Part shown: in pieces, positions 1 through 64,000 of the stretch | Numbering within the stretch: position 1 is the stretch's first letter | Layout: every line of letters starts with the position of its first letter | Sequence record: NC_009760.1 | Reading direction: 5' to 3' (one strand) | Length of the DNA stretch: 64,000 bases | Translations under genes and position numbers: made by a program | Notes under the pieces: model-generated | What the model was told of the DNA's origin: nothing | Databases searched by the model: none | The model's input: only the letters and a program-made list of their open reading frames with translations

Positions 1-353
1 GGAGCAGGGAGAGAAAGGGACGAAAAGAAAACTATTTCGCCCATATACGTTCGTCGATTGCCCGATGATGCGTGCGAACGCAATCATATAAAGCATCAAG
101 CGTGCGAATGCGTTTCGAATGAAAGCAATGCGACGCAAAATGAAGATGCCATATATACAGGGACGACGAACCATAACTGGTAGAGCGTACCAGTTGTACA
201 AGAACGACGCTGGGTGGTGAACGGCTCGCTCTGCTCGCCGTCGTAGGTCACTGCGTTTCCCCACAACACCCTTCCTGCGAATACGCCGGAGGCGGGGTAT
301 CACACAAGCAGAACCTCTATTGACTGCGAACACGGTCTGAATGTACGACCGTA

Positions 354-1100
354 CTACGCTCCACATCTTAACCATGCATCTCTTATTTCATAACCGGTTG
401 GCTGACGTTCATTGTTGCTAACGAACAACTCACGAAATTCGACCAACCACGATGCATCTACTGTTCCGCTGTATCTTGTCACTAGAGTATTTTCCTTACG
501 CTCCGCAGGACTCACATTCTCCTGCTTCGGTTTATTATGCGTCTGTACTCGCTTACGCTCCTCTTGTTTTACTCGTACGGATGCTGGCATCTTACGTACT
601 CGGACTAACGCTTTTACTATGCGTGCAATGTCACCATGCACTCCATTACTGAATGGCTTAAATGAATCAATCGCTGACTGTATCATCATTGGTTTCATAG
701 GTTTCCCATCCACCTTTATATATGGTCGTGCATCAGATGGATTCCATCCAATCTTAACTGTTACTCCCTTTTGTTTGAAGACAACGCCCAGCTCGTTGCT
801 ACGCACATACTCAAATACTTTCGTGTACGCTGGTGCTGTCTTTTCTTCCGGCTCGCTGTCGCTCGCCGAATCATATCCTAGTTCCTCTGCTACATAGAAG
901 TCATTCAGACACTCTATGCAAATGTGTCCATCATCCTCTGTGTAACATAGGTGACGAGACTCCTCATTGCAGAGTTCACATTGCTCGCTGACGCTCGCAA
1001 GTTTTACAGTCATCACTTTATAACTACGACCAAGTTTCTTTGTTTTCCAATCCATCCATAATACATATCTCTCTTCATTCACTACTGTTAAATTCATCAT
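354..1100 (-). CDS. Hypothetical early protein (248 aa) with Cys/His cluster, possible Zn finger
   Basis: GGAGG RBS 8 nt before ATG at 1100 (the track start at 1115 overlaps the RBS). Motif CELC-x6-LC-x6-HICIEC. Confidence 0.8.
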   Translation of the reverse strand: MMNLTVVNEERYVLWMDWKTKKLGRSYKVMTVKLASVSEQCELCNEESRHLCYTEDDGHICIECLNDFYVAEELGYDSASDSEPEEKTAPAYTKVFEYVRSNELGVVFKQKGVTVKIGWNPSDARPYIKVDGKPMKPMMIQSAIDSFKPFSNGVHGDIARIVKALVRVRKMPASVRVKQEERKRVQTHNKPKQENVSPAERKENTLVTRYSGTVDASWLVEFRELFVSNNERQPTGYEIRDAWLRCGA

Positions 1101-1139
1101 TTTAAATTCCTCCAATTTATATGTTTTTTGTTTAAAGCC

Positions 1140-1830
1140 GGGGACTCATTAGTGGTAGCCTGTTCAGGGCATCTCAGACTTCACCAATCGTGTCCATGAA
1201 GTTGCTAGGTCAACTGACACTGACTGAACAACTCCGTAGAGATTGTTTTCACATGTGCGTGCGTTATGTCTTCTAGTCATGACGTACTCTCCCTCGACCA
1301 AGAGTTAGAGTCGGCGTCCTAGCTTCTTGCACTTCCCTCGAAAGGGTGGCTATCCACTAGGGGCGTCCTCCATTCTTGTTAGTACGGAGAGCAGCAATGA
1401 CATACATGATGTCACGCAATGAGGACTCGTGTTGTCTTAACCCGAAGCAATCTGTGTCCTCACTGCTTCGGGATGTTAGCTGGTTGCTAAGTTTCCTAGT
1501 ACCATGTTTGTCCGCTACCCTATCGCGCTATCACTGATTACGGAGTGACCATCCGGGATACTGAATAAATGCTACATATATCTCACGACATACTGCATTG
1601 CCTGATTCCTCAACAGATCTCTTGTTTATACCGACGTTGATTCAGACGTCGAGGCATACTTGTGAAACGGTGGATGCTTACCGTGCCTGATAGGTCGCTA
1701 CTCGTCTACTGTTATGAGTAACAACGATGTTAGGTCTGATGATTCTACGAGGGCAACCAACCCTCCTCTCTGGTGTAGTTATAGTTGACACCATAAGAGA
1801 CACGATATGCTCATGTCTCCTAGCTACCAA
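1140..1830 (-). ncRNA. Candidate large structured non-coding RNA or long structured leader (~700 nt)
   Basis: No ORF of 60 aa or more on either strand. About 13 hairpins found by eye. Most extend by G-U pairs on the minus strand, and two carry UNCG loops (cUACGg at 1235-1238, UUCG at 1339-1342). No family assigned. Confidence 0.55.
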
Positions 1831-1835
1831 CTATA

Positions 1836-3488
1836 TTACTGACGACCTAACAACATAGCTTCTAACTGTGTATTTAACGCTTCTTCATCTCCTGTCTCAT
1901 GGAATAGTGCCATCGCATCACACAATGGTGTTGATACTAACTTCTCTGCTGTCATTCTTAATACGCCGTTGTCATCGAAGTCTACATCAGCTACTTGTTC
2001 ATGATTGTTGTACGGCCATAACACTAAGTCTTTTGATACGAAGCCACTGTTCATCATGTTCTCTTTTGTATATACGGTGTATCCTCTCTTACGTAATGTA
2101 TCAGCAACGATTTCCACACTGCCTTTATACTCAACACGACCTGTATATAACTCTTCAATGAATAAGGAATGATCTTCACCAATGCGGATTAAGAATCTAC
2201 CACCCCATCTGTTTTCACCTTCATCGAAATAGCCAACGATTGTCGCACCGGATACATTACCCAACACACCGATGTTGTTGTCATTCACCTTACCTAGTTC
2301 CCACTTCATACATGACGTCCACTCCTTATCTGTTGATACACGTAGTAGATCATCCTTCATACCACTGAACTTCACATGACCTGTCTTCTTCGTATTACGT
2401 GTTTCTACAATGTGTTTTACTTTGCCTAATGGAATACGAATGTCATCACCCAATATTTCCATCACTTGCGGAAACTCTTTTTCAATTCTGTTGATATACT
2501 TCACGACGCTGATCTTTCTGCCATCATCTAGTTGTACCTTGTTCTCCATGAAATCATCCTCATCTAATCGTTGTAATCGTAATAGTCTCATTTGGAATAT
2601 TACTGTGTGTTTGTGTAATGGATTCTCATAATCGACACGCAATGCACTTGATACATCTCGCAATGCTGAATGGAACATCTCATGTGAGTGATTGATTAAC
2701 TCAATGTCGAATGAATCTACAAGCAATGGATGTGCTGCTACTTGTTTGTGATTCGCTATCTTCATCATGTGATTGATTAATACTCTTGGATTGTTATCTA
2801 ATCGTGCTAAGTAATACATATCAACCATCATCACATTACCGATGTCGTACTTACCTGTGAATGTCATCTCTCTATCTACGTATGCATACTTCTTAGTTAC
2901 ATAGTTTTGTAGAACACCTTGTTCATATAGATACTCACAATAGTCTCTGCTTAACTTGTATTCATGTCCGAGTTTGAATCCATACTTCTTCGCACATAAT
3001 GATGCTCTGATATAACCTGTTGGTTCGAACTTGAGTGGACGAATGATACGTTGTTTGAATCCAATCTCTGCTGGTTCTGTGATAACAACCTTGCCGTCGT
3101 AGTAACATGCAGTGATGTTAATGTCGAAGTCCTCTTGTACATACTGACGAATATCATCTGTGTTCACCATCATGATCTCTACACGATACTTACCTATCGT
3201 ACCTTTTAATACTGATACAATTTTACTGATCTCAATGACACGTACTGATTCATCATCATCTTCTACTGTGATACTTGGACGTTCTCTGATTACCTCGCTG
3301 AACATAAAGCCCTTGCTTAATACGTGATATAATACCTCTGACTTACATGCGTCGGATGTAGATACGAACACATCAATGTCATTAGGTTCTTTACCCATCA
3401 ATGCATCTAATACACATCCACCTGCGATAATACCTTTGAAACCTTTTACCACTTTGTATACTTCTTTAATACCTGTACTTGCTGTCAT
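1836..3488 (-). CDS. Nucleotidyltransferase (poly(A) polymerase/CCA-adding class II-like head domain) fused to unknown C-terminal domain, 550 aa
   Basis: IAGGCVLDALMGKEPNDIDV gives GG plus D37-x-D39. QEDFDIN corresponds to RRDFTIN, and EPTGYIRA corresponds to EDPLRILRA. RBS AAAGGAG. Confidence 0.8.
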   Translation of the reverse strand: MTASTGIKEVYKVVKGFKGIIAGGCVLDALMGKEPNDIDVFVSTSDACKSEVLYHVLSKGFMFSEVIRERPSITVEDDDESVRVIEISKIVSVLKGTIGKYRVEIMMVNTDDIRQYVQEDFDINITACYYDGKVVITEPAEIGFKQRIIRPLKFEPTGYIRASLCAKKYGFKLGHEYKLSRDYCEYLYEQGVLQNYVTKKYAYVDREMTFTGKYDIGNVMMVDMYYLARLDNNPRVLINHMMKIANHKQVAAHPLLVDSFDIELINHSHEMFHSALRDVSSALRVDYENPLHKHTVIFQMRLLRLQRLDEDDFMENKVQLDDGRKISVVKYINRIEKEFPQVMEILGDDIRIPLGKVKHIVETRNTKKTGHVKFSGMKDDLLRVSTDKEWTSCMKWELGKVNDNNIGVLGNVSGATIVGYFDEGENRWGGRFLIRIGEDHSLFIEELYTGRVEYKGSVEIVADTLRKRGYTVYTKENMMNSGFVSKDLVLWPYNNHEQVADVDFDDNGVLRMTAEKLVSTPLCDAMALFHETGDEEALNTQLEAMLLGRQ

Positions 3489-3510
3489 GTTTATTCTCTC
3501 CTTTTAATTT

Positions 3511-3539
3511 AAATAAGGAGCCGAGATATACCCGACTCC
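3511..3539 (-). terminator. Intrinsic terminator
   Basis: Minus strand GGAGUCGGG-UAUAU-CUCGGCUCC (9 bp with two G-U pairs) followed by UUAUUU, just after the stop at 3551. Confidence 0.7.
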
Positions 3540-3550
3540 GATGATTGTTA

Positions 3551-4225
3551 TTATTTATTTAATACTTCTGCTACTTTCAGTTTCCATACACCTCTTGTTG
3601 GCTTACCTTGTTTACCTAAGTCTCTCATGTATGCTTGATACCCACTGTTGAACTTACTACCTACCTTCTTGAACTTGTTCGCTGCATATACTTCTGCACC
3701 AATCTCTTTATGTGCTTCGATGATAAGATTAGAGATTCTTTCATCCATTGCTGATTCATATACTTTAACTTCCTTCACTTCCTCTTCTTCTTCCTGTGGA
3801 GTGATAACAGGCTCTTCTTGTTGTGGCACGATACTTACTTGTCCTTGCATCATACCTTCCACGATACCACGCATGATACCTTGTACTGCATCTGCTAATT
3901 CCTCTTGTACAACTTCTCTTACTGTTGCTCTGATCTCCTCTTTAAACACTGGCATTACATCCTCTCTAACTGTTTTGATGATTGTATTCTGTACGTTGTT
4001 TGCCCACATTTGTGTTAGTGTCCCAATACTATCACGAGCGATAACAGCGAATATATCCTCTGTTGATACTGGCTTCTTCTTAATAGTTGATACGATTTCT
4101 TTTGCTACTTCCATTTCAGTTTTCTGTTTTAACTTACCTGCACGAATGATTTCTTCATCACGCTTGTTTGCACCATAACGTTTATTCCATCTGTCTAACC
4201 CTGATTGTGTATTCTTCATAGTCAT
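3551..4225 (-). CDS. Hypothetical protein, 224 aa, helical
   Basis: Long ORF on the coding strand with AGGAGG upstream. Start overlaps the previous stop. Confidence 0.8.
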   Translation of the reverse strand: MTMKNTQSGLDRWNKRYGANKRDEEIIRAGKLKQKTEMEVAKEIVSTIKKKPVSTEDIFAVIARDSIGTLTQMWANNVQNTIIKTVREDVMPVFKEEIRATVREVVQEELADAVQGIMRGIVEGMMQGQVSIVPQQEEPVITPQEEEEEVKEVKVYESAMDERISNLIIEAHKEIGAEVYAANKFKKVGSKFNSGYQAYMRDLGKQGKPTRGVWKLKVAEVLNK

Positions 4226-4569
4226 TAGATTGTATCCTCCTGTGTAGATGCTGTTTCAGCCATCATCATTATTTGTTCAAACATAATCTCGAATCTTACT
4301 TCACTTCCTCCATTACCTTGTGCATTCAGTCGAATACCATGATGTGCATACATTTGTTTAATAATCTTTGCTTCATTTGTGCTTTTTAATCTTACGTTTG
4401 TTTTGATTCTTGTTACAGTCAATCTGTCGATACCAAGAGATAACATGTACGATACGCAATCTTTTAAATAAGCCTTAGCTTCTTGTTGTTGGTCTAGGAT
4501 TAGCTTTTGTGCTACGTTGTGTGATAATACCCCTTCAATCATTGAGATTGTTTCATTTGACAACTTCAT
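4225..4569 (-). CDS. Hypothetical protein, 114 aa
   Basis: TAATG stop/start coupling at both ends. AAGGA upstream. Confidence 0.8.
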   Translation of the reverse strand: MKLSNETISMIEGVLSHNVAQKLILDQQQEAKAYLKDCVSYMLSLGIDRLTVTRIKTNVRLKSTNEAKIIKQMYAHHGIRLNAQGNGGSEVRFEIMFEQIMMMAETASTQEDTI

Positions 4570-5594
4570 TATTCCTTATCCCCTTTACTAATTAGTTCAC
4601 TTGTTGCACGTAATGTTCCTGATGCTAAATCCACTCCTGCATGACCTACTTCTCCGCCTAGCTTGATAACTGTTCTACCGGCACGTTCTGTTACATTCAA
4701 TACTTCTCTTGTTAAGCCGAGTGCAGATTCTAATACACTGTTTAATAATTGTGTTCCTCTGTCTACACCTGCATGACCGTACTTATCTACTACAGCAGCT
4801 CCTTTCAATAGCCCTTGTGCGGCACTTAATGTTAAACCTTTGTACTTCGTTCTGATTAATTCCTGTACATCACCTCCCTTCAATGCATGTAATTTCTCTT
4901 CCACTGAACGGTACTCTAATACTAGTTCGTTGTACTTTTGAGGCTTAGTGATATTCTTGTTCATCTCTTGTTGAATATGACCTAGTTGTTTATCTAGCCC
5001 ATCAATGACCTTTTGCTTATCCCCTTCTGTTAATACCAATTCCTGTACTGCTTCTTCTACTACCTGTATGCTATCCTCTGCTACTGCCTGTGCTGTTGCA
5101 TCTGTTACTTGTTGCATCTTCTCTGCTGCCATAGCCAATACTTCTTGTTCTTTCTTAGCTAGTGCTTGTTTCGTTAACTCTCTATGCTGTGCTGTTAGTT
5201 CTTCCTGCATTGCTTTAACCTCTTCCTCTGTGTATACCTTACCTTCTGTTGTTGCTGCTACTTGTTCTTTAGCCATGTTCATTACCTCCATTTGTTGTTG
5301 TATTGCAGTGAATTGATTGATGATCTCTTTCAGTATCTCTGTACGCATACCCATGTTGACGTTAGCACCTAAGTTGTTAGCCTGTTGTACTAGTGATAAT
5401 CGTTGACTATGCATTACTGTTACTCGTTGATATAGCTTGATGATGTTCTCTTTCTTTGTTCTATCACCTTGATACTCTACTAATTGTTTTTCTGCTACTA
5501 CCTTGATGTTTAAGCCCATATCCTTACATAGCGCCCCTGTAATACGGTTAATATCCTTTACTGTCATACCTTCGATTGTTTTTAAGTCTGTCAT
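4569..5594 (-). CDS. Hypothetical coiled-coil protein, 341 aa
   Basis: AAAGGAG RBS. Long Q/E/A/K-rich heptad-like central region. Confidence 0.8.
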   Translation of the reverse strand: MTDLKTIEGMTVKDINRITGALCKDMGLNIKVVAEKQLVEYQGDRTKKENIIKLYQRVTVMHSQRLSLVQQANNLGANVNMGMRTEILKEIINQFTAIQQQMEVMNMAKEQVAATTEGKVYTEEEVKAMQEELTAQHRELTKQALAKKEQEVLAMAAEKMQQVTDATAQAVAEDSIQVVEEAVQELVLTEGDKQKVIDGLDKQLGHIQQEMNKNITKPQKYNELVLEYRSVEEKLHALKGGDVQELIRTKYKGLTLSAAQGLLKGAAVVDKYGHAGVDRGTQLLNSVLESALGLTREVLNVTERAGRTVIKLGGEVGHAGVDLASGTLRATSELISKGDKE

Positions 5595-5615
5595 AATAAT
5601 TAGCTCCTTTTATAA

Positions 5616-5762
5616 TTAGTTGTTTTTGTTTTTATTGATTAACTCACCTAGTGTTGGTGCTAGTTTAATACCTTGTTTCTTTTTGACTATGCTAGTTGAT
5701 ACCTTACCGATACCTGCTTTCTCCACTGTGTTAATGAATGTAACTACTGCTCTCTTCTTCAT
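5616..5762 (-). CDS. Small basic protein, 48 aa (not in ORF track)
   Basis: GGAGGAG RBS 6 nt before ATG. Translation MKKRAVVTFINTVEKAGIGKVSTSIVKKKQGIKLAPTLGELINKNKNN. Fills the gap between two genes. Confidence 0.7.
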   Translation of the reverse strand: MKKRAVVTFINTVEKAGIGKVSTSIVKKKQGIKLAPTLGELINKNKNN

Positions 5763-5774
5763 ACCTAACTCCTC

Positions 5775-6395
5775 CTATGCAAATAAGTTTTTAATCTTAC
5801 CTAATAGACTACTGAATACACCCTGCTTACCTTCTCCTGGTGGTAATTCATTGTTGTCCTTTAGTCTCTTGATGTAGATGATACGTTTCTCTAACTCAGG
5901 TACTAGATGATGGATACCTAGTCTGATACCCTCTGCTCTCATGATGTTAAGCATTAGTAATACACTCTCCTTTCCACACTGTTGTACTGCATACTCATCA
6001 CACTTAAACTCTTGCTCTGTCACCTCGTGCTGTTCTGTTAGATGTCCAGTAGGATACATGATATGACCTAGTTCATGAGATACTAGTGCTTGTCTTACAT
6101 ACTGGTTACTGTTGAATGATTTATAGTCATATACAATAATCATGTAATCTAAGTAGTATCCTGTTAGTTCAGCGATTTGTTCATTGTCATACACTGTCAT
6201 CATTACAGTTAAGATACGAGTGTCGATGTGGTGCTTCTCGATGTCCTCAATGGATAGTTGATGATGACTTGCTAAGTCTTGTGGTTGTTCGATGATAGCA
6301 ACATGTTCTGTCTTGCCGTTGATGTTTACAGTGAATACTTCTTTCACCGATTGTCTTACTTCCATTACTTCTGCTTGCGTTAGTTTGTCTGTCAT
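5775..6395 (-). CDS. Zinc metallopeptidase-like protein (HExxH; M48 or ImmA/IrrE-like), 206 aa
   Basis: ALVSHELGH followed by EFKCDEYA (E-x-x-x-D third-ligand motif). GGAGG RBS. Confidence 0.7.
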   Translation of the reverse strand: MTDKLTQAEVMEVRQSVKEVFTVNINGKTEHVAIIEQPQDLASHHQLSIEDIEKHHIDTRILTVMMTVYDNEQIAELTGYYLDYMIIVYDYKSFNSNQYVRQALVSHELGHIMYPTGHLTEQHEVTEQEFKCDEYAVQQCGKESVLLMLNIMRAEGIRLGIHHLVPELEKRIIYIKRLKDNNELPPGEGKQGVFSSLLGKIKNLFA

Positions 6396-6554
6396 TTGTC
6401 ATTCCTCCATTAGTTTAGGTGTAGTCAAAAGGGGTGGGGCATGAAACAACCCTATACCCCCATTGCTATATATAAGACGTGGTACTCCCCAAAAATATCT
6501 GTAATTTTTTCGCCTATAGGGAATTTCCATATCGTACCAGCCGACTCCTCTTCT

Positions 6555-6636
6555 TTAGCATGTTGTCGTCGTCGGCTGTAGAATGTTACAAATATGTGCC
6601 GAACTGTTGTCAGAAGACTGTATCCTGTGCTACGCT
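6555..6636 (+). promoter_or_regulatory. Two tandem sigmaA-like promoters
   Basis: TTAGCA-N18-TAGAAT (6555-6584) and TTGTCA-N18-TACGCT with extended TG (6607-6636), upstream of the first rightward gene. Confidence 0.45.
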
Positions 6637-6670
6637 AGGTGCAGGGAGATAATCGAGGAGGACTGTAACA

Positions 6671-7285
6671 ATGGATGGAGATACTATCGGTGGAGAAGAA
6701 TCGTTTGTAGAGGTTAAGGTAGCGATGGATCACGAAGAGAAGAAGTCGTTCATGTCTCGTCCGGGACTGGATGCGAATGGAGTAAGTAGGTTTGTATTAC
6801 CAAACGGTGGAGATATGAATGTCATCGTCCACGGCAGGGTCGCACACGAGGTAGACGAGATTCTATTCGAAGAGAAATTACCTAGTATGATGAAGACGTC
6901 GAATGAAGACGGTACATTAGAAGCGCCGATAAAAGGTTGTATGACTACAATCTTAGATGGCTCTCACGATCAGATACGTGATGATATTCGTCAAGGCATT
7001 ATGCGTACCGAAGAAACGATTCTCGGTAAACCGGACTCTATACTTGTCGCTGACTTTTGGGTAGAAGAAACTCAAAGAGGTTATCGTGCATCATTCCGTG
7101 ATGTGAAGTTTACGAAAGTAAAGAATGATTTCAATCGTATGGATATCGTATTGACGAATCGTTTCTTCTTTGAAGCGCAGGACGTTGTGTTTACGCCGTA
7201 CAAACGTGATGAAACTGGATGTGTCTCCGTAGCGTTAAGCAAGGAGACAGAAGAAAGATTAAAGAGGATGGTGCTAAATGGCTAA
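6671..7285 (+). CDS. Hypothetical protein, 204 aa
   Basis: GAGGAGG RBS. First rightward ORF, overlapping the next start. Confidence 0.8.
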   Translation: MDGDTIGGEESFVEVKVAMDHEEKKSFMSRPGLDANGVSRFVLPNGGDMNVIVHGRVAHEVDEILFEEKLPSMMKTSNEDGTLEAPIKGCMTTILDGSHDQIRDDIRQGIMRTEETILGKPDSILVADFWVEETQRGYRASFRDVKFTKVKNDFNRMDIVLTNRFFFEAQDVVFTPYKRDETGCVSVALSKETEERLKRMVLNG

Positions 7286-7547
7286 CATTCAATTCTTTCG
7301 TAAGATGTTAGATGAAGACTTAGGTCATCCTGAGAAGATCATCTTGCCTGATGGCAAAGAGGTTTTATGGAACGAGGAGAGTCAGACGATAGACTTAGAC
7401 TCATTACAGCCGTACATCGGAGAGCAATTGGATTACTACGAAGATGGCGTGTATAAATGGTCTGCGAAGATCGAAGTGATTAAGCCGACTAAAGATGGCG
7501 TGAACGCAGTTCACGTTGATATTAATAGTATTAAAAAGAACGATTAA
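7278..7547 (+). CDS. Hypothetical protein, 89 aa
   Basis: GAGG upstream. Overlaps the previous stop. Confidence 0.75.
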   Translation: MANIQFFRKMLDEDLGHPEKIILPDGKEVLWNEESQTIDLDSLQPYIGEQLDYYEDGVYKWSAKIEVIKPTKDGVNAVHVDINSIKKND

Positions 7548-7567
7548 GTATATATGGGGTGATGACG

Positions 7568-7912
7568 ATGACTGAGCAAGACATCAATCGCATCCGTTAT
7601 CTCTCGCAGGAACTCGGATTATTTGACGATGAAATTGCAGAGCAGATGGATGTTCACCGAGTTACGGTGAATCGTGTACGTATCAAACACAATATACCCC
7701 GCCCAAATTTAAGTAATAGAGTAGATAAAAAACAAGTTTGTAAACGTTGCGGTCACGTTGATCTGATACCACGACATAGACGTAGAAGGAACTTATGTGT
7801 ACTATGTAAATCGGATTCGTTACAGGAGTTGCAACAGAAGAAAAGGGACTATATGAGAGACTACAATAAAATTAAAAAACATTCCGCAGGAATGTTGCAA
7901 AATGGTAGTTAA
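7568..7912 (+). CDS. HTH plus Zn-ribbon protein, putative transcription regulator, 114 aa
   Basis: LFDDEIAEQMDVHRVTVNRVR (HTH pattern), then CKRC...CVLC. GGGGTGA RBS fits ATG 7568. Confidence 0.65.
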   Translation: MTEQDINRIRYLSQELGLFDDEIAEQMDVHRVTVNRVRIKHNIPRPNLSNRVDKKQVCKRCGHVDLIPRHRRRRNLCVLCKSDSLQELQQKKRDYMRDYNKIKKHSAGMLQNGS

Positions 7913-7924
7913 ACTAGGTATAGT
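7895..7924 (+). promoter_or_regulatory. sigmaA-like promoter for the packaging cluster
   Basis: TTGCAA-N18-TATAGT. Confidence 0.55.
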
Positions 7925-7930
7925 AGAAGA

Positions 7931-8040
7931 TGAGGAGCGGTCTATCCTCATTACATAATGAGAGAAGAATAAAGGGCGACTCTAGTCTCGAACAAACCAT
8001 TGTGGAAGTGTCGAAGGAACTAGTAGTCGTCTTTTATGTT
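7931..8040 (+). promoter_or_regulatory. Structured 5' leader or attenuator-like element
   Basis: Hairpin TGAGGA/TCCTCA (7931-7950), then a long imperfect stem at 7972-8034 with G-U pairs on plus, followed by a T-rich run just before the RBS. Confidence 0.45.
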
Positions 8041-8055
8041 ATGGAGGGATAAGTT

Positions 8056-8235
8056 ATGAGCCAAGACATGAAGTACAAGCCATCTCCAAAGAAATGCCCT
8101 CCTCCATTACCTGTTGCACCGAAAGTACGCATCGTAGAAGATGGAATGAGCGCAACTGCTATGGTAATCCTTTCGTTATCAATACCTTTATTGATTATGT
8201 TGGTTGCCGGCATTCTTGAGGTTATAGGAGGATAA
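8056..8235 (+). CDS. Small membrane protein, 59 aa (not in ORF track)
   Basis: GGAGG RBS. Pro/Lys-rich N-terminus and C-terminal hydrophobic helix AMVILSLSIPLLIMLVAGILEVI. Its last codons form the next RBS. Confidence 0.75.
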   Translation: MSQDMKYKPSPKKCPPPLPVAPKVRIVEDGMSATAMVILSLSIPLLIMLVAGILEVIGG

Positions 8236-8237
8236 TT

Positions 8238-8966
8238 ATGGAAATCGAGAAAGAAGAAATCATTGACGACGAAGAAGTATGGGATGATGAAGAAGAACAG
8301 AATGTTCCTGTCCTCGTCACAAAGGTAGACGGTGTTCAGCTCCCTATGGGCTGGGGTCAATCCGCAACGAATATGGACGAAGTACGCAAGCATAGACAGT
8401 CGTTTAACTTGAAGCATGGTATGTTTGCAAACGTACCGATGGTGTGTAAAGGTGCAGACTGTCCGATGCACGCTATGTGTACTGTCCCTCTAAACAATCG
8501 TCCTGTCGGTGGTCGTTGTCCGATTGAGATAGCGGCGATCATTGATAGATACGATAAGTATTATGAGGAACTTGGACTTGGCCCCGAAGATTACTTTGAC
8601 CAATCACAGGTAAAAGACCTTGTAGATGTCGAAGTAAAACTCCTACGTGCAAACGGTCATCTCGCAACGAGTGCTAGTTTCATAGAACAAGTTGTCACTG
8701 CTGTTGACGAGAACGGTAATGCTCACTACCGTCCGGAACTAAACAAAGCAACAGAGTACGAAGAGAAACTGTTATCACGTAAGAGTAAGATACTATCTGA
8801 CCTAAACGCTACACGTAAAGCGAACAAGTCAGATACTAGCGTCAATGACCCATCATCATTCGCAGCGGACTTAATGCGTCGTGCGCAGAAAGCTCGACAA
8901 GCTACAGTTATTGATGTCGATGATGAGAATGTCGATGACGACTCACAATATGGTGGTGAAGAATAA
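8238..8966 (+). CDS. Putative terminase small subunit, 242 aa
   Basis: NLKHGMFA resembles the NxxKHG motif of Firmicutes small terminases, followed by a helical oligomerisation-like region. Lies upstream of terL. Confidence 0.5.
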   Translation: MEIEKEEIIDDEEVWDDEEEQNVPVLVTKVDGVQLPMGWGQSATNMDEVRKHRQSFNLKHGMFANVPMVCKGADCPMHAMCTVPLNNRPVGGRCPIEIAAIIDRYDKYYEELGLGPEDYFDQSQVKDLVDVEVKLLRANGHLATSASFIEQVVTAVDENGNAHYRPELNKATEYEEKLLSRKSKILSDLNATRKANKSDTSVNDPSSFAADLMRRAQKARQATVIDVDDENVDDDSQYGGEE

Positions 8967-9550
8967 TGGGAGCAAAAACAGGTTTCTTAAAAGGGTTAGT
9001 TAGTAACCAAGCAATCGAGAATGTACCAGTATTCAATAAGTTACTTCCGCAAGGGAACTTAGGTATTCGAGATGGTGGCGCTCAAATCAAAGGCGCATAC
9101 GCTGGCGCTCGCGCCGACAAAGCTCGTATCAAAGGATATAAGCAACGTGCTGCGGAACAAGACAAGAACTTAGCAGAAGCAGTTGCACTCAATGAAAAAG
9201 GTGTAACGAGTGACGACATGTTAGCGATGCAACGAACTGCTTTCGATGCGAAGAAAGAACGTTACTTACAACGTGTAAAAGATAACGAAAATCGTTTAAC
9301 AAACCTAGCAGAAGACCGTGGCGGTATGGTATCTAGTGGTATCGCTGGTATGGCAAAAGGTGTCGGCGGTTACTTCGCTGCTTCTGATATGCGTGGTATG
9401 AGTGGTCGTGCGATGACGGCGGCAGTTCGTACAGGTACAGCCGGTGCTGCTTATATGGGAGCAAATGCAGGATTACGTTACTTGTCCGGCGGAGGCTTAA
9501 CATACAACAATCAGGGAGAGCGTGACATCGCAGGTATCCCATTCATTTAA
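8966..9550 (+). CDS. Gly/Ala-rich putative virion protein, 194 aa
   Basis: TAATG coupling. Basic helical N-half and Gly/Ala-rich C-half. Confidence 0.75.
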   Translation: MGAKTGFLKGLVSNQAIENVPVFNKLLPQGNLGIRDGGAQIKGAYAGARADKARIKGYKQRAAEQDKNLAEAVALNEKGVTSDDMLAMQRTAFDAKKERYLQRVKDNENRLTNLAEDRGGMVSSGIAGMAKGVGGYFAASDMRGMSGRAMTAAVRTGTAGAAYMGANAGLRYLSGGGLTYNNQGERDIAGIPFI

Positions 9551-9563
9551 GAGGTGATTCCAT

Positions 9564-10310
9564 ATGATAATGTGGGCAATAAACAAAACTATGGAAGCCG
9601 CTATGAAGACCGCTTGGAAACCAGTACGTAGTTTCTACGATGGTGCAAGTGGAACGAAGAAGTTTTTGAACGAAGCAGGGGAACAGGTAAAACTGAACCC
9701 TGCTCAAAAACTTGCACAGCGGTTGAAGAATGATGTAAAACAAATCGGGTCAGGGAAACGTCGTGACCTAAAAGGGAATATCATTGAGGAAGACTTAAAT
9801 GCATTCGACAGACATGTAACCAACCGCATTGGCGGAGCATTACACTTAGTCGGTGATGCTACGGTAGGTACACTAGCTACTGGTCTAGGCTGGGGCGCTC
9901 GTACAATTGGAGGCGGAGCTTTAGCGATGGGAGCAATGGCATTTAGACCTACGATGAAAGGTGTCGGTCATGTAACCAAACAGTCGATTGATTTAGTTGG
10001 TGATACAGCGTTAGGTGCTGCTGATCTTGTTCATCAAATGAATAAGTCTACGACAGGACGTAACTTACTATTCGGCGCAGGGTTTGCTGGTGTCGCAGGA
10101 ACAAGTGCATTCAATTCGAATATGCTCGCTCCTGAGAACTATCGTGGAGGAGAAAGTGCAATCAAACTCGCAATGAAGAACATGTACGACGGAGAGAAGT
10201 TAGATGCCCTTCCGGGTACGATAGGGGATACGCAAGTCGTACAACGTAATCCACTAGACAATATGGGTGCAGATGGAGACTTAGTGTTTGCTATGCACAA
10301 TATGAGGTGA
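9564..10310 (+). CDS. Gly/Ala-rich putative virion or membrane protein, 248 aa
   Basis: GAGGTGA RBS. Glycine-zipper-like hydrophobic segments (GTLATGLGWGARTIGGGALAMGAMAF). Confidence 0.75.
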   Translation: MIMWAINKTMEAAMKTAWKPVRSFYDGASGTKKFLNEAGEQVKLNPAQKLAQRLKNDVKQIGSGKRRDLKGNIIEEDLNAFDRHVTNRIGGALHLVGDATVGTLATGLGWGARTIGGGALAMGAMAFRPTMKGVGHVTKQSIDLVGDTALGAADLVHQMNKSTTGRNLLFGAGFAGVAGTSAFNSNMLAPENYRGGESAIKLAMKNMYDGEKLDALPGTIGDTQVVQRNPLDNMGADGDLVFAMHNMR

Positions 10311-10315
10311 TGTAA

Positions 10316-10795
10316 GTGGGAGCAATTAAAAGTTTCGTATCAGGTATGAGAGGTGCGGGAAAAGGTAGAGGAGCTTCTAACATCGGTGTTATGGCAATCG
10401 GAGGAGCCGGTCTTGATGGTGTAACCACATACGCAATGGAACGTGCAGAGAATCCTGACGAATCCAAACTATGGGCTGGAACAAAAGCAGTCGGTACGGC
10501 GGCGGCATGGTTATTCGCTGAACCGTTAATGTGGGGTATTACACTTGGAGAAGGTGCGGCCGCTCTTGGAGGCATGGCACTTGATGAAGCAGAACGAAAT
10601 CGTAAACAACGTAACGAAATTAATATGCACGTACGAGAAGGACGAAGTGGTGAAATGGGAGGAACACTCGGTGGGAACTTCCAAGATTCACAACAAGCGG
10701 CGACGATGCGTCAGAGACAGATGGATTTATTACGTCAGCATCGTATGTCTACCGAAGCTGTACTCGGTAGCGAGGCACGACAACTACATAGGTAG
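10316..10795 (+). CDS. Gly/Ala-rich putative virion or membrane protein, 159 aa
   Basis: GAGGTGA RBS with GTG start. Hydrophobic Gly/Ala segments. Confidence 0.75.
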   Translation: MGAIKSFVSGMRGAGKGRGASNIGVMAIGGAGLDGVTTYAMERAENPDESKLWAGTKAVGTAAAWLFAEPLMWGITLGEGAAALGGMALDEAERNRKQRNEINMHVREGRSGEMGGTLGGNFQDSQQAATMRQRQMDLLRQHRMSTEAVLGSEARQLHR

Positions 10796-10805
10796 GTGAG
10801 GAGTA

Positions 10806-11351
10806 ATGTGGGGGCCAACAGCAGTTGAACTAGGAGAAAAAGAGTACAATAGTTTCAGCATGAGTTCTATCACATCCAATGATACTGTACAGAATTTAGG
10901 TATTTATGCAGGTCTTATGGCGGGTGCAGGTGCAGTCGGATTAGCATACGGCGTTGAAGCGTCGAGTCCTGTGTATGCAGAACAACGACGACAAAATCAA
11001 CAAAGAATGTTAGAAGCACGAAATACGGCGGCACTTCCTGCGCCTGTAGCCGAAGAACCAAAAGATAGTTTAATAGCAAAGGCAGTAGCGTGGAATGACA
11101 ATCGTAGGGAGCAACGTGAAATTAACCAAGCAAAGAAACGTATGGAGAAAAACATGAGTGGTATTAACACGGATGCGCTCCTTAACGTAGATGAGTCAAG
11201 ATACGCTGATGACCTAGCTAGATTAAATCAACAGGCAGATGAGGCATTAAGACAAGAAAAACACTACTACTCTAAAAAGTCTGTTCAACAACTACAAGCG
11301 AAGAATCGTAATGCACTCAAGAATCTAAGAGCGATTACGAGAGCTTTATGA
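10806..11351 (+). CDS. Putative membrane-anchored coiled-coil protein, 181 aa
   Basis: GAGGAG RBS. LGIYAGLMAGAGAVGLAYGV segment followed by charged helices. Confidence 0.75.
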   Translation: MWGPTAVELGEKEYNSFSMSSITSNDTVQNLGIYAGLMAGAGAVGLAYGVEASSPVYAEQRRQNQQRMLEARNTAALPAPVAEEPKDSLIAKAVAWNDNRREQREINQAKKRMEKNMSGINTDALLNVDESRYADDLARLNQQADEALRQEKHYYSKKSVQQLQAKNRNALKNLRAITRAL

Positions 11352-11365
11352 AATAGGTGTCGGCT

Positions 11366-13273
11366 ATGAAAATACTACAAAACGTTTCAGATGAAGTATT
11401 ATCACCTTCCGAGCGTCAGCTATGGGAGACAGAGTATGATGATCTAATTGTACGAACGAAGAAGTGGGCGAGAAGTACAGGTGAGAAATTCACCGAAGAA
11501 GAACTTCACTATTTAGCGATTCTAGATAAACCGAAGTTTTGGGCTGCCGAAACATTGAAATGGTTCTGTCGTGACTATCAAGAACCAATGCTACAAGAGA
11601 TGGCAGACAGTAAACGTACGGTACTACGTCTTGGTCGTCGTCTTGGTAAAACCGAGACGATGTGTATCATGATTCTATGGCACGCCTTTACGCAACCGAA
11701 TAAAGGGCCGAATAACCAGTACGATATTCTTATCATTGCGCCGTATGAGGAACAGGTCGATCTGATATTTAAACGTCTGTCCCAGCTTATTGATATGTCG
11801 GGCGACGTGAATCCTTCTCGTGACATTGATAAACATATCGAACTTCCAAACGGAACTGTTATTCATGGTATCACTGCCGGTTCTAAATCAGGTAGTGGTG
11901 CGGCGAATACCCGTGGACAACGTGCCGACTTAATCGTACTCGATGAGATGGACTACATGGGTGAGTCTGAGATTACCAACATCATGAACATTCGTAACGA
12001 AGCGCCGGAGCGTATCAAGATGATTGTTGCTTCTACGCCATCCGGTCGTCGTGATTCTTATTACAAATGGTGTGTTGGTGCGACAAAGACATATGCACAA
12101 GATGATGAACTAACAAGACAAAACGGTGGTCGTGTTACATACAATGTGAAGATGAAGCCGTGGAAGACACTTGCTGATGGTTCATACGAGTTAAACCAAC
12201 TTGGTGACAAGATGCGTGAAGGTAACGGTTGGACGACGATACATGCACCATCTACCGTTAACCCTGAGTTACTGAAAGTCAACCCGGATACAGGTTTAAC
12301 ATACATCGAAGAGTTACGTCTAGACTTAACAGAGATGCGTTTCATCCAAGAGGTTATGGCGGAGTTTGGCGAAAGTATCTCCGGTGTATTCTTGAAGAAA
12401 CATATCGACATTGCCATCTCTCATGGTGAACGATTAAAGCTAGACTATGCGAAGAAGAAAACTGACCGTGTGAAGAAAGGCCCTCGTATTCTCGGCGTGG
12501 ACTGGGATAAACGTAAAGCCGATACAAACATGGTCGGCGTAGAGTGGGATCCACAAGAACAGTTATTTATTCCGTTCTTCCGTAAAGCAATACCTCGTGG
12601 AGAATTTACATACTCCAATGCGGTAGATGCCATCAAGGAAGCACACTACGACTTTGATTTTGACTACATGATGATTGACGCTGGTCACGGTGAATATCAG
12701 ATTGAACAATTACACATATGGGCTGACAAGTATCAGAAAGGTTTAGCGAAGCGAATCATTCGTCTGAACTTATCTGAGAAAGTAAAAGTAATGGATCCTA
12801 TCACGAAGAAGATGGAGAGCAATCATATTAAGCCATTCATGGTCAATAATGCCGTTCTCATGTTTGAGAGGGAGATGGTTGCACTTGCTCCGAAGGATAG
12901 AGATACCATTGTACAATTTGAATCATATGAGGTAAAATCATGGGGTAGCGATGGACGACCTACGTATACAGATGAGAACGAGCATATTTTAGACTGTATC
13001 GTTTTCGCTTTGTATGGATTTACAAAGTATTATGATGATATACTAAAGGTAACGAAATCGGCAGCAGTTCGAACAATTAACCAACCGCTTGACCGTATGA
13101 GAAGTGACATCAAAGATAGGGACATACAGAAAGAAACAAAGGATGAGAAACAGACACGACGTGTAGCCGCAGCATTAGGTATTAAGCCGAATCGACAACG
13201 CAGTACAGAGAGTAGAAGAGGATATACATCTGTACGTCGGTCTATGGGAATGCCAGCACGGAAGTCCTTCTAA
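11366..13273 (+). CDS. terL: Terminase large subunit
   Basis: Walker A GRRLGKTE, Walker B LIVLDE, coupling motif ASTP, and RNase H-like nuclease motifs ILGVD and HILD. AGGTG RBS favours ATG 11366 over GTG 11357. Confidence 0.95.
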   Translation: MKILQNVSDEVLSPSERQLWETEYDDLIVRTKKWARSTGEKFTEEELHYLAILDKPKFWAAETLKWFCRDYQEPMLQEMADSKRTVLRLGRRLGKTETMCIMILWHAFTQPNKGPNNQYDILIIAPYEEQVDLIFKRLSQLIDMSGDVNPSRDIDKHIELPNGTVIHGITAGSKSGSGAANTRGQRADLIVLDEMDYMGESEITNIMNIRNEAPERIKMIVASTPSGRRDSYYKWCVGATKTYAQDDELTRQNGGRVTYNVKMKPWKTLADGSYELNQLGDKMREGNGWTTIHAPSTVNPELLKVNPDTGLTYIEELRLDLTEMRFIQEVMAEFGESISGVFLKKHIDIAISHGERLKLDYAKKKTDRVKKGPRILGVDWDKRKADTNMVGVEWDPQEQLFIPFFRKAIPRGEFTYSNAVDAIKEAHYDFDFDYMMIDAGHGEYQIEQLHIWADKYQKGLAKRIIRLNLSEKVKVMDPITKKMESNHIKPFMVNNAVLMFEREMVALAPKDRDTIVQFESYEVKSWGSDGRPTYTDENEHILDCIVFALYGFTKYYDDILKVTKSAAVRTINQPLDRMRSDIKDRDIQKETKDEKQTRRVAAALGIKPNRQRSTESRRGYTSVRRSMGMPARKSF

Positions 13274-13412
13274 GGGCTTCCTATTTACGGGGAAGAAAAC
13301 TTCCCCATCTAATGGCTAACATGGTGGCTGTCCTCCACCATGATTGACTGCTTTTCTCTGATAGGCTAGGTGGACACCTCCTCGATCCATCTAGCCCTTT
13401 TCTATTTAGGAG
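13260..13412 (+). promoter_or_regulatory. Four-hairpin intergenic element ending in a terminator-like stem
   Basis: Stems at 13260-13281, 13289-13306, 13320-13342 and 13364-13396. The last is followed by CTTTTCTATTT and has CACCTCCT in its loop. Confidence 0.7.
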
Positions 13413-13420
13413 GGTGAATT

Positions 13421-14716
13421 ATGTCAGGAATGAAACAATGGGAACGGGAGATAATTGAATACCGTCCGTATCTCGGACTTCATCGTGATATATTAAGCTC
13501 GGTTATGAGTAGGAAAGATGAAGACGGACGTATCCCGCCTCCCACACAAGTTGTAAAGAAGGCAGCCTCGCTTCTTGGAATTGATGTAATTGAAAACATT
13601 ATTGCATCACTCAATCGTATCACTCGTTTACTAGAACAACTGGAAACAGCACTAGCCAATGACGAAACATTCTTGGCGTACAAGCAAGCATTAGCAGAGA
13701 AGGACATTGTGAAGGCACGAGAGATTTATACAGACCATCTGTCTAATCTTCACGGGAATCCCGACTTCGATGCGTATCCGATTCTATTAGATGCGGCAAC
13801 AGAGATTGAGAATTATCTCACCTTCTTAAACGGAGAACTGTACGGTGGTAAAGCCGACTTCGGCAACATATCAAGTGTACGCTCACAAGAAGAAGATGAG
13901 GTACTAACGCTGGTGCAGTTTGAATCCGAAGACTTGCAACCGATATTGCTTGAGAATCTAACAGACGATCAACGACAGTTAATCGAGAAGATTATATGGC
14001 AGAACAACGGCGGTGCGCAGACAGTTGAAGAGTATATCGAGATGCTGACGAAAGAGAAGTATGAAAGCGGAAGTCCTCGCATTAACTACAACGAAGTGGC
14101 GATCCGTACGCAAATCATTGCAACAGCAAATGAGAAGTCAGAGTTCTTCAAGAAGATTGCGGACAATACAGATGCGTATGTAGGAAAACGAATGGAAGAA
14201 CATCTCGGCGGTGATATGAAAGGTTCTCTATCGTACCTCGTGAACATAGAAACATCTCTAGAGGATATTAAAGGTTCACTGGCGATTGGATTCAATCATA
14301 GTGCCGACAAGTCAAAAGAAGCATACGTCAATCAGGTTCGTTTAACGAATCAATCGGTGCGTGAGTTCTTAGACATGAAGATGAGTCAGACTCGTAAGAG
14401 GAAGCAGGACTTATCCAATAAGGTTAAGACATTCTATAAGCCGGATGATTATCCTGATAAGGGTGCGCAGTATTTAATGAGTGCCATTGCTGACGGCGTA
14501 GAATCCGTTAACGGTGCATGGACGATGATACTCACTGAGAATATCGGTGCAACGCATATGGCGGCTGACCAAAACGATGTCATATTTGACAACCTACATA
14601 AGAAGCGTCGTAATCAAGAACTCTATAGATACGTCGATGTCGTAGATAAAGAGTTTGATTACGAGAACAAAGAGAAAGAGATGCAGAACTTCTTGAACTC
14701 TCGTAACTTACAATAG
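13421..14716 (+). CDS. Hypothetical helical protein, probably virion-associated, 431 aa
   Basis: AGGAGGGTG RBS. Long ORF within the morphogenesis cluster. Confidence 0.8.
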   Translation: MSGMKQWEREIIEYRPYLGLHRDILSSVMSRKDEDGRIPPPTQVVKKAASLLGIDVIENIIASLNRITRLLEQLETALANDETFLAYKQALAEKDIVKAREIYTDHLSNLHGNPDFDAYPILLDAATEIENYLTFLNGELYGGKADFGNISSVRSQEEDEVLTLVQFESEDLQPILLENLTDDQRQLIEKIIWQNNGGAQTVEEYIEMLTKEKYESGSPRINYNEVAIRTQIIATANEKSEFFKKIADNTDAYVGKRMEEHLGGDMKGSLSYLVNIETSLEDIKGSLAIGFNHSADKSKEAYVNQVRLTNQSVREFLDMKMSQTRKRKQDLSNKVKTFYKPDDYPDKGAQYLMSAIADGVESVNGAWTMILTENIGATHMAADQNDVIFDNLHKKRRNQELYRYVDVVDKEFDYENKEKEMQNFLNSRNLQ

Positions 14717-14786
14717 ACCCACACAATATGTGTGTTTCTATATAGGGGCTAACCCGCTCCATGTTTTACTCGAAGGAGTGTTGTAT

Positions 14787-15992
14787 ATGTCTTACAACAA
14801 ACTTAGCGGCAAACAAATTAAACCGGGCGCACTTGACCAAACGCATTTATCTCCATCTACGAAAATCTCTGAGTCTATGTTAAACGTAGACTGGGCGGCG
14901 AAGGCAAATGAAGCATTAGCATCTAAGCTTATCATTGACTTCGTACAAGTAGCTGGCGTAAAAGCAAACGGAAAGAGTGTCGATGTCACAGCATCTATCT
15001 CTGCTCCGGCTGCTGATGCAGATAACAAAAAAGGTGCAGTTGTTCAAGCCGGTAAAAACAAAGTTATCCTTCGTGATAGCGTAACAGGTGACCCTGTTAT
15101 CTCTGCTGACCATACAGAGGTATACGGTAAACTTGGTTACAGTGGCTCTGTATTCACGGTAGCATTCTTCTACAAAGATGCATCCAAAGCAGAGAAAGAG
15201 TACACATTCGCTTCTGAGAAAACAATCGACTTCCAGTTCCCACAGCGATTCGACTTAGCGACGATTGTAGAAACATTCGCTTCTAACGAGAAGTTCGTTG
15301 ATGGTGCATCTGATGTATCAGCTCGCCTTGATCTTGAGCAAATCGCAAAAGATGCTTTCGGCACAAGCTATACATTAGACCACGACGGAACAGCAAACCG
15401 TGGAAAGTCTCTTGTAGAATCTCTTACAGAAAAGACACAAGGTACATTAAACACGCAGGTAACTGCATCTGATTTAATTGACGAAGTTGTCACTGCAAGA
15501 GGCGGAGAAGATACGCTTGAAGACAGATTGGTGAAACTGGCTGGTAGCAATCAAGAAGTCATTGATGCTCGTAAGTCTACGACATTAGGAGACAAGGCGA
15601 CACTTGATGAGCGACTAGAAGCAGGAGAGCTGATTGTTGATACTATCAAGAAGGACATTACGGCGGCAGTTGGTAATAGTACATTAGCAGCAGTCATCAG
15701 TGACCTTCAAGGTGCAATGGAACAAGCAGGACATTCTCACTTCGCAGAAGATAAGCAAGTATTAGCGGGCGACCCATTGATCGACACAAAACAATATATT
15801 TTACCTGAGGGACGTTTCTACGCTCCGGGTAATAAATCATTGTCTGTTTACATCAACGGTCAGTTGCAAATGGAAGGTGTACATTACACTGAGGTGAAGG
15901 ACTCACAAGACCCTACGAAGGGGATTGGTGTCGATTTCACGCCGGAAGTAATCGTGCAAGATATGGTCATCCAGTTACGCTGGTATAGATAA
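14787..15992 (+). CDS. Virion fibre or decoration protein, 401 aa
   Basis: AAGGAG RBS fits ATG 14787. Two EVxxAR...L..RL coiled motifs and a C-terminal VYING/HYTE module shared with other structural genes. Confidence 0.7.
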   Translation: MSYNKLSGKQIKPGALDQTHLSPSTKISESMLNVDWAAKANEALASKLIIDFVQVAGVKANGKSVDVTASISAPAADADNKKGAVVQAGKNKVILRDSVTGDPVISADHTEVYGKLGYSGSVFTVAFFYKDASKAEKEYTFASEKTIDFQFPQRFDLATIVETFASNEKFVDGASDVSARLDLEQIAKDAFGTSYTLDHDGTANRGKSLVESLTEKTQGTLNTQVTASDLIDEVVTARGGEDTLEDRLVKLAGSNQEVIDARKSTTLGDKATLDERLEAGELIVDTIKKDITAAVGNSTLAAVISDLQGAMEQAGHSHFAEDKQVLAGDPLIDTKQYILPEGRFYAPGNKSLSVYINGQLQMEGVHYTEVKDSQDPTKGIGVDFTPEVIVQDMVIQLRWYR

Positions 15993-16000
15993 AATGATTG

Positions 16001-16028
16001 CTCCGCTAGGATTCTAGCGGGGTTTTTC
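16001..16028 (+). terminator. Intrinsic terminator
   Basis: CTCCGCTAG-GATT-CTAGCGGGG followed by TTTTT. Confidence 0.85.
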
Positions 16029-16040
16029 ATGTTTTCCTCC

Positions 16041-16070
16041 TTGTTTTCTATCGTAAAGTCACGGTATAGT
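16041..16070 (+). promoter_or_regulatory. sigmaA-like promoter upstream of the holin/portal cluster
   Basis: TTGTTT-N18-TATAGT immediately after the terminator. Same GGTATAGT as at 7917-7924. Confidence 0.5.
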
Positions 16071-16128
16071 GGAATCAGAGCTATGTCAATTCTGACAGTG
16101 TATGCTGTCGAAAGGAGGAGAGAGAAGG

Positions 16129-16326
16129 ATGGAACCTACATTAACAAGTGAAAAAGCTGTTAAGATTAAGTGTTGTTTCTGCGAACTAAAAGATACTTGT
16201 ATCCGCCGTGCGCAGAAGGAGAAGTACGAAGAATCCGGCTGGACGACTCGCTGTACTGTTACACCAAACCGTCCGGGAGCAAAGCGTAAGAGCCGTAAAA
16301 AGCGAAAGAAAGCCTTAAAATCGTAA
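16129..16326 (+). CDS. Small Cys-rich, basic-tailed protein, 65 aa
   Basis: AAAGGAGG upstream. CCFC..C..C, then KRKSRKKRKK. Confidence 0.7.
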   Translation: MEPTLTSEKAVKIKCCFCELKDTCIRRAQKEKYEESGWTTRCTVTPNRPGAKRKSRKKRKKALKS

Positions 16327-16430
16327 TGTCATTATTGTTATTCATAGTTACATAGGATAAGATAACAATAGAGGAATGATTGTCGAACCATATACATAGC
16401 TCCATCACTACGTAAGAGGGAGGTGGGAAT

Positions 16431-16733
16431 ATGAACTTTATGGCTGACATGAGTAATCTTGTCGTGATGTTACTTCTTGTGGCATTTCTGACAGAGACAT
16501 TTGTGGAGTGCATTAAGAACTTCGTGATTCAATCGAAGATGAGCGCAAACGTTACTAACGGTGTTGCTGCAATCTTTGGTGTCATGATGTCATTTGTACT
16601 CAAGGTGAGTCTATTCACAGATGAGAATACTGCTGCTTATTACATTGGTATCGTCATCTGCGGATTGGTAGCATCTCGTGGTGCGAACTACGTACATAAC
16701 TTTGTAGGTAACTTACCGAAGAAAGACAAATAG
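16431..16733 (+). CDS. Holin-like membrane protein, 100 aa
   Basis: Three hydrophobic helices, SRGANYVH motif and basic C-tail. GGAGGTG RBS. Confidence 0.65.
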   Translation: MNFMADMSNLVVMLLLVAFLTETFVECIKNFVIQSKMSANVTNGVAAIFGVMMSFVLKVSLFTDENTAAYYIGIVICGLVASRGANYVHNFVGNLPKKDK

Positions 16734-16792
16734 TTTATAGCCTCCGGCTCCTCGGCCGGGGTTATATTCATTGATTCATAGGAGGTTATCAA

Positions 16793-18739
16793 ATGGCGAG
16801 AAAAGTGTGGGGTCGTGGTTTTTGGTCACGTATATCTCTGATGTGGCGTGATGAAGACGACGATAAAGAACCACTAGTCCTCGAAGAATCCATGCAGTTA
16901 GGTGAAGCTCCCGGAGCGATGCCAAAAGGTGGAGGCGGCGGGGGTAGTGCAAAGCGTGACCCTAAGATGTCCCTCGTCAAAAGAATCGGTCTAGCTATCA
17001 TGGATGGTGGCGGTGGAGGTCGAGACTTTGAAGAACCCGAATTTGATTTCAATGAAATTACAAGTGCTTATAACACAGAAGGATATGTACGTCAGGCTGT
17101 CGATAAATACATCGAGATGATGTTTAAAGCAGACTGGGATTTCGTCAGTAAGAATCCAAATGCGGTTGAATATATCCGTATGCGTTTTACACTGATGGCA
17201 GAAGCAACGCAGATTCCTACGAATCAACTCTTCATCGAGATTGCGGAAGACCTTGTAAAGTATTGCAACGTCGTTATCGCAAAATCACGAGCGAAGGATG
17301 CCTTGCCGTTTCAGGGTATGAACGTAATGGGTGTAGGTGACAGTATGCCAGTTGCCGGTTACTTCCCGCTGAACTTAGCTTCCATGAAAGTGAAGCGTGA
17401 TAAGTTCGGTATGATTAAGGGTTGGCAACAAGAGCAAGAGGGTCAAGACAAACCGCAGAAATTCAAACCTGAGGATATTGTACATATTTACTACAAACGA
17501 GAAAAAGGTCGTGCTTTTGGTACACCGTGGTTACTACCTGCACTAGATGATATTCGTGCTTTACGTCAAGTAGAGGAGAATGTCTTACGTCTAGTCTACC
17601 GAAACTTACATCCATTATGGCATGTAAAGGTCGGACTCGAACAAGAGGGCTTCGGCGCAGAAGAGGGCGAAGTAGATTTAGTTCGTGGTGAGGTAGAGAA
17701 CATGGATGTTGAAGGTGGGATGGTAACGACGGAGCGTGTAAACATTTCGTCTATTGCATCTAATCAAATCATCGACGCTAAAGAATACCTGAAACATTTC
17801 GAACAACGTGCCTTTACGGTACTAGGCGTGTCCGAACTGATGATGGGTCGTGGTGGTACTGCTTCCCGTTCAACAGGCGATAACTTATCTAGTGATTTCA
17901 AAGATAGAATCAAAGCCCTGCAAAAAGTTATGGCGACATTCATCAATGAGTTCATGGTAAAAGAAATCTTGATGGAAGGCGGGTTCGATCCCGTACTAAA
18001 CCCTGACGACAAAGTAGAGTTTCGATTCAATGAAATCGACATGGATTCCAAGATTAAACTTGAGAATCAGGCAGTGTTCTTGTATGAACATAATGCTATC
18101 AGTGAAGATGAGATGCGAGAACTTATCGGACGAGATCCAGTTGACGATGGCGAAGGTAGAGCGAAGATGCACTTACAAATGGTTACTATCGCACAGGCTA
18201 CTGCACTGGCGGCTCTTGCTCCAACACCAGCAGGTGGTTCATCTGCATCGGCGTCAGGAGACAAGAAGAAGAAAGCAACCGACAACAAAACCAAGCCGAC
18301 AAACCAACACGGTACAAAGACATCTCCTAAGAAACAAACCAATGGTCGTCATGTACGATACATGCAGGAGATGCTCTTAGAATATACAACGCTGAATGAA
18401 GCAATCAAGGCGCTGATTGAACGCTACTACCAATACGGTTCTAAGGAACACTTAAAATCTATCAACGGTTCTCTTATGTATACAGAGGGACGCTTGTTAG
18501 AACTTACGACTCAATACTGGGGCGAAGAGGTAACCGAAAAGGTTCGTATTCCATTCCATCGTATGACAGAAAATCTTCGTGAAGAAGTCATGTCAACGAT
18601 TGATAAAGTGGAGGGTGTAGCAGAAGCATCTGATATTGCACAAGCAGTGTTTGATGTATTCACAGACCGTTTGGGACACATCTCAAACGAAGCATTTGCA
18701 ATTTCAGAATCACTTGCGGAGGTGAATGGCGATGGATAA
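16793..18739 (+). CDS. Portal protein, 648 aa
   Basis: EDIVHIYY...AFGTPWLLPALDDI and FTVLGVSELMMG match HK97/SPP1-type portal patterns. Lies between terminase and protease. Confidence 0.9.
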   Translation: MARKVWGRGFWSRISLMWRDEDDDKEPLVLEESMQLGEAPGAMPKGGGGGGSAKRDPKMSLVKRIGLAIMDGGGGGRDFEEPEFDFNEITSAYNTEGYVRQAVDKYIEMMFKADWDFVSKNPNAVEYIRMRFTLMAEATQIPTNQLFIEIAEDLVKYCNVVIAKSRAKDALPFQGMNVMGVGDSMPVAGYFPLNLASMKVKRDKFGMIKGWQQEQEGQDKPQKFKPEDIVHIYYKREKGRAFGTPWLLPALDDIRALRQVEENVLRLVYRNLHPLWHVKVGLEQEGFGAEEGEVDLVRGEVENMDVEGGMVTTERVNISSIASNQIIDAKEYLKHFEQRAFTVLGVSELMMGRGGTASRSTGDNLSSDFKDRIKALQKVMATFINEFMVKEILMEGGFDPVLNPDDKVEFRFNEIDMDSKIKLENQAVFLYEHNAISEDEMRELIGRDPVDDGEGRAKMHLQMVTIAQATALAALAPTPAGGSSASASGDKKKKATDNKTKPTNQHGTKTSPKKQTNGRHVRYMQEMLLEYTTLNEAIKALIERYYQYGSKEHLKSINGSLMYTEGRLLELTTQYWGEEVTEKVRIPFHRMTENLREEVMSTIDKVEGVAEASDIAQAVFDVFTDRLGHISNEAFAISESLAEVNGDG

Positions 18740-20195
18740 AAATAATTTAACACTAGAAGAACAGTTTAAACATGGTATGATAGAACCGGGGCAACCAATT
18801 AAGTTCAATCAGACAATTGAATTACAATTCCAAGATGGACAGATTGCTGACCTAAAAGAATCATATCAACAAATCAATCTTACAGAATCGTCTACAGGGA
18901 AGAAGAACGAAAAGAAACATTTGATTGTAACAGTAGAGGGTATCCATACTGGTATGACGAAGAACATGACGTTCTATCCCGGCAGTGCATTAGAGGAAAG
19001 CGTACCGACTTGGACGGCTCCTCATTACAAACCTGTACTGAAAAATCACAACGTTTCTACTGAGCCTTTAGGAAGAATTATCGGCGCAGAGTATGTTGAG
19101 TCTACCCTTACGGACAAATATACGGTAAGATTGAAATTAAGAGTAACTGATCCGGATGCAATTGAGAAATTGATGGATGGTCGTTACCTTACATTATCTG
19201 TTGGTGGCTCTGCAAAACGAGTGAACTGTAGTATCTGTGGTAAAGACCTGATTCAAGAAGGTTGGTGCGGTCATGCTCGTGGTCGTACGTACGAAGGAAA
19301 ACAAGCACACTGGACAATAGGTAACTATACTGGTGATGAGATTTCATTCGTAAATATGCCAGCAGATGTATACTCACAAGTTATCGCTGTAGAGATGGTA
19401 ACAGGCGAAGGAGGGAAGAACATGGATGGGAAGAATACGGAAGGCACTCAAACGGGCGCTGAACAAACACCTGAAAACCAAACTCCCGCATCGCAAACCG
19501 AAGGAAGTATTATCGACAACTTACTAGGTGGCGAAGGAGAAGGTGCAACTCAAACTCAAGAAGGTGACAATCCTGAGAGTGGCGAAGCTGGAACACAAGT
19601 TCAAGAAGGCGCAGGTGCTACTGATCCTGAACCGGAAACTGGTGGACAAGCAGAAGAAACACTTGAAGAGAAAGTTGCTCGATTAGAGGGCGAACTTACA
19701 GAAGCAAACGAACAAGTAACTGCAATCACAAAAGAACGTGATAACGCACTTGCGGAAAATGCTACTCTTACTGCACAACTAAGTGAGAAGGATGCACACA
19801 TCAAATCAGCAGAGTCAGAGCGTGATAGTTTCAAAGAGCAAGCTATTACTCTTGCGAAATACTCTCGTAAACACTTAGCTGAACGTGTGGCTGATCTTCG
19901 CATCTTCAAAGGCAAAGAGCAAGCGGAAAACCGCGAATCACTTGTTGCCGAGTGGTCAACATCTAGTACGAAAGTGTTAGAATCTCAAATCACTGACTTA
20001 CTAGCGGCTCCTCGTCAAATCGCTACCGTTCCAAATCCGGGTCTTGCTGTTACAGATAACAACAGCATCTTGGTTGATGATAATGGTAACGAAGTACATA
20101 CAGAAGAGTCTACACCGGCTGCTAACAAACCTAAGATTAAAACATTAGGTGACTTAACAGAAGGTATGACGAAATTCATGACTCGCAAAATTTAA
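18732..20195 (+). CDS. Prohead protease with C-terminal scaffold domain
   Basis: HK97/herpes-type protease motifs VLKNHN, LSVGG and EISFVNMPAD, then an acidic linker and coiled coil. GGAGGTG RBS fits ATG 18732. Confidence 0.85.
   Translation: MDKNNLTLEEQFKHGMIEPGQPIKFNQTIELQFQDGQIADLKESYQQINLTESSTGKKNEKKHLIVTVEGIHTGMTKNMTFYPGSALEESVPTWTAPHYKPVLKNHNVSTEPLGRIIGAEYVESTLTDKYTVRLKLRVTDPDAIEKLMDGRYLTLSVGGSAKRVNCSICGKDLIQEGWCGHARGRTYEGKQAHWTIGNYTGDEISFVNMPADVYSQVIAVEMVTGEGGKNMDGKNTEGTQTGAEQTPENQTPASQTEGSIIDNLLGGEGEGATQTQEGDNPESGEAGTQVQEGAGATDPEPETGGQAEETLEEKVARLEGELTEANEQVTAITKERDNALAENATLTAQLSEKDAHIKSAESERDSFKEQAITLAKYSRKHLAERVADLRIFKGKEQAENRESLVAEWSTSSTKVLESQITDLLAAPRQIATVPNPGLAVTDNNSILVDDNGNEVHTEESTPAANKPKIKTLGDLTEGMTKFMTRKI
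19422..20195 (+). CDS. Putative nested in-frame scaffolding protein, 257 aa
   Basis: Internal AAGGAGGG (19408-19415) sits before an in-frame ATG exactly at the end of the protease domain. Confidence 0.6.
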   Translation: MDGKNTEGTQTGAEQTPENQTPASQTEGSIIDNLLGGEGEGATQTQEGDNPESGEAGTQVQEGAGATDPEPETGGQAEETLEEKVARLEGELTEANEQVTAITKERDNALAENATLTAQLSEKDAHIKSAESERDSFKEQAITLAKYSRKHLAERVADLRIFKGKEQAENRESLVAEWSTSSTKVLESQITDLLAAPRQIATVPNPGLAVTDNNSILVDDNGNEVHTEESTPAANKPKIKTLGDLTEGMTKFMTRKI

Positions 20196-20214
20196 TTACT
20201 AGGAGGCAATACCG

Positions 20215-21309
20215 ATGGCTATTTTTGAAGCAGATGCACGTCGTAAGCCGGGTACACGTTCTAATACGAAACTTGTAGTATCTGGCGGTTCTTCACCAGC
20301 AGGACAATGGGTCACTGACCCTAACTTACCAATGTTATTCCACTATGATTATGGTGGGCCGGGACAAAAAGAAGTAGTAGTATCAAAAGGTTTACTAGTA
20401 GGGGTTGCTCCTCAACGTTACCTAGACGATGCACTAGGATATAAAAAGAATGCTTTAACAATTGCGACTGACAAGATTCGTCCAATTGGTATGGCTCCTT
20501 ATAACTTTACAAAACACACTCGTGACTTCTTAGATGGTAACCAACCTTCTATCATCACTCGTGAATATGTAGAGTTACCATTGATCCGTAACGCAGATGA
20601 CGCTGCCGAAGTTAAATGGGGCGCTGCTTACAATACAGCAGGTGCAGAATTACAACCAAATGATTTAGTTACTTGGAGCCGTGATACTCACAACTTCGGT
20701 AAAGTAATCAAGTGGGATGAAACAAAACACTCTGTTGCTGACATCATCGGACAAGTTGGGGAAGTCGAAGACGACCAAGAACCGTTCGGTTGGTTAAAGT
20801 GGGCAATGTGGGATGAGGCTGCTCGTCGTCAAGACGAAGGGCCGGGTAACAAATCAGGATACAACGCACCGGGCGATGAGGGTTACCCTTACGATCCTGA
20901 GTATGTTCGTCTTGGTAAAAACGGTGAGAATGGTTACTTAGATCAATACACTACATTAAACGATGCACAAGGTATTCCGGGATTACTTGATGGTCGTAAC
21001 AAAGCGTTAACACCACAAACCCGTGACTTCACTGTTGGAACTATTCCAGCAGACGGTACGATTGCACAATTCAACTTAGGATTGAAAAACGTAATCGAAG
21101 GTACGGTTAAAGTGTTCGTTGATAACATTGAAGTACCTCGTGACCGTTACACAGTTGACTACGGTCGTGGCGCATTAAACTTCATCGGTAACGTAGCTGA
21201 TAGCGGCAAGCCAATGAAAGTAGACTTCCGTGCAGAGTTCTTCGGTACTCCTGCTGGATGGGATCACAAAGGTGCTGTAGCAGCAATTCGTATCTTACTG
21301 AAAATGTAG
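20215..21309 (+). CDS. Head decoration or auxiliary capsid protein, 364 aa
   Basis: Classic position between scaffold and major capsid, beta-rich sequence. AGGAGG RBS. Confidence 0.65.
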   Translation: MAIFEADARRKPGTRSNTKLVVSGGSSPAGQWVTDPNLPMLFHYDYGGPGQKEVVVSKGLLVGVAPQRYLDDALGYKKNALTIATDKIRPIGMAPYNFTKHTRDFLDGNQPSIITREYVELPLIRNADDAAEVKWGAAYNTAGAELQPNDLVTWSRDTHNFGKVIKWDETKHSVADIIGQVGEVEDDQEPFGWLKWAMWDEAARRQDEGPGNKSGYNAPGDEGYPYDPEYVRLGKNGENGYLDQYTTLNDAQGIPGLLDGRNKALTPQTRDFTVGTIPADGTIAQFNLGLKNVIEGTVKVFVDNIEVPRDRYTVDYGRGALNFIGNVADSGKPMKVDFRAEFFGTPAGWDHKGAVAAIRILLKM

Positions 21310-21313
21310 TTCG

Positions 21314-21364
21314 GAGGGAGTTCGCTCCCTCTCAATTCTGACAATGACAATAGGGTAACCTATT
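21314..21364 (+). promoter_or_regulatory. Two tetraloop hairpins before the capsid RBS (mRNA stability or processing)
   Basis: GAGGGAG-TTCG-CTCCCTC and AATAGG-GTAA-CCTATT, directly before AAGGAGG. Confidence 0.55.
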
Positions 21365-21380
21365 AAGGAGGATATACATA

Positions 21381-22562
21381 ATGGAGAACTGGTTAAAGCA
21401 ACTTAAAGAGTCAGGCTTTACAGAAACACAAGTACAAGAGCAAAAGAGTTTACGTACACGCATGGAGCGTGGCGAAACATTAGCGGAAGCTGATGCAAAC
21501 AAGTTAGCTCTTAACGAGGAAGAGACACAAATCTTAGAATCATTCGCTAAAATGATGGAAGGCGAAACGCCAACGAACGAAGTAAACTTACGTGAGTTCA
21601 TGGCTACTCCATCAGCACAAATTTTAATTCCTCGTGTAATCGTAGGAACTATGCGTGAAGCTGCTGAACCATTATACATTGGTACAAAAATGCTTCAAAA
21701 GATTCGACTTAAATCAGGTCAATCAATGATCTTCCCTAGTATCGGAATCATGCGTGCTTACGATGTAGCCGAAGGTCAAGAGATTCCAGAAGACAGCATC
21801 GACTGGCAAACTCACGAGTCTCCTGAGATTCGTGTAGGAAAATCAGGTATTCGTCTTCGCTTCACTGATGAAATGATCTCTGACTCTCAATGGGACTTAA
21901 TGAGCATGATGATTAAACAAGCAGGTCGTGCAATGGGTCGTCACAAAGAGCAAAAAGCGTATCACCAATTCCGTTCTCACGGACACACTGTATTCGATAA
22001 CTACAGCACAAACAAACTTGCTCATACAACGGGTCTTGATAAGAACGGTGTACAAAACGATACATTCTCTGCGGAAGACTTCTTAGACTTAATCATCGCA
22101 GTAATGGCAAACGAGTACACTCCATCTGACTTAATGATGCACCCGTTAGCATGGACAGTATTCGCTAAGAACGAATTAATGGGTAGCCTACAAGCTAATC
22201 CTTACGGCAACTACCCAGCGAAAGGCGCTCCAAGTTCAATGGCGTTAGGCCCTGATTCAATTCAAGGTCGTCTACCATTCAACTTCAACGTGAACCTTTC
22301 ACCATTCATTCCATTAGACAAGAAGTCTCGTCGCTTCGATGTATATGCTGTTGACCGTAACAACGTCGGCGTATTACTGGTACGTGATGACCTTAAAACT
22401 GACCAATGGGATGAGAAAGCTCGTGGCTTACAGAACATCAAGATGATCGAACGCTACGGCATCGGTATCCTAAACGAAGGTAAAGCAATCGCTGTTGCGA
22501 AGAATATCTCAATGGATAAATCTTACGCAGAGCCAATGTTAATTAAAAACGTAGGTAACTAA
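21381..22562 (+). CDS. Major capsid protein (HK97 fold), 393 aa
   Basis: ILIPRVI, AYDVAEGQEIPE, KSGIRLRFTDEMISDSQWDL and ERYGIGIL are HK97-like capsid patterns. Strong RBS and downstream terminator. Confidence 0.92.
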   Translation: MENWLKQLKESGFTETQVQEQKSLRTRMERGETLAEADANKLALNEEETQILESFAKMMEGETPTNEVNLREFMATPSAQILIPRVIVGTMREAAEPLYIGTKMLQKIRLKSGQSMIFPSIGIMRAYDVAEGQEIPEDSIDWQTHESPEIRVGKSGIRLRFTDEMISDSQWDLMSMMIKQAGRAMGRHKEQKAYHQFRSHGHTVFDNYSTNKLAHTTGLDKNGVQNDTFSAEDFLDLIIAVMANEYTPSDLMMHPLAWTVFAKNELMGSLQANPYGNYPAKGAPSSMALGPDSIQGRLPFNFNVNLSPFIPLDKKSRRFDVYAVDRNNVGVLLVRDDLKTDQWDEKARGLQNIKMIERYGIGILNEGKAIAVAKNISMDKSYAEPMLIKNVGN

Positions 22563-22574
22563 TACACCTAATTG

Positions 22575-22606
22575 CTAGGGTGCTAGGCTTCTAGCACCCT
22601 AGTTTT
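22575..22606 (+). terminator. Intrinsic terminator after major capsid gene
   Basis: Perfect 12-bp stem CTAGGGTGCTAG-GCTT-CTAGCACCCTAG followed by TTTT. Confidence 0.85.
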
Positions 22607-22633
22607 ATATCTAAATGAGGAGAGTGCTGAACA

Positions 22634-23140
22634 ATGGCAGAAGTACAAAACGTAGAACAAAAGGACATTCTATTTGCATTAGGTCGTGGGTATAATGGTT
22701 TCTATTGCCCTGAGTCTGGATTCCATCTTATCGGTGTAGTTCGACCTCAAGGTTTCTGGCCGAAAGGTTTCCCATTAACAGATGATGCAAAACGTGCGCT
22801 TGCTGGCGGTACGATTGTTGATGTAAACAAAGTATTAACGGAAGAAGATATGAAGTTTCGTATCCACGGATCGACTCCAACTTCATCCGCTGATCGCAAG
22901 AAGATTCAACAAATCCAAGCCGAAGAAGTAATCGCTGAACAAGGTGAAGAACCTGTTGCTGTAGATAAAGAGAAGAATGTTTTATCTGAGCCAGACATCG
23001 ACACTGCTACAAAGAAAGAGTTAGATGCATTCATGAAAGAGAACGAAATTACTCTTGAAGGTGTAAACTCTCGTACAAAATTAGAAGACTTACAAGAAGC
23101 TCTTAAAGTACACTTCGGTTACAAAGAAGCTGCTAAGTAA
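22634..23140 (+). CDS. Head-associated protein with C-terminal helix-extension-helix (HeH/SAP-like) motif, 168 aa
   Basis: TATKKELDAFMKENEITLEGVNSRTKLEDLQEAL fits the (T)xxEL...GI....K.dL pattern. Confidence 0.55.
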   Translation: MAEVQNVEQKDILFALGRGYNGFYCPESGFHLIGVVRPQGFWPKGFPLTDDAKRALAGGTIVDVNKVLTEEDMKFRIHGSTPTSSADRKKIQQIQAEEVIAEQGEEPVAVDKEKNVLSEPDIDTATKKELDAFMKENEITLEGVNSRTKLEDLQEALKVHFGYKEAAK

Positions 23141-23160
23141 TCTATAAGGGGTGAACCTAC

Positions 23161-24156
23161 ATGGCAGGAAGACCTACCATCGTATCGCTTTCACCTACGA
23201 AATATCAAAAGTCTGTGCCGATAAGTACATCTATCCGTGCGGACTTTAGTATTGACCTCGACTCTCGCTATATCGACGGGAACGTCTTTATGACAGACGG
23301 CAAAGGTCAACGTGTTGATATTCGAACTTCATACCGTGCGAAGGCGCTGACTGTCATGCCGCTCCAACCTCTTAGTATGGGTACGACGTATCAAGTAACG
23401 TTCGTAGGTGATTCGAACTTAGATGATGATGTGAAGCAAGGACTTCGAAGTATCATCGGAGACTGCATGGGTGGGAATGAGGTATTAACCTTTACTACCG
23501 AAGTCGATGAGTCTCTTACAGTTCCCGAAGTATTGCTACCGGTACAAGGTGCAGTATTAAAAGCAAAGCCTACGTTCAAATGGAATCCAGTAAATACAGC
23601 GAAGGGGTATCATATTGAAATATCCAAAACCAATACGTTTGCCTCGCTGATCTATCCGAAAGAACAACAAGTCATTACAACGACAGAACTTGACGTCGAT
23701 GTTGTAATGGAAGATGGATTATACTACTGGCGCATCCGTTCTGTTCGTAATGATGGAGCGACGGGAGAATGGAGTAAGGCTTACCAGTTTAACATAGATA
23801 CACTCGAAGAAGGAAAGGTATCAGAAGAAGACGATGACTCTGCGACTGATGATTTCCTTGAGTATGATGAGAACGACTTTGAACTTGAGATTGTTGAACG
23901 ATTCCCAAAAGAACTAGAAGCGTTAGTTCCTACGAACATTAAATGCATGTTCTTCCGAATCATCGGCAAGTTCGATTTAAAGTTAATCACTCCTGACAGC
24001 ATTACATTAACAGGTCATCACATTTCAGGTGACTTCCAAGAAGAATCACATGGTACTGTCAAAGGCGACATTACAGTGGTTCAATCAAAAGATGGTACGT
24101 CGTATATTATTTTTACGCCGGAACCTATCCCTGATAAAGAGGCAGGTGAGGTATAA
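23161..24156 (+). CDS. Ig-like (Big_5-type) plus fibronectin type III protein, 331 aa
   Basis: PTIVSLSP...LTVMPLQPLSMGTTYQVT (Ig-like) and PTFKWNPV...GYHIEIS...YYWRIRS...GEWS (FN3). Confidence 0.75.
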   Translation: MAGRPTIVSLSPTKYQKSVPISTSIRADFSIDLDSRYIDGNVFMTDGKGQRVDIRTSYRAKALTVMPLQPLSMGTTYQVTFVGDSNLDDDVKQGLRSIIGDCMGGNEVLTFTTEVDESLTVPEVLLPVQGAVLKAKPTFKWNPVNTAKGYHIEISKTNTFASLIYPKEQQVITTTELDVDVVMEDGLYYWRIRSVRNDGATGEWSKAYQFNIDTLEEGKVSEEDDDSATDDFLEYDENDFELEIVERFPKELEALVPTNIKCMFFRIIGKFDLKLITPDSITLTGHHISGDFQEESHGTVKGDITVVQSKDGTSYIIFTPEPIPDKEAGEV

Positions 24157-24587
24157 TGGGTGTTGTACAGAACTATAACGTCGGTGGATGGATAGATGAG
24201 ATTAAGAAGATTAACTTCCCGCCTCATTTATTCCCACGTAAAATGCGCCCCTATGTGAAAGGCTTCAAGATTGAAGTCCCTGCTTTGCCCGGTATCCATT
24301 CCGTTCAGTATATGTGCGAAGAAGACATGGAGTTGATTAACATCTCTCTAGCGTGTTCCGGTTACAAGGACGGCGACTACTGGGAAGCATACACAACCGA
24401 ACCCGGCAAGAAAGAGTATTGCGCAGTGGAAACAATGCCAACACGAGAACTTGCTGAATCTATTAACATGGGTAACGTGCTTTACATCGTTCACCGATTA
24501 CCAAAAGGTAGTATGGTACGATTTGATTTTCATAACACATCGGGAACCAGTAAAACGGTTTGGCCGTCTTTACGATTCCTAAGATAA
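24156..24587 (+). CDS. Small beta-rich structural protein, 143 aa
   Basis: TAATG coupling. Structural cluster. Confidence 0.75.
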   Translation: MGVVQNYNVGGWIDEIKKINFPPHLFPRKMRPYVKGFKIEVPALPGIHSVQYMCEEDMELINISLACSGYKDGDYWEAYTTEPGKKEYCAVETMPTRELAESINMGNVLYIVHRLPKGSMVRFDFHNTSGTSKTVWPSLRFLR

Positions 24588-24605
24588 TCAAAAGGAGTGA
24601 AATAC

Positions 24606-27575
24606 ATGTCATCATTAAAACGTGCAAAGTGGATTGAAGGTATTACCCAGTCTAAACGTATTTTACGTGATATGGCTGAAATCTTAACAACTGCAATTCG
24701 TGATGAAGAATCAGTTGTACCCGAAGAGAACTGGAGCCTTGTGTATCCACGACCATTCTCTGATGAGAAGTTAACTCGTACTCGCATGATGCAAGATACA
24801 ACAAACAAACGTAAGTATGTCCCTGTTGCATCTCGTACTGACCGTGGTACATTAGTTGGCACAACTGCTATGAAACTAACAGAAAAAGAACCTGTAGAAT
24901 CTAGCATTGTTGTGAAGAGTGAAGATGGTTCTGTTACATATACGGTAACGAAGGACTATACATACAATAAAACAGAGAAGAGTATTGTGCGTACGGCTGC
25001 TTCTACTATCCCTGATGGTAGTAAAGTACAAGTCATCTATGATGCGAAATTGTTTGCTATCTTAGATACAGTACCAGTTATCGTAGAGAAATCATTAAAG
25101 ATTGCGGAACCAAACCGTGAGCTTGCTCGCTCTACATACAATATTGATTATGCTGGAAAGCGTATCATGTTCTTAGGCGATGCTCCTGCTGATGCAGAAT
25201 ACTTCGCATTAACATTCACTGAGGTTACTGGTACATATGACCGTATCGAACGTGAACTATTACGTCTTGAAAAAGACTTACTAGATCCGGACGGACGTAC
25301 ATTCCGATTACCAGCAGGATACGGCGAAATCGCACAAACTCCTGATACTCGTGAAGTAGCCGGAACAATCTCTGGTGGCGCACTTGGTTCTAACGGTAGC
25401 GGAAATATCCAATACACATTAGACGGTAAGAATCACACAGTGAAATTCACAACTGGTTCTAAAACGTTACTAGAAACACAAACACTTTACATCAACTGTT
25501 CAGAGTATACGGACGCTTCTAAGTCTGCGACTCGTAAGATTCGTGTACAGCTTGCAATTGATACAAGTGATAGCACAAACAAAACGTATAAACTTGTTGG
25601 TACATTCAATGAGTTAAACGATGGTGAAGCTCACAATGTTGAGATTGTCACTCAAACAACTGCACCTGCTTTATTCAAGCATCTAAGTTCTTTACATGCT
25701 GGATATGAGTTAGTTGCATCTGATGAAATCGTTGTAGATTACAAAGGTTGCGTTATTACAACAATCCCTGAAATCACAGATGACTTAGTGGCTACATTCA
25801 CTGCACGTCGTGAAGATGATGTAAAAGCAGGTCTTGAGCGCATCAAGGATCGTGTTGTATTAAAAACAACTACGAAGCCGGAACAGGAATATAAACCAGT
25901 TATCGGTGACCAGTATGGTGCAAAAGATACAGCGAAGGAATTAACAATGTACGTTGAGATTGTAAAACCTGAACGTCTTGTCAATCCTGAGACTGGTCTA
26001 GAACGCTACAAGAACTGGAAAGGTGTTATGGTTCAGACTGGTGCAAACAATCACTACATTCAAACTCGTATGTTTGATGCATGGGATGATGCACAACAAA
26101 AACCAAAAGATGCTGTATACGATAAAGACGGCAAGCTAACAGAGAAAGGCGCATTCGTTTCAGACTGGACGAAGTTCTCTTGGTTCAAAGACTGGAAAGA
26201 ATACATGGTCGATGAGTTAGATGATGACGCTGGTATCAGTGACGTATCTGATGGTATCGTATTCCAAGAAGTTGTAACGCAAGGTATGACAGAAGAGTTC
26301 CCGATTCAGTTCTGGATTTCTACAAACAATAACCGTGCTGCTGTTGTGTTAATGGGTGACCCTACTCTTGACCAAGATAACTTCTTAACATCATTCGGTT
26401 ACTTAGGACGTATTCATCCGTTCTACGACTCACAATGTGTTGTGAAGAAAACAGAAGACGGACAAATCGTTCTTGACCAAAAAGGCGACCCAGTTGTAGA
26501 AGAGAAACGTACGTACTTCGAAAACGACGTTGCGGGTAACTTCGCAATGACATTCGGTTCATCTACAATGCCAGCCGCTATCGGTACACCACCTCGTGGA
26601 TTGCCATTAGTAGAAGGTATCGAGCTGAACGTTGATCGCTCTACTTCTCCTGCAAAACCAATCGTTGGTGAGTTATACGATAAGACAGTATTCTCTTACG
26701 TTATCTCTTACTTAACAGAGGTTGGGGAATCTAAACCAACTGCACTTGACGGCGCACGCTTAGTTGTTCCTGCTGGTACAGTGACAAAAGGTGCTGTAAA
26801 TCCGGAACAAGGTATCAGCGTTAAACTTCGCTTCCGCTTACCGGATGAAGCAACTGGTTACCGTATCTATCGTTACCACAATGCAGGTGTAACTTCATTT
26901 GGTTCTGATGCGAATAAATACGAAAACCACAAACTTGTAACGTCTGTTGAAAAACTAGACCGCTCAAGAATAATTGAATACATTGATGAAGGTACTGCGT
27001 TACCAATGGCGGAAGCAAAAGTAAATGCTTCTGATGGAACGAAGACATTCACATTACTTACTGATTCACTAAACGTGTTCTACAAAAATGTACAGGCTGC
27101 TTCTAATACTGCTCGTTCATTCGAGGCAGTACGTCGTGACCTTTACACTGGTGCAATCATGGATGTGAAGTTCTCGAACAAGTTTGGTAAAGATACAGGT
27201 ACAGGCGTAAATGATATTATGATGTATCAAACACGCTCTGGTCTGAAATACCAACGTCACCAAGCTGCATTCATTACGACAGAGGAGTTTATGCGTAAGG
27301 AAAAATCAGGACAGTCTCGCTGGACTGGTAAGTTCCACTTATCTCCGATCTACATCGAACACAGCTACGATAAACAACGTGGTTGGTTAGATGGTGTAAT
27401 GGCAGTAGACGATAGCGGTATTGAGCATTTGGATGAATTAATCGTAGACAAAGATACGCCAGAAGAAGAAGTGTACAAGTTCTTCCGTATCAATGCACCG
27501 TTTAGCTTATTCAATAACTCACCAAACTACGGATACGGCATTGCCATCATCAAATCATCTTTAAAGTGGAAGTAA
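24606..27575 (+). CDS. Large virion fibre or appendage protein, 989 aa, with FN3-like domain
   Basis: GGAG RBS fits ATG 24606. Beta-rich, with YVISYLTEVGES...ATGYRIYR...IEYIDEG FN3-like insert. Confidence 0.7.
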   Translation: MSSLKRAKWIEGITQSKRILRDMAEILTTAIRDEESVVPEENWSLVYPRPFSDEKLTRTRMMQDTTNKRKYVPVASRTDRGTLVGTTAMKLTEKEPVESSIVVKSEDGSVTYTVTKDYTYNKTEKSIVRTAASTIPDGSKVQVIYDAKLFAILDTVPVIVEKSLKIAEPNRELARSTYNIDYAGKRIMFLGDAPADAEYFALTFTEVTGTYDRIERELLRLEKDLLDPDGRTFRLPAGYGEIAQTPDTREVAGTISGGALGSNGSGNIQYTLDGKNHTVKFTTGSKTLLETQTLYINCSEYTDASKSATRKIRVQLAIDTSDSTNKTYKLVGTFNELNDGEAHNVEIVTQTTAPALFKHLSSLHAGYELVASDEIVVDYKGCVITTIPEITDDLVATFTARREDDVKAGLERIKDRVVLKTTTKPEQEYKPVIGDQYGAKDTAKELTMYVEIVKPERLVNPETGLERYKNWKGVMVQTGANNHYIQTRMFDAWDDAQQKPKDAVYDKDGKLTEKGAFVSDWTKFSWFKDWKEYMVDELDDDAGISDVSDGIVFQEVVTQGMTEEFPIQFWISTNNNRAAVVLMGDPTLDQDNFLTSFGYLGRIHPFYDSQCVVKKTEDGQIVLDQKGDPVVEEKRTYFENDVAGNFAMTFGSSTMPAAIGTPPRGLPLVEGIELNVDRSTSPAKPIVGELYDKTVFSYVISYLTEVGESKPTALDGARLVVPAGTVTKGAVNPEQGISVKLRFRLPDEATGYRIYRYHNAGVTSFGSDANKYENHKLVTSVEKLDRSRIIEYIDEGTALPMAEAKVNASDGTKTFTLLTDSLNVFYKNVQAASNTARSFEAVRRDLYTGAIMDVKFSNKFGKDTGTGVNDIMMYQTRSGLKYQRHQAAFITTEEFMRKEKSGQSRWTGKFHLSPIYIEHSYDKQRGWLDGVMAVDDSGIEHLDELIVDKDTPEEEVYKFFRINAPFSLFNNSPNYGYGIAIIKSSLKWK

Positions 27576-27595
27576 GCTAAAAGGAGAGTGCAGGA

Positions 27596-30500
27596 ATGAA
27601 AACTTCATATGACCTTTCGTTCTTGAACTCCTCAAAGAACCCACGGCAGGATAATTGGATAGGACAACCATTTGTGTTGTCCTATCTTCTTTCTGAGCCG
27701 GGTACAAACTTCATGTTCCGTTACCAACCTTACTCTCTAAGTCACAGTCGTATTACGCAAGACCGCATCTATGCAGGTCGTCATTCTAAAGAAGGAGATG
27801 TAAATGGTACGTATGTAGATGGAGTTGTAAACCGGGATCAACGAGGAATCAAACTAACAGAACGACCAATGGTGGAAGTAAACCGGGTATTAGAAGCAAT
27901 CACGCAACATGGATTCCATGCCACACTTGAAGATGCAAGTGCCGTCATTGAATCGCTACTGATGATTGATAAGAATAACAAGAATGGTGGCATCGACATA
28001 ACGCCTGTTGTTTCAGAGCAGCATATCATCGACAAATACATTAATCCTGTTCTCTTACGTTCTTATATCAGTGGTTCTCGTGCGGAGCAAGTAAAAGATA
28101 CCATCCTACATATCTACCGAATCGCTTCGATGAATACAGACCGCATTGGTCACGTATCGCTTGTAGAAATTATGAAACGCATAGATGAGACAGATGAAGT
28201 AACTCGCATGGGGCAATACATACTTGGTTACATGGATCAGCTACATGATGGTACGAAGTCTGTTCATAAATTAGGTCTTCGTGATAATGACAATGTAGCA
28301 CGCATTACGGGACTGCTAAACAATGTAGAGAAACGGGAAAAGTATTTACAGGTGACGAAACTTCAATTCGCTAGTAGATACAAAGAACGTACCGGACATA
28401 AGCAGTTCTTCTACGATACAAGTGCTAGGCTCATTACGCATGATGGTATTGTGATAAAAGGTGTTATGGAAGGTATTACGTCAGAGCAATATGCGTGGGT
28501 GTCTCCGTTACCTATCATGGTACAGAAACGTATTACACTAGAAGGTTTGGAAACAACGCATACACTTGTGGACGCTCTCGTCCCGAATGAGGCTCGTATA
28601 ACTGAAGACGACACATTATATGCCTACGGCGTGTCACAAATGTCAGCGAGGCTAATAAGCCCCTTAAACGTAGCGTCACACGGTAGAGGAAAAGAAGTAC
28701 GCATGGAAGAGACTATTTATGCGACGATGCAGAAAACAGCCGGTGCAAGAATAGATATGCAAACCTCTCTACTAGATGGCAAGAATACGAAGGAGTCTGA
28801 CATTATAGAGCATGACGAAAAGAAAGCAGACCATCACGGCAGAGATGCAGGTAAAGGTGATTATAACAAGGTCGCACTATTCGATGAGAAAGTAGCGAAG
28901 GATTCTGCGAACAATCAGCCCTATAGTTTTATTGACGAGATTGTAAAGAAAGATGCATGGATGCAAGATGTATTCTTTTATGTAGACGAGAAGCTAGATA
29001 AAGACGCACGTATCATCGAACAAGACATCGAGTTCTTCGATAAGCAAAAGAGTGCAGATGCATGGATTATATCTGACCGTACGTGGCTCGATTTATTACC
29101 GCAAAACTCTCGCATTGATTGGGACGCATCTGTTAAGTTAGCTAAGATGAATAAAGATGCTTGGATTGTAGATGAGGTTCGCTGGTCTACAATGATAGAT
29201 GAGAAGGTAGACAATGGTGCGTGGATTGAACATCGCTTCCAGTTCTTCGAGAAGGTAAATAAATCAGCACTAGAGGAGAAGGAACTTATCGTTCGTGTTG
29301 ATAAATTGCATAAAGAAGGATGGAAGAAAGTTGCTGTTCACCTGATGGATCGTCAAGAAAAAGTATCTCTATTATCAAAGCACTGGACGATTGCATCTAA
29401 GATGTTACTTGAGGCCTACGAGATTGAGGAGAATATTCGTCAGCAGATTTCAACGCTCATGGATAAAGAAGCAAAAGCAGGACGACTCATTAATGATGTA
29501 GAAAAAGTCGTGAAGGAAATGAAACCTGCACTCATCATTGAAGAACTGCGTTCAGATGAAGTACGACTAAATGCCATGATAAACAAACTGATTGATTACG
29601 GTGATAGACCGGATAACTTTAGTTCGGTTGTGCAGAAGGTATTATTGTCACCGGAACAACAGCGACGAAGCATTGCGCTAACGGAGATGAACTTTGCTGA
29701 TAGAGATATTAACCTTGCACTCGTTGAACAAATGATTATCGCTAACGATGAAGCAGAAGACAATGGTCGTGACGCAATGATTGTAGAAGGTCACTTCCTG
29801 ATTCAAGACCAATCGGACTGGGATGAGATTTGGAACAAACGAGTAACAGGTGTCGATATTCTTGACCCACCTGATTCAGACTACGATTATAGTAAGCTCG
29901 CTTCACAAGTCTACAATTTAGAGACTGGTGTTCCGTATAAACCAATGTCGCCAACGAATGTACCGGACGTACGTGTACGCACGCCACTGCATCATCCGAT
30001 GCCGGAGCATTTCGATATAGGGGTAGACCCGACACGAGAACTGGTTGTAGATAATAACATCTTCAAAGATGTCGTGCTTGCGATTGAATCACTCAAGTTC
30101 CGTAACAAATTGCGGTATGCAGGTATGCCAGCAGAGAAAGCAATGCGCGAACTATTCTCGAAACTATTCCTTTGGATCCAAGAAGCAAACCCGGATAGTG
30201 CAGAGTATAAGCGTATGTTCCGTTTTGCGAGATGGTATGCAGAGTCAGCCGTATTAAAACTAAGTGAACACATTCTTCATCGTACGTATGATTCATGGGT
30301 ATCGGAAATCGAGACAGGTAAAGGATTAGGTGTACAGTATACGAATAAAGGCTGGTTCTATTTTGCTCCGGCTTATGCGATGCAGACACAATCCACATAC
30401 GCTGTCATGAGTTTTGAAAAAGAAAACTACATTGATGGACAAATTATTCTCATGGGATACTTTGATAATCCATTAGCACAAGGTACAATGGAACTAAAGG

Positions 30501-30817
30501 TCGATGGCGAGACAGTAGATTCATGGAGTTCACGAGGTACTTTTAAAAGAGTCATAGACGTAGAGCAAGGCTCTCACAAATATGACATTGTTTTTAAAGG
30601 AGACAGTGGAGTCGTATCTATATCTCGTATCGAAGTCACCGGGTGCGAATTTGTTTCGGCATATACGTCATCCGATGATAGTAATACGAATGGGTTAAAA
30701 GCCATTCAGACTTTAATTGATATGCTGTTATCTTACTTCGACCTGCATCATGGCGACGATAAGATTAAGGGTACAATGGAAGTCAAACAAAGACGAGTTT
30801 GGAATGTCCAAACATAA
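27596..30817 (+). CDS. Repeat-containing fibrous virion protein, 1073 aa
   Basis: About 24 degenerate 16-19-aa repeats (K-D-A-W/R-I...D-K) across the centre. Confidence 0.7.
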   Translation: MKTSYDLSFLNSSKNPRQDNWIGQPFVLSYLLSEPGTNFMFRYQPYSLSHSRITQDRIYAGRHSKEGDVNGTYVDGVVNRDQRGIKLTERPMVEVNRVLEAITQHGFHATLEDASAVIESLLMIDKNNKNGGIDITPVVSEQHIIDKYINPVLLRSYISGSRAEQVKDTILHIYRIASMNTDRIGHVSLVEIMKRIDETDEVTRMGQYILGYMDQLHDGTKSVHKLGLRDNDNVARITGLLNNVEKREKYLQVTKLQFASRYKERTGHKQFFYDTSARLITHDGIVIKGVMEGITSEQYAWVSPLPIMVQKRITLEGLETTHTLVDALVPNEARITEDDTLYAYGVSQMSARLISPLNVASHGRGKEVRMEETIYATMQKTAGARIDMQTSLLDGKNTKESDIIEHDEKKADHHGRDAGKGDYNKVALFDEKVAKDSANNQPYSFIDEIVKKDAWMQDVFFYVDEKLDKDARIIEQDIEFFDKQKSADAWIISDRTWLDLLPQNSRIDWDASVKLAKMNKDAWIVDEVRWSTMIDEKVDNGAWIEHRFQFFEKVNKSALEEKELIVRVDKLHKEGWKKVAVHLMDRQEKVSLLSKHWTIASKMLLEAYEIEENIRQQISTLMDKEAKAGRLINDVEKVVKEMKPALIIEELRSDEVRLNAMINKLIDYGDRPDNFSSVVQKVLLSPEQQRRSIALTEMNFADRDINLALVEQMIIANDEAEDNGRDAMIVEGHFLIQDQSDWDEIWNKRVTGVDILDPPDSDYDYSKLASQVYNLETGVPYKPMSPTNVPDVRVRTPLHHPMPEHFDIGVDPTRELVVDNNIFKDVVLAIESLKFRNKLRYAGMPAEKAMRELFSKLFLWIQEANPDSAEYKRMFRFARWYAESAVLKLSEHILHRTYDSWVSEIETGKGLGVQYTNKGWFYFAPAYAMQTQSTYAVMSFEKENYIDGQIILMGYFDNPLAQGTMELKVDGETVDSWSSRGTFKRVIDVEQGSHKYDIVFKGDSGVVSISRIEVTGCEFVSAYTSSDDSNTNGLKAIQTLIDMLLSYFDLHHGDDKIKGTMEVKQRRVWNVQT

Positions 30818-30830
30818 GGAGGAAATACAT

Positions 30831-31190
30831 ATGGTAGTGAAATATCAAGTAGAGCGTCGTCCTATCGGATCGAACGGTAAAATCTTTCGAGGCACAAGCA
30901 AGGAAGACCGTATTGCTGTAATCGAACCAACGGCTCGTAAAACAATGACGTCAGGTACATCTATGGGTGACGTAGCATTCTACGACATTCAAGATATTAA
31001 TAAGCCAACGTACAGCTCTGATTACTCTCGTGTGCAAGCACAGAATGGTGAGCCGTGGTTAGTTCACTCTACTCACTTCTCTGTTGATTCTGCTACGGAA
31101 TCTGCTGCTCCACTTGCGAGTGCAATTGGTTCTGAGAACGTACGTATCGTACAAGTATTAAGCCATAAAACATTCTTCAAATTAAACTAA
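30831..31190 (+). CDS. Small structural protein, 119 aa
   Basis: AAGGAGG RBS fits ATG 30831, not the track start at 30717. Confidence 0.8.
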   Translation: MVVKYQVERRPIGSNGKIFRGTSKEDRIAVIEPTARKTMTSGTSMGDVAFYDIQDINKPTYSSDYSRVQAQNGEPWLVHSTHFSVDSATESAAPLASAIGSENVRIVQVLSHKTFFKLN

Positions 31191-31208
31191 CGGGATGAGG
31201 TGAGAATC

Positions 31209-32318
31209 TTGGCACTAGTTAACCGCATTTCTAATGGACTTGTTTTTCAAGATACATTTGATAGTGATGTGTTAGATGCGAAGTGGCAAGTTTCTCCGTC
31301 TGATGATACTCGTTATAGCCTTACAGAGAGTCGGGGTACACTTCGTTTAAAACACGGCGACCCCGATCTTTTTGTTCTCATGCTTGCTCCACGATATGAT
31401 TTCGTGTTTGAAGCAGAAACAAATTATGCACCGACCCGTGCTTCGGATCAGGGAGGCATTGTTGCTTTCCGTGATAAGGACACTCGTTTAGAACTACTTG
31501 AATACTTTGACCCTGCAACTGGTACACGGTTTGGGTACGATAAAATCCGCATGATTCGTAAGGCGGATTTATTTGAAGGATACGGTAGTAATGACGGCGG
31601 TAAAACGTGGGAGCTTATCGGTGTAAGTTATTTGTCTGCGCCAAAGATTGGATTCGTACTGCACGGTATCAAGGAAGCACAATCTGTGAACTTAGATATT
31701 CCGGAAGTACGTATGTATCGTTCAACGACGGTTCAAGTCGGGAACTTAATTCCCGGTCAATCGGTAAAGCTATGTGATGAAAAGGGAACAGTTATCAAGA
31801 CGGATACTTGCAAAGACAATAGCGACCATGTGGATTTAGATTGTACCAATGTAGTATTCCCGTTAAAAGGTAAGATTCAGATATACGATACGACAGGTCA
31901 TCTCTTGGAGGACGGCGAAGTCGTAGAAGATATTTGGGGCGGAGATGTATTTTGGTATGGTGTAAAACTAGACTTAGAAGTAGATGGCGTACTGATGCGA
32001 CAAGACCGTGAGTACCAATTAGGTAACATGGAACAAGGTATTATCGAGCGTGCGATGTACGTAATCAATAACAATGACATTCCAATCACAAACGTCCGTG
32101 TTAGCATCGCTGCACTTGGCGGGTATCATGGTTGGGAATGGACGGATGTAGCGCAAGATGTGTTTGGACAGCCGGGTACATATCAGGATAAAGTCTTCCT
32201 CGGTACAATCCGACCAGGAGAGAAAGTTCCGTTATGGTGTAAGATTACAAGGCAACCCGCACAACAGCTTGCAAGTTTACAAGATTACAAATTCCGTATC
32301 ATGTTTGAAAGTGGGTGA
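31209..32318 (+). CDS. Concanavalin/GH43-C-terminal-like beta-sandwich protein (possible carbohydrate binding)
   Basis: FQDTFDSDVLDAKWQ...DQGGIVAF...FEGYGSNDGGKTWELIG pattern. GAGGTG RBS fits TTG 31209 (alternative GTG 31200). Confidence 0.6.
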   Translation: MALVNRISNGLVFQDTFDSDVLDAKWQVSPSDDTRYSLTESRGTLRLKHGDPDLFVLMLAPRYDFVFEAETNYAPTRASDQGGIVAFRDKDTRLELLEYFDPATGTRFGYDKIRMIRKADLFEGYGSNDGGKTWELIGVSYLSAPKIGFVLHGIKEAQSVNLDIPEVRMYRSTTVQVGNLIPGQSVKLCDEKGTVIKTDTCKDNSDHVDLDCTNVVFPLKGKIQIYDTTGHLLEDGEVVEDIWGGDVFWYGVKLDLEVDGVLMRQDREYQLGNMEQGIIERAMYVINNNDIPITNVRVSIAALGGYHGWEWTDVAQDVFGQPGTYQDKVFLGTIRPGEKVPLWCKITRQPAQQLASLQDYKFRIMFESG

Positions 32319-32324
32319 TGAGAG

Positions 32325-35027
32325 ATGGCATTGAAGTTCGTACAAACAGGTAATAATGCCGGCGGTAGTGGAAGTGGTACATATGACCATAGCCTATTAA
32401 TCAACCGTGGTATGCCTGACCAACATACAATTGAATCTATTACAGGACTGCGTGATGTTCTGAATAAGAAATACGAAAAGCCATATGGTGGTATCCCTCG
32501 AACAGATTTAGGATTCGAAGTGGTAACTCCGCATGACTTCTCTGTATTTAAGCAGACGGCACTGCGTGATGTAGAAGATAATGTCGCTCTTATCACAAAA
32601 GAAATTGTCGATGCACGAGGAGATAAGAAAACACTTCGTGAATACATTGATACGAAAATCTCACAAGAGAACTGGACTGGTGGGGGAGGTACTGGCGGAT
32701 CAGAGTCATCTGTCGGGTATCCAATCTATGAAGAGTTCACTGTACAAAATAAACAACGCCGTTTCCAAACGGATAAAACGTATCGCATGGGTACTCGTCA
32801 ACTTGAGGTGTATGTAGAAGGCTTGAAGATGATTGAAAAACGTGACTACGTAGAAGTGGATGAACATACGATTGAGTTTCTGTATGATTTAGAAGAAGGC
32901 TTCGTTGTACTGATGATGGTGCGTGCTGTTGTAAATAGCGGACTCCATGAAGAGTACACGGCAACTGCTGGTCAAACAAACTTCTCGTTAGTATCTCCGT
33001 ATGCGATTAACCAAAACATGTTGCAGGTATATCGCAATGGTCAGCTTCAACATAAGGGGCGTGACTACAAAGAGGTCAACGATAAGCTCATTGTATTCCA
33101 GTTTCCGCTTGAAGAAGGAATGCTGGTTACCTTCCATCAATCCGGTTCAAGTGACCCCATACAAGGTAGTATCTATCAAGGTATGTTAAATAGTATGCGC
33201 ATGAATAATGCGTACCTAGCTATCTCGATGCAGGATGCAATGAAGTCGGATGTTGTGAAACACTTCGATATGTATGCAGATAGTCTTGTTACGCTGTCTC
33301 ATATCGACATGAATGCTTCGGATAATTTCCTATTCGAGAATGGATCTATTTCCGTAAAAGAAATGAATCGTACACTCTTAAATAGAAAAGACTTCGAGAC
33401 TGGTAGTGCATCATATGTAGACTTCATTACCTATCCGGATGAGATTCGCTTACTGAATGTACCGGGCGGAGAAGCACGAGACTTTGCCGTGCATGAACAA
33501 ATCTCGGATAAAGTAATCGGTGACCTTGTTCCGTTTACAAACAACCAGCACCAGCGCATGTTCTTCGTTGCAGAAGAAACAGCAGCCGGACAATGTATAC
33601 TGCAAGCAAACATTAACGGCATGATATATGAACTAGCGACAACAGATGGTCACTTCTTCTCGCTGAATGTAGCAGGTGATAGTGACGGGAATGCACACCT
33701 CGTCTTCCACGAACAAGGAAGTGCAAAGGGTGTCTCTATTGTGTACTACCTCAAGTTCAATACGACTACATTCCAAGTTGAGTATCAGCGTACGCTAAGT
33801 GATACGAAGCTAGATGCAATGCGACCTGATATAGATGTAGATGCTGACGGTAGAGCGCATGTTGTGTTTAGTTCAAAGCGTGCCAATCCGAATACGTTCA
33901 ATGTTGAGTACCGTACGATTAAAAGCGGAACGGTATCAGCAAGCCGTAACATTACATCGGATGAGTTAGTCGCAGGACTGAATCCACGTATCTCCGTTGG
34001 ATACGGTCAGCGTCCTAACATTGTATATGAACAAAACAAAACGATTTACTTCGTTCACTTAAATGGTGACGTCATCGAGAAGCAAATCAAATTAACAGAT
34101 AGTGATTGTGTACAGCCTGATATTGATACTGACCCGAACTGTACTTCTCATATTGTATGGAAGTCAAAACGACTCGGCACAAACTACGGCGTAGATTACA
34201 CAACGATCTCGAAGGATTATATCGTAAGTGGTACGAAGAGTGTTGCAACTGGTTCCTTCTCTTGTGACTATCCAGCCGTTGGTGCAGACTACAATAACAT
34301 TGCACATGTCGTGTTCCAAGCTAATAGCGTTAGAGCCGACCATGAAAACATTTGTTATGCAAGGGTGTACCCAAATGGGGACGTTCTTCCGTTCGTTGAT
34401 ATTGCATCCCGTGTGGGCGTGCAGTACCGAGAACCGAAGCTGGCTATCTACGGTGAGTCATTCATCTGCGGATTCTTAGGCGACGACCACGGATATGAAA
34501 CATGGAAGTTACTTGCGAACTATTCAGATACAGGTAGTTACGATTATGTAGTAGATGGTGGATCAAAAGAAGCCGAGTGGCGCAAAGTAACAGTTGCCTC
34601 CCTTGCTCCGGCTGGTACATCGGTTATTGCTGAATACAGGTTGAGCGATGATAAACTATCATGGTCAGCATGGAAACCTGTAGAAGAATTAACAGGGCAG
34701 GGACAATACTTACATATTCGTGTTACGCTAAAAACAACGGACAATACGATGACACCTTCTGTTGAAGCGATTGATATTACATATCTTCCTGCATTCGTAG
34801 AAGTACAATCCGTGAAGAACTATGTAGAGAGAAATGTGGATTCGGTAATCGTCGTTGGTACACCGGGAGTTACATATCAAGTATCTCGTGATGGCGGGAA
34901 AACATTTGTAAATGCAGACCTGCACGTACCAACAAGTGTTGTGCAAACGCCGGATGGACATGACATTGTACTCCGTGCGAAAATCACGAACGGTTCTAAG
35001 CTAGAAGCATGGGGCGTTCTATGGTAG
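32325..35027 (+). CDS. Multidomain virion appendage protein, 900 aa
   Basis: EIVDARG coiled motif, two VYxxG/DY modules and about six PxIxxDxxGxxHVV propeller-like repeats. Confidence 0.7.
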   Translation: MALKFVQTGNNAGGSGSGTYDHSLLINRGMPDQHTIESITGLRDVLNKKYEKPYGGIPRTDLGFEVVTPHDFSVFKQTALRDVEDNVALITKEIVDARGDKKTLREYIDTKISQENWTGGGGTGGSESSVGYPIYEEFTVQNKQRRFQTDKTYRMGTRQLEVYVEGLKMIEKRDYVEVDEHTIEFLYDLEEGFVVLMMVRAVVNSGLHEEYTATAGQTNFSLVSPYAINQNMLQVYRNGQLQHKGRDYKEVNDKLIVFQFPLEEGMLVTFHQSGSSDPIQGSIYQGMLNSMRMNNAYLAISMQDAMKSDVVKHFDMYADSLVTLSHIDMNASDNFLFENGSISVKEMNRTLLNRKDFETGSASYVDFITYPDEIRLLNVPGGEARDFAVHEQISDKVIGDLVPFTNNQHQRMFFVAEETAAGQCILQANINGMIYELATTDGHFFSLNVAGDSDGNAHLVFHEQGSAKGVSIVYYLKFNTTTFQVEYQRTLSDTKLDAMRPDIDVDADGRAHVVFSSKRANPNTFNVEYRTIKSGTVSASRNITSDELVAGLNPRISVGYGQRPNIVYEQNKTIYFVHLNGDVIEKQIKLTDSDCVQPDIDTDPNCTSHIVWKSKRLGTNYGVDYTTISKDYIVSGTKSVATGSFSCDYPAVGADYNNIAHVVFQANSVRADHENICYARVYPNGDVLPFVDIASRVGVQYREPKLAIYGESFICGFLGDDHGYETWKLLANYSDTGSYDYVVDGGSKEAEWRKVTVASLAPAGTSVIAEYRLSDDKLSWSAWKPVEELTGQGQYLHIRVTLKTTDNTMTPSVEAIDITYLPAFVEVQSVKNYVERNVDSVIVVGTPGVTYQVSRDGGKTFVNADLHVPTSVVQTPDGHDIVLRAKITNGSKLEAWGVLW

Positions 35028-35036
35028 GTGAATCAG

Positions 35037-35408
35037 ATGAACCATATACTAGAAGCACTGCGAGAAGGTATGAAGAACAAATTAATTATCGGCAAGGGAC
35101 AGACGGATGTCGTCCCTGCTGGTAGTGAACAAGTTTGGTTCGTACCACTAGAAACAAACAAACTACTTGTAAAGTCTATTGAAGTCGTAGCCAACAAACA
35201 GGCTACATTCTATGTCGAGTTCTTTGAAAATAGTAAGCTCGAAGACTCTCGTTACAATAGCGGGGAAGTAGCAGGGCGATGCTATGACAATCTCGACCTA
35301 CCGTTTGTGAATGGAGACGATACAAAGCAAATGTATGTTGTCATTCACAATACAAGTACATTCGACACTTCGTACCGCATCGAGGTACGGGGAACTGAAA
35401 TGAAATAG
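35037..35408 (+). CDS. Small beta-rich structural protein, 123 aa
   Basis: AGGTGA RBS fits ATG 35037. Confidence 0.75.
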   Translation: MNHILEALREGMKNKLIIGKGQTDVVPAGSEQVWFVPLETNKLLVKSIEVVANKQATFYVEFFENSKLEDSRYNSGEVAGRCYDNLDLPFVNGDDTKQMYVVIHNTSTFDTSYRIEVRGTEMK

Positions 35409-35419
35409 GAGGATATACA

Positions 35420-36286
35420 ATGGCTACTTTTTCTCCGCAAGAAGTGTACCTTGTCGAAGATGGACAGGTAGAAATCATATTAGATTCACCATACGTTGTT
35501 GGTAGTAACACGGTGCAGGTATATCTAAATGGGATGCTATCGTTACTCGGTAAGGACTATCAAGAAGCAAGCGAAACAACACTCAAGTTCCAGTACCAAC
35601 TGAGCAGTGAAGATGTTGTTATCGTTCAACGTAAAGTCGATGTAGAAGGTGCGAGTGTTTCTGTTATCGGGAAAGCCGGTAGTTCATTGTATCAGAAGTA
35701 CGGTGACAAACAAACACTACTGCCGAACCAAAAGTATACACTGACGTTCCGCTATGGTGACCAAGTACATGAGACAGGATTCTCTACTCGCATTGATCCG
35801 CTGTACTCTACATTTGAGACAATCAACTTTGACTTAGGTGAGATCGCAGATGACATTCCGATGGAGCGTATCTTATTCCTGATTTTCCAAAACAGTATCC
35901 TGTCGCAAAACATTGCGTCCGAAGAGAACCTTGAGTTACTAAAGACACAAGCGAAGACACCATATGTATTTAAGCAGTTCGTTCGTTACCGTACGGAGCT
36001 TGATATTATGACGGCAGTCTACTTCGCACTATCCGGACGACAAGGTATCGAGAATAAGATACTAGGTGAATTAACAATCATGCGTCGTAAAGAATTTGGT
36101 ATGGCTGACCTTCGTACCATCTTAGCTGACTTAAAGAATAAGCTACGAGAATGGGAACGAAAACTTCGTGGTTCGGATAAAGTATCACCACTACGTAGTG
36201 CGGTTCGAGGCGGTACAGCAAATCCATATCCACTGAATACACCTCGTCGTAGTTACGACCCAGTACAGAAAGGAGCGAGTTCATAA
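35420..36286 (+). CDS. Putative head-tail adaptor or neck protein, 288 aa
   Basis: N-terminal VYLNG/DY module and helical C-half. Position before the tail genes. Confidence 0.5.
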   Translation: MATFSPQEVYLVEDGQVEIILDSPYVVGSNTVQVYLNGMLSLLGKDYQEASETTLKFQYQLSSEDVVIVQRKVDVEGASVSVIGKAGSSLYQKYGDKQTLLPNQKYTLTFRYGDQVHETGFSTRIDPLYSTFETINFDLGEIADDIPMERILFLIFQNSILSQNIASEENLELLKTQAKTPYVFKQFVRYRTELDIMTAVYFALSGRQGIENKILGELTIMRRKEFGMADLRTILADLKNKLREWERKLRGSDKVSPLRSAVRGGTANPYPLNTPRRSYDPVQKGASS

Positions 36287-36819
36287 TGGCAATTAATTTA
36301 CGACAAGAGATTACGAAGCTCATTGAAGATACAGGTCATTATGTTCTGCTTCAACGTACGAGCCGTAAGATACGATGCAGTTGTTGGAATGAGAAACATC
36401 AAGAGGCAGACCCTTCGTGTCCATATTGTTTAGGACTCGGATGGGTAAGCCGTATTGAGCGACATAAGATTCGCCGACAAACAGCAGTCAATGTAATCTC
36501 ACTGCCAAACAACATTCAGCAAACACCAATCGGTCAGCTATCGACAGATACACGATTGTTCTTCTTCAAGCATGATACGATGCCGAAGAAAGGTGACATC
36601 ATCATGGAGGTTGGCTGGAAAGGACAACGACCAACACATCTCATTACGACGCACGAGATTTCGCACTCCGATGATATGCGTGAACAAAATGGTCGTATTG
36701 AGTTCTTTCAAGTGACGACGAAGGAAAAGAGTGTCGATACAAAGATACGAGGATTCTCCGTACGTAAGATTGGGCCGGTACGAAACTACGAACCTATTTT
36801 TAAGAAGGTGACATTATGA
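36286..36819 (+). CDS. Putative head-closure or neck protein, 177 aa
   Basis: Position, size and beta-rich C-half. RCSC...CPYCLG motif. Confidence 0.5.
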   Translation: MAINLRQEITKLIEDTGHYVLLQRTSRKIRCSCWNEKHQEADPSCPYCLGLGWVSRIERHKIRRQTAVNVISLPNNIQQTPIGQLSTDTRLFFFKHDTMPKKGDIIMEVGWKGQRPTHLITTHEISHSDDMREQNGRIEFFQVTTKEKSVDTKIRGFSVRKIGPVRNYEPIFKKVTL

Positions 36820-38408
36820 TGCGTTATGACTTTCTACTAGATAGAGATGTTCCGAAAGGTATTGGTAACCGGTTGTTCCTACTTGGCGTAAGTGAAGATG
36901 GCCCCTACATGGAGCCTCTTCTTATACGTACAAAAGAACAAGCACGCAAGGTCTTCGGCGACGAGAATAAGGGTACGCTTGTAAAAGCATTTGATGAAGC
37001 GTATGATAGAAAAGAAGATATTTCAATTTATTTAATGCGAATCACCGGAAATTTTGCTACATTAGAAGTAGAAGGTTTTCCGACTGATCCATTAGATCGT
37101 CAGCATCTCTTTATACTCCGAAGTGTTTACGCTGGTGAAAAGTATAACAAGCTCTCCATTAAGCTAAACAACGACGATAAAAGAGAGATACATTCCTTCA
37201 CTCTGAAAACACTCGATCATGAGTTTGTTTATGAAATTCCATACGACATGACAGTCGGTGCATTCGTCAAAGGCATTAATGAAGATTGCAGAATGGGTCG
37301 TCATAAAATCATGGCTTCCACAGACTATCCGCAAGCAGACATTGGTTTCCTTGCAGGTATGTTGTCAGAAGACGAAGAAGTTCGCTCCTTCGATGATGGT
37401 GACGACGGGCTACATCCAACAAGAAACGAACTGTATCTTGCTTGTGATTTAGCGTATCAGATTTTGCAAGGACGACAGGTAGACATTGTTGTACCTGTTG
37501 GCATGTATGTCGATGATGTACATCCGGCTTACTTGTATGGTAAGGCAATTTACGGTAGCTCTTATTATTCATCTTCGTCTGACTATCTTCAATTGATAGA
37601 TACGCAGAATGGTAATAAGGTAGTAAGTTTCCACGAACAACTTATCGAGTTTTGCAGAGAGCAGATGAGACTCGGATATATGTCGAAGGGCGTGATAGGG
37701 ATTCGTCCTTTTACTCATGTTCCTAAGAATATAGAAGAGGACAACACTGCATACATATCTCGACTGGCACAATCCTCTGCGTTTCGTGACCGTCATGGAT
37801 TTACTGACTACAAGAATGGTCTTTGGTATGATAAGGGATATTTCGTATCCGTTGTCGGACATGAACTTATATATCATCCGGGTAAACCGGATGAGTACAC
37901 TGCAAATGGCGCTGTTCGTTACGCTGCAATTCTAGCAGGAAACTTCGATACTACTACGAACGTTGAAATTGGTGATGACGTTGAACTACGTTACGAACTA
38001 TCCAATTACACACTACAAGAACTCAGTCGCATTGGTGTGGTAACTTTCCGCAACAGCATTCGTCGTGGTAACGTGGTTACTAGCGGGGTGACTGCCGGTA
38101 GTCCTGAAAGTGAATTGCATAGTGTGGCAAATGTGAGAATGGTTCAAATAACACTAGCTTATGTGAATCAGGCAGTCGAAATGATATATGAAGGCGAGTT
38201 CGATGCAGGTATGCGCCGTAACTATTTGGAGGAGTTGTTAAGGAAGTTCCTTGATGACTTACAAAAGGAAGGCGTGATCTTGCAGTACGACTACAAAATT
38301 CAGTTCAGAAACGATGACGTCAAAGGCGAAATCCTTTTATTCCTTGAAGGTAAACATACAATAGAGGGCATTCAAACTTCTGCGGAAGTGACCCAACAGG
38401 AGGTATAA
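36816..38408 (+). CDS. Tail sheath paralog, 530 aa
   Basis: LFLLGVSEDGPYMEP aligns with VVLLGTATDGPVMQP of the sheath, and the C-termini also align. Confidence 0.75.
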   Translation: MMRYDFLLDRDVPKGIGNRLFLLGVSEDGPYMEPLLIRTKEQARKVFGDENKGTLVKAFDEAYDRKEDISIYLMRITGNFATLEVEGFPTDPLDRQHLFILRSVYAGEKYNKLSIKLNNDDKREIHSFTLKTLDHEFVYEIPYDMTVGAFVKGINEDCRMGRHKIMASTDYPQADIGFLAGMLSEDEEVRSFDDGDDGLHPTRNELYLACDLAYQILQGRQVDIVVPVGMYVDDVHPAYLYGKAIYGSSYYSSSSDYLQLIDTQNGNKVVSFHEQLIEFCREQMRLGYMSKGVIGIRPFTHVPKNIEEDNTAYISRLAQSSAFRDRHGFTDYKNGLWYDKGYFVSVVGHELIYHPGKPDEYTANGAVRYAAILAGNFDTTTNVEIGDDVELRYELSNYTLQELSRIGVVTFRNSIRRGNVVTSGVTAGSPESELHSVANVRMVQITLAYVNQAVEMIYEGEFDAGMRRNYLEELLRKFLDDLQKEGVILQYDYKIQFRNDDVKGEILLFLEGKHTIEGIQTSAEVTQQEV

Positions 38409-38409
38409 C

Positions 38410-39090
38410 ATGGCTAACGAAGTACGAAGAGGAATGCAGACGGCAGAGGGTTCATTGGACTACGACCAGTTTACGGATGAGATTAATCGTCTTCTCCGTT
38501 TAGCTTGGGGAGATGATTGGGGTACTTTCACAGAGGACGAGCCTACAGGTACAGACGGAAACGATGTTCCTGTTCCGGTGATTACGTTCGACTTAGAAAG
38601 TAGGAAGAGAACGAAGTATGGCGTCAAGTCATTGGAGCCTGTTCACTTCGATACGATTCCTGACCCTGAGAATCCAGCGCACTCTATGAAACTATATCGT
38701 CAGTGGTTTGATGTTGAAATGGTCTTCCGAGTATTTCACAACACAAACCGTGCTGCTCGCCTCCTCATGGAAGAGTTTGAAGACTTCCTATTTACATATA
38801 AGAGTCATCTTAAACACATAGGAATCTCGGAGCTTATTTTCCAAGAGGAGAAGAAACCAACGGTTGAATCGAGATGGAGTCAAAAGCTTGCAGCTAGAAC
38901 ACTCCTATATCTCGTTCGCATAGAACGAATCACTACGGTTCGTTCAAACAATTTCGTTGAAATTGAGACTACGGTTAAGGATGCGAAAATCACAAACCCT
39001 CCTATGGATGGTGTACGTGAGACAATTGTTGGTTCCAAAATGGATCCGATGATTGCGCAGTACCGTAGTCAAATGAAGATCACAGAATAA
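38410..39090 (+). CDS. Putative tail terminator or completion protein, 226 aa
   Basis: Position immediately before the sheath. Alpha/beta pattern. Confidence 0.45.
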   Translation: MANEVRRGMQTAEGSLDYDQFTDEINRLLRLAWGDDWGTFTEDEPTGTDGNDVPVPVITFDLESRKRTKYGVKSLEPVHFDTIPDPENPAHSMKLYRQWFDVEMVFRVFHNTNRAARLLMEEFEDFLFTYKSHLKHIGISELIFQEEKKPTVESRWSQKLAARTLLYLVRIERITTVRSNNFVEIETTVKDAKITNPPMDGVRETIVGSKMDPMIAQYRSQMKITE

Positions 39091-39104
39091 GGGAGGATTT
39101 CAAC

Positions 39105-41258
39105 ATGGCTGGATTCGATCAATATCAAGCTATTCCGGGTCATAACGCCCGCTTCAAAGACGGGAACTTAAACTTAAAGTCCGACCCGAATCCAAGAGAA
39201 ACTGAATCAGTTGTACTCTTAGGTACGGCGACTGACGGCCCTGTAATGCAACCTGTTCGTGTAACACCTGAGACTGCTTACAACATCTTCGGTAAAGTTG
39301 CACACGAGAACGGTGTATACAATGGTGCTACATTGCTTCCTAAATTCGAAGAACTTTGGGCAGCAGGTAACCGTGACATTCGCTTAATGCGTACGACTGG
39401 TGTGAACGCTGTTTCTAGTTTACTAGGTACTTCTTACAGCAAGAATAGTAAAGAAGTTGCAGAGGACAAGCTAGGTGGCGCTCAAGCTCGTGGTAACGTA
39501 GCAGCAACATTTACTTTACCTAACGGTGGTATCGTTGAAGCAACGTTCCTATTAAAAGCACGAGGCGTAATCATTCCTCCAAACAACTACACGCTTGATG
39601 TAGGTACTGAGGAAGATATGAAAGCTGGTACACAACCAACATTCGCACAAGTGCTATTAAATGAAAACGTAGCAGACATGGAATCTGAGATTACAGTAAG
39701 CTATGAGTTCACTTATAAAGATGCACAAGGCGAAACAAAAACATCTGAGGTGTTAGACAATAACACTGATAAAGATGGTAAACCGATGATTGCGAAAGGC
39801 GCTGACGTAACAATCAAACTTGAGCATGTTGCTTTAGCTGGCTTGAAGCTATACGCTGATGGCATTGAAGTAGTAGATGCAAAAGCATTCACTGTTGCTG
39901 GTGACCAATTAACAATCCACTCAAACAGCAAGATGAAGTTAGGTGCGTCACTAGAAGCACAGTACGCTTACAATCTTGTGGAAGTGATCCAACCGGTTAT
40001 CGAGCTAGAATCTATCTTCGGTGGTGGCGTGTACAACGACATCATGCGCAAAGTAGAATCTAAAGACGGTGCGGTTACGGTTACAATCACAAAACCTGAA
40101 AGCAAACGTGGCATGATTAGTGAAGACCCACTTGTATTCAAATCAGGAGATTACACGAACTTCAAGATGTTAGTTGACGCAATCAACAACCATCCGTTTA
40201 ACAACGTAGTTCGTGCAAGAACAAAGCCTGAGTTTGAAGCAACGTTCACTAGCACGCTTCAAGCTGCTGCTGATGCAAAATTCTCTGGCGGTAAAGACGA
40301 GCTTTCTCTTGATAAAGAGGAAATGTACAAACGTCTTGGCGGAGAGAAAAACGAAGAAGGCTTCGTAACGAAACAAGGTGCTTACCAGTACCTAGAGAAC
40401 TACGAAGTGGACTACGTAATTCCTTTAGGTGTTCACGCTGATACAAAGTTAATCGGTAAATACGATGACTTCGCTTACCAATTAGCATTAGCGTGTGCTG
40501 TAATGTCTCATTATAACAGTGTCACAATTGGAATCATTCCAACGACAACACCATCTGACATCTCACTTGCTGGGGTTGAAGAACACGTTAAGAAGTTAGA
40601 GAACTATGCGAACGAGTTCTACATGCGTGACCGTTTCGGTAACATCATCTTTGATGCTGACCGTAACAAGATTGACTTAGGTCAATTCATTGAAGTTGTG
40701 GCTGGCCCTGACTTCATCGTTCGTAACACTCGTTTAGGACAGATGGCTTCAACGCCTGACGCTTCATACATCGGTATGGTGTCACAATTGAAAACACAAT
40801 CTGCTCCAACGAACAAACCATTACCATCTGTTACAGCATTACGTTATACGTACTCTGCTAACCAATTGAACCGCTTAACGAAAGCTCGTTTCGCAACGTT
40901 CAAGTACAAGCAAGATGGTTCTATCGGCGTAGTAGATGCACCGACATCTGCACATGCAGGTAGTGACTACACTCGCTTATCTACTGCTCGTATCGTAAAA
41001 GAAGCAGTAAACGCTGTGCGTGAAGTGGCTGATCCATTCATCGGGGAACCGAATGATACTGGTAACCGTAACGCATTAACGGCTGCTGTTGACAAACGAT
41101 TAAGCAAGATGATCGAGAACAAAGCTTTACTGGGCTTTGACTTCCGACTTGTTGTGACTCCTCAACAAGAGTTACTTGGCGAAGGTTCAATCGAACTTAG
41201 CTTAGAGGCTCCAAACGAGTTACGTCGCTTAACAACAATCGTTAGCTTGAGCGCATAA
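39105..41258 (+). CDS. Contractile tail sheath protein, 717 aa
   Basis: C-terminal RLSTARIVKEAVNAVREVADPFIGEPND...RLSKMIENKAL is the sheath pattern. Followed by a tube gene. Confidence 0.92.
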   Translation: MAGFDQYQAIPGHNARFKDGNLNLKSDPNPRETESVVLLGTATDGPVMQPVRVTPETAYNIFGKVAHENGVYNGATLLPKFEELWAAGNRDIRLMRTTGVNAVSSLLGTSYSKNSKEVAEDKLGGAQARGNVAATFTLPNGGIVEATFLLKARGVIIPPNNYTLDVGTEEDMKAGTQPTFAQVLLNENVADMESEITVSYEFTYKDAQGETKTSEVLDNNTDKDGKPMIAKGADVTIKLEHVALAGLKLYADGIEVVDAKAFTVAGDQLTIHSNSKMKLGASLEAQYAYNLVEVIQPVIELESIFGGGVYNDIMRKVESKDGAVTVTITKPESKRGMISEDPLVFKSGDYTNFKMLVDAINNHPFNNVVRARTKPEFEATFTSTLQAAADAKFSGGKDELSLDKEEMYKRLGGEKNEEGFVTKQGAYQYLENYEVDYVIPLGVHADTKLIGKYDDFAYQLALACAVMSHYNSVTIGIIPTTTPSDISLAGVEEHVKKLENYANEFYMRDRFGNIIFDADRNKIDLGQFIEVVAGPDFIVRNTRLGQMASTPDASYIGMVSQLKTQSAPTNKPLPSVTALRYTYSANQLNRLTKARFATFKYKQDGSIGVVDAPTSAHAGSDYTRLSTARIVKEAVNAVREVADPFIGEPNDTGNRNALTAAVDKRLSKMIENKALLGFDFRLVVTPQQELLGEGSIELSLEAPNELRRLTTIVSLSA

Positions 41259-41260
41259 TA

Positions 41261-41282
41261 CATGGGGGTTAACGCCCCCGTG
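41261..41282 (+). promoter_or_regulatory. Hairpin between sheath and tube genes
   Basis: CATGGGGG-TTAACG-CCCCCGTG with a weak T-tail. Confidence 0.45.
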
Positions 41283-41317
41283 TTATACAAATACCTCATT
41301 TAAGGGAGGCTACATAG

Positions 41318-42100
41318 ATGGCTGGTAAGGATTACGCAAAAACACTAACAAGTTTCTCCGGTTCTGACTTAGTAGTAAACTTCGGGCCGAAAACAATTGG
41401 TGAATTACAGCAAATCTCATGGGGTATCAAACGTGAGAAAGCGCCAGTATTCACATTAGGTTCTCCTGATGCACGTTCATTCTCTCGTGGTAAACGTGGT
41501 ATCGGTGGGTCATTAGTAATGGCTCAATTCAACCGTGACGCTCTTATGGAAGAGTTAGTAGACGATGCAAACGTATGGAAGCAAATTGCTCCGGTTGCAA
41601 TGTTTACAGCGGCGGGTAACTTATCTCAACGTAGTAATGAAATGTTCGAGAACGCATTACATGCTGCTGGTTGGGGTGACTACGCTGACTATACTCGTTC
41701 TAATCCTACTCCGGATATTCCGGGTGTTACTGTAGGTGCAGCGCAGTACGGTTACACAGGCGGTACACAAATTACAGCAGGAACAACAATCGGTAACGAT
41801 GGTGCGACTACTGTACGTGTTCCACCGGGCTTCGCTCAAATCCGCGCGAAGAACATTATCTATGCTGATATGATTCCAGCATTCGACGTAACGTTAACGT
41901 TTGCGAACGAATACGGTCAAGCAGCATTCCAAAAAATCTATGACATTGATATTCTAGATGAGCAGTCTGGTGTATCTGTAGACTCTATCATCATGGAACG
42001 TTCTATGAGCTATGTTGCTCGTCGTATCTCTCCATTAATGACAGGTGTTTATGACCGTGCTACAGGCGGTAGTGTTACAGGACGAGGCGTTTACGCCTAA
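41318..42100 (+). CDS. Tail tube protein, 260 aa
   Basis: Follows the sheath, with strong RBS and downstream terminator. FSGSDL...GELQQISW...RGKRGIGGSL tube-type beta pattern. Confidence 0.85.
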   Translation: MAGKDYAKTLTSFSGSDLVVNFGPKTIGELQQISWGIKREKAPVFTLGSPDARSFSRGKRGIGGSLVMAQFNRDALMEELVDDANVWKQIAPVAMFTAAGNLSQRSNEMFENALHAAGWGDYADYTRSNPTPDIPGVTVGAAQYGYTGGTQITAGTTIGNDGATTVRVPPGFAQIRAKNIIYADMIPAFDVTLTFANEYGQAAFQKIYDIDILDEQSGVSVDSIIMERSMSYVARRISPLMTGVYDRATGGSVTGRGVYA

Positions 42101-42108
42101 TTAACAAG

Positions 42109-42137
42109 TAGCCCGGCTGAGATGCCGGGTTATTTTT
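42109..42137 (+). terminator. Intrinsic terminator after tube gene
   Basis: TAGCCCGGC-TGAGAT-GCCGGGTTA followed by TTTTT. Confidence 0.8.
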
Positions 42138-42151
42138 ATAGGAGGAATACT

Positions 42152-43660
42152 ATGTATGTTCGAGGTGGAGCAAAAGCTCCTGAGGTAAGTCGCTTTGAAA
42201 GTGCTGATAGATTCGGAGAAACATATTCCGGTGCAGACATGAACGTATATATGGCGTTCCCCGGCTACAAGCCATTATGGGTAGGAACCGTATCGACTGT
42301 TAGCTACACGGTATATCGTGAGAAGAAACAAGTACGTACATTAGGGAAGATCAATGCGAAGGGAATTGTAAAAGGCCCTCGTACAATTAGTGGTCGATTA
42401 ATCTTTACTGTTATATCGGAACACATCGTAGAAAGCATTCGCCAAGAGATTCCGTACCTTCGTAGCTATAAAGTATTACTAATGGATGAACTACCTCCAT
42501 TTGATTTATTGGTTAGCTTCGGTAATGAATACGGCGCAGGTGCAGGTCTAGTTGTCGAAGGTGTAACAACAGTTGATGAACAGAAAACAATGTCTATCGA
42601 AGATTTATTTACAGAGAACATCTTTACGTATCTAGCACGAGGACTACAGCCGATGCGAGACATCTTTGCAAGTAATGCGAAGAAACCATACAATCCGCTT
42701 GATTGGTATACATCAGACTTCCGTCACCCGCAGAGTGAAGTCATGGCGAAGTTCAAAGTAAATGACTTGATGGTAGCAAAAGAAAGCTTACTACTTGCTG
42801 ACCCGACTCCGTTCTTAGGTGGGCCGGACGAATGGGATTCAGAAGCCGCACCGACGATGGATATTACAAACGTCAATATTAATAACGGTGGTGGCAGTAA
42901 CGGGAACACGAGCTGGGGCGGTAAAGGTTCGAAAGTATTTGTACAGGTATACGATGGATCGAAATCAGCGCAACCTCCGATTGAAGGAGCTACCGTTGTA
43001 TGTGCAGGTCAGTCTTTAACGACAGATAAGAAAGGTGAGGTATCGTTCTTCACGCAGAGTGCTGAACTCGAAGTATCTGCAACAAAGGATGGATTCAAAC
43101 AAGGAGGCGGAAACCCAACGACGATTAAGACAGATAAAACGGATGTATCGAAATATGTTCGTCTGCCATTAATCCCTCGTGGCGGTGTCGCAAATCCGGG
43201 CGGAGGAGCTTGCGGTGGTAGTGATAAAACAATCATTGGTGAAGTTCGTCCGATTGGTGTATGGTTTAAAGAGGGAGCAACAACGCACTACATTGTTCCT
43301 CGTGATTCGAAGGGTAAGAAGTACCTGTATCCGAAACCATCTGTACAAGTATTAAACCGATGCGGTGAACCTGTTAAAGATGCGAAAGTAATGTGGCGCT
43401 ATGAGATTGCAAACTTCTCATCTGTTAAGAAGAATGATTGCTGGGGAGATACATGGCTACCATTCTCTTGTATCGGTCAGATCAAACAGTCGTCAGGTTT
43501 TATTACAAAAGGTGTGTCGGTAGATAAAGATGGTACATCAACAATGCCGGAGTTTAACTTTGGTAAATTCCCAACAGGTGCAGGAGTCAAGATTATCGGT
43601 GAGTCCGGTGACTATGGTATCCATGCAACATACTACTTTGAATTATCAGAGGGAGATTAA
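42152..43660 (+). CDS. Tube-paralog protein with C-terminal Ig/transthyretin-like domains, 502 aa
   Basis: YSGADM...SYTVYREKKQVRTLG...KGPRTISGRL aligns with the tube. A Gly linker is followed by PIEGATV...TTDKKGEVSF. AGGAGG RBS fits ATG 42152. Confidence 0.7.
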   Translation: MYVRGGAKAPEVSRFESADRFGETYSGADMNVYMAFPGYKPLWVGTVSTVSYTVYREKKQVRTLGKINAKGIVKGPRTISGRLIFTVISEHIVESIRQEIPYLRSYKVLLMDELPPFDLLVSFGNEYGAGAGLVVEGVTTVDEQKTMSIEDLFTENIFTYLARGLQPMRDIFASNAKKPYNPLDWYTSDFRHPQSEVMAKFKVNDLMVAKESLLLADPTPFLGGPDEWDSEAAPTMDITNVNINNGGGSNGNTSWGGKGSKVFVQVYDGSKSAQPPIEGATVVCAGQSLTTDKKGEVSFFTQSAELEVSATKDGFKQGGGNPTTIKTDKTDVSKYVRLPLIPRGGVANPGGGACGGSDKTIIGEVRPIGVWFKEGATTHYIVPRDSKGKKYLYPKPSVQVLNRCGEPVKDAKVMWRYEIANFSSVKKNDCWGDTWLPFSCIGQIKQSSGFITKGVSVDKDGTSTMPEFNFGKFPTGAGVKIIGESGDYGIHATYYFELSEGD

Positions 43661-43672
43661 GGGGTGAAGTAA

Positions 43673-45349
43673 ATGCCGGATACAACGCCGAATCAGGTCA
43701 AGCTAGAAGACCTGCAATCCACGAAGCTACTTCGTGAATATAAGAAATCTGTATACGAACCGCAAGGTATCGACTTTAATAAACGACAAGTAGACTATCA
43801 GTTATTCCCGGAAGAATACTTCACAGGGACAGACGTATTCGTTTACTTCAATGACTTATGGCTAGATGAAATCGTAAGTCTTAGTTTTACACTATCTGAA
43901 AACGTAAAGGGTATCTTTGGATATGCGTCGAATACATGGGACTATGTAGGTCGTGGTAAACGACAAGTAGTTGGTCAGTTCCGAATCGCATTCAAAGAAG
44001 CTGGCTATATGTTCGCCGTACTTGACCATATTGGTAAGCAGGGCAACCATAAGAAGACAGCGATAAGCTGGATTGAGAATAAGGATGCGAAAGTAGAGAA
44101 TGGTATCGACGGCGTACCGGCTGGCTATGCTGATGTACTGGAACGCATTGAGGATGCACTTGGTCGTATCTATGGTGATCCGGGGGCGAAAGCACAGGAT
44201 AAGTCTTACCAAGAGAAGTATCGTCGTGACTTCGAATGGAACTTACCAATGCAGTTAGGCTCTCCGAATACAAACATGGGTGAACCACGTACAAGTACAA
44301 ATCAAACGGGTCAAGTATCACAATTACAACAGCGACTCATTGACCTCGGCTTTGGATTCCCTGAGGCGAAGTTCAACTGGGGTAAACATTATGCAGGTGA
44401 TAGCTGGACTGGTTCGAAAGGACAATGGGTATCGCCGGGTACAACACAAGCATCCATTGATTATATCAACAAACGTACAGGGCAACACCTCGGTACATCC
44501 AGTGGTGATTGGTATGTATGTCTTCGTTACTTCCCTGAGGGTGGTATGATTCATAAATCTATCGGTGCAAAAGATGCGATGAGTCAGTTCGAAGTACAAC
44601 TTCAAAAACGTTTAGACCGTTATCCGGGTGAACTGTCCGGCTTAAACATGGGTGGTATGTACGGACGATACGATGGACGTTACGGTTCGGGGCCATTAAA
44701 AGGTGTGCAGTTATTCCAAAAGTTAGCGGGCATCAATGATGGATCGCAAGGGTATTACATCACATCTCAAACGAAGCGTGCGCTAGAAGCTGGCTTAAAA
44801 GTAACAGGTGAATATGATGTAGCGACACGAGTAGCTGTATGGCTTTATCAAGCGAAGCAAATTGCAAGCGGTAATCCCTATAATATTCGTGAAGCTAATG
44901 GTATAGTAGATAAAGAGACTCTACTCGCAATGGGTGAAGATTCAGACCGTACAGTAGTTGTTCCCGGTGAGAACCGATACAAACCTACAGAGATGGCTGA
45001 ACATTTATATGCAACCTATGAGCGTGAAGTATGGGGACGACCATTTGTGGAGCGTGCAGAGAACGTACGAAGAGAGGACAGCTTCTTCTACCGTAGCCGA
45101 CGTAATGAGAATGGTGACCGTCACCTTGAGTCCTTATCGCAAAACGGGTTTGATATTTATATCAACTATGGCCCGTTGCCGCAGTACATACAAAACAAAC
45201 TCAATAAGTTACCTGATGGCGGAAGTTTTAACACAACCGTCAAAGCGATTCGTAACGTACAGCTTACTGATGTTCAGCAAGTGATAGATGCGAATACAGG
45301 GCAACCGATTGAGGAGATTTATAGTTTCGTAGCAAAAGATTTAGACTAG
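43673..45349 (+). CDS. Tube-paralog protein with inserted peptidoglycan-binding domains, 558 aa
   Basis: FTGTDV...RGKRQVVGQF at the N-end and YSFVAKDL at the C-end align with the tube. VSQLQQRL, VQLFQKLAGI and ANGIVDKETL are PG_binding_1 motifs. Confidence 0.7.
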   Translation: MPDTTPNQVKLEDLQSTKLLREYKKSVYEPQGIDFNKRQVDYQLFPEEYFTGTDVFVYFNDLWLDEIVSLSFTLSENVKGIFGYASNTWDYVGRGKRQVVGQFRIAFKEAGYMFAVLDHIGKQGNHKKTAISWIENKDAKVENGIDGVPAGYADVLERIEDALGRIYGDPGAKAQDKSYQEKYRRDFEWNLPMQLGSPNTNMGEPRTSTNQTGQVSQLQQRLIDLGFGFPEAKFNWGKHYAGDSWTGSKGQWVSPGTTQASIDYINKRTGQHLGTSSGDWYVCLRYFPEGGMIHKSIGAKDAMSQFEVQLQKRLDRYPGELSGLNMGGMYGRYDGRYGSGPLKGVQLFQKLAGINDGSQGYYITSQTKRALEAGLKVTGEYDVATRVAVWLYQAKQIASGNPYNIREANGIVDKETLLAMGEDSDRTVVVPGENRYKPTEMAEHLYATYEREVWGRPFVERAENVRREDSFFYRSRRNENGDRHLESLSQNGFDIYINYGPLPQYIQNKLNKLPDGGSFNTTVKAIRNVQLTDVQQVIDANTGQPIEEIYSFVAKDLD

Positions 45350-45383
45350 TCAATTGTGAGAGTGACAAAGAGGAGGATGTTAC

Positions 45384-46040
45384 ATGTTACCACCAAAAGA
45401 ACAAATGCAAGCGATGAAAGCAGATCAATCTAGATTCGAAGCGCCGAACCCAAATGCAAAGATGCCGGGCTTCGGGCCTCCTGATATTGGCGGTGAACCA
45501 AAAGGATACAATCCGCAGGAAGTACAAGATGCATGGGCAAACATGGATGATGAAGAAGGATTGGAACAACCAATTCCTGATGATGCAGATATGGGACAAG
45601 AAACAGGTGAAGTATTCTTCACAGAGCCTCCTGCATGGGAAGGTGTTGGCGAATATCCTGAACCAGTAAGTCTAAAACAAAAGGGCAACTCCTTCTTACA
45701 AGAAGAATTGATTTGTCCGGGCGGGCCACCAGTTCATCAAGTAAACTCATGGAAGAAACAGTTTAGTGAAGATGGTCATGGTGTATTCTTATCTACCCTA
45801 TACGATGAAGTATTCATTTGGCGTACATTATCTCGTACAGAGTACCGTGAAATTATGGCACTGCCTAATACTGACCCTCTTCAACGTGAAGAAGTTATCT
45901 GCGAGATTTGCGTACTATTCCCGTACGATTACAACTTCACTGAGATGGCGAACCGTAAAGCTGGTATCCCTGCTCAAATCGCAGAAGATATTATGAAAGA
46001 ATCAGGATTCGAAAAAGCTGCTCCTCCAATCAGACTGTAG
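45384..46040 (+). CDS. Tail assembly chaperone, 218 aa
   Basis: Position between tube genes and tape-measure-like genes. IWRTLSRTEYREI...CVLFP...ESGF domain. Confidence 0.65.
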   Translation: MLPPKEQMQAMKADQSRFEAPNPNAKMPGFGPPDIGGEPKGYNPQEVQDAWANMDDEEGLEQPIPDDADMGQETGEVFFTEPPAWEGVGEYPEPVSLKQKGNSFLQEELICPGGPPVHQVNSWKKQFSEDGHGVFLSTLYDEVFIWRTLSRTEYREIMALPNTDPLQREEVICEICVLFPYDYNFTEMANRKAGIPAQIAEDIMKESGFEKAAPPIRL

Positions 46041-46049
46041 GTGATATAT

Positions 46050-46838
46050 ATGAATCCACAACAGATTGAAGCAATGATTCTTAGCTTCCGGAATGAGTAC
46101 AAGGAAGTATATCTCACTACAGTTGGTAACGAGGATTATATATGGAGAACATTAACACGAAAAGAACATCGTGAGATTGCGGAGTTTGCACCGGATGAAT
46201 ACAGTGCATTCGAACGTATCTGTCAGACATGCGTGCTATATCCGGTAATGGATTGGACAAGAACTCTTGCCTACTTACCGGAAGAACTTGCACCGCAGAT
46301 CATTGAGGAGTCAGGGTTTGGTAGCTTCCGTAAAGAGAAGCCCCTCCTTGACATCTTCCGAAAAGAATTAGAATCATTTGAGGCACAGGCGGAAATCATC
46401 GTCAATCGTGCCTTTCCTTATATCACATTCGAGATGATGGAGAACTGGACAAAAGAGAAGCTACTCAAGTATGTAGCGAAAGCAGAATGGCAACTCATCA
46501 ACATCGAAGGATATAAACATATGGCGCTTGTAACCGATGAGGAGATTCGTCAAATGAAGGAAGAAGAAGGAGAAGAGGTTGAGGAAACAGAAGAGGAAGA
46601 GGAGTTCGACATTATGGTCATTGCCAACGAGATGCGTAAAGCAGGGCAAGACCCAATGTTCGCATTACGCTCCCTGTACCAAAAACCAAAGACTCCTTAT
46701 GTAGAACGACCTATGATTGGTGGATTCCATCAAGTAGATACAATGATTGCAGGGACAACGGCTTGGAGAGGACGTGGCATGAACTATGGCAGATACGACG
46801 CAATACAGGAACAAGTACAGAGGGTATCTCGAAGATGA
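46050..46838 (+). CDS. Tail assembly chaperone paralog, 262 aa
   Basis: IWRTLTRKEHREI...CVLYP...ESGF matches the upstream gene. AGGTGA RBS fits ATG 46050. Confidence 0.65.
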   Translation: MNPQQIEAMILSFRNEYKEVYLTTVGNEDYIWRTLTRKEHREIAEFAPDEYSAFERICQTCVLYPVMDWTRTLAYLPEELAPQIIEESGFGSFRKEKPLLDIFRKELESFEAQAEIIVNRAFPYITFEMMENWTKEKLLKYVAKAEWQLINIEGYKHMALVTDEEIRQMKEEEGEEVEETEEEEEFDIMVIANEMRKAGQDPMFALRSLYQKPKTPYVERPMIGGFHQVDTMIAGTTAWRGRGMNYGRYDAIQEQVQRVSRR

Positions 46839-49800
46839 CGCTGACACATATCTAAGTCCCGAAATGGATCCTACAGCAAAAGTAATAATGGGAGGAATAG
46901 CCACTGTCGGTCTTGTTGCCGGTGGCTATTTAGCTTTCAAGAAGGGTGCGCTAAAGGATGTCATGCACTCTACGATTGCGAAGGCAGGTAGTTTCCGTAG
47001 AGGGAAAACAATTGCAATGAATGATGCGGTTCGGAAATGGTCACAAGATGACCGCATGGATGAACTAGGCAACGCCGTGATGAACTTAATGAAAGGCAAG
47101 CCGAAGGAAAGTAAGAAGAGTGCAAAAGAGTTTTTAGATGTCATGAGAGACTTTAAGCGTCACAAAGATGGTGCATTGCAAGAACATGCTGACCGTGTGG
47201 CTCGTATGAAGGAGTCTCAATTACGTGATAGAGAAATCGAAATCAAGACAGAGATGGCTTCTCATAAAGCGATGCAAGAACGCTTCCGTAAAGATAATAA
47301 TGATGAGAAAGCTGTACAGCGTGTATCGAAGTTATTTGACCAAACAATATTCGATAGACGTAACCTTGATAAGAAACTAGAGAAAGCTCGCGAACTGCAA
47401 ACAGGATTCCGTCATGCGACAATCAACGACCTGATTCGTTTAGGTGAGATCAACGAGGCAGAGGATTGGGTGCAAGAAGGGATTACTATCTCGACTCGTG
47501 AGTTTATGAAGAAAGCACAAGGCGAAGAGGCGATTAAGAAAGCTGGCGAGGATGGACGCAGACACTTCTTAAACAAAGTAGCTGACAACAGCATACTAAT
47601 TGATAAGAAGGATAAGATTGCTGACCTGCGTGACTTCCGTGATACATTCGAAGGTATGGTACATAGTTTAACAACAGACTTTACGATTCCACTTGTAAAG
47701 ATTAACCCGCTTCGTATGTTTTACATGGATCACTTCTTCACAGATAAATCAAAGCCATTGTTCCACGTTGCTACGTCTGATACAAAGAATCCAATTGTAA
47801 CGGGTCACAACGGTGCGCAAGGTAAACCGATTGTCTTTGCTGACGGAAAACTATTTGATGTGATGCACAAAGATGAAGCCGGTAATATGGTGACGAAACA
47901 AATCGACGGTGACTACTTCTTAGCAGACGCACAGAAGGGGCCTGTCGCACGATTACTTCGTAACATGTCCGGTATATCTATTTCAGAGTTCAGTAAGCCT
48001 GAGGCGAACGCTCCGTTCATCAAAAAGGCAAAGTATCATCTAGGTTCATTCTTTGATGTAGGTTTCCAAGATGAGCCGGGAGGACAATTAGATTTACTTG
48101 ACCCGACGAGTTGGGGTACATCCTTAATCAATACGGTAACAGGACGCTTCCGTCAAAGTGAATATGTAAAACGTATGGACTATTTATCAAATGCCTTCGG
48201 TAAAGATAAAGACTTCATCTACATGCGTAGACACATGGACTTAAAGGATGCGCCTAGCTATAAGGATTACCTGAATCAGTTCCGTGCAGGTCGAGACAAT
48301 ATGGATGAAGTAACAATGTCTACGATGTTTGGATATGGATTCTTCGAACGTCTAAACGCTACGCTGAACCAAGTGAACTTAGGTCTATCGAACAAAGCGC
48401 TCGGTTCTGCTTACGATGTATTCGAAGGACTGTTATTAAAACGTGTCGCTCCAATATGGGCTGGTATGGAACTATGGGATTACATGAACTATGAATCTGA
48501 GAATCTATTAGGGTTCCAATTCGAAGACCGATTCGCACAGATGTATGCAAACAGTTCTGTAGAGATTGCGAAGGTTCGTGATAACCTCGGCATTACAGAT
48601 TGGGCGAAAGGTGTTGCGCCGTTATTAGTAGGCGGTAGCGAACTTGCGGAGATTCCAATACTCGGTAACCTGCTAGACTGGAATGATACAGCAGAAGAAA
48701 CGCAGGACTACTGGGAGAATGGTGAAGTCGCTGTTCGTAAAGGTCGTTGGTGGCAATTAGGTAATACACCATACATCGGTGGTAAAACAGAATACTACCA
48801 ACCGAACTGGGTACGAAGAACATTAGCTGATGTGAAGTTCTCTGAATCACAGTATGGATCCCGTGAAGAATATTATGAGAATAGCTGGATGCCATCACTA
48901 CGTCATCCATTCGCACCAATCAAACACTTCTTTACTGACCAGTATCACTGGGAGGAGAAGCACTATCAAGACAGACCGTACATGATTACCGGTGGTATTC
49001 CTGAGATTGAAAACTTCCCGTTAATTGGGCCTATCTTAAATAGTACAATTGGTCAGCTATTAAAACCGCAACGTCAGATGCATATGGAAGCGTGGAACGG
49101 AGATGTACAAGGTATGCCGTTACCAGTCCCTCCTGAAACACTTGAGTATGCACAAGAGCGTACTGTGCCGATGACATTTGATAATGACGGGAATGCATCC
49201 TTCGGTTTCGCTTCAAATGAAGATAACGAGACAGATGAAGATGGCAATACGGAAATTGATCCGGGCGCAAGCGTACCTATCTTAACGCAGGGTGCTGCTT
49301 ATAATATGTTGCCTCCTGAAACGAAGGAACAAAACCAAGCCTTACAAGAGAAGCTATTCTCTTACATTACGGCTGGCGGTCAAGTGCAATTACTTCGTGG
49401 TGATCCAGGGGCAACAATATGGGATGCAACTTCTGTTATGGATACGAAGGCTCCAATGAGTACCGGTCTATTCAAACAGGAACGTCTGCCGATGAATAAG
49501 GATAAAGTAGAGACAGGTGCGCCACTAGAGACAGATGTACAACTACATCAAATGTTAGGGAACCTGCACTACAACATGACAGAGATGGGCGGATTCTACG
49601 GATTCATTACGACAAGTATCTTTGGTCAAGTCGGTAACAGCAATCCTATCCTGCAATCATCATCTGACCTGTCATCTTATACTCGTGCCTTTTGGGATAA
49701 TGACATCGGTGGTTTCGGAGGAGATGCCAATGAGATATTCCGTCGTTTCTTACCATCGGAAACATTTGAACATAAACAAAATGAAATCAACCCTGTAGCA

Positions 49801-52578
49801 AATACGATGCCGGACTGGTTACCGGGTAGCGATTACTTCGTTAACTTCCAAACAGGTGACCCCTACATCAAAGTGAAGAAGGGTGAATCACGTTTACCGG
49901 GCGAAGGGTATGAACGTTTATACAACATTGATTCTGAGAAGATGATGAAGCTAGATATTGGTGCATCCTTCATTGGATATGACGAACAACAGATTCGTGA
50001 CCATATGTTAAAGCGTGATGCCTATAAAGCAGAAGCCTTCAATAAGATTCTAAAAGCTGGTACGAAGATACATGAGCAAGTAGAGAAAGACTTACTGGCA
50101 AAAGGCGTAGCAGATGCGTCTGAGGAATATGTAAAGGATGAAGCAACAGGCATTGGCGGATTCTTCGACTTGTATGCAAACAATACAAAGCTACTCGACT
50201 GGGCGTTACAACAGAACGTAGCAGAGTTTAAATTCTATCAAACGCCACGAGAGGAAAGCGGAAGAGAACCGTCAGAAGCACTCGGCGGATTCTATGAAGA
50301 GGTCGATGTATTAAATGACATGGATAATACCCAGCGTCAAAGTTTCCTTGAACAATTCGTAGATGTGTATGGACAGGAAAGTGCGACAGTCGATATTAAG
50401 ACCCGTGGTGCAAAAGCATTCGCTAAAGAAGGGATGCACTTTGAGAACGTACAACAGCTTAACTTCTATGCAAAGCAAAAGGGTACACGCATGAACTACT
50501 TCATTGAGTTAAACCGTGACAACCCCGATGCAGGGATTAAGATATTTGCGTTCCAACAAAGTGATGACCTGCTGAACTATACGACGGAAAAAGTACAACG
50601 AGTGCGAGAAGGTATCCGTCAAGACATGGAATCCGGTAAGCTACATCGTGGTGACCTCTATGATCCAATCGACAGATTCAGAATACTAGCTGACGTTGCG
50701 CCGTACTCACAAGAGTATCGTGATATGAAAGGTCAGCTATCGAATATGAACTTAGATGAAGATGATATGAAGGAAGCGCAGGAGATTAAGAAGCAAGTAT
50801 CAGAACGAAAGCACAAGTATCGTTTCTATGACTACCGCTTCAAGACTGCGAATGTCGATGAAAAGATGGTTACAGTAGACCATGTAATCGACAGTAATAC
50901 ATTCGTATCTATGGAGTTTCCTGATAATCCAATCCGTCTGGCTGGGGTTCGTGTAAGTACCGCAAAGGATAACCCGATTGCAGACGAGGCGGCTCGTGTC
51001 ATTGGTCAAACCATCAAGGAAGGTTCGAAGATTCGTATACAGTATGATGCTGACGAGCAGAACCAAATCAAGGATGATACGTATAAGACGCTCCAAGCGG
51101 TTGTATACGACCACAAAGGACGTAACCTAAACAAATACCTTATCGACAATGAACTCGCAAAAGAGAAAGAGAATGACTACTCTGCGGCTGCGGTTCATGC
51201 ACGATTTACACCGGGTGAAATTAAGTTCGGTTCGATGTGGGAAAGCTTTGCTCATATGGATACTATCCTGCATACAAAGTTACTACAAGTTCGTTCTCCG
51301 CTTGAGTCTTATGAGCGCCGTGAAGTATACGGAAAAGACTGGCAAGAATGGACTGACCCAATTGAAGACTTCCTGATTCCTGCGATTCAGAGTTCTGCTA
51401 TTCATAATCCCGTTGTCGCAATCGGCGGTGGAGCAATTGCTGGTATGATGTTTGGTTCTCTAAAACCATCTGATATTGGCGGAGAGAAAGTTATTGGTCG
51501 TTACGGGAAGATCGTCGGCGGATTCATCGGTGCATCTGTTATGGGTATCGCTGTACTGAACCGTATGCTTACAGAAGCCATAACAGGAGAAGCATGGATT
51601 CCAGAACGTAGACAGAAAGAGCGTGACACAGAAGAATACTTCGATGTGTTAGAGTACATTAAGTACAACGCACTGTATGACCAGTATTCAAGAAAGGCAT
51701 TAAAGGAAGAAGGCATCAACGTTGAATCGTATTTAAGCAACGAGAAGTTCGAAGGAGATAAGCGTAAGCAAGATAAGACTGCCTTACAGGAAATCAAGAA
51801 AGAACTGTATCGTTCTCGTGCGAATCAAGTTGGGCCACTCATTGCGAAACTACGTGAGCAGTATGGCATCGAAGCAGAGACAAAAGAAGAAGCGATGAAA
51901 GCCATCAATAAAGAAATCACGAGTCTTACAACGCACAGGGAGATTAAAGAACTGTCTCCCATTGCAGCAAAAGCAATCATGTATAAACAGGCTGCGAAAC
52001 AAACGATGTATGGATACGAAGCAGGTGACCCAATTGCGAATATCTTATCGGCATTGCCGAAGAAAGACCGTGAGTACCTGACTCCATTTATCAAAGCGCC
52101 TGAGGAAGAAAGACAGAGAATCCTAGACATCGTGCCGAATTACATGAAACGTGTACTACAATCAGCATGGGGATTAGATGTAGATGAAAAGACACCACTG
52201 AAAGATTACTTTAAGAAACATGCACTGCCGGGTGCGAACTGGGAAGGTTGGAGAGAGAACGTATCTCTTGATGACATAAAGGTCAAGTTTGTTGACCGAG
52301 TGGGACTCGACCCGTCAGAATTTAATATATGGGAAAATGACAAACAACGTGCTGATAGGCTGAACGTACCAACGCCTGATGTGTTCAATGGACGAGAAAG
52401 TGCAGAAGAGTATTCTCGTAAGTTAAAAGAAATTTTAACAGGCTCTAATATTCATGGACTAAATATTGATATAATAGAGTCAGACAAACCGGGAACACAT
52501 ATAAATATGAACATTGCGCATGATCGACGTGACGATGTTCAGAAAATTATCAACCGTGATGGTCATTACATGTTATAA
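46786..52578 (+). CDS. Giant tape-measure-like virion protein (1930 aa) with PD-(D/E)XK nuclease and degenerate SNase domains
   Basis: Follows the chaperones. Helical, with Gly-rich hydrophobic segments. GTKIH, GFFD, VDIKT and QLNFY nuclease motifs, plus VIDSNT/IRLAG SNase-like motifs. Confidence 0.75.
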   Translation: MADTTQYRNKYRGYLEDDADTYLSPEMDPTAKVIMGGIATVGLVAGGYLAFKKGALKDVMHSTIAKAGSFRRGKTIAMNDAVRKWSQDDRMDELGNAVMNLMKGKPKESKKSAKEFLDVMRDFKRHKDGALQEHADRVARMKESQLRDREIEIKTEMASHKAMQERFRKDNNDEKAVQRVSKLFDQTIFDRRNLDKKLEKARELQTGFRHATINDLIRLGEINEAEDWVQEGITISTREFMKKAQGEEAIKKAGEDGRRHFLNKVADNSILIDKKDKIADLRDFRDTFEGMVHSLTTDFTIPLVKINPLRMFYMDHFFTDKSKPLFHVATSDTKNPIVTGHNGAQGKPIVFADGKLFDVMHKDEAGNMVTKQIDGDYFLADAQKGPVARLLRNMSGISISEFSKPEANAPFIKKAKYHLGSFFDVGFQDEPGGQLDLLDPTSWGTSLINTVTGRFRQSEYVKRMDYLSNAFGKDKDFIYMRRHMDLKDAPSYKDYLNQFRAGRDNMDEVTMSTMFGYGFFERLNATLNQVNLGLSNKALGSAYDVFEGLLLKRVAPIWAGMELWDYMNYESENLLGFQFEDRFAQMYANSSVEIAKVRDNLGITDWAKGVAPLLVGGSELAEIPILGNLLDWNDTAEETQDYWENGEVAVRKGRWWQLGNTPYIGGKTEYYQPNWVRRTLADVKFSESQYGSREEYYENSWMPSLRHPFAPIKHFFTDQYHWEEKHYQDRPYMITGGIPEIENFPLIGPILNSTIGQLLKPQRQMHMEAWNGDVQGMPLPVPPETLEYAQERTVPMTFDNDGNASFGFASNEDNETDEDGNTEIDPGASVPILTQGAAYNMLPPETKEQNQALQEKLFSYITAGGQVQLLRGDPGATIWDATSVMDTKAPMSTGLFKQERLPMNKDKVETGAPLETDVQLHQMLGNLHYNMTEMGGFYGFITTSIFGQVGNSNPILQSSSDLSSYTRAFWDNDIGGFGGDANEIFRRFLPSETFEHKQNEINPVANTMPDWLPGSDYFVNFQTGDPYIKVKKGESRLPGEGYERLYNIDSEKMMKLDIGASFIGYDEQQIRDHMLKRDAYKAEAFNKILKAGTKIHEQVEKDLLAKGVADASEEYVKDEATGIGGFFDLYANNTKLLDWALQQNVAEFKFYQTPREESGREPSEALGGFYEEVDVLNDMDNTQRQSFLEQFVDVYGQESATVDIKTRGAKAFAKEGMHFENVQQLNFYAKQKGTRMNYFIELNRDNPDAGIKIFAFQQSDDLLNYTTEKVQRVREGIRQDMESGKLHRGDLYDPIDRFRILADVAPYSQEYRDMKGQLSNMNLDEDDMKEAQEIKKQVSERKHKYRFYDYRFKTANVDEKMVTVDHVIDSNTFVSMEFPDNPIRLAGVRVSTAKDNPIADEAARVIGQTIKEGSKIRIQYDADEQNQIKDDTYKTLQAVVYDHKGRNLNKYLIDNELAKEKENDYSAAAVHARFTPGEIKFGSMWESFAHMDTILHTKLLQVRSPLESYERREVYGKDWQEWTDPIEDFLIPAIQSSAIHNPVVAIGGGAIAGMMFGSLKPSDIGGEKVIGRYGKIVGGFIGASVMGIAVLNRMLTEAITGEAWIPERRQKERDTEEYFDVLEYIKYNALYDQYSRKALKEEGINVESYLSNEKFEGDKRKQDKTALQEIKKELYRSRANQVGPLIAKLREQYGIEAETKEEAMKAINKEITSLTTHREIKELSPIAAKAIMYKQAAKQTMYGYEAGDPIANILSALPKKDREYLTPFIKAPEEERQRILDIVPNYMKRVLQSAWGLDVDEKTPLKDYFKKHALPGANWEGWRENVSLDDIKVKFVDRVGLDPSEFNIWENDKQRADRLNVPTPDVFNGRESAEEYSRKLKEILTGSNIHGLNIDIIESDKPGTHINMNIAHDRRDDVQKIINRDGHYML

Positions 52579-52604
52579 GGAGTTCGGTTGCGGACTCCTT
52601 TTTT
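52577..52604 (+). terminator. Intrinsic terminator between the two giant genes
   Basis: AAGGAGTTCG-GTTG-CGGACTCCTT followed by TTTT. Confidence 0.7.
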
Positions 52605-52622
52605 ATACAGAAAGGGGTTGCG

Positions 52623-55600
52623 ATGATGAATAACTATAACGAAAACTATGCACGAGAAATATTCTTCAACCGCATGATGTACTTTATCAATGAGATAAAG
52701 ACTGGCATGGTGAAAGATGGTGTTCAGAATCCTGCGGCTGAACAACAACTATTAACACAGGCGCACAATGTGATACAAGCGCAGACGATGGCGGATACAA
52801 ACTACAAGTTCCAACTGAATAACATCTATGCATTAACACGAAACTCTGACCCGGTTACATTAGGGAATACAATGGCAAACAATATCAAGGACTTAGGTTA
52901 CTTACCTGATTCGATGAAACGTGTTGCCGAACGACAAGCGGTATCCTTTACGGAGGAACTAAACTCATTTATGTCAGGGTTACAATCGAGAGGTTTAACG
53001 AATACGTCAACATCCGTTGTAAAAGCAAATAGTATGTTAACGAATACCGAAACATTTATCCGTCATGATCTGTATCAAAGCGTGGAGGACATCGGTATCA
53101 TTGGTCGTCGTATTCATGACCAAAACTTCTATCACGATAATGTATTCGCACAAGTTAACGAGGCAATCTTCCAGTATACACAGGGAGCTGATGCAGTTGA
53201 CCAGCAAGGACGTAAAGTTGGATTCTCCGACTTAGAAAGAAGCTATCGTGATTATCTCATGACACAATCTATTACAGCGCAAGAGATGGATAGATGGGGC
53301 GTAATCGGGTATACCGACGACAAGATTAATAAGGTACTTGCCAACATTGACCATGACCCTGCTTCCTTCCGTATCTTCGCTCATGATTTACAACAAGGTG
53401 TGAATCAATACACTCGTTTAATCAAAGGCGACAGACAACAGCTAAACGGCGTGCGACAAATCTTAAAGGATGCAGAAGCGCAAAAGAAACCTTTAGTTGA
53501 AGTTATTGAGAAGTCGTATGCGAATACGAAGATCGGGCAAGAGGTATTAAAGAAAGTACGAGCAAGTGGGAATAAGACAGATGATTACGTTCGTAACATG
53601 ATGCGTAACTTCATGATGATGAAAGGCAATATGGAAGTACCGGTGGTTCTTGCATCTAGTGTCACTGACCAAACGCAACGTATGGTAGATGCTATCGGCG
53701 GAGCAATGAAAGAGATGAACAATCCGAAGAATCCTGACTATGCCTTGTATCAAAAGTACCGTGGCATCAAAGGTGAGCATACGAAGTTTATGAACGAACT
53801 GTACACGATTCGTAAAGAGGCGAACGTAGAAGGTAGCTTATACATAAACAATCAAGAGAGTTTATCTCACCGTGCAAACAGTATGAATATGAATGAAGAT
53901 ACGAACGTTGCTTACAAGAAGGAAACTCTCCCTGATGTAAACGGTGAAGACCGTCCACGATTAAATGGAGAGAAACGTTCAACACTACCATCGCAAAGCA
54001 ATGAGTATGTATCGAGAACATATGATACGAAAATGGGTTCTGTTATTCATATTGATGAAGCAAACAATACGTACTATGAATCCAATCGTCTTGCTATGAT
54101 CTTGGATGCAAATGACGAAGCGGAACGTAAACATAAACGAGCAATCGAGGAACAATTGGCAGAAGGTCGTGAACGTCCACAACAACCAATGAATAGATTC
54201 CGTAATATCTTCGCCCAGTATTTTGTAGAGACAGGAAGCGAAGAAGCAAAACGATTAGCTGGCAAAGCAGAAGCAGACCTATCGGTGGTATTCAATAAGG
54301 ATAAGTATGACCCGTCTATGCGTAACGTTATATCGGAAGCTACCTTCAATGATATTAAGGAACGTATTGCTAACAAAGAAGTATCATACGAAAACTTTAG
54401 CATCACTCGTTATCAAGCGAAAGACCGTAACCAACGTAGCGTTGATAAGTGGGAATCGGCACTAGAGAATAACGAGTCCATTCGTATGAAGGGTAGCGAG
54501 GTTGGTCACCGCATCGTTCCGAATAAAGATGGTCGTGCCGTAAGTTCAGATGGCTACGTTACATTAGAACGTGAACATGAACTGGTAGAGAATGCACGTA
54601 TCAAGATGAAGGTTGAACAGGAGAATGTACAAGACCTACTCGACCAAATGGATGAACGACGTAGACGAGCGAAGGTTACAGAAGAAGCGTCTCGTAAAGT
54701 TGTAGAAGAAATCCAAGACGACGCATTCATTAACATTCGATACAAGCAAGAGGCTGTAAGCGAAGACCTGAAAAACCGTAGTGAGTTCTTGTACGAACGA
54801 CTATCGAATACAGATAAATACTTACAAGATAATGACCTAACGAAGTACGGCATTAAAGAAGCGAACGTTCGAGCAATTGATATTGCGAATGAGTTCAATG
54901 TATATCGTAAGAATTTAACGGAATTGGATCCGGAAGGTATCGAGCATCGTAAGTCATTACCGAAGTTCTTATTACGTATGGCAGAATCTCATGCGCCGTG
55001 GATGATGGATGATACATCTGAACTGGTGAGTCATTCTGAGGTTGCACTTCGTGAAGTATTAAACCGTATGGCGAATGGTCAACAGACTATCGACTTAACG
55101 GACGAAGGTTTACTAAAAGAGTTCGATGTATATGCAGAACGTGATGCAATGGGGCAACTCACACAGCGTGCTGAAAAGCAACGTAACCAGTTCATTGAAA
55201 ACCTAGCAGGTCGTAATATCTCGCAACGACTAGAAGATAATTTATTCTTAAAAGTGCTTGGCGAGATGGTACAACAGAACTTCCAAGACAAGGGTACAAA
55301 TGGCGGAGTTGAAAGTTTAATCCGTGCGGCTGCTGATATGGCAGAGCAAAATGACCGCCGTGGGATTGCGCATGATATTCATTCCATGATTAAGTCTCCA
55401 ACAATGGAGTTCTTATTTAAAGAACACGGATACTATGCACAGGCAAGATCATTAACACCTGACCAAATTGGACGTATCATTCGTGAACGAGAAATGACAG
55501 AAGCATCAATGGTATCGTTCGAACGACTAATACAGAATGATGTGGACTTTAGCACGGCTGATGAGATATGGTCACAGCGTGGTATCAACCCAATGGAGGG

Positions 55601-58600
55601 TCAAGAAGTTCGTGTAGGCGGAGATGCTTACATCAAGCAAGCCTATGACGAAGTATATGATACTCGAATAGCGAATGCTTACGGTAATCCTGAACAAAGC
55701 GTTGTAACAAAACTAGGTAGCTTAACAGATACAGACTACAAAGGTGGTCGTGTCACAGATGAAGCTGAGATTATGGAACGCTCGAAGGCACAGCTATTAC
55801 GAGTAAAAGAAGAAGAGTTAACGATGGAGTACAAGGCAAACAAAATGAATACCTTCATCGAAGACCTGAAAACAAAAGGTGTATCCTTCAATCATATTGA
55901 TGATGTTAACACGATGCTTGATTTAGCGAAGGAACAAGGTATGGAACATATCGAGGCTACGGTTCGTGACCAACCTGCTTACATCTACAAAGGTGAGAAG
56001 GGCGATGTTATCGCTCACTTACTTCGTGATGATCGTCGTATTCAGTTAGTAAACTCCTCTGCTGGATTACAAGACAGCGTGCATGTGGACGATAAGTATC
56101 CAACAAAGTTATACGGCGGAGCGCAGATTCAATATGACTACGGTGATGGTGGTGTACCAGTTCGTCACCAATACACTTCTTACGATACGATTCAAGGTAG
56201 TGGTAAGTTTGCTCGTAGTTCCAATCCATCTGTTACGGTAGAAGGCTTCCAGCGATTCCTACGAGGTACAGATAAGATGACGTACCTTGATATAGAAACA
56301 ACAGGTTTATCGGGTTCTACTTTACCGGAAGAAGTTATTCAGCCTCTTGAGGTTCATATGCAGAAGGTTCAGTGGGATAGAAGAAACGGACGTTTATTAC
56401 AGAACGAGGATGGAGAGTTCGTGATTCGTCACGCTGGTCGTGAGACTGTTCGTGAGCAACAGCTTATCATGGGTCTGAAACCTGAGACAAAAGCATTCAT
56501 GGAAGATGTTATTGCGAACGAGGACTTCCGATTCACCGTTGGTGATAGAAGCTATGACCTGATTGATTACGAACATCACAAGGGTCGTATTAATGACTTA
56601 ATCAACAAGTCCGAAAATGCGGTAGACATTCGCAGACAAATCGTAGAGAAGCAAGATAAGTTATGGTTCCTACGTAACATTGCGAAGTATGCATTCCCTG
56701 ATACAGAAGATCATGGAGAGATTATGCGATACCAACAGTATGCAGGTAACATGGAACTTCCGAAGAGTGGTTCTGAGTTCCTGACTGTATTGCGAGAAGA
56801 TGTACAAAAGGCTGCTGATAACTTAGCGAGCGCAGGTACATCCGGTGGTGTGAAGTTCTCACCAGTGCAGGTTGGTACGACAGAAGAAGGTATGATTAAA
56901 CACGTATCTCGATTCGTCGGAAAAGGAATGCTTGCAGGTCAGAACGTAGCAGATGCCGATTGGAGTAAGTTCGTTAACATCTCAAATAAGTTAGTGCAGG
57001 AGGCGACGTTACCATTTAAGACAGCGCAGAAAGCGTTGATGGATGGTATCACAGATGTAGCCAACACACATGTACTGGATACACTTCGTGACATTCAATT
57101 AGCCGCGAACTTATCTGATGTAAATGGATTCGACAAAGCAACGAAAGCCTATATCGAACCAGTCATCAAACAGATGATGAAAGAAGATACAGGTTACAAG
57201 TCACTGAGCGACGTATTTGACGATATACGTAAAGCTAATAGCGAAGGTATGGGACATGAACGATTCACTGCTATGCTAGATTCTCTGCAAGCTGGCAAAG
57301 ATGTAGACGGATTCGATAGCAAGTTAACGATGAACCTACATCGTAGAATCGAAGACTTCGCTCACATTGATGATTTATATCAAAGTGCAAGTGAAGGAAA
57401 CTCTATGCCGAAGTGGGCGAAGAAGGGTAAACTTAACCACTTCAATGATGAGTCCACAAAAGAAATGCTAACAGGTATTGATAAGCTAGTTAAAGATGTG
57501 AATGTAACTGGTGACGAATTGCGACGTGTACAGAAGATACAAGCAGACTTACCACGACCTAAGATTGTAGAGCAAATGTACTTATACAATATGGTCAATC
57601 CAAATGCGGTAGGACGTAGTGCAGAAGCACAGTTCGAAGCAATGAATATAAAAGTAGATGATGCAACAGGTCTTCACTTGGCTCGTGCCGATGTTCGAAA
57701 CAACTTAAAGTTAATTGAACGATACGGACAAGAGTTAGGTTATGACCCTGACTTCATGTTCTTTGATACAACGCCACTACAAAAAGGTGATGTCGTTGAC
57801 CTACATACATCATTCGATGACCGTATTGCACGAGGCGTATACTCGGTAGACAGTATTGATAAAGCAAAGCATACAATGACATTCGGACGTACACTAGAAG
57901 ATGGTACAGAAGAGATGCATACGATATACGGGAAATCAAGTGCTGACCTTTCTCGTAAAGTAAACAACCACTTCGCTTTCATTGGTACAGGTGGTGACGC
58001 AGGTGCGACAGAGTTAGCTATTGACCGATTCACACAAGATAATGCAAGACGACAAGTGAATCGTGCGATGCGACATGCTGATGTATTTGATAAGTACAAC
58101 AATGAGATTGATGAACTGGTTGAGAATAACAAACTGACGCACGACCCTCTTCGTAAGATGCAAGCTATTTATGAAGAAGCACAGGATAAAGTAAATCCTG
58201 AATATGGCCCAGCGATGCATCCAAAAGATTTATCACTAGCAGAGCAAGTCGCCCTGCATAAAGATAACGTCAACTTCTTTGAAGGTACGGCGGTGCAAGA
58301 AGCATTAGATGAAACAGCATCGAATACAAAGCGTCTTGCCTTTGATAAGACGGAAGACTGGATGTTATCACCTGAGGGTAGACAGCGTTATACTTTCTTA
58401 GATGAGGTTCGCTCAATGGAAGCAGCCGGAGCATTGGATCCGAAGATGAGTAATACACTTGTGAAACAATGGAACGATGCGATTAAAGAAGAGGGATTAA
58501 GACGAGGAGCAAAACACTCTGTCTTCAACCGTGCGAATCTTGGTACACTCGATAACCGATTCGGATATATGAATGGTCGTCAGTTTGTATTAGATACATC

Positions 58601-60236
58601 TGATCCATCTCGTATCTCGAACGGATTATGGAGAATGGCAGAAGGGTTAAAAGGATTAACAAACGAACCGGATGAAGTAAAGGCAAAAGCGAAGGCTCTT
58701 AATTCCCTTGTACTTCCGTTCTTACAGGAACAAGGATTCATTAAAGAGTTTGACCAAGCGTCACCTCCGGGAATGGTCAGCGTTGTAAATCAGCTTATGA
58801 AGAATAAACATAACCTTCCGGCTTATGAAGACTATGACCCAATCGTAAGTGCTGAAATGAGTAAGAGTGATATGGGATACCAAAAGTTCTTACAAGATAA
58901 GCATGATGAAATCCTTGAACCACACCGTCAATCGTTAACGACTCTGCAACGTAGTAAGCAACAAGTGTATCAAAGTCAGTTATCGGAGTTACGTGAACAA
59001 GGACTCTATGATCCACGGCTGACAGTTGAGCCACGCATTAGTGGATTCGATTTAGATACAATGCGCTTTGGTCGTAACGGCAGTGTATCAACTATGCAAG
59101 CAGATGAACTAGGACGATTGCTACAAGTGATTGACCCAAGAACAAGTGCTGATGCAGTTGACGCACGTAATACCATTGCTGGTGAATTATTTAACCGTGC
59201 GATTGGTGATGGACGTTTCAATATCCAAGACGTTATCGACGCTGGTGAGAGCGACAGACTTGCAGCAATGCGTGCCTTAAACTGGGTGACACCTGATAAC
59301 CAAGTGAACACGAACGTTGCCACTCACTTAGTCGGTGAGCCGGGCATTCATGCAAGTGAACCTCTTGGTATGCAAAGTGTTCAGATGTTAGATAAGATTG
59401 CTGAACAAGATGTCGGAAAGTATACTAGAGATAACGGATATAGTTCTTACCAAGATAAGATTCGTAACTGGAAAGGATACGAAGATACGGATGGTAAATG
59501 GGTAGGTGCGTATGATACAAGCGGTAACCGTCTTGAATATCCGGGTCGATTCCCTGAGGCTCCCGACAATGAATCACGAAGAGTATCCACCTTCGATCCG
59601 AAGGAAGCATCTCGTGCTTCGAATGAACAGATTAAAGCTGATGGACAAGGACGACGCACGCAAACACCAACGCCGGGTGAGGGCGGTCAGAATGCTCTAC
59701 GTTACTACCGTACAGAGAACCTTGACCCGAATACCAATTACCAACACAGCAATGCGATTAGTGAAGCCCTGCATTCTGCAAAAGAGAAAGCTACTAATCT
59801 AGCATCTGAAATGTGGCACGGCACACCGGGTAAAGCAATGAAGTGGATGGCCGGTATCGGTGCTGCTGCTTTTGCGGTGAACCAGTTTATGAATGCCGCT
59901 TCTCCTGTTCAGTTGCAACGTAAACCTATGGGTCACGGCGTTGAAGGTGCAACAGGTCAAGCGAACGACGGATTAAATCAACAGCAGAACCAACCTGCTA
60001 CTGGCGGTAAAACATACGTCAATAGCGGAGAGAGTCAACCACCTGCTGGTTATGAAGTGAATGTAAAAGGTACGGCTAAAGGAGATGTCGATTACAATGC
60101 GATGCAGGAGAAGGTTAATCAGACCATCGGTAACTTCAACGCTAACATCTCGGATGACCGTTCTACATTCAACCGTTCATGGCTAGAGAAACAGTTCGGT
60201 GACTACATTGATAGAGGATACGTGGGGCAGGAATAA
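52623..60236 (+). CDS. Tape measure protein candidate (2537 aa) with insertion-split DEDDh exonuclease domain
   Basis: Longest ORF, helical, directly before the hub gene. YLDIETTGL, AGQNVADAD, VLDTL and HLARAD motifs. Confidence 0.75.
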   Translation: MMNNYNENYAREIFFNRMMYFINEIKTGMVKDGVQNPAAEQQLLTQAHNVIQAQTMADTNYKFQLNNIYALTRNSDPVTLGNTMANNIKDLGYLPDSMKRVAERQAVSFTEELNSFMSGLQSRGLTNTSTSVVKANSMLTNTETFIRHDLYQSVEDIGIIGRRIHDQNFYHDNVFAQVNEAIFQYTQGADAVDQQGRKVGFSDLERSYRDYLMTQSITAQEMDRWGVIGYTDDKINKVLANIDHDPASFRIFAHDLQQGVNQYTRLIKGDRQQLNGVRQILKDAEAQKKPLVEVIEKSYANTKIGQEVLKKVRASGNKTDDYVRNMMRNFMMMKGNMEVPVVLASSVTDQTQRMVDAIGGAMKEMNNPKNPDYALYQKYRGIKGEHTKFMNELYTIRKEANVEGSLYINNQESLSHRANSMNMNEDTNVAYKKETLPDVNGEDRPRLNGEKRSTLPSQSNEYVSRTYDTKMGSVIHIDEANNTYYESNRLAMILDANDEAERKHKRAIEEQLAEGRERPQQPMNRFRNIFAQYFVETGSEEAKRLAGKAEADLSVVFNKDKYDPSMRNVISEATFNDIKERIANKEVSYENFSITRYQAKDRNQRSVDKWESALENNESIRMKGSEVGHRIVPNKDGRAVSSDGYVTLEREHELVENARIKMKVEQENVQDLLDQMDERRRRAKVTEEASRKVVEEIQDDAFINIRYKQEAVSEDLKNRSEFLYERLSNTDKYLQDNDLTKYGIKEANVRAIDIANEFNVYRKNLTELDPEGIEHRKSLPKFLLRMAESHAPWMMDDTSELVSHSEVALREVLNRMANGQQTIDLTDEGLLKEFDVYAERDAMGQLTQRAEKQRNQFIENLAGRNISQRLEDNLFLKVLGEMVQQNFQDKGTNGGVESLIRAAADMAEQNDRRGIAHDIHSMIKSPTMEFLFKEHGYYAQARSLTPDQIGRIIREREMTEASMVSFERLIQNDVDFSTADEIWSQRGINPMEGQEVRVGGDAYIKQAYDEVYDTRIANAYGNPEQSVVTKLGSLTDTDYKGGRVTDEAEIMERSKAQLLRVKEEELTMEYKANKMNTFIEDLKTKGVSFNHIDDVNTMLDLAKEQGMEHIEATVRDQPAYIYKGEKGDVIAHLLRDDRRIQLVNSSAGLQDSVHVDDKYPTKLYGGAQIQYDYGDGGVPVRHQYTSYDTIQGSGKFARSSNPSVTVEGFQRFLRGTDKMTYLDIETTGLSGSTLPEEVIQPLEVHMQKVQWDRRNGRLLQNEDGEFVIRHAGRETVREQQLIMGLKPETKAFMEDVIANEDFRFTVGDRSYDLIDYEHHKGRINDLINKSENAVDIRRQIVEKQDKLWFLRNIAKYAFPDTEDHGEIMRYQQYAGNMELPKSGSEFLTVLREDVQKAADNLASAGTSGGVKFSPVQVGTTEEGMIKHVSRFVGKGMLAGQNVADADWSKFVNISNKLVQEATLPFKTAQKALMDGITDVANTHVLDTLRDIQLAANLSDVNGFDKATKAYIEPVIKQMMKEDTGYKSLSDVFDDIRKANSEGMGHERFTAMLDSLQAGKDVDGFDSKLTMNLHRRIEDFAHIDDLYQSASEGNSMPKWAKKGKLNHFNDESTKEMLTGIDKLVKDVNVTGDELRRVQKIQADLPRPKIVEQMYLYNMVNPNAVGRSAEAQFEAMNIKVDDATGLHLARADVRNNLKLIERYGQELGYDPDFMFFDTTPLQKGDVVDLHTSFDDRIARGVYSVDSIDKAKHTMTFGRTLEDGTEEMHTIYGKSSADLSRKVNNHFAFIGTGGDAGATELAIDRFTQDNARRQVNRAMRHADVFDKYNNEIDELVENNKLTHDPLRKMQAIYEEAQDKVNPEYGPAMHPKDLSLAEQVALHKDNVNFFEGTAVQEALDETASNTKRLAFDKTEDWMLSPEGRQRYTFLDEVRSMEAAGALDPKMSNTLVKQWNDAIKEEGLRRGAKHSVFNRANLGTLDNRFGYMNGRQFVLDTSDPSRISNGLWRMAEGLKGLTNEPDEVKAKAKALNSLVLPFLQEQGFIKEFDQASPPGMVSVVNQLMKNKHNLPAYEDYDPIVSAEMSKSDMGYQKFLQDKHDEILEPHRQSLTTLQRSKQQVYQSQLSELREQGLYDPRLTVEPRISGFDLDTMRFGRNGSVSTMQADELGRLLQVIDPRTSADAVDARNTIAGELFNRAIGDGRFNIQDVIDAGESDRLAAMRALNWVTPDNQVNTNVATHLVGEPGIHASEPLGMQSVQMLDKIAEQDVGKYTRDNGYSSYQDKIRNWKGYEDTDGKWVGAYDTSGNRLEYPGRFPEAPDNESRRVSTFDPKEASRASNEQIKADGQGRRTQTPTPGEGGQNALRYYRTENLDPNTNYQHSNAISEALHSAKEKATNLASEMWHGTPGKAMKWMAGIGAAAFAVNQFMNAASPVQLQRKPMGHGVEGATGQANDGLNQQQNQPATGGKTYVNSGESQPPAGYEVNVKGTAKGDVDYNAMQEKVNQTIGNFNANISDDRSTFNRSWLEKQFGDYIDRGYVGQE

Positions 60237-60267
60237 ACTGCCCCTATCTATAAAAGAGGTGAGGAAT

Positions 60268-63200
60268 ATGGCATTAGCAACATCGGCTAATTATCATGGC
60301 CCCGAAAGTAATAGTTACCAAACCGGTTTCCGGGCAAAGCTCGCCGGTACAGATAAATATAATGCACTAATTGAAAAAGTAGCGGCAGAGACAGGATGTA
60401 ACCCACTACTGATGAAAGTTCTGATGGCTATGGAATCGGGCGGACAGATGCTTGGAACAAACAGTCTCGGATACTTCGGTCTGATGCAGACGAACTACAA
60501 ACGATTCAGTAAAGAACTTGGTGCAGCCTATCGAACTGACCCGTACCTACAAATCAAATCGGGTGCGATCGAGTTAATCGAGAAGAAAGATTACATCATG
60601 GGTGTAATCAAACGTGGTAACGGTAAAGGCCCGAAAGAAAAATGGACAGAAGAAATCTTCCAAACAGCATGGGCTTACAATGGATATACAATCAACGCAA
60701 GTTCTAAGATGATGGATGGATATAGATATGCACAAACCTTCCAAGCTGTATACGAAGGTATGGGCGGTAGCATGGCTGATAAAGTTTCGTCTGGTCAGAT
60801 GGGCGGAGGCACTGGAACTGGCGGTGGTGGCGGTACTGGTGGAGAAGTAGCCAAGCCAAAGTATGACGGCGGTGCGCCGGACTGGAAAGGTGGAGGCGAA
60901 CGAGGTATCGGCGGAACAGGGCCGGGAACAAGTACGAAGATGGATGACTATGAGAAGAATGATCCGAACAGCGCAATGTTCATCGGTATGTCACCTGAGG
61001 TAGAAGAGGATGATTATCCGAAGCATCGTTATGCAGGGAATCCATTCGTTCTTCGTATTGGTGATAGTCAGTTCTTTATTCCGCCAACGTCCATTAAAAC
61101 AGATAAAACGTCGAGTATCGCAGAGCAACATATACTGCGTGCGAAGACACCTATCATGACGAAATCCGGTTACACTTTACATACGCTTTCGATTCAGATG
61201 TACTTCTTCGGTGAAGAACAAATCAATGGATACCCAATAGAGGGGCCGGGCGGGAAGACGTATTATATGGATGGTCTTCGTCCTTTACTAGCGCAGTTCT
61301 ATAAGAATCCATTCTTACCGATTCGAAATGAGTTAATCAATAACCAGCACAACATTTATAACGTTGCCTTGCAGGACATTTCTTACACAGTTGACCCTGA
61401 CTTCTCGGACGCAATTGTCGTAAATCTAACACTGATTGAATGTTGCGTGGAACCATACATCAACTACCCTGAGTTTGTATACGATAGAATCTTTGTCTAT
61501 CCGTTATTCCGTTGGTGGTATCAACAACAGATGCTCGGCAAAGAGACAGAGCGTTATTCGGGTACATGGCTAAAGCCTGTTAACAAACATCTAAACGGGA
61601 AAGCATTCTTTAAAGTATTAGACCGTGACCTCATTGAACAAATGAAGGACGATGTAATGAAGAAGAATGACGGGAAGACAACGAAGGATGGTCAAACGAT
61701 TAATCCGGAGTACGCACTTGCTCGCATGAAGATCGGCGACATACGAAAACTGATGGTCGAATGGGAGACTGGGGATGCGGTACTTACAAACGTCACGGTA
61801 TCCGTTGGTAAAAACTTAACACCAATGTATATGGACGATTATGAGAAACCATTGTTCCAAGACTTAGGCGGAATGGTACGTGGCTTTACGCTAGAGTATT
61901 ATTGTACAAACCGTGGAGAGTTAGAATCCTTCCAAGCACTTGCGTCACACTTAGAAGAGTTAAGCCGTGACTATCGTTTCCGATTCGTATCGGGTTACCT
62001 TGCGATTGATAATGAACTGATTAACTTAGCCGGGATCCAAAACGCTATGATAACAAATATCCAAACAAGTACCGTTGAAGGTATGTCGGATAACTATATC
62101 GTTCGTATCACATGTCGTGAGTTTAATGCGAACCAAAAGAATGAGGAGCGCTTAAACGGTATCAACTACACAATGAAAGAATCCCTAAACAAATACGGAT
62201 TCGTAGATGCGATACCAACGAAGACAAACCGTAAGAGCGAGATTGCATACGAAGCAGAGGTTATGAAAATCCTAAACGACTTAGAGCTATATCCTGACCT
62301 TGAGTTACCTACATTCGAAGTAGCGAACAAAGCGGTAGCAGAAATCAATGCGTACCGTGAGAAGAGAGGTCAATCGAAGTTACCATACGATAAGCTCAAA
62401 CAACCTGACAATGCGACGTGGTGTGACCCTGACTTCTATATGGCATATCCATCTACGAAGCAAGCCTATTCTCATATGCAGTTAGGAGATATGGGTGACA
62501 AGATTATCAACCAACTTCGTAACGGATCCTATGATGAAATTAAAAACATGAGTAACGACGAAGGCTTTTGGAAAACAGCAGATGACATTCAGCAGTTATT
62601 CACAAAAGGTGTTGTCGATAATTCATGGGATGCAGATGCAGACGGAAAACGTAAGTTACTCAAGAGTTCATCTGTCACATTTGAGAATGCCACAAAAGAC
62701 TTCTTAGTGGATGCAGGACAAAGCTGGGGCGATGACAATAGTATTCCGGAAGACAAACAACTTGTTGAGATGATGACACATGACATGCTTAAATACAGTC
62801 ACCGTGGTCGTATGACTCGTGCCTTCCCTTCTTACATGCTACTATTCGTAGATGAAGGACAATGGGTAGACGGCAAGCGATTATGGAATAACTATTATAC
62901 CTATCATGCGATTCAGCAGATGGATATTATATCGGATAAAGAGAATCCAGTTGACCTTGCGTTTGTTACTTTATCAAACGTATACGGTACATTCGACTTC
63001 CAAGCGAAGATGAGTGACCCACGTAAGTATGCAAAAGAACCAATTGGATTACCGGGTCGTATCGGTGCATTAATCGACGACTTTAGTTTCACCGTTACCG
63101 CTAAAGTAATGGCAGAACGCTCGCAGTTAATGGAGCAAGTGAAACTGCGTGAAGGCGCACGAGTACATATGCGAATGGGTTATAGTGCAACAGCAGGTAA

Positions 63201-64000
63201 TATGCCGATTGTATTTAACGGTAAGATTGCTTCTGTTAATGAAGGGGAAGTTATTCAGATGCTATGTCAAGGCGACGGCGCAGAACTGATTAACCAATAC
63301 TACAGCACAGATCCAAAAGGTGATACGCCAAATGAACCGCACAATACATTCCAAGAGATGCTAACGAAACGTACAAGTAACTACTGGTTCACTGTATCAG
63401 AGGACTGGGAATTCGGTGACAACTATCTAAGTTACTACGGCATTGAACACTTTGGATTCGTAGAGAGTGAAGCAGGTGGTTTCTGGAAAGGTCTAGGCAA
63501 GAACTTCGAAATCCTAAAGAGCTTCCTAACGGACTCTGTACCGTTCTCTGCTTACGACATTATGAAGAACATCTATAAGGGTTCGAACTCACCAGTAACA
63601 GGACAGGAGACAGGATGGAGTCCATTTGACGGCGAGAAGAATATTAACATCGCTGCTTACAATAAGACGCCGTGGGATATTGGACAGATACTATCTATGT
63701 TCGTTCCGGAATTTATCTGCGCCCCTCATCATCACGGATTCCGTAGTACCTTGTTCTTCGGTATGCCACACTGGCCTGTGAAATATGAATACATTTTAAA
63801 AGACGGCAAAGAAGGAAACAGCTACACGGATTATCAAGAGAAGGTAAAACCATTCCAGCAGTTCCATATGATTACGTCGGGTAATGATATTATCGCCAAC
63901 AAAATACAGGCAAGCAGTGAGAAGTTAAAACACATTGCAGTCGGTATGTATAAGATGGGTAGCGGGCAAGATGCTGCTGAGTCCTATACAGTATGGGCGG
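60268..64000 (+). CDS. Virion lytic transglycosylase fused to baseplate hub-like protein (partial, more than 1244 aa; not in ORF track)
   Basis: GAGGTGAGG RBS before ATG 60268. In frame at the start and at the window end. SLT motifs MAMES (E56), GLMQ and AYN, and later GARVHMRMGY...VFNGKI (gp27/gpD-like hub pattern). Confidence 0.85.
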   Translation, partial: MALATSANYHGPESNSYQTGFRAKLAGTDKYNALIEKVAAETGCNPLLMKVLMAMESGGQMLGTNSLGYFGLMQTNYKRFSKELGAAYRTDPYLQIKSGAIELIEKKDYIMGVIKRGNGKGPKEKWTEEIFQTAWAYNGYTINASSKMMDGYRYAQTFQAVYEGMGGSMADKVSSGQMGGGTGTGGGGGTGGEVAKPKYDGGAPDWKGGGERGIGGTGPGTSTKMDDYEKNDPNSAMFIGMSPEVEEDDYPKHRYAGNPFVLRIGDSQFFIPPTSIKTDKTSSIAEQHILRAKTPIMTKSGYTLHTLSIQMYFFGEEQINGYPIEGPGGKTYYMDGLRPLLAQFYKNPFLPIRNELINNQHNIYNVALQDISYTVDPDFSDAIVVNLTLIECCVEPYINYPEFVYDRIFVYPLFRWWYQQQMLGKETERYSGTWLKPVNKHLNGKAFFKVLDRDLIEQMKDDVMKKNDGKTTKDGQTINPEYALARMKIGDIRKLMVEWETGDAVLTNVTVSVGKNLTPMYMDDYEKPLFQDLGGMVRGFTLEYYCTNRGELESFQALASHLEELSRDYRFRFVSGYLAIDNELINLAGIQNAMITNIQTSTVEGMSDNYIVRITCREFNANQKNEERLNGINYTMKESLNKYGFVDAIPTKTNRKSEIAYEAEVMKILNDLELYPDLELPTFEVANKAVAEINAYREKRGQSKLPYDKLKQPDNATWCDPDFYMAYPSTKQAYSHMQLGDMGDKIINQLRNGSYDEIKNMSNDEGFWKTADDIQQLFTKGVVDNSWDADADGKRKLLKSSSVTFENATKDFLVDAGQSWGDDNSIPEDKQLVEMMTHDMLKYSHRGRMTRAFPSYMLLFVDEGQWVDGKRLWNNYYTYHAIQQMDIISDKENPVDLAFVTLSNVYGTFDFQAKMSDPRKYAKEPIGLPGRIGALIDDFSFTVTAKVMAERSQLMEQVKLREGARVHMRMGYSATAGNMPIVFNGKIASVNEGEVIQMLCQGDGAELINQYYSTDPKGDTPNEPHNTFQEMLTKRTSNYWFTVSEDWEFGDNYLSYYGIEHFGFVESEAGGFWKGLGKNFEILKSFLTDSVPFSAYDIMKNIYKGSNSPVTGQETGWSPFDGEKNINIAAYNKTPWDIGQILSMFVPEFICAPHHHGFRSTLFFGMPHWPVKYEYILKDGKEGNSYTDYQEKVKPFQQFHMITSGNDIIANKIQASSEKLKHIAVGMYKMGSGQDAAESYTVWA

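Follow-up and report, generated by a model that had tools for sequence, protein, structure and literature searches.

A conserved structured RNA directly 5′ of gp101 in the terminal-repeat early region of Bacillus phage 0305phi8-36

The stretch of DNA analyzed here (the window, bases 1 to 64000) represents Bacillus phage 0305phi8-36, to which it is 100% identical (record bases 1 to 6000 compared). Its left end is a terminal repeat of 6.5 kb (1 to 6479), in which the genes gp102 and gp101 flank a 720-nt spacer (Table 1). In agreement with a sequence-only reading of this DNA, all three elements were found on the minus strand, and they form a contiguous early block upstream of the gene for gp99, an RdRP-like RNA polymerase (Pfam PF05183). 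The same reading had placed a terminator at 3511 to 3539, separating the block from the upstream early genes. A hairpin resembling an intrinsic terminator is indeed present between gp103 and gp102, with a T-rich tail extending to about 3507, and it was the sole terminator-like site in a scan of positions 1 to 7000; the proposed separation is not thereby established, since the scan revealed no promoter-like site between this hairpin and the gp102 ribosome-binding site. The non-coding stretch on the other side of gp101 belongs to a 774-nt conserved block, which, in the right-end copy, lies downstream of gp101 and leads up to gp100 and the RNA polymerase gene gp99. The block shows 72% identity to the jumbo-phage lineage L027 over its full length and carries conserved tandem palindromes. 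At the repeat boundary, the non-coding block 6396 to 6670 is 100% conserved versus the relative L002.

Table 1. Features of the gp102-gp101 region, with positions in the window
Feature	Position	Strand	Basis or remark
Non-coding stretch, terminal-repeat part of the 774-nt conserved block	1..353	-	Neighbor; outside the cassette
gp101, 248 aa	354..1100	-	ORF; strong ribosome-binding site GGAGG at 1109-1113
Spacer, 720 nt, ORF-poor, candidate structured RNA	1116..1835	-	Folding, conservation, covariation
Conserved 3′ domain of the RNA (spacer positions 361-690)	1146..1475	-	69% identity to L027
RNA core, covariance model R1: hairpin, linker, second hairpin, closed multi-helix domain	1283..1474	-	Covariation
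Closed multi-helix domain, helices 3-6 of R1	1285..1393	-	Double changes
Possible pseudoknot: helix 1 loop bases 1456-1461 complementary to 1421-1426 (six bases each)	1421..1461	-	Alignment
Core hairpin, helix 1	1441..1472	-	8/12 pairs changed on both sides
First hairpin past the gp102 stop, 8-bp stem, 7-nt loop, then UUAU	1797..1819	-	Predicted fold
gp102, 550 aa, nucleotidyltransferase	1836..3488	-	ORF, motifs, fold model
Intrinsic-terminator-like hairpin between gp103 and gp102	3517..3539	-	9-bp stem, 6 G-C pairs, 5-nt loop

Judged by its motifs and modeled fold, gp102 is a class-II nucleotidyltransferase of the CCA-adding enzyme or poly(A) polymerase type. The assignment to nucleotidyltransferases, made earlier from the sequence, is backed by a GG...DxD motif, by a match to the nucleotidyltransferase family phrog_1614 (E 2e-14), and by Foldseek. 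The protein consists of an N-terminal class-II head, a helical middle part, and a conserved C-terminal alpha/beta domain at residues about 360 to 500. When 14 homologs were aligned, residues G23, G24, D28, D37, D39, D122, and R161 were invariant, and the GG...DxD and acidic motifs align with their counterparts in a CCA-adding enzyme of solved structure. Pfam PolyA_pol matched gp102 below its cut-off (E 4.8e-4; 20.9 bits against a gathering cut-off of 23) and 9 of the 14 homologs, all weakly. An AF2 model built from the alignment reached a pLDDT of 78 and was used in place of a single-sequence model (pLDDT 32). Its best 46 PDB matches in Foldseek were all CCA-adding enzymes, tRNA nucleotidyltransferases, or poly(A) polymerases (E down to 3.8e-7), with an overall TM-score of 0.2 to 0.3 and an rmsd above 20 Å outside the head; matches among viral proteins resembled those in the PDB. 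Pfam scans detected none of the neck, body, and tail RNA-binding domains of CCA-adding enzymes in gp102 or 13 homologs, and domain-by-domain searches with gp102 yielded nothing further.

Precomputed Pfam matches on close relatives of gp102 and on P0006 linked this family to Gad2 (PF26128), with E values of 1e-5 or below for P0001, P0036, P0037, P0044, and P0006 and weak matches for P0002, P0004, and P0007. Using hmmscan with a local copy of Pfam, which may lack the PF26128 model, we found no Gad2 match for gp102 and its relatives at E≤10, and tblastn revealed no SPbeta-type phage among the gp102 relatives. Gad2 is reported to counter Gabija and is predicted to contain a nucleotidyltransferase domain, the activity having been described for SPbetaL7 Gad2 and one Brevibacillus prophage homolog only (bioRxiv 10.1101/2023.05.01.538930), and its mechanism is still unknown (PMC12904381). 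An anti-defense role may be considered for gp102. The gene evolves fast, with 133 of 551 third codon positions variable among five close lineages. Its C-terminal tail is swapped among relatives.

The second protein, gp101, had been described as Zn-binding and Cys/His rich. It does carry a zinc-ribbon-like motif, a CxxC...CxxC segment at residues 41 to 64 (bases 909 to 980) with knuckles at 41 to 44 and 61 to 64, and metal binding is predicted for it; the compositional label was an overstatement, as the cysteines are confined to this one 24-residue segment. The CxxC pattern is retained in P0064 to P0068, and Pfam zinc-binding families matched gp101 weakly (E 0.12 to 0.21). The conserved core of the protein spans residues about 93 to 248, for which no PDB or Pfam family was found. 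Homologs share 41 to 93% identity, and 9 of the 11 differences between gp101 and its L002 counterpart are synonymous. In other homologs, a SAP-like domain replaces the N-terminal domain; the N-terminal modules, zinc ribbon or SAP-like, are exchangeable and putatively nucleic acid binding. We also considered whether the RNA described below is tied to the zinc-ribbon type of gp101, an idea that was dropped since L023 possesses the RNA together with the SAP-like type.

The spacer between the two genes is higher in G+C than its neighbors and folds better than expected on the strand of the genes. The minimum free energy of the 720 nt corresponded to a z score of −5.0 on the minus strand versus −2.45 on the plus strand, and local z scores ranged from −1.8 to −3.8 across the spacer versus about 0 to +1.7 inside gp102. 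The first hairpin lies about 16 nt past the gp102 stop, just as had been noted from the letters; it may act as a weak terminator or mark the 5′ limit of the RNA. At the other end, the last hairpin had been put about 30 nt from the gp101 ribosome-binding site, a figure that holds approximately: the last well-supported helix ends about 40 nt before this site and a weak final hairpin about 20 nt before it. Neither a terminator-like site between the RNA core and gp101 (by scanning) nor a conserved pairing with the gp101 ribosome-binding site was identified. Small genes in the spacer were rejected, the ORFs there lacking ATG starts and being disrupted by 4- and 2-nt indels relative to L027.

Known RNA families did not account for the spacer. 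Rfam 15, which covers tRNA, tmRNA, RNase P, 6S, group I and II introns, GOLLD, ROOL, OLE, HEARO, ribozymes, and riboswitches, gave no match at the gathering score in the 64-kb window (including GOLLD, ROOL, OLE, and HEARO), none at E≤5 in bases 1 to 2000, and none at E≤1 in the L027 and L023 spacers homologous to it. ARAGORN found no tRNA within 1116 to 1835 at the default and 85% thresholds; the “tRNAs” called at a 70% threshold were dismissed as implausible, as they appeared everywhere, in coding DNA too. At the DNA level, searching phage and plasmid collections with the spacer recovered 0305phi8-36 itself alone, and a scan with a 21-mer of the core found only this phage in viral contigs and none in genome contigs. 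A degenerate three-block pattern occurred in six other viral contigs, none of which (0/6) fit the RNA model, and these were set aside as chance matches.

Sequence conservation of the spacer was then compared with that of its surroundings in five close lineages. Only 5 of 720 spacer sites vary, versus 12 of 249 third positions in gp101 and 26 of 316 sites in the non-coding stretch 38 to 353 (8.2%); third codon positions of the neighboring genes vary from 4.8% to 24%. The spacer is thus about 7-fold less variable than the adjacent gp101 third positions (Fisher p = 1e-4). Three of four spacer substitutions sit in a loop or preserve a wobble pair, and the one at spacer position 27 (in L015), the only one in the 1797 to 1819 hairpin, falls in its loop. 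In four independent relatives whose mosaic patterns differ, the conserved block begins at the gp102 stop and ends where gp101 starts. All 720 nt are nearly frozen within the clade, and this holds also for the 5′ half, which L027 does not share. The region as a whole is mosaic, and divergence differs strongly from gene to gene.

Homologous RNA was recognized beyond this clade. L027 carries a spacer at the equivalent position, in which spacer positions 421 to 553 are 83% identical and the 5′ half 40% identical to those of 0305phi8-36, as compared with 37 to 56% identity for the flanking proteins. A covariance model of the core, R1, scored 238.9 bits in 0305phi8-36, 208.1 in L027, 14.6 in L023 (E 0.023 over 149 kb; a weak match when taken by itself), and 11.5 in L024, and the L023 and L024 matches lie on the same strand as a gp101 homolog and directly 5′ of that gene. 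Among the 56 pairs of R1, 21 have changed on both sides in three independent lineages, a count that is biased towards structure because L023 was aligned by the model. Paired cells amounted to 97.5%, versus 34 to 45% in slid-partner controls, and none of 500 shuffles reached the observed values. The stem of helix 1 differs in sequence in each of the three lineages, and double-changed pairs make up 6 of 9 in the closing helix and 5 of 10 in helix 4. Many G-U pairs in R1 are compatible with the gene strand only. A pseudoknot between the helix 1 loop and downstream bases is possible; the alignment contains one compensatory change, C-G to U-A, between 0305phi8-36 and L027, and in L023 it is not clear that the pairing is maintained. 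All three lineages have short conserved motifs in single-stranded parts of the core. A second model, R2, for the 3′ tail of the RNA did not recover L023. Together, the z score of −5.0, the conservation, and the covariation bear out the structured RNA that had been proposed for this spacer: the spacer encodes a conserved structured RNA that was previously undescribed. Its transcription, ends, and processing are inferred.

The composition of the locus was then compared among relatives. The sequence-only reading had proposed that transferase, RNA, and gp101 form a single functional unit. Every member of the 0305phi8-36 clade has the three side by side in the same orientation, and it is only in this clade that the triple was seen. 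In L027, the RNA is located directly 5′ of a gp101 homolog (51% identity) and no transferase gene lies between the gp103-like gene and the RNA; L023 shows the same arrangement, and no transferase gene occurs in the DNA examined from these two lineages. Conversely, L010 and L012 have distant gp102 homologs followed after 77 and 150 nt by gp101-like genes, so that these transferase homologs keep the downstream gene, as had been predicted, but not the long RNA spacer; R1 gave no match in either. Faint gp101 similarity also follows gp102 homologs at four more loci (hhalign E 0.012). The elements are therefore partly unlinked in relatives: the pairs RNA plus gp101 and transferase plus gp101 each recur, the triple breaks up, and the linkage is modular. 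An obligate three-part unit was not borne out. The order RNA, gp101 homolog, and RdRP-like polymerase is shared by 0305phi8-36, L027, and L023, and in all three lineages an interval of 20 to 40 nt, which contains no terminator, separates the end of the RNA from the gp101 ribosome-binding site. In the early block of relatives, ribozyme matches were also observed, one to twister-P1 in L008 (E 2.6e-11) and one to an HDV-like ribozyme in L012 (E 0.029).

The reading that we prefer, at a probability of roughly 0.55, is that the RNA serves gp101 as a leader or partner and that gp102 is a separately gained accessory early gene. The spacer would then be a structured-RNA gene expressed in the minus-strand orientation within the terminal-repeat early operon. 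Its 3′ 330 nt form the conserved core, composed of two hairpins, the closed multi-helix domain, and possibly a pseudoknot, and this core is kept directly 5′ of a gp101-family gene in at least two other distant jumbo-phage lineages. The RNA would work with gp101, as a long structured leader controlling gp101 expression, as a gp101 binding partner, or both. The transferase, linked to the Gad2 anti-defense family by precomputed Pfam matches, would be gained and lost independently of the RNA, and its adjacency in 0305phi8-36 would stem from the location of both among the early genes and not from an obligate partnership. We infer the functional link between RNA and gp101 from the position of the RNA, directly 5′ of gp101 on the same strand in 0305phi8-36, L027, and L023/L024. 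Since no expression platform was found, it is this position that speaks for a leader; and the gp101-like genes of L010 and L012, which lack the RNA, indicate that gp101 does not always depend on it.

The latter two observations would also suit a stand-alone, trans-acting noncoding RNA, cut from the early polycistronic transcript and next to gp101 by mere synteny. Acting on a host or phage target, it might, for example, sequester a host RNA-binding protein or defense nuclease as a decoy or sponge, or regulate an RNA polymerase. The extreme conservation of all 720 nt in the clade, including the 5′ half absent from L027, and the single-stranded core motifs recurring in three lineages would also fit, and the small self-cleaving ribozyme matches in L008 and L012 make RNA processing of these operons plausible. 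We nevertheless regard this explanation as tentative and clearly less probable than the leader or partner reading, given that in three lineages only a short, terminator-free interval separates the RNA from the gp101 ribosome-binding site and that no promoter-like site was found before the RNA. Somewhat more doubtful still is the idea of a new class of large phage RNAs, of which this RNA would be the first member, forming a particle with gp101 for host takeover or for the switch to the RdRP-like polymerase, whose gene follows wherever the RNA was seen; in the 0305phi8-36 clade, the RNA may then also serve the Gad2-like transferase as substrate or cofactor.

The single-unit proposal, with gp102 tailing or repairing the RNA and gp101 binding to it, now appears improbable. 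It would agree with the adjacency and co-orientation across the clade, with an enzyme class that acts on RNA 3′ ends, and with gp101-like genes after gp102 homologs in L010, L012, and, faintly, at four more loci; it is contradicted by the separate pairs, RNA with gp101 in L027 and L023 and transferase with a gp101-like gene in L010 and L012, and by a fast-evolving gp102 beside a nearly frozen RNA. Neither a tRNA-like nor another defined 3′ end was found in the spacer RNA, and Pfam scans detected in gp102 no body or tail domain of the kind with which CCA-adding enzymes bind RNA. Considering the location in the terminal repeat and the equally complete conservation of the non-coding block 6396 to 6670 versus L002, one might instead suppose a DNA-level element, such as an origin of replication, a signal by which the terminal repeat directs packaging or injection, or clustered protein-binding sites. 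This we hold to be very unlikely: direct repeats and iterons are absent from the spacer, folding is strand asymmetric with many G-U pairs, and compensatory changes hold the pairing while the sequence shifts, as expected of RNA and not of protein-binding DNA. Least probable, and disfavored, is a functionless spacer that owes its low divergence to a recent recombination block and its folds to chance. The mosaic region with its unequally diverging genes would allow for such a block; its bounds, however, match the gp102 stop and gp101 start in four independent relatives, its variability is about 7-fold below that of the adjacent gp101 third positions, and the RNA is recognizable with covariation in lineages of 35 to 51% protein identity.

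The RNA resembles GOLLD and ROOL in being a multi-helix RNA of several hundred nucleotides from Firmicutes phages, G+C rich relative to its neighbors and with a function unreadable from sequence. It differs from them in having no Rfam match (E≤5) and no adjoining tRNA genes and in being fixed directly 5′ of one protein gene, in three lineages so far. With riboswitches, T-boxes, and ribosomal-protein leaders it shares the strand of the gene, an end shortly before the ribosome-binding site, and a conserved position; in contrast to such bacterial leaders, it is about 700 nt long, far above their typical length, and no terminator/antiterminator or element sequestering the ribosome-binding site was detected. 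As for the transferase, gp102 is like Gad2 of SPbeta-like Bacillus phages (PF26128) a protein of a Bacillus phage with a predicted nucleotidyltransferase domain, encoded among early or accessory genes, and precomputed PF26128 matches exist for its close relatives and for P0006; Gad2 is about 400 aa long, whereas gp102 has 550 aa with an extra conserved C-terminal domain. The head fold, the GG...DxD motif, and the later acidic motifs recall class-II CCA-adding enzymes and bacterial poly(A) polymerases, from which gp102 departs by lacking body and tail domains and by having no tRNA genes in the 64-kb window to serve.

The putatively Gad2-related, 550-aa transferase now has a genomic setting, that of a fast-evolving accessory early gene. 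The comparison also illustrates that a cassette read from adjacency in one genome can split into modules when relatives are compared. Large structured phage RNAs are few, and their function is mostly unknown. A new large RNA with a fixed protein neighbor in the first-expressed region of a jumbo phage offers a concrete handle on the role of such RNAs.

Over its first 6 kb, the window matches record bases 1-6000 of Bacillus thuringiensis phage 0305phi8-36 at 100% identity, and the cassette is located within the left terminal repeat (6479 bp), a second copy of which is present at the right end. All genes from gp107 to gp101 lie on the minus strand, and at the right-end copy the series extends to gp100, gp99, and genes beyond. 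The polymerase gp99 belongs to the RdRP family of Pfam, and its annotation reads hypothetical DNA-directed RNA polymerase. Every element listed in the sequence-only reading was recovered, including the nucleotidyltransferase gene (gp102), the spacer upstream of gp101 as a candidate structured RNA, the gene of the Cys-motif protein gp101, and a terminator-like hairpin, after which our scan revealed no promoter-like site. No mention of gp101, gp102, or an RNA at this locus was found in our literature search.

Features of the cassette and of the adjoining non-coding DNA (window positions unless a record or locus is named; L numbers other than L040 denote loci or contigs of relatives)
Feature	Position	Strand	Remark
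gp102	1836-3488	minus	550 aa
Spacer	1116-1835	minus	720 nt
gp101	354-1100	minus	248 aa; strong ribosome-binding site
Terminator-like hairpin	3517-3539		sole such site in 1-7000 (scan)
774-nt stretch, gp101 to gp100	1-353, continuing record 212049-212822 (right-end copy, L040:6550-7323)	minus	no annotated gene
GGTAC-N3-GTACC-type palindromes	160-195 (minus); L027:6969-7020 and 7175-7210; L023:5914-5946; L012:8819-8860		

Relative to shuffled sequences, the spacer folds with z = -5.0 on the gene strand versus z = -2.45 on the other, and in a sliding scan z was negative all along the spacer and about 0 to +1.7 within gp102. According to cluster look-ups, public assemblies contain about 20 close variants of gp101 and gp102, and 0305phi8-36 was compared with four independent lineages of this clade (L002, L015, L016 to L018, and L019 to L021). 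Each lineage differs from it at 1 to 3 positions in the spacer versus 62 to 144 in gp102. When the lineages were pooled, 5 of the 720 spacer sites were variable versus 12/249 third positions of gp101, 26/316 sites of the non-coding stretch 38-353, 38/225 third positions of gp103, and 133/551 third positions of gp102 (Fisher p <= 1e-4 against each set). The conserved block runs from the gp102 stop to the gp101 start, independent of the mosaic pattern of the relative; among four spacer substitutions, one falls in a hairpin loop and two convert C-G into U-G.

The RNA was also recovered in distant lineages. A gp101 search returned homologs of 41 to 93% identity. In L027 to L031, the one contig family surveyed around these homologs, the gene order is gp107-like, gp105-like, gp104-like, gp103-like, a 692-nt spacer, a gp101 homolog (51% identity), and an RdRP-like polymerase, and a transferase gene is absent from the locus. 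The L027 spacer is homologous to that of 0305phi8-36, with 40% identity in the 5' half, 69% at positions 361-690, and 83% at 421-553 (37 to 56% for the flanking proteins), and it folds with z = -4.6. R1, a covariance model of the 192-nt RNA core, further matched L023 and L024. The L023 locus (53% G+C) comes from a metagenome contig of 208 kb, and its match is on the expected strand within the 840-nt gap immediately upstream of a gp101 homolog (35% identity), again with an RdRP-like gene downstream.

In the four-row alignment, 21 of the 56 pairs are compensated, with both sides changed, and 97.5% of the model cells are paired versus 34 to 45% with partners slid, values that 0 shuffles attained; these figures stem from three independent lineages and an alignment fitted to the model, in which L023 scores modestly. 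Each lineage has its own sequence in helix 1 and in the helix that closes the multi-helix domain. Since many of the modelled pairs are G-U, the model fits the gene strand only. The strand asymmetry and the covariation disfavour both a spacer that acts at the DNA level and one that has no function. The spacer RNA, presumably transcribed, is real, and it is new to Rfam.

The adjoining DNA holds further candidate non-coding elements. The stretch between gp101 and gp100 aligns over its full length with L027:6807-7632 at 72% identity. In relatives, the ORF calls at this place (172 and 209 aa) have low complexity and no conserved frame, so the stretch may represent a second conserved non-coding element. 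Short tandem palindromes downstream of gp101 are kept in four lineages whose proteins share only 35 to 51% identity; these palindromes are candidates for sites of protein binding or for small hairpins in front of the polymerase gene. ACGTTATGTC-containing repeats occur close by. Elsewhere, 0305phi8-36 and L002 share 100% identity across the divergent intergenic region at 6396-6670, which holds the terminal-repeat boundary (6479), the flanking genes being 4 to 7% different.

The sequence-only reading had proposed that the transferase, the RNA, and gp101 may form one functional unit, and had suggested checking whether transferase homologs retain a long spacer and the downstream gene. In L010 and L012, the gene after the gp102 homolog is clearly homologous to the gp101 core (E about 1e-25), and at four more loci it is cysteine-rich with a faint gp101-core resemblance (hhalign E 0.012). 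Only 77 to 270 nt follow the distant gp102 homologs of L008 to L014, and R1 had no match in L010 or L012. A 624-nt gene-poor gap in the early block of a distant relative (L008:1948-2571) matched neither R1 nor a second model on the 3' tail except in the ribosome-binding-site region. With RNA and gp101 together in L027 and L023, and transferase and gp101 in L010 and L012, each pair recurs separately, but the combination of RNA and transferase is confined to the 0305phi8-36 clade among the lineages examined.

In every lineage carrying the RNA, it ends just ahead of gp101, which favours a role connected with gp101: the RNA would serve as its leader, as its binding partner, or in both ways. Some gp101 homologs carry a zinc ribbon as their N-terminal module and others a SAP-like domain, and the RNA occurs alongside both types. 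A processed RNA acting in trans is a serious rival to the role tied to gp101: within their early gene block, distant phages with a gp102-like transferase have ribozyme matches that render processing plausible. One is to twister-P1 at L008:1648-1714 (+; E 2.6e-11 and 60.6 bits, slightly short of the gathering score, 67.2), and the other, which is weak, is to an HDV-like ribozyme at L012:4451-4508 (+; E 0.029).

Both sequence and predicted structure assign gp102 to the class-II nucleotidyltransferases. It matches Pfam PolyA_pol slightly under the cut-off and a PHROG nucleotidyltransferase family at E 2e-14, and its best PDB sequence match, spanning motifs A and B, is a CCA-adding enzyme. HMMER searches of 1.8 billion representatives returned nine full-length relatives (32 to 37% identity) and shorter transferases. 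A 14-sequence alignment revealed invariant G23, G24, D28, D37, D39, D122, and R161 and a second conserved block at residues of about 360-500, and the AF2 model built from it (pLDDT 78) had 46 PDB matches at E<=0.001, all 46 being CCA-adding enzymes, tRNA nucleotidyltransferases, or poly(A) polymerases. Precomputed matches to PF26128 (Gad2) are recorded in the protein database for close relatives of gp102 and for its homolog P0006. In SPbeta-like phages, the protein Gad2 counteracts Gabija and is predicted to contain a nucleotidyltransferase domain (bioRxiv 10.1101/2023.05.01.538930); how Gad2 works is still unknown (PMC12904381). Since our own Pfam scan did not return PF26128 for gp102 or its relatives, membership of gp102 in this family is treated as no more than likely.

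Most of the distant gp102 homologs (tails of P0002 to P0005 and P0008 to P0010) carry an acidic C-terminal tail with DP-F that ends in DLPF or DFPF, which may resemble the C-terminal tip of bacterial single-strand-binding protein; gp102 of 0305phi8-36 does not end in such a motif, and the C-terminal ~40 residues of gp102 are exchanged between close relatives. The gene is also a divergence hot spot relative to its neighbours, and L016 to L018 show 88 differences in gp102 and 0 in the adjoining gp103 and gp104. This pattern suggests allele replacement or diversifying selection, both of which are frequent for anti-defence genes. The most fitting view of the transferase is that of an accessory early gene that is mobile in its own right, probably with a role in anti-defence.

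Follow-up and report, generated by a model that had tools for sequence, protein, structure and literature searches.

Bacterial and phage non-coding RNAs longer than 500 nt fall into fewer than about a dozen classes, and the large classes that are understood each brought unusual biochemistry, as ribozymes, RNA cages or membrane ribonucleoproteins. The OLE RNA of Firmicutes, at ~600–700 nt, lies directly upstream of oapA and is co-transcribed with this gene, whose protein binds OLE. Retron msr-msd is found upstream of a reverse transcriptase gene, and omega RNA/HEARO beside IscB; both are compact, co-oriented RNA–protein modules that move together. The pRNA of phage phi29 (~120–170 nt) is part of a phage machine. 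The structure of OLE has been reported (PMC12286853), and GOLLD and ROOL, intricate and pseudoknotted RNAs of ~580–800 nt, are frequent in the phages and prophages of Firmicutes (PMC12286853, PMC5737381).

The sequence studied here is the left end (bases 1–64,000, hereafter the window) of the 218,948 bp genome of Bacillus thuringiensis phage 0305phi8-36. The minus strand of positions 1101–1835 very probably encodes a conserved, highly structured RNA of ~650–700 nt belonging to a family absent from Rfam 15. The locus is laid out as follows:

1836..3488, minus strand: ORF102 (gp102), a Gad2-like nucleotidyltransferase, outside the conserved module
1101..1835, minus strand: candidate RNA element, the whole intergenic gap of 735 nt (annotation and homologous gaps)
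1114..1141, minus strand: A-rich linker, predicted to be unstructured (folds and alignment)
1109..1113, minus strand: gp101 ribosome-binding site GGAGG, followed by the ATG start codon at 1098–1100 and conserved in the alignment
354..1100, minus strand: ORF101 (gp101), the gene always downstream of the RNA (homolog searches and predicted structure)

The gap, bounded by ORF101 and ORF102, contains no ORF of at least 60 aa and is the longest ORF-free stretch of the 64-kb window, as the original prediction had it; seemingly larger gaps at 60–64 kb reflect ORF147, which continues past the window end. The 5' end of the element lies somewhere between 1835 and ~1776. Its 3' end is imprecise, with the structured part stopping near 1142 and the A-rich linker coming after. 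The element sits inside the 6479-bp left terminal repeat and is thus present in two copies per genome, and the module is positioned one to three small genes upstream of the YonO-like RNA polymerase gene of the phage. In the open papers on 0305phi8-36 non-coding segments are termed probably functional, an assumption of the genome-paper authors (PMC2147016), and the gap at 1101–1835 receives no description.

Comparison with the described systems reveals partial likenesses. The phage RNA resembles OLE as a large ornate RNA directly upstream of a protein gene, here a candidate partner; however, it has no Rfam match, gp101 is soluble-looking with an unmatched fold whereas OapA is a membrane protein, the setting is a lytic jumbo phage rather than a bacterial chromosome, and binding by gp101 is a proposal. 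With GOLLD and ROOL it shares the form of a very large pseudoknotted phage RNA, but it matches neither at E-values up to 10, has no neighboring tRNA genes and, unlike both, is strictly tied to one protein gene. The mention of these two RNAs in the original prediction therefore stands as an analogy and not as membership, as there is neither a model match nor a tRNA context. Guide and scaffold RNAs also combine a structured RNA with an adjacent co-oriented protein gene, whose partner status is here a proposal, but gp101 lacks a reverse-transcriptase or nuclease domain, the phage RNA is 2–4 times larger, and again no Rfam match exists. Similar to phi29 pRNA, it is structured and its locus lies close to one end of a Bacillus phage genome, although it does not match pRNA, and 0305phi8-36 packages its DNA with a conventional large terminase. 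The RNA is a new family among the loosely grouped large ornate RNAs of phages and bacteria, set apart by its strict linkage to a single protein gene within a jumbo phage lineage.

Searches with the Rfam 15 covariance models, which include GOLLD, ROOL, OLE, HEARO, introns of groups I and II, pRNA, RNase P, tmRNA and 6S, returned no match in the whole window at gathering thresholds. With permissive filters and E-values up to 10 across positions 900–2100, just mir-30 was reported inside the gap (E = 5.3), on the hairpin at 1441–1472; this match was regarded as noise, as were matches to U8 and RsmY. The gaps of six homologous loci gave no Rfam 15 match either, and the earlier view that the RNA is not assignable to a family was borne out by this cmscan-type check. 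No tRNA was found by ARAGORN in the 64-kb window, nor was a tmRNA found.

A DNA search of phage GenBank recovered only 0305phi8-36 itself, searches of plasmid DNA and of GTDB genomes gave no match, and IMG/VR, queried both with protein and with a gapped motif of 25 bases, yielded 0305phi8-36 itself only. All informative relatives come from Logan, ENA and JGI assemblies and were found through gp101 homologs, which occur at 45–99% identity in assemblies of public sequencing runs. A homologous gap of 630–840 nt precedes the gp101 homolog in L007, L024, L019, L008–L011, L015–L018, L013, L014, L025, L026, L030 and L031, and the gap-bearing relatives amount to at least eight lineages. Among the closer homologs (gp101 at 45–99% identity) the gap measures ~700–780 nt wherever the contig extends far enough upstream; the short contig L020 holds the final 325 nt of the gap only. 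The sole exception is L021, a 1.7-kb contig in which the gap upstream of the gp101-like gene is just 95 nt. Distant gp101-like genes (25–35% identity) lie on contigs of ~210 kb, one of them from a high-GC phage, and are preceded by 630–840 nt without a credible gene; a YonO-like (PF05183) RNA polymerase gene is located one to three genes after the gp101-like gene at these distant loci. The L025 and L030 gaps are homologous by position and motif order only, the covariance model R1 of the core described below giving E = 1.6 for L025 and no full match for L030, where the gene call begins ~69 codons early and absorbs the end of the gap. Linkage between gap and gp101 is kept down to 25–35% protein identity and across 42–55% GC, while other neighbors change; the gene upstream of the gap in relatives is a gp103 homolog, not gp102. 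Relatives carry the element in the interior of their contigs, beside gp101, whatever the genome ends.

Comparisons among these loci demonstrate that the gap is under stronger constraint than the neighboring genes. First, the gap differs from that of L007 and of L024 at one position in 735 nt, compared with ~5% divergence over the whole locus, and the 3' end of ORF102 adjoining the gap is merely 72–89% identical to L007. Second, 24 of 735 gap positions (3.3%) differ from L019 versus 69 of 738 aligned positions in gp101 (9.3%), 44 of these 69 being at third codon positions, where divergence is ~18%. Fifteen of the 24 gap changes fall at positions unpaired in the minimum free energy (MFE) fold, and one stem carries a double change, C:G to U:A, at 1683/1668. 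Third, across clades a series of blocks is retained at fixed spacing, namely AGGGUAGC, UCUCCG, GGGRGA, UCUG (within GUCUGA) and CACUAAU.

The gap also folds better than dinucleotide shuffles, a check that the original prediction had put forward. Its minus strand has an MFE of -235.8 kcal/mol (z = -4.48), with 0 of 100 shuffles equally stable, and the plus strand has z = -2.15 against 100 shuffles. Every 735-nt tile of the window on the minus strand folds less stably than the gap, and the z-score of the sense strand is more negative than that of the antisense strand in all nine homologs tested. Pairs supported by covariation contain 47 G-U/U-G cells versus 13 A-C/C-A cells, confirming the claim that G-U pairs are gained on the minus strand; together with the sense-strand stability, this excess assigns the RNA to the same strand as its flanking genes. 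Stems predicted at 1797–1819, 1749–1765, 1667–1684, 1632–1651, 1441–1472, 1397–1415 and 1318–1322/1357–1361 were located in the sequence and folds, and two predicted UNCG loops are both there, C(UACG)G at ~1236–1241 and U(UUCG)A at ~1337–1344; of the two, UUCG alone is shared with relatives, the L008 clade having it as cUUCGg.

With high confidence, the RNA can be divided into three parts, a variable 5' hairpin domain, a 193-nt pseudoknotted core and a 3' domain with conserved blocks. Their features, from 5' to 3' along the RNA, are:

1476..1835, minus strand: 5' domain, more variable, with clade-specific insertions and deletions; hairpins 1797–1819, 1771–1793 and P5a to P5e
1760..1769, minus strand: purine motif GAGAGGAGGG, conserved, with GAAAGGAGGG/U as its form in relatives, from alignments and the sequences of L025 and L031
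1632..1651, minus strand: hairpin P5c, CGACGU/ACGUCG, covariation GC to UG and UA to AU
1577..1592, minus strand: hairpin P5d, UAUGUC/GAUAUA, covariation in L013 and L014
1541..1555, minus strand: hairpin P5e, CGGA/UCCG, which is UGAG/CUCA in L014
1514..1521, minus strand: invariant block AGGGUAGC, always 123–130 nt ahead of UCUCCG
1283..1475, minus strand: core domain, 193 nt, covariance model R1 (MAFFT and covariance-model alignments)
1441..1472, minus strand: pseudoknot hairpin CCCGAAGC.../...GCUUCGGG; every cell paired, compensatory change in 4 of 8 pairs
1456..1462, minus strand: 5' strand of the pseudoknot, UGAGGAC, in the hairpin loop; partner 1420–1426
1420..1426, minus strand: 3' strand of the pseudoknot, GUCCUCA; partner 1456–1462
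1398..1414, minus strand: hairpin H, UGACAU/AUGUCA, in 6 of 9 aligned sequences, register uncertain in the rest
1384..1392, minus strand: 5' strand of long-range helix J1, GCUCUCCGU, then near-invariant ACUAAC (alignments)
1299..1378, minus strand: J1-enclosed domain, with helices 1368–1378/1299–1310, 1363–1364/1314–1315 and 1356–1361/1318–1323 and a UUCG-capped stem at 1335–1345
1286..1294, minus strand: 3' strand of J1, AGGGAGAGU (alignments)
1142..1282, minus strand: 3' domain, with a long hairpin at 1198–1235 (GGAGUUG/CAACUUC), from per-sequence folds
1174..1179, minus strand: block GUCUGA, of which UCUG is invariant in 8 of 8 Bacillus-type sequences
1148..1154, minus strand: invariant block CACUAAU, exactly 20 nt past GUCUG in 8 of 8 Bacillus-type sequences

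The core was assessed on a plain MAFFT alignment of eight sequences with a structure from RNAalifold, the pseudoknot being found by hand; a covariance-model alignment of the core agrees with the MAFFT alignment. Standard pairs form in 91.3% of cells, versus 34–51% when the partners are slid, and 25 of 44 pairs have changed on both sides versus 3–7 with slid partners (0 of 500 shuffles as high), in a sample of 8–10 sequences from ~5–6 lineages and with the nested structure taken from the same alignment. The covariation check suggested beforehand yields compensatory changes in over half of the core pairs, pseudoknot included. Within the pseudoknot, covariation occurs at three pairs: 15:59 (GC or AU), 16:58 (AU or GC) and 18:56 (GC or AU). 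The J1 pairing, CUCUCC/GGGAGAG, closes a multi-helix domain; both sides have changed in 16 of the 21 pairs that make up its helices 5–8. Applied to the full-length MAFFT alignment, in which the 5' third was misaligned, RNAalifold proposed a long-range helix competing with the pseudoknot; the pseudoknot is preferred because it covaries better. In the 64-kb window, R1 matches the core itself and its own antisense hairpin, and nothing else.

L031 served as a held-out test, being left out of the structure derivation, with its alignment fitted to the model. R1 matches L031 over its full length (E = 0.0025 within its own gap), and 32 of 34 pairs are canonical, with 13 double changes relative to 0305phi8-36. 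The pseudoknot is kept with a different sequence, GUGAGAG/CUCUCAC, and the J1 helix reads CCCUCC/GGAGGG. MAFFT with L031 included misaligned the inner domain.

In the 5' domain, per-sequence folds of anchored segments return the same hairpins with different sequences. Five of these hairpins have 87.4% of their cells paired versus 33–47% with slid partners, and 10 of 26 pairs have changed on both sides. The block AGGGUAGC is also present in L031, and L030 carries it in the form AGGGUAGU. The purine motif at 1760–1769 is Shine-Dalgarno-like but is not followed by a usable start codon. For the 3' domain, RNAalifold on the MAFFT alignment gave no consensus structure; the flanks of its UCUG block vary, with CUCUGA in L017 and GUCUGC in L015, L016 and L013. 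Overall, the reading of this region as a large structured RNA from the strand of the flanking genes is supported by conservation in at least eight lineages, constraint, covariation and G-U bias.

The gp101 protein has a zinc ribbon at its N terminus, which an acidic linker connects to a conserved C-terminal domain containing a basic stretch. Within the family the N-terminal module is interchangeable, being either a zinc ribbon or Rho_N/SAP-like (PF07498 on P0012), with the same C-terminal domain; modules of both types bind nucleic acid in other proteins. The family is small, with 38 clusters (50% identity) in 1.84 billion representatives, and every member with complete upstream DNA has the large gap, except L021. 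Of two structure predictions the first had a pLDDT of 57 and the second, the usable one, 70.9 (core ~90); a Foldseek search with the latter found no match in PDB and BFVD. Profile searches with gp101 identified no RNA-binding family, and no reverse-transcriptase or nuclease domain is recognisable. Weak eS17 sequence matches (E ~0.1) were treated as noise.

On the other side of the element, gp102 is located between gp103 and the RNA solely in 0305phi8-36 and its closest relatives, and it has a single homolog, at 91% identity (on L007). ORF102 is, as judged from gene order, a lineage-specific insertion. A role for the RNA as substrate or partner of the gp102 nucleotidyltransferase was considered and dropped, because gp102 has this one homolog only and is absent from the more distant relatives. 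This insertion and the strict gp101 linkage are both points beyond the reach of the original prediction.

The best explanation as a whole, a structured RNA that acts with gp101 as a ribonucleoprotein, is given a probability of about 0.5, its ribonucleoprotein part slightly less. Going by the arrangement of the locus, the RNA may be co-transcribed with gp101 and partnered with it in an RNA–protein particle assembled in cis. The RNA would arise as leftward transcription crosses the terminal repeat and would run on into the gp101 message, since no terminator or promoter match divides it from its neighbors; the lack of a terminator and the conserved open linker to a strong ribosome-binding site suggest that RNA and message are, at least initially, one molecule. 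The RNA would fold during transcription, and ribosomes would enter at the open, A-rich linker with the strong ribosome-binding site, 40–50 nt downstream of the RNA, to translate gp101. The protein would then bind the RNA to form a ribonucleoprotein, in the manner of OLE RNA and OapA or of guide RNAs encoded next to their effectors. That RNA and gp101 gene occur together across divergent genomes, L021 excepted, argues for such a particle, as do the N-terminal modules of nucleic-acid-binding types and the conserved basic C-terminal domain of gp101; the absence of a fold match in PDB or BFVD and of an RNA-binding family in the profile searches argues against it. Adjacency by itself gives no preference to the ribonucleoprotein, as it is equally expected for a cis-acting leader.

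Such a leader is the serious rival, next after the ribonucleoprotein, although on balance it is unlikely. The element would then be the 5' untranslated region of gp101, governing its translation, stability or processing without a function in trans, and might sense a ligand, a protein (gp101) or temperature. Its constant position directly upstream of gp101 in the same orientation, the lack of a terminator-like site within 1101–1835 and the conservation of linker and ribosome-binding site are all consistent with this role, and a weak GGCUYUAAA pairing with the ribosome-binding site is possible in four clades, as read from per-sequence folds. However, known riboswitch, T-box and ribosomal-protein leaders are several times shorter than ~700 nt, a length beyond the usual leader size. 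The most conserved and best-supported structure lies 180–370 nt away from the ribosome-binding site; no helix hiding this site is conserved across clades, such a helix being absent in the L008 clade, and linker and site are predicted to be open.

Less probable again is an autonomous machine made of RNA only, whether a GOLLD- or ROOL-like multimer, a decoy for a host factor or defense protein, or a ribozyme, with the gp101 linkage as mere gene order. Complementarity of the 5'-domain purine motif in L025 and L031 to the 3' end of 16S rRNA would fit such an RNA, and the region also holds a Gad2-like counter-defense candidate. In its size, ornate folding and occurrence in a phage the element is reminiscent of GOLLD and ROOL, which form RNA-only cages (PMC12286853). 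Nevertheless, neither GOLLD nor ROOL nor any ribozyme model matches the element in sequence or structure, it has no tRNA neighbors, and its linkage to gp101 persists to 25–35% gp101 identity and across 42–55% GC with the other neighbors changing.

Three further explanations are very improbable. A degenerate group I or group II intron would fit the size of the element, and in another part of the 0305phi8-36 genome a group I intron is present in recA (PMC3239194); yet no intron model matches even at E-values up to 10. The element is intergenic, the gene before it finishes at a stop codon of its own and varies among relatives (gp102 or gp103), and gp101 is equipped with a separate, conserved ribosome-binding site and start codon. 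Just as improbable is that the conservation reflects coding, by small genes missed in the annotation or by one that has decayed. Stop-free frames of 45–58 codons exist in the gap, and L014 and L017 have antisense open frames of 100–140 codons, one of them called as a gene, but no frame is open in all clades and insertions and deletions in the gap alignment are not multiples of three. Translated similarity between clades is spread over all frames of both strands in pieces of 17–43 codons that switch frame, a pattern that nucleotide conservation would produce (one antisense match, between L014 and L017, spans 90 codons), and coding would leave the covariation and G-U bias unexplained. Least probable of all is a DNA-level element, acting as an origin of replication, as a signal for packaging or for the terminal repeat, or as a group of promoters, which the site within the terminal repeat and the assumed functionality of non-coding DNA (PMC2147016) would suit, but against which stand the RNA signatures of strand-asymmetric stability, G-U over A-C excess and pseudoknot covariation, the short, chance-level matches that are the only repeats in the region (no iterons), promoter-like sites fewer than in shuffles, and the position in relatives beside gp101 inside contigs, irrespective of genome ends.

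If the RNA does act with gp101 as a ribonucleoprotein, its meaning for these phages may be broader. The pair could conceivably, though this is speculative and rather unlikely, represent a new core and ancient ribonucleoprotein of 0305phi8-36-like jumbo phages, serving as a cofactor or regulator of the YonO-type single-subunit polymerase or as a host-takeover or counter-defense device. If true, the RNA–gp101 particle would add a functional class to the large non-coding RNAs that is new. Handles on the new RNA class are a phage and a host that can both be cultivated, a candidate partner gene and a testable pseudoknot. Gene callers at times translate part of the element as a false N-terminal extension of gp101 homologs, and a conserved 'non-coding' gap of a jumbo phage can be an RNA gene.

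The order gp105-gp104-gp103-RNA-gp101-...-polymerase is conserved, and in every long-contig relative 1-3 small genes separate gp101 from a downstream gene for a YonO-like single-subunit RNA polymerase (PF05183). The putative polymerase of 0305phi8-36 itself is orf99 (PMC2147016).

L008 8557-12333: YonO-like RNA polymerase gene (PF05183)
L013 7638-11249: YonO-like RNA polymerase gene (PF05183)
L030 7323-11000: YonO-like RNA polymerase gene (PF05183)
L031 6995-10645: YonO-like RNA polymerase gene (PF05183)

ORF107 (window 5775-6395, minus strand) weakly matches the putative phage metallopeptidase family PF18894, with an E-value of 3e-4 that fails to reach the cut-off. The terminal repeat contains a sole intrinsic-terminator-like site.

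Window 3517-3539, minus strand: intrinsic-terminator-like site between gp103 and gp102

In the relatives, the gap following gp103 opens with a strong hairpin lacking a U-tract, which takes up its initial 30-70 nt; any 5' end assigned to the RNA is therefore tentative. A purine motif is conserved in the 5' part of the RNA.

Window 1760-1769; L025 ~1925-1940; L031 ~4385-4400: conserved 5' purine motif

In L025 and L031 the motif reads GAAAGGAGGUGAU, which is complementary over 13 nt to the 3' end of Bacillus 16S rRNA. An AUG follows in both contigs, and was rejected as a start codon because the spacing of 2 nt is too short. The motif could possibly act as a ribosome-binding decoy, or as a partner of pyrimidine-rich strands.

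Some gene calls and open frames in the relatives overlap the RNA or probably do so. First, several called gp101 homologues (P0014, P0017, P0033-P0035 and P0041) have N-terminal extensions of 50-75 residues that are foreign to the gp101 family. Alignment places the true start of P0014 ~69 codons downstream of the called start, and part of the RNA 3' domain has probably been mis-annotated as coding in this call. Second, the gap of both L014 and L017 contains an open frame of 100-140 codons running antisense across the RNA; a gene call was made for one of the two, and they share 37% identity over 90 codons. Since the longest open frame across the RNA in 0305phi8-36 is 58 codons, these frames are probably a by-product of nucleotide conservation.

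L030 5001-5207: N-terminal extension of P0014, from alignment to the gp101 family
L014 5280-5696, minus strand: antisense open frame over the RNA

gp102 is inserted between gp103 and the RNA, an arrangement restricted to 0305phi8-36 and its nearest relatives.

Window 1836-3488, minus strand: ORF102 (gp102), nucleotidyltransferase by profile matches

Between 0305phi8-36 and L007, no part of the locus has diverged more than the final ~200 nt of ORF102 (window 1872-2047, 72-89% identical and with indels), which directly adjoin the RNA, itself 99.9% identical in the two. This resembles either a recombination junction or a fast-evolving C-terminus. Profile matches to the PolyA_pol head domain (E = 5e-4) and phrog_1614 (E = 2e-14) identify gp102 as a nucleotidyltransferase. 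Its 91% homologue has a precomputed Pfam match to Gad2 (PF26128), a family that the local Pfam copy did not return. Gad2 is a phage anti-Gabija protein, and a nucleotidyltransferase by prediction (bioRxiv 10.1101/2023.05.01.538930); given this role and the match of the homologue, gp102 is a candidate counter-defence gene.

What the first reader, a model, noticed from the sequence alone, without database searches (positions are those of the whole stretch)
49950..50560. PD-(D/E)XK (Cas4/RecB-like) nuclease domain in the 1930-aa virion giant
Seen: GASFIG (G1059), GTKIHEQVE (H1096), E1113, GIGGFFD (D1128), VDIKT (D1203, K1205) and QLNFY (Q1224, Y1228). This is the full ordered motif set of Cas4/RecB-family nucleases, with a ~70-aa insertion between the two acidic motifs and no Fe-S cysteines. 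Inference: an apparently active nuclease built into a tail-lumen protein and probably injected. Together with the DEDDh domain of the next gene, this suggests an injected nuclease payload.
Basis: partly seen in the sequence, partly recalled or inferred. Interest (0 to 1): 0.75.

Follow-up and report, generated by a model that had tools for sequence, protein, structure and literature searches.

The report
Nuclease domain inside giant tail protein
A 1930-residue structural protein of Bacillus phage 0305phi8-36 has a well-preserved DNA-cutting domain of the RecB/Cas4/lambda-exonuclease type inserted in its middle, so this phage probably carries a ready-made DNA-end nuclease in its tail, which has not been described for proteins of this kind.

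Summary
The window is bases 1-64000 of Bacillus thuringiensis phage 0305phi8-36. The ORF is gp145, annotated only as "virion structural protein", found in virions by mass spectrometry.

**Identity (confidence about 0.95).** It is a real PD-(D/E)XK domain.
- H1096, E1113, D1128, D1203, K1205, Q1224 and Y1228 are 97-100% conserved in 120 relatives, down to 31% identity.
- A domain profile hits Cas4 SSO0001 (E=2.7e-4).
- An AlphaFold model (pLDDT 91.5) matches Cas4, MGME1 and lambda exonuclease in Foldseek (probability 1.0).
- It is not Cas4 proper: gp145 has no cysteine, so no Fe-S cluster.

**New findings.**
- The domain (about 1052-1288) is an insertion into a conserved hinge of a core ~2000-residue protein. 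That protein's gene sits in the tape-measure slot of a wide jumbo-phage lineage.
- 51 of 70 relatives lack the insert, and 5 of 19 that have it carry decayed catalytic residues.
- A catalytically dead SNase-like domain follows it.

**Not shown.** Tail-lumen location, ejection and substrate are inferred. I favour action on DNA ends at the entry site.

**Neighbour gene.** The DEDDh claim for gp146 rests on motifs only.

**Verdict.** A new variant of a known kind; moderately interesting.

The parts
46786..52578 (+). ORF145 / gp145, 1930 aa, giant virion protein in the slot after the tail chaperones
   Evidence: 100% identical to NC_009760 at the same coordinates; GenBank note 'identified as virion protein by mass spectrometry'
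46882..46938 (+). N-terminal hydrophobic Gly-rich segment (residues 33-51)
   Evidence: Kyte-Doolittle 19-residue window peak 1.86
49846..49926 (+). N-side flank of the insertion site (residues 1021-1047), conserved far beyond the nuclease-bearing clade
   Evidence: G1024, D1025, G1033, E1034, R1036, L1037, P1038, G1039 are 97-100% conserved; the flank is also present in relatives without the nuclease
49939..50649 (+). PD-(D/E)XK nuclease domain (residues about 1052-1288), RecB/Cas4/lambda-exonuclease clade, no Fe-S cluster
   Evidence: Bounds come: relatives without the domain align up to about residue 1050 and resume at about 1290
50071..50073 (+). H1096, motif I histidine in the long helix
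   Evidence: (120/120)
50122..50124 (+). E1113 on the first core strand
   Evidence: (120/120)
50167..50169 (+). D1128, motif II aspartate on the second core strand
   Evidence: 120/120; aligned with the Cas4 SSO0001 motif II Asp
50188..50370 (+). Lineage-specific alpha/beta insert (residues about 1135-1195) between motifs II and III
   Evidence: absent in 81 of 120 relatives; modelled as a folded subdomain, pLDDT above 95
50392..50400 (+). D1203-I-K1205, motif III (D/E)xK on the third core strand
   Evidence: (D 116 / E 4; K 120/120)
50455..50469 (+). Q1224...Y1228, the QxxxY motif in the following helix
   Evidence: (Q 119/120, N1226 120/120, Y 120/120)
50650..50721 (+). C-side flank of the insertion site (residues 1289-1312)
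   Evidence: Y1292, D1296, L1301, D1303, A1305, P1306 and S1308 are 100% conserved. In 51 of 70 relatives this flank follows the N-side flank directly (62-65 aa total span in most of these 51)
50851..51168 (+). SNase-like (thermonuclease/OB-fold) domain, residues about 1356-1461, without the canonical catalytic residues
51397..51567 (+). Two hydrophobic Gly-zipper-like segments (residues 1538-1559 and 1573-1594)
   Evidence: glycines nearly invariant across the family; a relative matches Pfam Gly-zipper models weakly
45384..46838 (+). ORF143 and ORF144, the two-gene tail assembly chaperone directly upstream
   Evidence: Hardies et al. 2007 (PMC2147016)
52623..60236 (+). ORF146 / gp146, 2537 aa, second giant virion protein, annotated 'hypothetical tape measure protein'
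   Evidence: The DEDDh-like residue set D1223, E1225, D1446, H1685, D1690 is invariant in 5 relatives but has no profile support

Best explanation
SHOWN.
- Residues about 1052-1288 of gp145 are a genuine PD-(D/E)XK nuclease domain of the RecB/Cas4/lambda-exonuclease clade. It has no Fe-S cluster and a complete, conserved catalytic set: H1096, E1113, D1128, D1203, K1205, Q1224, Y1228.
- It is a domain insertion into a short conserved hinge of a core protein of about 2000 residues.
- The gene for that protein lies directly after the tail assembly chaperones, in the canonical tape-measure slot, in a wide lineage of large myoviruses.
- Most members of the lineage lack the insert.

INFERRED.
- gp145 lies inside the tail and leaves it at infection, as tape-measure and ejection proteins do.
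- It anchors at the cell membrane through its three hydrophobic Gly-rich segments.
- The nuclease then works on DNA ends at the entry site.
- Because the domain is tethered mid-chain in a 212-kDa membrane-active protein, the DNA it most plausibly meets is the first-entering end of the phage's own linear genome, which carries 6.5-kb terminal repeats.
- 5' resection there would leave a long 3' tail. Such an end is a poor substrate for AddAB/RecBCD-type enzymes and can anneal within the repeats.

My confidence in the identity and the intact active site is about 0.95. It is about 0.55 that the domain is delivered and active at infection, and about 0.3 that the target is the phage's own DNA ends.
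For: Identity:
- PHROGs phrog_1706 'CRISPR/Cas system associated', E=2.7e-7.
- Domain-only profile A2 against the PDB: Cas4 SSO0001 (4ic1), E=2.7e-4, aligning motif II D, motif III xK and QxxxY.
- Pfam PDDEXK_1 in 5 of 18 relatives (best E=2.7e-4), Cas_Cas4 in 3, YqaJ in 1.
- AlphaFold2 model: pLDDT 91.5, pTM 0.87, with the canonical helix / three strands / helix / strand order carrying the motifs.
- Foldseek against the PDB: 10 hits at E<=1e-3, all Cas4, MGME1 or SSO0001. LHK-Exo (TM 0.64) and lambda exonuclease (TM 0.57) follow just above that cut-off, then AdnAB, RecE and Exo5.
- Foldseek against BFVD: an independent model of gp145 itself (TM 0.93), then 78 stand-alone phage PD-(D/E)XK, Cas4-like or YqaJ exonucleases.

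Selection:
- Catalytic columns are 97-100% conserved in 120 relatives, while the domain overall is 31-57% identical in most of them.
- The residues do decay in some distant lineages, so their retention here reflects constraint.

Insertion:
- In most of the 51 of 70 distinct relatives without the domain, the two flanks lie 62-65 aa apart in total; 19 of 70 have the domain.

Tail-internal, membrane-active giant:
- Gene order is tube, chaperones, giant 1, giant 2, hub.
- gp145 was found in virions by mass spectrometry.
- Three hydrophobic Gly-rich segments, with glycines conserved across the family.
- No Cys in either giant.

End-directed chemistry:
- From my own knowledge of these enzymes, every close structural relative is a DNA-end-dependent exonuclease.
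- The genome is linear and non-permuted, with a 6.479-kb terminal repeat (PMC3357382).
Against: - There are no direct data on where gp145 sits in the virion, whether it is ejected, or on which side of the membrane the nuclease ends up.
- The domain is dispensable in the lineage: it is absent in 51 of 70 relatives and its active site has decayed in 5 of 19. That fits an accessory role better than an essential one.
- gp145 itself gives no Pfam, NCBIfam or PADLOC hit for this region. Identity to solved nucleases is only 10-13%.
- The 61-residue insert next to the active site could occlude it.
- An active nuclease stored next to packaged DNA would need restraint.
- If gp146 really carries a 3'-5' DEDDh exonuclease, nucleases of both polarities would suit destruction of foreign DNA better than careful processing of the phage's own ends.
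Confidence: 0.55

Rival explanations
1. Injected offensive payload. The nuclease is delivered into the cell and degrades non-phage DNA such as host DNA, plasmids, a competing phage genome or defence-related DNA. It might act together with a 3'-5' exonuclease in gp146.
For: - The active site is intact and conserved.
- The patchy gain, loss and decay pattern is typical of conflict genes.
- DEDDh-like invariant residues occur in gp146 and 4 relatives.
- In many relatives the second giant is an RNA-polymerase-like enzyme that would have to act in the cytoplasm. This suggests the two-giant module is delivered cargo.
Against: - All close folds are DNA-end-dependent exonucleases, which are poorly suited to an intact circular chromosome.
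- The domain is tethered mid-chain in a protein with three hydrophobic segments, so its reach is limited.
- The DEDDh assignment has no statistical support.
- gp146 and its close relatives lack the polymerase-like region.
Confidence: 0.25
2. Virion-internal role. The domain acts during assembly or in the finished particle, not in the cell. For example, it might hold or trim the DNA end that descends into the tail after head-tail joining.
For: - Virion-associated nucleases of the restriction-endonuclease fold with packaging roles are known: the T4 gp4-type head completion protein, discussed in PMC7824862.
- End-threading enzymes grip DNA termini (relatives).
- The adjacent SNase-like OB domain lacks catalytic residues and could simply bind nucleic acid.
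Against: - A pure holder would not need every catalytic residue to stay invariant.
- 51 of 70 relatives with the same tail architecture manage without the domain.
Confidence: 0.12
3. Inactive relic. The domain is a structural or binding module that no longer cuts, like the Cas4-derived nucleocapsid protein TP1 of the archaeal virus TTV1.
For: - There is a precedent for a Cas4 domain exapted as a virion protein (PMC4625639).
- Five distant relatives have clearly decayed active sites.
- The neighbouring SNase-like domain is dead by canonical criteria.
Against: - In gp145 and all 120 closest relatives the full catalytic set is retained at 97-100%.
- Decay is seen where constraint was lost, so retention here argues for activity.
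- The model shows the canonical arrangement at pLDDT above 95.
Confidence: 0.08

Closest known systems
Cas4 nucleases (SSO0001, PDB 4ic1; type I-C Cas4, PDB 8d3l)
   Same: Same fold and the same ordered motifs: His/Glu, Asp, (D/E)xK, QxxxY. Profile hit E=2.7e-4; best Foldseek hits E=1.2e-4 to 4.5e-4, probability 1.0; PHROGs Cas4-like family E=2.7e-7.
   Different: No cysteine at all, so no Fe-S cluster. Not next to CRISPR genes. Nested inside a 1930-residue virion protein. Has an extra 61-residue insert. Sequence identity is about 10-12%.
Phage recombination exonucleases: lambda Exo, LHK-Exo, RecE, YqaJ-type
   Same: Best TM-scores (0.57-0.64). No Fe-S cluster. Of phage origin. 78 stand-alone viral relatives by fold.
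   Different: From my own knowledge, those are stand-alone proteins of about 200-350 residues, made after infection, usually ring-forming and paired with an annealing protein. Here the domain is one module of a structural giant with no partner gene beside it.
Human MGME1 (PDB 5zyv, 8xa9)
   Same: Fe-S-free, DNA-end-dependent PD-(D/E)XK exonuclease. Foldseek E=2.8e-4 to 6e-4.
   Different: A eukaryotic mitochondrial enzyme with no virion context.
RecB / AddB / AdnAB nuclease domains
   Same: A PD-(D/E)XK module of this clade embedded in a very large multidomain protein. From my own knowledge of RecB, the His...Asp...Asp-x-Lys pattern matches its metal site. AdnAB appears.
   Different: Those are coupled to helicase motors. 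gp145 shows no helicase or ATPase domain.
Tape-measure and ejection proteins with embedded enzymes (mycobacteriophage TM4 tape measure, T5 Pb2, T7 gp16; my own knowledge)
   Same: An enzymatic module built into a long tail-internal or ejected protein with hydrophobic segments, encoded after the tail chaperones.
   Different: The known embedded enzymes are cell-wall hydrolases. My two literature searches found no nuclease reported in such a protein.
TTV1 nucleocapsid protein TP1, derived from Cas4 (PMC4625639)
   Same: A Cas4-type domain recruited into a virion protein.
   Different: According to that paper's abstract, TP1 is a derived structural nucleocapsid protein of an archaeal virus. gp145 keeps the full catalytic set.

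Membership tests
PD-(D/E)XK (restriction-endonuclease-like) superfamily | Core alpha/beta fold: helix, three strands, helix, strand | tested here: met
   AlphaFold2 model, pLDDT 91.5, with that element order. The significant Foldseek PDB hits (E below about 0.07) are members of this fold, probability up to 1.0.
PD-(D/E)XK (restriction-endonuclease-like) superfamily | Acidic residue on strand 2 plus (D/E)xK on strand 3 | tested here: met
   D1128 in 120/120; D1203 in 116/120 with E in 4; K1205 in 120/120. They lie on strands 103-112 and 179-187 of the model.
RecB/Cas4/lambda-Exo clade (Pfam PDDEXK_1 and relatives) | Motif I His/Glu in the first helix and a QxxxY motif after motif III | tested here: met
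   H1096 100%, E1113 100%, Q1224 99%, Y1228 100%. QxxxY aligns with that of SSO0001.
RecB/Cas4/lambda-Exo clade (Pfam PDDEXK_1 and relatives) | Score above the Pfam gathering threshold | tested here: not met
   gp145 has no Pfam hit. The best relative scores 19.5 bits against a cutoff of 22. 5 of 18 relatives match at E<=1, best 2.7e-4. Membership therefore rests on profile-to-PDB and fold evidence.
Cas4 proper (DUF83, PF01930) | Four cysteines binding an Fe-S cluster | tested here: not met
   0 Cys in 1930 residues.
Cas4 proper (DUF83, PF01930) | Association with CRISPR-cas genes | tested here: not met
   The gene lies in the tail module of a lytic phage.
Staphylococcal nuclease (SNase, PF00565), for the adjacent domain 1356-1461 | Sequence match to the family | tested here: inconclusive
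   Relative P0060 scores 28 bits against a cutoff of 21. The family profile hits thermonuclease at E=0.001. gp145 itself matches NucI at E=0.0011, far below the cutoff.
Staphylococcal nuclease (SNase, PF00565), for the adjacent domain 1356-1461 | Catalytic and Ca-binding residues D21, R35, D40, E43, R87 | tested here: not met
   The equivalents in gp145 are N1371, A1386, S1391, K1394, T1435 (mapping). None of 120 relatives has the Asp-x-Pro-Glu motif.
Tape-measure protein | Gene directly downstream of the tail assembly chaperones | tested here: met
   gp143/gp144, then gp145. The order is the same in the related loci that have enough upstream sequence.
Tape-measure protein | Protein length proportional to tail length; located in the tube lumen | not testable with these tools
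   The original authors assigned the tape-measure role to gp146 from its length (PMC2147016). No structural data are available.
Ejected (pilot/cargo) virion proteins | Present in the virion | tested here: met
   This comes from the GenBank annotation, not from a test of mine: 'identified as virion protein by mass spectrometry'.
Ejected (pilot/cargo) virion proteins | Leaves the particle and enters the cell envelope or cytoplasm at infection | not testable with these tools
   Only indirect evidence: hydrophobic Gly-rich segments and no Cys.
DEDDh 3'-5' exonuclease, for gp146 as the finding claims | ExoI (DxE), ExoII (D) and ExoIII (HxAxxD) motifs in one fold | tested here: inconclusive
   D1223, E1225, T1226, T1227, G1228, N1441, D1446, H1685, A1687 and D1690 are invariant in 5 sequences of 24-53% identity. 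ExoI to ExoIII spans 462 residues. No hit in Pfam, PHROGs or the PDB, by single sequence or by profile.

The most novel reading that the evidence does not exclude
A widespread lineage of large myoviruses carries a tandem pair of giant proteins in its tail as a pre-packaged early-infection toolkit. In the 0305phi8-36 clade the first giant delivers a membrane-tethered RecB-type nuclease. This nuclease resects or caps the entering genome end, or destroys rival linear DNA, before any phage gene is expressed. In many other clades the second giant is an RNA-polymerase-like enzyme. This would be the first nuclease cargo built into a protein in the tape-measure slot.
Probability: 0.3. Interest if true: 0.8.

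Novelty: new variant of a known kind. Interest (0 to 1): 0.6.

Why it matters
What large phages bring into the cell besides DNA is largely unknown outside a few models such as N4, phiKZ, crAss-like phages and P1.

- **A new class of tail-borne enzyme.** gp145 has stood since 2007 as "virion structural protein". A conserved, apparently competent DNA-end nuclease nested in a protein in the tape-measure slot would add nucleases to the enzymes a tail can deliver. So far these are cell-wall hydrolases.
- **A concrete hypothesis.** It suggests how a 219-kb linear genome with long terminal repeats could survive or prepare its ends during slow entry.
- **A natural comparison set.** The family has members with the domain present, with it decayed and without it. 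This allows the role to be studied by comparison alone.
- **Better annotation.** The result improves the annotation of about 260 metagenomic giants and several isolated Bacillus, Moorella and Acinetobacter phages.

Tried and rejected
- **Family and single-sequence searches on gp145.** Pfam on the whole protein and on the fragment found nothing relevant. PADLOC and NCBIfam found nothing for the nuclease. Single-sequence phmmer against the PDB found nothing relevant.
- **Close-relative scan.** A scan of viral contigs with the single fragment found only the phage itself.
- **Structure prediction.** I did not send those sequences elsewhere. I used an alignment of the window fragment plus database proteins instead (A3). 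An earlier job was too large.
- **Second AlphaFold model.** The conserved region 580-1020 gave pLDDT 63 and pTM 0.44. That is too poor to search with, so the scaffold's own function stays unknown.
- **Stand-alone relatives.** Among 1.84 billion representatives there were only 31 hits, all giants or pieces of split giants. The two short hits I checked were pieces of split genes.
- **gp146 as a virion RNA polymerase.** I rejected this for this phage. The DxDGD region found in many second giants is absent from gp146 and its close relatives. The YonO-like polymerase that Iyer et al. list is another gene.
- **Intron test.** Rfam found nothing at the shared interruption site of the first giant in three relatives.
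- **Literature.** The 2007 Virology proteomics paper is not held, so I have no copy number or peptide coverage for gp145.
- **Genome-wide check not done.** I did not test whether 0305phi8-36 lacks a stand-alone exonuclease of this type, because of the limit on family searches.


Full report
**Source and gene.** The window is identical, at the same coordinates, to bases 1-64000 of Bacillus thuringiensis phage 0305phi8-36 (NC_009760 / EF583821). The finding lies in ORF145 (46786..52578, +, 1930 aa). GenBank annotates it as [quoted passage not shown].

Upstream are the tail sheath, the tube and the two-gene tail chaperone gp143/gp144. Downstream are gp146 (2537 aa, "hypothetical tape measure protein") and the baseplate hub gp147. 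The comparative paper on this phage gives gp145 no function. [quoted passage not shown]

**Check of the observation.** All quoted motifs are at the stated residues, and the protein has no cysteine.

A database search with residues 1021-1320 found 261 relatives. Almost all are proteins of 1800-2100 residues, many of them on contigs of about 200 kb. I aligned the domain regions of the best 120, which are 31-99% identical to gp145 there. Conservation by column:

| Residue | Share in 120 relatives |
|---|---|
| G1059, S1061, G1064, G1092 | 100% each |
| H1096 | 100% |
| E1113 | 100% |
| G1125 | 99% |
| D1128 | 100% |
| D1203 | 97% (the other 4 have E) |
| K1205 | 100% |
| Q1224 | 99% |
| N1226 | 100% |
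| Y1228 | 100% |

The stretch about 1135-1195 is missing in 81 of the 120. In most relatives, therefore, the two acidic motifs have the normal short spacing.

**What the domain is: sequence evidence.** Single-sequence searches are weak.
- There is no Pfam hit, and nothing in the PDB by phmmer.
- There is a PHROGs hit to the Cas4-like family phrog_1706, E=2.7e-7.

Profiles are clearer.
- A domain-only alignment of 18 diverse relatives (A2) hits Cas4 SSO0001 (4ic1) at E=2.7e-4. The alignment pairs the motif II Asp, the motif III Lys and QxxxY.
- Scanned singly, 5 of the 18 match Pfam PDDEXK_1 (best E=2.7e-4), 3 match Cas_Cas4 and 1 matches YqaJ. One search agrees.

**What the domain is: fold evidence.** An AlphaFold2 model of residues 1021-1320 is confident (pLDDT 91.5, pTM 0.87; alignment A3, 39 sequences). 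Its element order is as follows:
- a long helix carrying H1096
- a strand carrying E1113
- a strand carrying D1128
- the extra insert as a small alpha/beta subdomain
- a strand carrying D1203 and K1205
- a helix carrying Q1224 and Y1228
- two more strands and a long helix

Foldseek against the PDB gives 10 hits at E<=1e-3, all from one clade: type I-C Cas4, human MGME1 and SSO0001. Just above that cut-off come LHK-Exo (TM 0.64, rmsd 4.7) and lambda exonuclease (TM 0.57). AdnAB, RecE, Exo5 and Argonaute-associated Cas4 follow at weaker E-values.

Against predicted viral structures, the top hit is an independent model of gp145 itself (TM 0.93). Then come 78 stand-alone phage PD-(D/E)XK, Cas4-like or YqaJ exonucleases.

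The domain is therefore a true member of the RecB/Cas4/lambda-exonuclease branch of the PD-(D/E)XK superfamily. It is not Cas4 in the strict sense, because it has no Fe-S cysteines and no CRISPR context. From my own knowledge of RecB, its H...D...DxK pattern corresponds to the metal site of the RecB nuclease domain.

**The domain is an insertion into a conserved giant.** Scanning viral contigs with the family alignment gave 80 loci. In the great majority, a chaperone-sized gene is followed by a giant of about 2000 residues and then a second giant of about 2300-2700 residues.

Counts among the 70 distinct first giants:

| State | Number |
|---|---|
| Nuclease insert present | 19 |
| Insert absent | 51 |

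In most of the 51 without the insert, the two flanking stretches (gp145 residues 1021-1047 and 1289-1312) lie next to each other, with a total span of 62-65 residues.

Pairwise HMM alignments show that these proteins match gp145 up to about residue 1050 and resume at about 1290. That sets the domain bounds at about 1052-1288 (nt 49939-50649).

Of the 19 with an insert, 14 keep the full H-E-D-(D/E)-K-Q-Y set and 5 have lost several of these residues (L014, L018, L020, L023, L059).

Distribution in other collections:
- **GenBank phages.** Only 0305phi8-36 has the nuclease. The scaffold also occurs in Bacillus phages vB_BceM_WH1, KLEB27-3 and Edson, in Moorella phage MTATph1 and in Acinetobacter phage ME3, always as "structural" or "hypothetical" protein.
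- **Bacterial genomes.** The full version occurs on a 206.5-kb "plasmid" of Paenibacillus sp. EC2-1 and on a few contigs from metagenome-assembled genomes.
- **Protein representatives.** A search of 1.84 billion representatives with the core domain found only 31 hits, all giants or pieces of them, and no stand-alone close relative.

**Other parts of gp145.** Residues about 1356-1461 resemble staphylococcal nuclease.
- The family profile hits thermonuclease at E=0.001.
- One relative passes the Pfam SNase threshold.
- gp145 matches NCBIfam NucI at E=0.0011.
- The positions equivalent to SNase D21, R35, D40, E43 and R87 are N1371, A1386, S1391, K1394 and T1435.
- None of 120 relatives has the Asp-x-Pro-Glu motif.

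This is a dead SNase-like OB fold, at most a binding module. It too is optional in the wider family.

gp145 has three hydrophobic Gly-rich segments at 33-51, 1538-1559 and 1573-1594. Their glycines are nearly invariant across the family.

Neither gp145 nor gp146 contains a cysteine, although most other virion proteins in the window have some.

The most conserved region, about 600-1020, has no known family. It could not be modelled well.

**How it most likely works.** What is shown: the identity, the conserved active site, the insertion architecture, and presence in virions (from the GenBank annotation). What is inferred is that gp145 lies inside the tail and leaves it at infection. That inference rests on the gene's place in the canonical tape-measure slot, the hydrophobic segments, and analogy with tape-measure and ejection proteins.

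All close structural relatives act on DNA ends. The domain is also tethered in the middle of a large, probably membrane-inserting protein. I therefore think its most likely substrate is a DNA end at the entry site.

The genome is linear and non-permuted, with a 6.479-kb terminal repeat (PMC3357382). Pre-packaged 5' resection of the entering end would give a long 3' tail. From my own knowledge of RecBCD-type enzymes, such an end is a poor loading site for them. It is also ready to anneal within the repeats.

The gain, loss and decay pattern favours it. The end-dependence of the fold clade and the tethering count against it. A virion-internal role and an inactive relic are less likely, for the reasons given with the rival explanations.

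**The neighbour gene.** Simple searches give nothing for gp146. It has only a few detectable relatives.

In an alignment of five of them (24-53% identity), these residues are invariant: D1223, E1225, T1226, T1227, G1228, N1441, D1446, H1685, A1687 and D1690. That pattern looks like ExoI/ExoII/ExoIII of DEDDh exonucleases, but it is spread over 462 residues. A profile search of the PDB finds no exonuclease. I cannot tell whether the claim holds.

**A side result.** In 30 of 53 distinct second giants from the wider lineage there is an invariant Asp-x-Asp-Gly-Asp motif, preceded by an Arg-x-Pro motif. A profile of that region hits the phiKZ non-virion RNA polymerase subunit gp55 (E=4.4e-6), followed by more than 50 further RNA polymerase largest-subunit sequences among the 60 best matches shown. 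The alignment falls on their catalytic Asp triad. Pfam RNA_pol_Rpb1_2 matches 6 of 27.

gp146 and its close relatives lack this region. There are thus two kinds of second giant.

**Comparison and novelty.** The fold and chemistry are known. So is the idea of enzymes built into tail-internal proteins, but from my own knowledge the known cases are cell-wall hydrolases. My literature searches found no nuclease described in a tape-measure-slot protein. The nearest precedents they turned up are the Cas4-derived but structural nucleocapsid protein of TTV1 (PMC4625639) and the small T4 gp4-type head completion nuclease (PMC7824862). I rate the finding as a new variant of a known kind.

**Self-check.** Alignments and HMMs stayed in the scratch folder. 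I once entered a PubMed Central id from memory in the same turn in which a tool showed it. That paper was not held.

Noticed in passing
window 50851-51168 (gp145 residues about 1356-1461): An SNase-like OB-fold domain follows the PD-(D/E)XK domain. The canonical catalytic and Ca-binding positions are replaced (N1371, A1386, S1391, K1394, T1435). Other acidic and Asn residues (D1421, D1423, E1424, D1431, N1447, N1449, E1460, D1464) are highly conserved.
   Followed up: partly
loci L006, L008, L010, L011, L013, L014, L016, L034, L045, L053 and others (second giant ORF, about 75-85% along it): In 30 of 53 distinct second giants of the wider lineage, an invariant Asp-x-Asp-Gly-Asp region matches the catalytic site of RNA polymerase largest subunits (phiKZ gp55 E=4.4e-6; Pfam RNA_pol_Rpb1_2 in 6 of 27). 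gp146 and its close relatives lack it.
   Followed up: partly
window 56289-57692 (gp146 residues 1223-1690): DEDDh-like residue set (D1223, E1225, D1446, H1685, D1690), invariant in gp146 and 4 relatives but spread over 462 residues and without any profile support.
   Followed up: partly
window 46786-60236: Neither giant (gp145 of 1930 aa, gp146 of 2537 aa) contains a single cysteine. Most other virion proteins in the window have 1-6.
   Followed up: no
relatives P0021, P0027, P0028, P0032, P0035, P0043, P0073, P0078, P0091, P0110: Inteins (Pfam LAGLIDADG_3 / Intein_splicing) interrupt the first giant at four sites. In gp145 numbering these are about 660 (seven proteins), about 1015, about 1030 (inside the N-side flank of the nuclease insertion site) and about 1490.
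   Followed up: partly
L083 6541-13694 (Bacillus phage KLEB27-3); L150 594-6185; L151 1684-9877: The first giant is split at the same spot, just before the N-side flank, by an ORF of about 204-214 aa with no known family. Two of the upstream pieces end in a similar short read-through tail. Rfam finds no intron in the two loci searched (L083, L151). L151 also has a free-standing LAGLIDADG ORF further on.
   Followed up: partly
L099, L104, L111, L116, L120/L126, L121/L125, L132/L136 and others (Acidobacteriaceae MAG chromosomes): Short ORFs (180-460 aa) contain only the two flank motifs joined together. They often occur as identical copies in inverted orientation about 10-18 kb apart on chromosomal contigs of up to 3.2 Mb.
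   Followed up: no
L085 (NZ_CP186007.1, Paenibacillus sp. EC2-1 'plasmid pla', 206,502 bp): A record deposited as a plasmid carries the same tail module, with a nuclease-bearing first giant (53% identity) and a gp146-type second giant. It is probably a 0305phi8-36-like phage genome kept as an episome or carried in the culture.
   Followed up: no
L059 about 10001-10660: A different insert of about 200 residues, with no Pfam match and a poor fit to the nuclease, sits at the same insertion site. The hinge may be a hotspot for domain insertion.
   Followed up: partly
window 41318-43660 and 60268 onward: The RefSeq record has inconsistent product names. gp140 and gp141 are called 'major head protein' while their notes say tail tube. 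gp147 is 'endolysin' in RefSeq but 'baseplate hub protein' in GenBank.
   Followed up: no

Follow-up and report, generated by a model that had tools for sequence, protein, structure and literature searches.

A predicted DEDDh exonuclease domain split by two insertions in gp146, the hypothetical tape measure protein of Bacillus phage 0305phi8-36

We analysed a 64,000-nucleotide stretch of record NC_009760.1 (hereafter, the window) from the Bacillus jumbo phage 0305phi8-36, centring on the giant virion protein gp146. In the GenBank record, the product of this gene is named solely "hypothetical tape measure protein", and the annotation there cites mass spectrometry for its presence in the virion. 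Hardies et al. 2007 assigned the tape-measure role from gene position and length, mainly tail length, and name no domain within the protein (PMC2147016). The sequence-only reading of the window had guessed that an exonuclease might already have been noted in the original genome description; neither the GenBank record nor PMC2147016 mentions one. The features on which our analysis draws are as follows.

46786..52578, + strand: gp145, annotated as a 1930-aa virion protein directly upstream of gp146
49783..50685, + strand: candidate PD-(D/E)XK-like region of gp145, with G-G-F-[FY]-D, D-x-K-T-R, and H-F-E-N-x-Q-Q-x-N-F-Y
52623..60236, + strand: gp146 (ORF146), 2537 aa, from the open reading frame list; 100% match to ORF146 of EF583821
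56130..56252, + strand: N-terminal extension of the predicted exonuclease module, gp146 residues 1170-1210, a G-G-x-P...Q-G-S-G...N-P-S-V-T block seen in alignments
56253..57749, + strand: residues 1211-1709, predicted exonuclease fold of the DEDDh (DnaQ-like) type together with its two insertions
56283..56309, + strand: ExoI, Y-L-D-I-E-T-T-G-L, residues 1221-1229 (D1223, E1225), on strand beta1
56340..56351, + strand: Q-P-L-E with Q1240, P1241, and E1243 invariant, on strand beta2; counterpart of the DnaQ-like "I-I-E-I" strand
56526..56852, + strand: insertion I, residues ~1302-1410, a helical/beta subdomain that follows the beta3/alphaA region and precedes beta4
56937..56960, + strand: ExoII, G-Q-N-V-A-D-A-D (N1441, D1446), where beta4 ends and helix alphaB begins
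57006..57548, + strand: insertion II, residues ~1462-1642, a helical arm that prolongs alphaB and returns to beta5
57561..57575, + strand: strand beta5, with E1650 invariant and Q1651 nearly so; counterpart of the DnaQ-like "D-S/T-L" segment
57675..57692, + strand: ExoIII, H-L-A-R-A-D (H1685, D1690), opening the last core helix
57792..57929, + strand: small all-beta domain right after the exonuclease core, residues 1724-1769
59844..59891, + strand: conserved Gly/Ala-rich hydrophobic segment, W-M-A-G-I-G-A-A-A-F-A, residues 2408-2423, close to the C-terminus

The sequence-only reading had based its proposal of a DnaQ-like DEDDh exonuclease on four stretches, all of which are found in the translation—YLDIETTGL (1221-1229), LAGQNVADADW (1437-1447), VLDTL (1484-1488), and LHLARADV (1684-1691)—and the nucleotide positions it gave for the catalytic residues are exact (D1223/E1225 at 56289-56297, D1446 at 56958, and H1685/D1690 at 57675-57692). 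We compared gp146 with 17 homologues, whose identity to it across the domain runs from 96% down to 22%, for a set of 18 sequences. Three of the four stretches, corresponding to ExoI, ExoII, and ExoIII, stood up to this comparison, and the fourth did not: VLDTL (57072-57086) is not conserved among homologues and sits within the variable insertion II, outside the active site. Its lack of conservation rules out D1486 as a catalytic residue, and the counterpart of the DnaQ "D-S/T-L" segment is instead E1650 on beta5. The DEDDh set itself (D1223, E1225, D1446, and D1690, plus H1685) is kept in 17/17 homologues, and positions invariant across all 18 sequences further include T1227, Q1240, P1241, E1243, G1439, Q1440, N1441, A1445, and E1650, such that the exonuclease region forms the densest group of invariant positions in gp146. 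At ExoIII, H-x-[AG]-x-x-D is present in 18/18 sequences (H1685-x4-D1690 in gp146), and this His places the family in the DEDDh rather than the DEDDy class. At ExoII, the family pattern is G-Q-N-V-x-x-A-D, with G-Q-N...A-D invariant in 18/18; here, Gln stands at the place of the His usual in DnaQ-like enzymes, and the gap from Asn to Asp exceeds by one residue that in epsilon, the proofreading subunit of E. coli Pol III (DnaQ).

The wide motif spacing reported from the sequence is a real property of the family, with 214-285 aa between ExoI and ExoII and 162-276 aa between ExoII and ExoIII. In gp146 itself, the distances are 216 and 244 aa, against equivalent distances in epsilon of about 91 and 64 aa by its usual residue numbering, the N-terminal part of which agrees with the dnaQ translation. 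Translated in all six frames, the 64-kb window holds a single match to the ExoI pattern, D-[ILVMFT]-E-[TS]-[TS]-G-[LMVI]. When gp146 was shuffled 20000 times with its composition preserved, this pattern arose in 15 shuffles, and the three motifs appeared in the correct order in none of them (0/20000); chance thus does not explain the motifs.

In family-library searches, neither the whole protein, nor the domain, nor three motif-bearing pieces matched any family in Pfam, PHROGs, or NCBIfam, and Pfam RNase_T (PF00929) returned no match on gp146 even at E 10. Among homologues, the best RNase_T scores were 14.6-15.8 bits, below the curated threshold of 24 bits that no family member passes, and in two of them (P0013 and P0012) these sub-threshold matches cover the ExoIII end. 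We attribute the Pfam miss to the insertions and to divergence, reflecting the reach of the model rather than the fold. A profile HMM of the domain searched against PDB sequences retrieved only helical noise and one non-significant match (E 1.3), covering ExoI only, to an entry named exodeoxyribonuclease III. In local hhalign comparisons, whether against epsilon or against five E. coli DEDDh domains, ExoI alone was aligned, with D1223/E1225 opposite epsilon D12/E14. When the insertion-trimmed core was aligned globally to the same five domains, ExoI and ExoIII fell exactly in register, the ExoII Asn was in register with its Asp off by one residue, and the beta5 segment containing E1650 lay opposite the epsilon "DSL"—a result that, with a core trimmed by hand, we grade as supportive rather than rigorous.

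An AF2 model of the exonuclease region built without templates (pLDDT 84.4, pTM 0.76) has the core order beta1-beta2-beta3-alphaA...beta4-alphaB...beta5-alphaC, an RNase H-like alpha/beta fold with a five-stranded sheet. In this model, ExoI lies on strand 70-77 (model numbering; pLDDT ~92), ExoII spans strand 287-290 and a helix starting at 293, beta5 is strand 498-501, and ExoIII opens helix 537-557, with low confidence in the H1685 loop (pLDDT ~63). In an exhaustive comparison of the model with 48,161 PDB chains, each of ranks 1-43 was a DEDD exonuclease or exonuclease-like domain, among them 9qpc (a 1213-residue DNA polymerase entry, possibly PolC), epsilon, DinG-N, Cas2-DEDDh, RNase T, Cap18, ExoI, ExoX, REXO2, and TREX1. 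The closest shapes in the ESM Atlas were RNase_T clusters, many of them phage-derived (TM by hit 0.58-0.78). ExoIII was matched to epsilon H162/D167 from the ends of the structural alignment, and the register of this alignment suggests that the five catalytic residues may meet at one site in the model. Taken with the conservation data, these results make it very probable that residues ~1211-1709 adopt a true DEDDh fold. That the motifs are instead a chance likeness in a long acidic protein lacking any exonuclease fold might be argued from the silence of Pfam, PHROGs, and NCBIfam and from a content of ~8% each for Asp and Glu in gp146; conservation and fold together already refute this idea, to which we give practically no credence.

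The extra length of the module resides in its two insertions, which are lineage-specific and split the RNase H-like core. The three core segments retain 65% identity among near homologues and 33-38% among far ones. Insertion I, of ~110 aa in gp146 and 107-162 aa across the family, is ordered (pLDDT 81-97 in the model) and conserved at 50% near and 30% far identity, and it contains L-R-N-I-A-K-Y (nt 56670-56693), in which L1350, N1352, and K1355 are invariant. Insertion II, by comparison, ranges from 100 to 208 aa and is the least conserved part of gp146 (17% near and 12% far identity), modelled as helices 293-348 through 461-493 with pLDDT 60-86. On either side of the core, the N-terminal extension keeps an invariant P1202 (60% identity near, 29% far), and the all-beta domain, modelled as strands 575-620 with pLDDT 76-90, has invariant G1738 and Y1740.

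Among the closest known systems are the exonucleases that proofread for replicases, such as epsilon and the exonuclease domain of 9qpc. Relative to epsilon, gp146 differs in its motif spacing, its two inserted subdomains, and the Gln at ExoII; relative to replicase exonucleases generally, its domain lies mid-way in a 2537-aa virion protein, outside any polymerase and without evidence of a link to replication. Other DEDDh members—ExoI (SbcB), ExoX, RNase T, Orn/REXO2, TREX1, Cap18, Cas2-DEDDh, and DinG-N—lack the two insertions and are found outside structural proteins. Residues ~1211-1709 carry a complete two-metal catalytic set, with H1685 as the general base, and we consider it likely that the domain is catalytically active. 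A real fold without catalysis could instead bind 3' ends or ssDNA, holding or guiding the genome's leading end, or be no more than a folded spacer in a protein that determines length. Such catalytic residues are normally lost in binding-only relatives, whereas here all five, plus the substrate-contacting Asn, are invariant in 18/18 sequences at 22-50% identity while their surroundings drift to 12%; moreover, the domain sits mid-protein, away from the end expected to contact DNA. We therefore hold a non-catalytic role to be improbable.

To place the domain in context, we examined relatives and gene order. The 17 relatives, found among 1.84 billion representative proteins, are all giants of 2466-2959 aa, a range within which family lengths are kept, and beyond the phage itself none was found in GenBank phages, PLSDB plasmids, GTDB representative genomes, or IMG/VR. 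Hardies et al. treated the BtI1/BwK1 counterparts (PMC2147016), which are outside the homologue set compared here. On two distant contigs of ~210 kb, L002 and L003, the gene order is chaperone, chaperone, ~1850-aa giant, DEDDh giant, peptidoglycan-hydrolase hub, and baseplate, matching that of the phage (gp143/144 chaperones, gp145, gp146, and the gp147 hub).

These observations bear on whether the exonuclease might work inside the cell before assembly—in replication, recombination, proofreading for Pol III alpha, or breakdown of host DNA—with its presence in the virion incidental and gp146 perhaps not a tape measure at all. Genes for Pol III alpha and beta are present in the phage (PMC2147016), no other RNase_T-type domain was found in its whole genome (where PF00929 has no match), and the gene right after the chaperones is gp145 rather than gp146. 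Against this, the domain is never stand-alone in its family (17/17 relatives are giants), the L002 and L003 proteins occupy the same tail-gene slot, and mass spectrometry makes gp146 a virion component; it is also encoded among virion and tail genes, which would normally be expressed late, whereas replication is needed early. We consider a pre-assembly role decidedly improbable.

Whether gp146 is the tape measure is a separate matter. Its gene follows those of the tail assembly chaperones, with gp145 in between, and precedes that of the baseplate hub. At 0.15 nm per residue its 2537 aa would span ~380 nm, against a tail of ~500 nm given in PMC3357382. The whole protein matched no known tape-measure family in Pfam or PHROGs, and ESM Atlas feature searches with its N- and C-terminal parts scored no higher than 0.71. 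A tape measure would be expected to be mostly extended alpha-helix; here ~630 central residues are modelled as globular, and the C-terminal 800 are modelled as helical bundles and a disordered tail. Gene position and length are what make gp146 a hypothetical tape measure. Judging from known tail structures, a tail-tube lumen of ~4 nm should be too narrow for a multimer of a folded module of ~500 residues, so that storage in the tail and refolding afterwards are assumptions of any model of delivery.

The sequence-only reading had also proposed that the virion brings in a nuclease whose targets would be nucleic acids of the host, oligonucleotides made in defence, or the phage ends, a predicted role that we regard as plausible. 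In the mechanism we envisage, gp146 would be kept in or along the tail lumen, probably incompletely folded; upon sheath contraction, it would be expelled before the DNA; the exonuclease module would fold or refold on the cell side; and nucleotides would be taken off free 3' ends by two-metal hydrolysis. That the domain acts after delivery from the virion seems to us about evenly balanced, and for our main reading—an active exonuclease delivered from the virion, its substrate left aside—we likewise estimate a probability of roughly 0.5. One counterpoint is that an enzyme preceding the phage's own linear DNA could harm that DNA.

Precedents for delivery come from two directions. Tape measures bearing a peptidoglycan hydrolase or muramidase resemble gp146 in that a catalytic module sits within a very long protein whose gene precedes that of the baseplate hub, and both would leave the virion at infection. 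To our knowledge, every catalytic domain known or found in such proteins targets the cell wall, and beyond length setting we know of only cell-wall or membrane-active modules in tape measures; literature searches for exonuclease, DEDDh, or nuclease domains in tape measures recovered no relevant paper. Separately, the N4 virion RNA polymerase, the P1 Dar proteins, and T4 gp2 are large packaged proteins that are injected with or before the DNA and act on or protect nucleic acids at the onset of infection. They are head-internal or bound to DNA ends and have folds unlike gp146, and we know of none among them that is a DEDDh exonuclease or is encoded in a tape-measure slot. An example of the first type is the tape-measure muramidase of Staphylococcus phage phiIPLA35, cited in PMC8570332.

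The known substrates of stand-alone DEDDh proteins include ssDNA, RNA 3' tails, dinucleotides, and spacers undergoing trimming, whereas that of gp146 we can only infer. DEDDh enzymes require a free 3' end and cannot open cyclic oligonucleotides, which are therefore poor candidates. Few copies of gp146 are likely to enter in each infection, so we lean towards a stoichiometric task at the site of entry, with DNA ends as its target; that DNA 3' ends are the substrate is a tentative proposal, somewhat short of even odds. A first such task might be to resect the phage's own 6.5-kb terminal repeats for annealing into circles or concatemers, PMC3357382 describing the genome as non-permuted with a 6.479-kb terminal repeat. 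A second might be to clear host-made linear DNA or ssDNA, and either could involve the RecB/Cas4-like nuclease motifs of gp145. The latter protein has a homologue beside the gp146 homologue in both L002 and L003 (54% identity to distant homologues), and its PD-(D/E)XK-like motifs are kept in 3/3 sequences; the lone outside match for this region is a sub-threshold hit to the RAI1 PD-(D/E)XK Pfam family (E 0.075, one member). We treat these motifs as an unconfirmed candidate and as context only. Accepting them, gp145 and gp146 might form a nuclease pair stored in the virion, fired in before the genome, and acting on DNA ends, where the pair could resect terminal repeats for rapid circularisation or destroy defence-made DNA; this we find doubtful.

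The delivered enzyme might alternatively be a weapon of counter-defence or host takeover, directed at nucleic acids with free 3' ends made by the host or its defences. Candidate substrates would include retron/DRT-type ssDNA or cDNA, signalling oligonucleotides once linearised, and host DNA in which gp145 had made nicks. Cyclic oligonucleotides would, however, be beyond its reach, few molecules per infection would be weak against a chromosome, and such a weapon would somehow have to spare the DNA of the phage itself; no defence-related neighbour or target was identified. On balance, such a weapon appears fairly unlikely.

If the delivered-exonuclease reading is true, the phage delivers a nucleic-acid enzyme through its tail prior to any gene expression, and if the nuclease pair is real, gp145 and gp146 would be the first tail-lumen or tape-measure proteins to act as nucleic-acid enzymes rather than as rulers, channel formers, or wall-degrading enzymes. 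The question bears on the roles of ejected tail proteins inside the cell, on the survival and circularisation of linear, terminally redundant genomes in the first seconds of infection, and on the possible pre-packaging of counter-defence in the tail. It also illustrates that a textbook fold split by insertions can escape Pfam, PHROGs, and NCBIfam.

Two further observations concern gp146 outside the exonuclease core. A nested gene starting from M1219 (ATG at 56277, with GAGG 10 nt upstream) was considered and dismissed because this Met is unconserved among homologues. Near the C-terminus, W2408, G2411, G2413, A2416, and A2418 of the Gly/Ala-rich segment are invariant, and the segment is possibly a membrane-active element; weak DUF1206 matches in gp146 homologues are co-located with it.

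The window covers the left part of the Bacillus thuringiensis jumbo myophage 0305phi8-36 (EF583821; 218,948 bp), with window and record coordinates identical. Its gp146, annotated as a hypothetical tape measure protein, has a DEDDh fold whose catalytic set is complete and invariant. The record places the protein in the virion and its gene in the order sheath gp139, tube gp140/141, gp142, chaperone-like gp143/144, gp145, gp146, gp147, and baseplate genes; Hardies et al. name no domain in it (PMC2147016).

Directly before gp146: gp145, virion protein, 1930 aa (record annotation)
52623-60236, + strand: gp146 (ORF146), 2537 aa (ORF list and record annotation)
Directly after gp146: gp147, hub with wall-degrading domains (record annotation)

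In all, 17 relatives of gp146, and nothing else credible, emerged from a word-indexed search combined with an exhaustive HMMER scan of 1.84 billion representative proteins—all 2466-2959 aa long, unnamed or labelled "hypothetical" at source, and in the majority found on contigs of ~206-213 kb. Apart from the phage itself, none was found among GenBank phages, nor in PLSDB plasmids, GTDB representative genomes, or IMG/VR. Within this family, the DEDDh domain is restricted to giant proteins and occupies the same tail-gene slot in the two loci of distant relatives that we examined, which share one order: two chaperone-sized genes, a ~1850-aa giant, the DEDDh giant, a ~1800-aa hub with peptidoglycan-hydrolase domains, and baseplate genes. 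An intracellular role in replication or proofreading is disfavoured because the domain is confined to giant proteins and never stands alone. Although the phage encodes Pol III alpha and beta (PMC2147016), Pfam RNase_T matched nowhere in the whole 219-kb genome, so that no DnaQ-like fold beyond the gp146 domain has yet been detected there. One relative is encoded on a Paenibacillus sp. EC2-1 replicon annotated as a plasmid (CP186007.1, 206,502 bp), which holds a distant relative of the entire tail module; this points either to a 0305phi8-36-like jumbo phage maintained as an episome or to a phage genome that was submitted as a plasmid.

The sequence-only reading had proposed the exonuclease from four strings, all of which translation recovered at the residues and nucleotides assigned to them. 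One, VLDTL (D1486), is not conserved in alignments of gp146 homologues and was dropped as a motif. The DEDDh residues—D1223 and E1225 (ExoI), D1446 (ExoII), and H1685 and D1690 (ExoIII)—are invariant in 18/18 sequences (gp146 and its relatives), as are T1227, Q1240, P1241, E1243, G1439, Q1440, N1441, A1445, and E1650. Identity to gp146 across the domain drops as low as 22% in these alignments, and nowhere else in the protein are invariant positions packed as densely as in residues 1150-1450 plus 1650-1740. That all catalytic residues are invariant also disfavours a role in binding only. All six reading frames of the 64-kb window together contain the ExoI-type pattern a single time. Shuffling gp146 20000 times produced this pattern in 15 cases, and the three motifs in correct order in none. 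A possible internal start at M1219 (GAGG 10 nt upstream of the ATG, window 56263-56279), two codons ahead of the ExoI motif, is probably coincidence, since the Met is not conserved in homologues.

The exonuclease module comprises seven parts, its two insertions together adding ~300 residues to the DEDDh fold:

1170-1210: conserved N-terminal extension
1211-1301: core part 1, with ExoI
~1302-1410: insertion I, 107-162 aa across the family, with an invariant L-R-N-I-A-K-Y motif
1411-1461: core part 2, with ExoII
~1462-1642: insertion II, 100-208 aa across the family, a helical arm
1643-1709: core part 3, with beta5 and ExoIII
1724-1769: beta domain

Identity in nearer and far homologues, respectively, is 65% and 33-38% for the three core segments, 50% and 30% for the conserved insertion I, and 17% and 12% for insertion II—values that purifying selection on a catalytic core split by a tolerant spacer would be expected to produce. 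Outside these parts, residues 2408-2423 near the C-terminus (window 59844-59891) form the sole hydrophobic stretch of gp146, a conserved Gly/Ala-rich segment (W-M-A-G-I-G-A-A-A-F-A) in which W, G, G, A, and A are invariant; the C-terminal ~200 residues, this segment included, are low-confidence when modelled.

Profile comparisons gave thin but consistent support at the level of sequence. The gp146 domain did not reach the Pfam RNase_T threshold, although it has the motifs and the fold, and two homologues gave sub-threshold matches across the ExoIII end (E 0.02-0.05). Local hhalign paired ExoI with that of E. coli DnaQ (epsilon), and when the core, trimmed of its insertions, was aligned globally by hhalign with five E. 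coli DEDDh domains, ExoI, the beta2 strand, the ExoII Asn, ExoIII, and the beta5 "D-S-L" position (E1650 in gp146) came into register, with the ExoII Asp displaced by one residue; because the core was trimmed by hand, this result is supportive only. An AlphaFold2 model of residues 1150-1780, built from the 18-sequence alignment without templates, attained a mean pLDDT of 84.4 and a pTM of 0.76, with the following elements (model numbering):

70-77: beta1, carrying D74/E76 (D1223/E1225)
92-100: beta2
119-134: beta3 region
138-150: helix, followed by a confidently modelled inserted subdomain before beta4
287-290: beta4, then a 56-residue helix starting at ExoII
Between the ExoII helix and beta5: helical arm
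498-501: beta5
537-557: final core helix, starting at H536/D541 (H1685/D1690)
575-620: small beta domain

From the alignment register we infer that the catalytic residues converge on one site. In the model, the His loop has a pLDDT of ~63; known DEDDh enzymes have a mobile loop at this place.

The gp146 domain is a DnaQ-like DEDDh exonuclease in structure, and is predicted to work like one, as a two-metal 3'-5' exonuclease. Its novelty lies in form and location: it is split by two insertions and sits inside a virion protein of the tape-measure slot. Known enzymatic tape measures carry wall-degrading modules, whereas gp146 has a predicted exonuclease; no relevant paper came up in literature searches for tape measures bearing an exonuclease, DEDDh, or nuclease domain, and the jumbo-phage survey of Iyer et al. 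mentions none with such a domain (PMC7824862). Phage structural biologists would find the domain surprising, and it is readily testable.

gp146 itself is a candidate tape measure protein. In phages studied, tape measure proteins leave the particle when the tail fires; by analogy gp146 would do so too, and its exonuclease module would work on the cell side. Multimers of a folded ~500-residue module should be too large for a ~4 nm tube lumen; the module is therefore probably kept in an unfolded or extended state and folds once it has left the tube. As few copies can enter per infection, the favoured reading is a stoichiometric task, carried out at the entry site on DNA 3' ends: 3'-5' resection of both terminal repeats would yield complementary single strands able to anneal. 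Terminal redundancy is classically tested in this way, by resecting the ends with exonuclease III and letting them anneal. The 0305phi8-36 genome is described as non-permuted, with a terminal repeat of 6.479 kb (PMC3357382). The main rival to this end-directed task is counter-defence or takeover, in which the enzyme would act on nucleic acids, from the host or made by defence systems, that offer free 3' ends; direct action on cyclic signals is unlikely.

The adjacent gp145 is conserved far better than gp146, with 54% identity to its counterparts in phages where gp146 itself reaches only 22-26%. Within its residues 1000-1300 (window 49783-50685), G-G-F-[FY]-D, D-x-K-T-R, and H-F-E-N-x-Q-Q-x-N-F-Y are unchanged across three sequences and look like motifs II, III, and Q-x-x-x-Y of RecB/Cas4-type PD-(D/E)XK nucleases; outside support is limited to one sub-threshold match to the RAI1 PD-(D/E)XK Pfam family, in one member. 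A strong terminator-like hairpin (window 52577-52600; 10-bp stem and T run) overlaps the last 2 bases of the gp145 stop codon, ahead of the gp146 start at 52623, and could lower gp146 expression relative to gp145.

Separately, a cluster of ~555-aa phage proteins in the ESM Atlas joins 2'-5' RNA ligase-like/Acb1 (anti-CBASS phosphodiesterase) and RNase_T domains, possibly a two-step counter-defence in which a ring is opened and then chewed.
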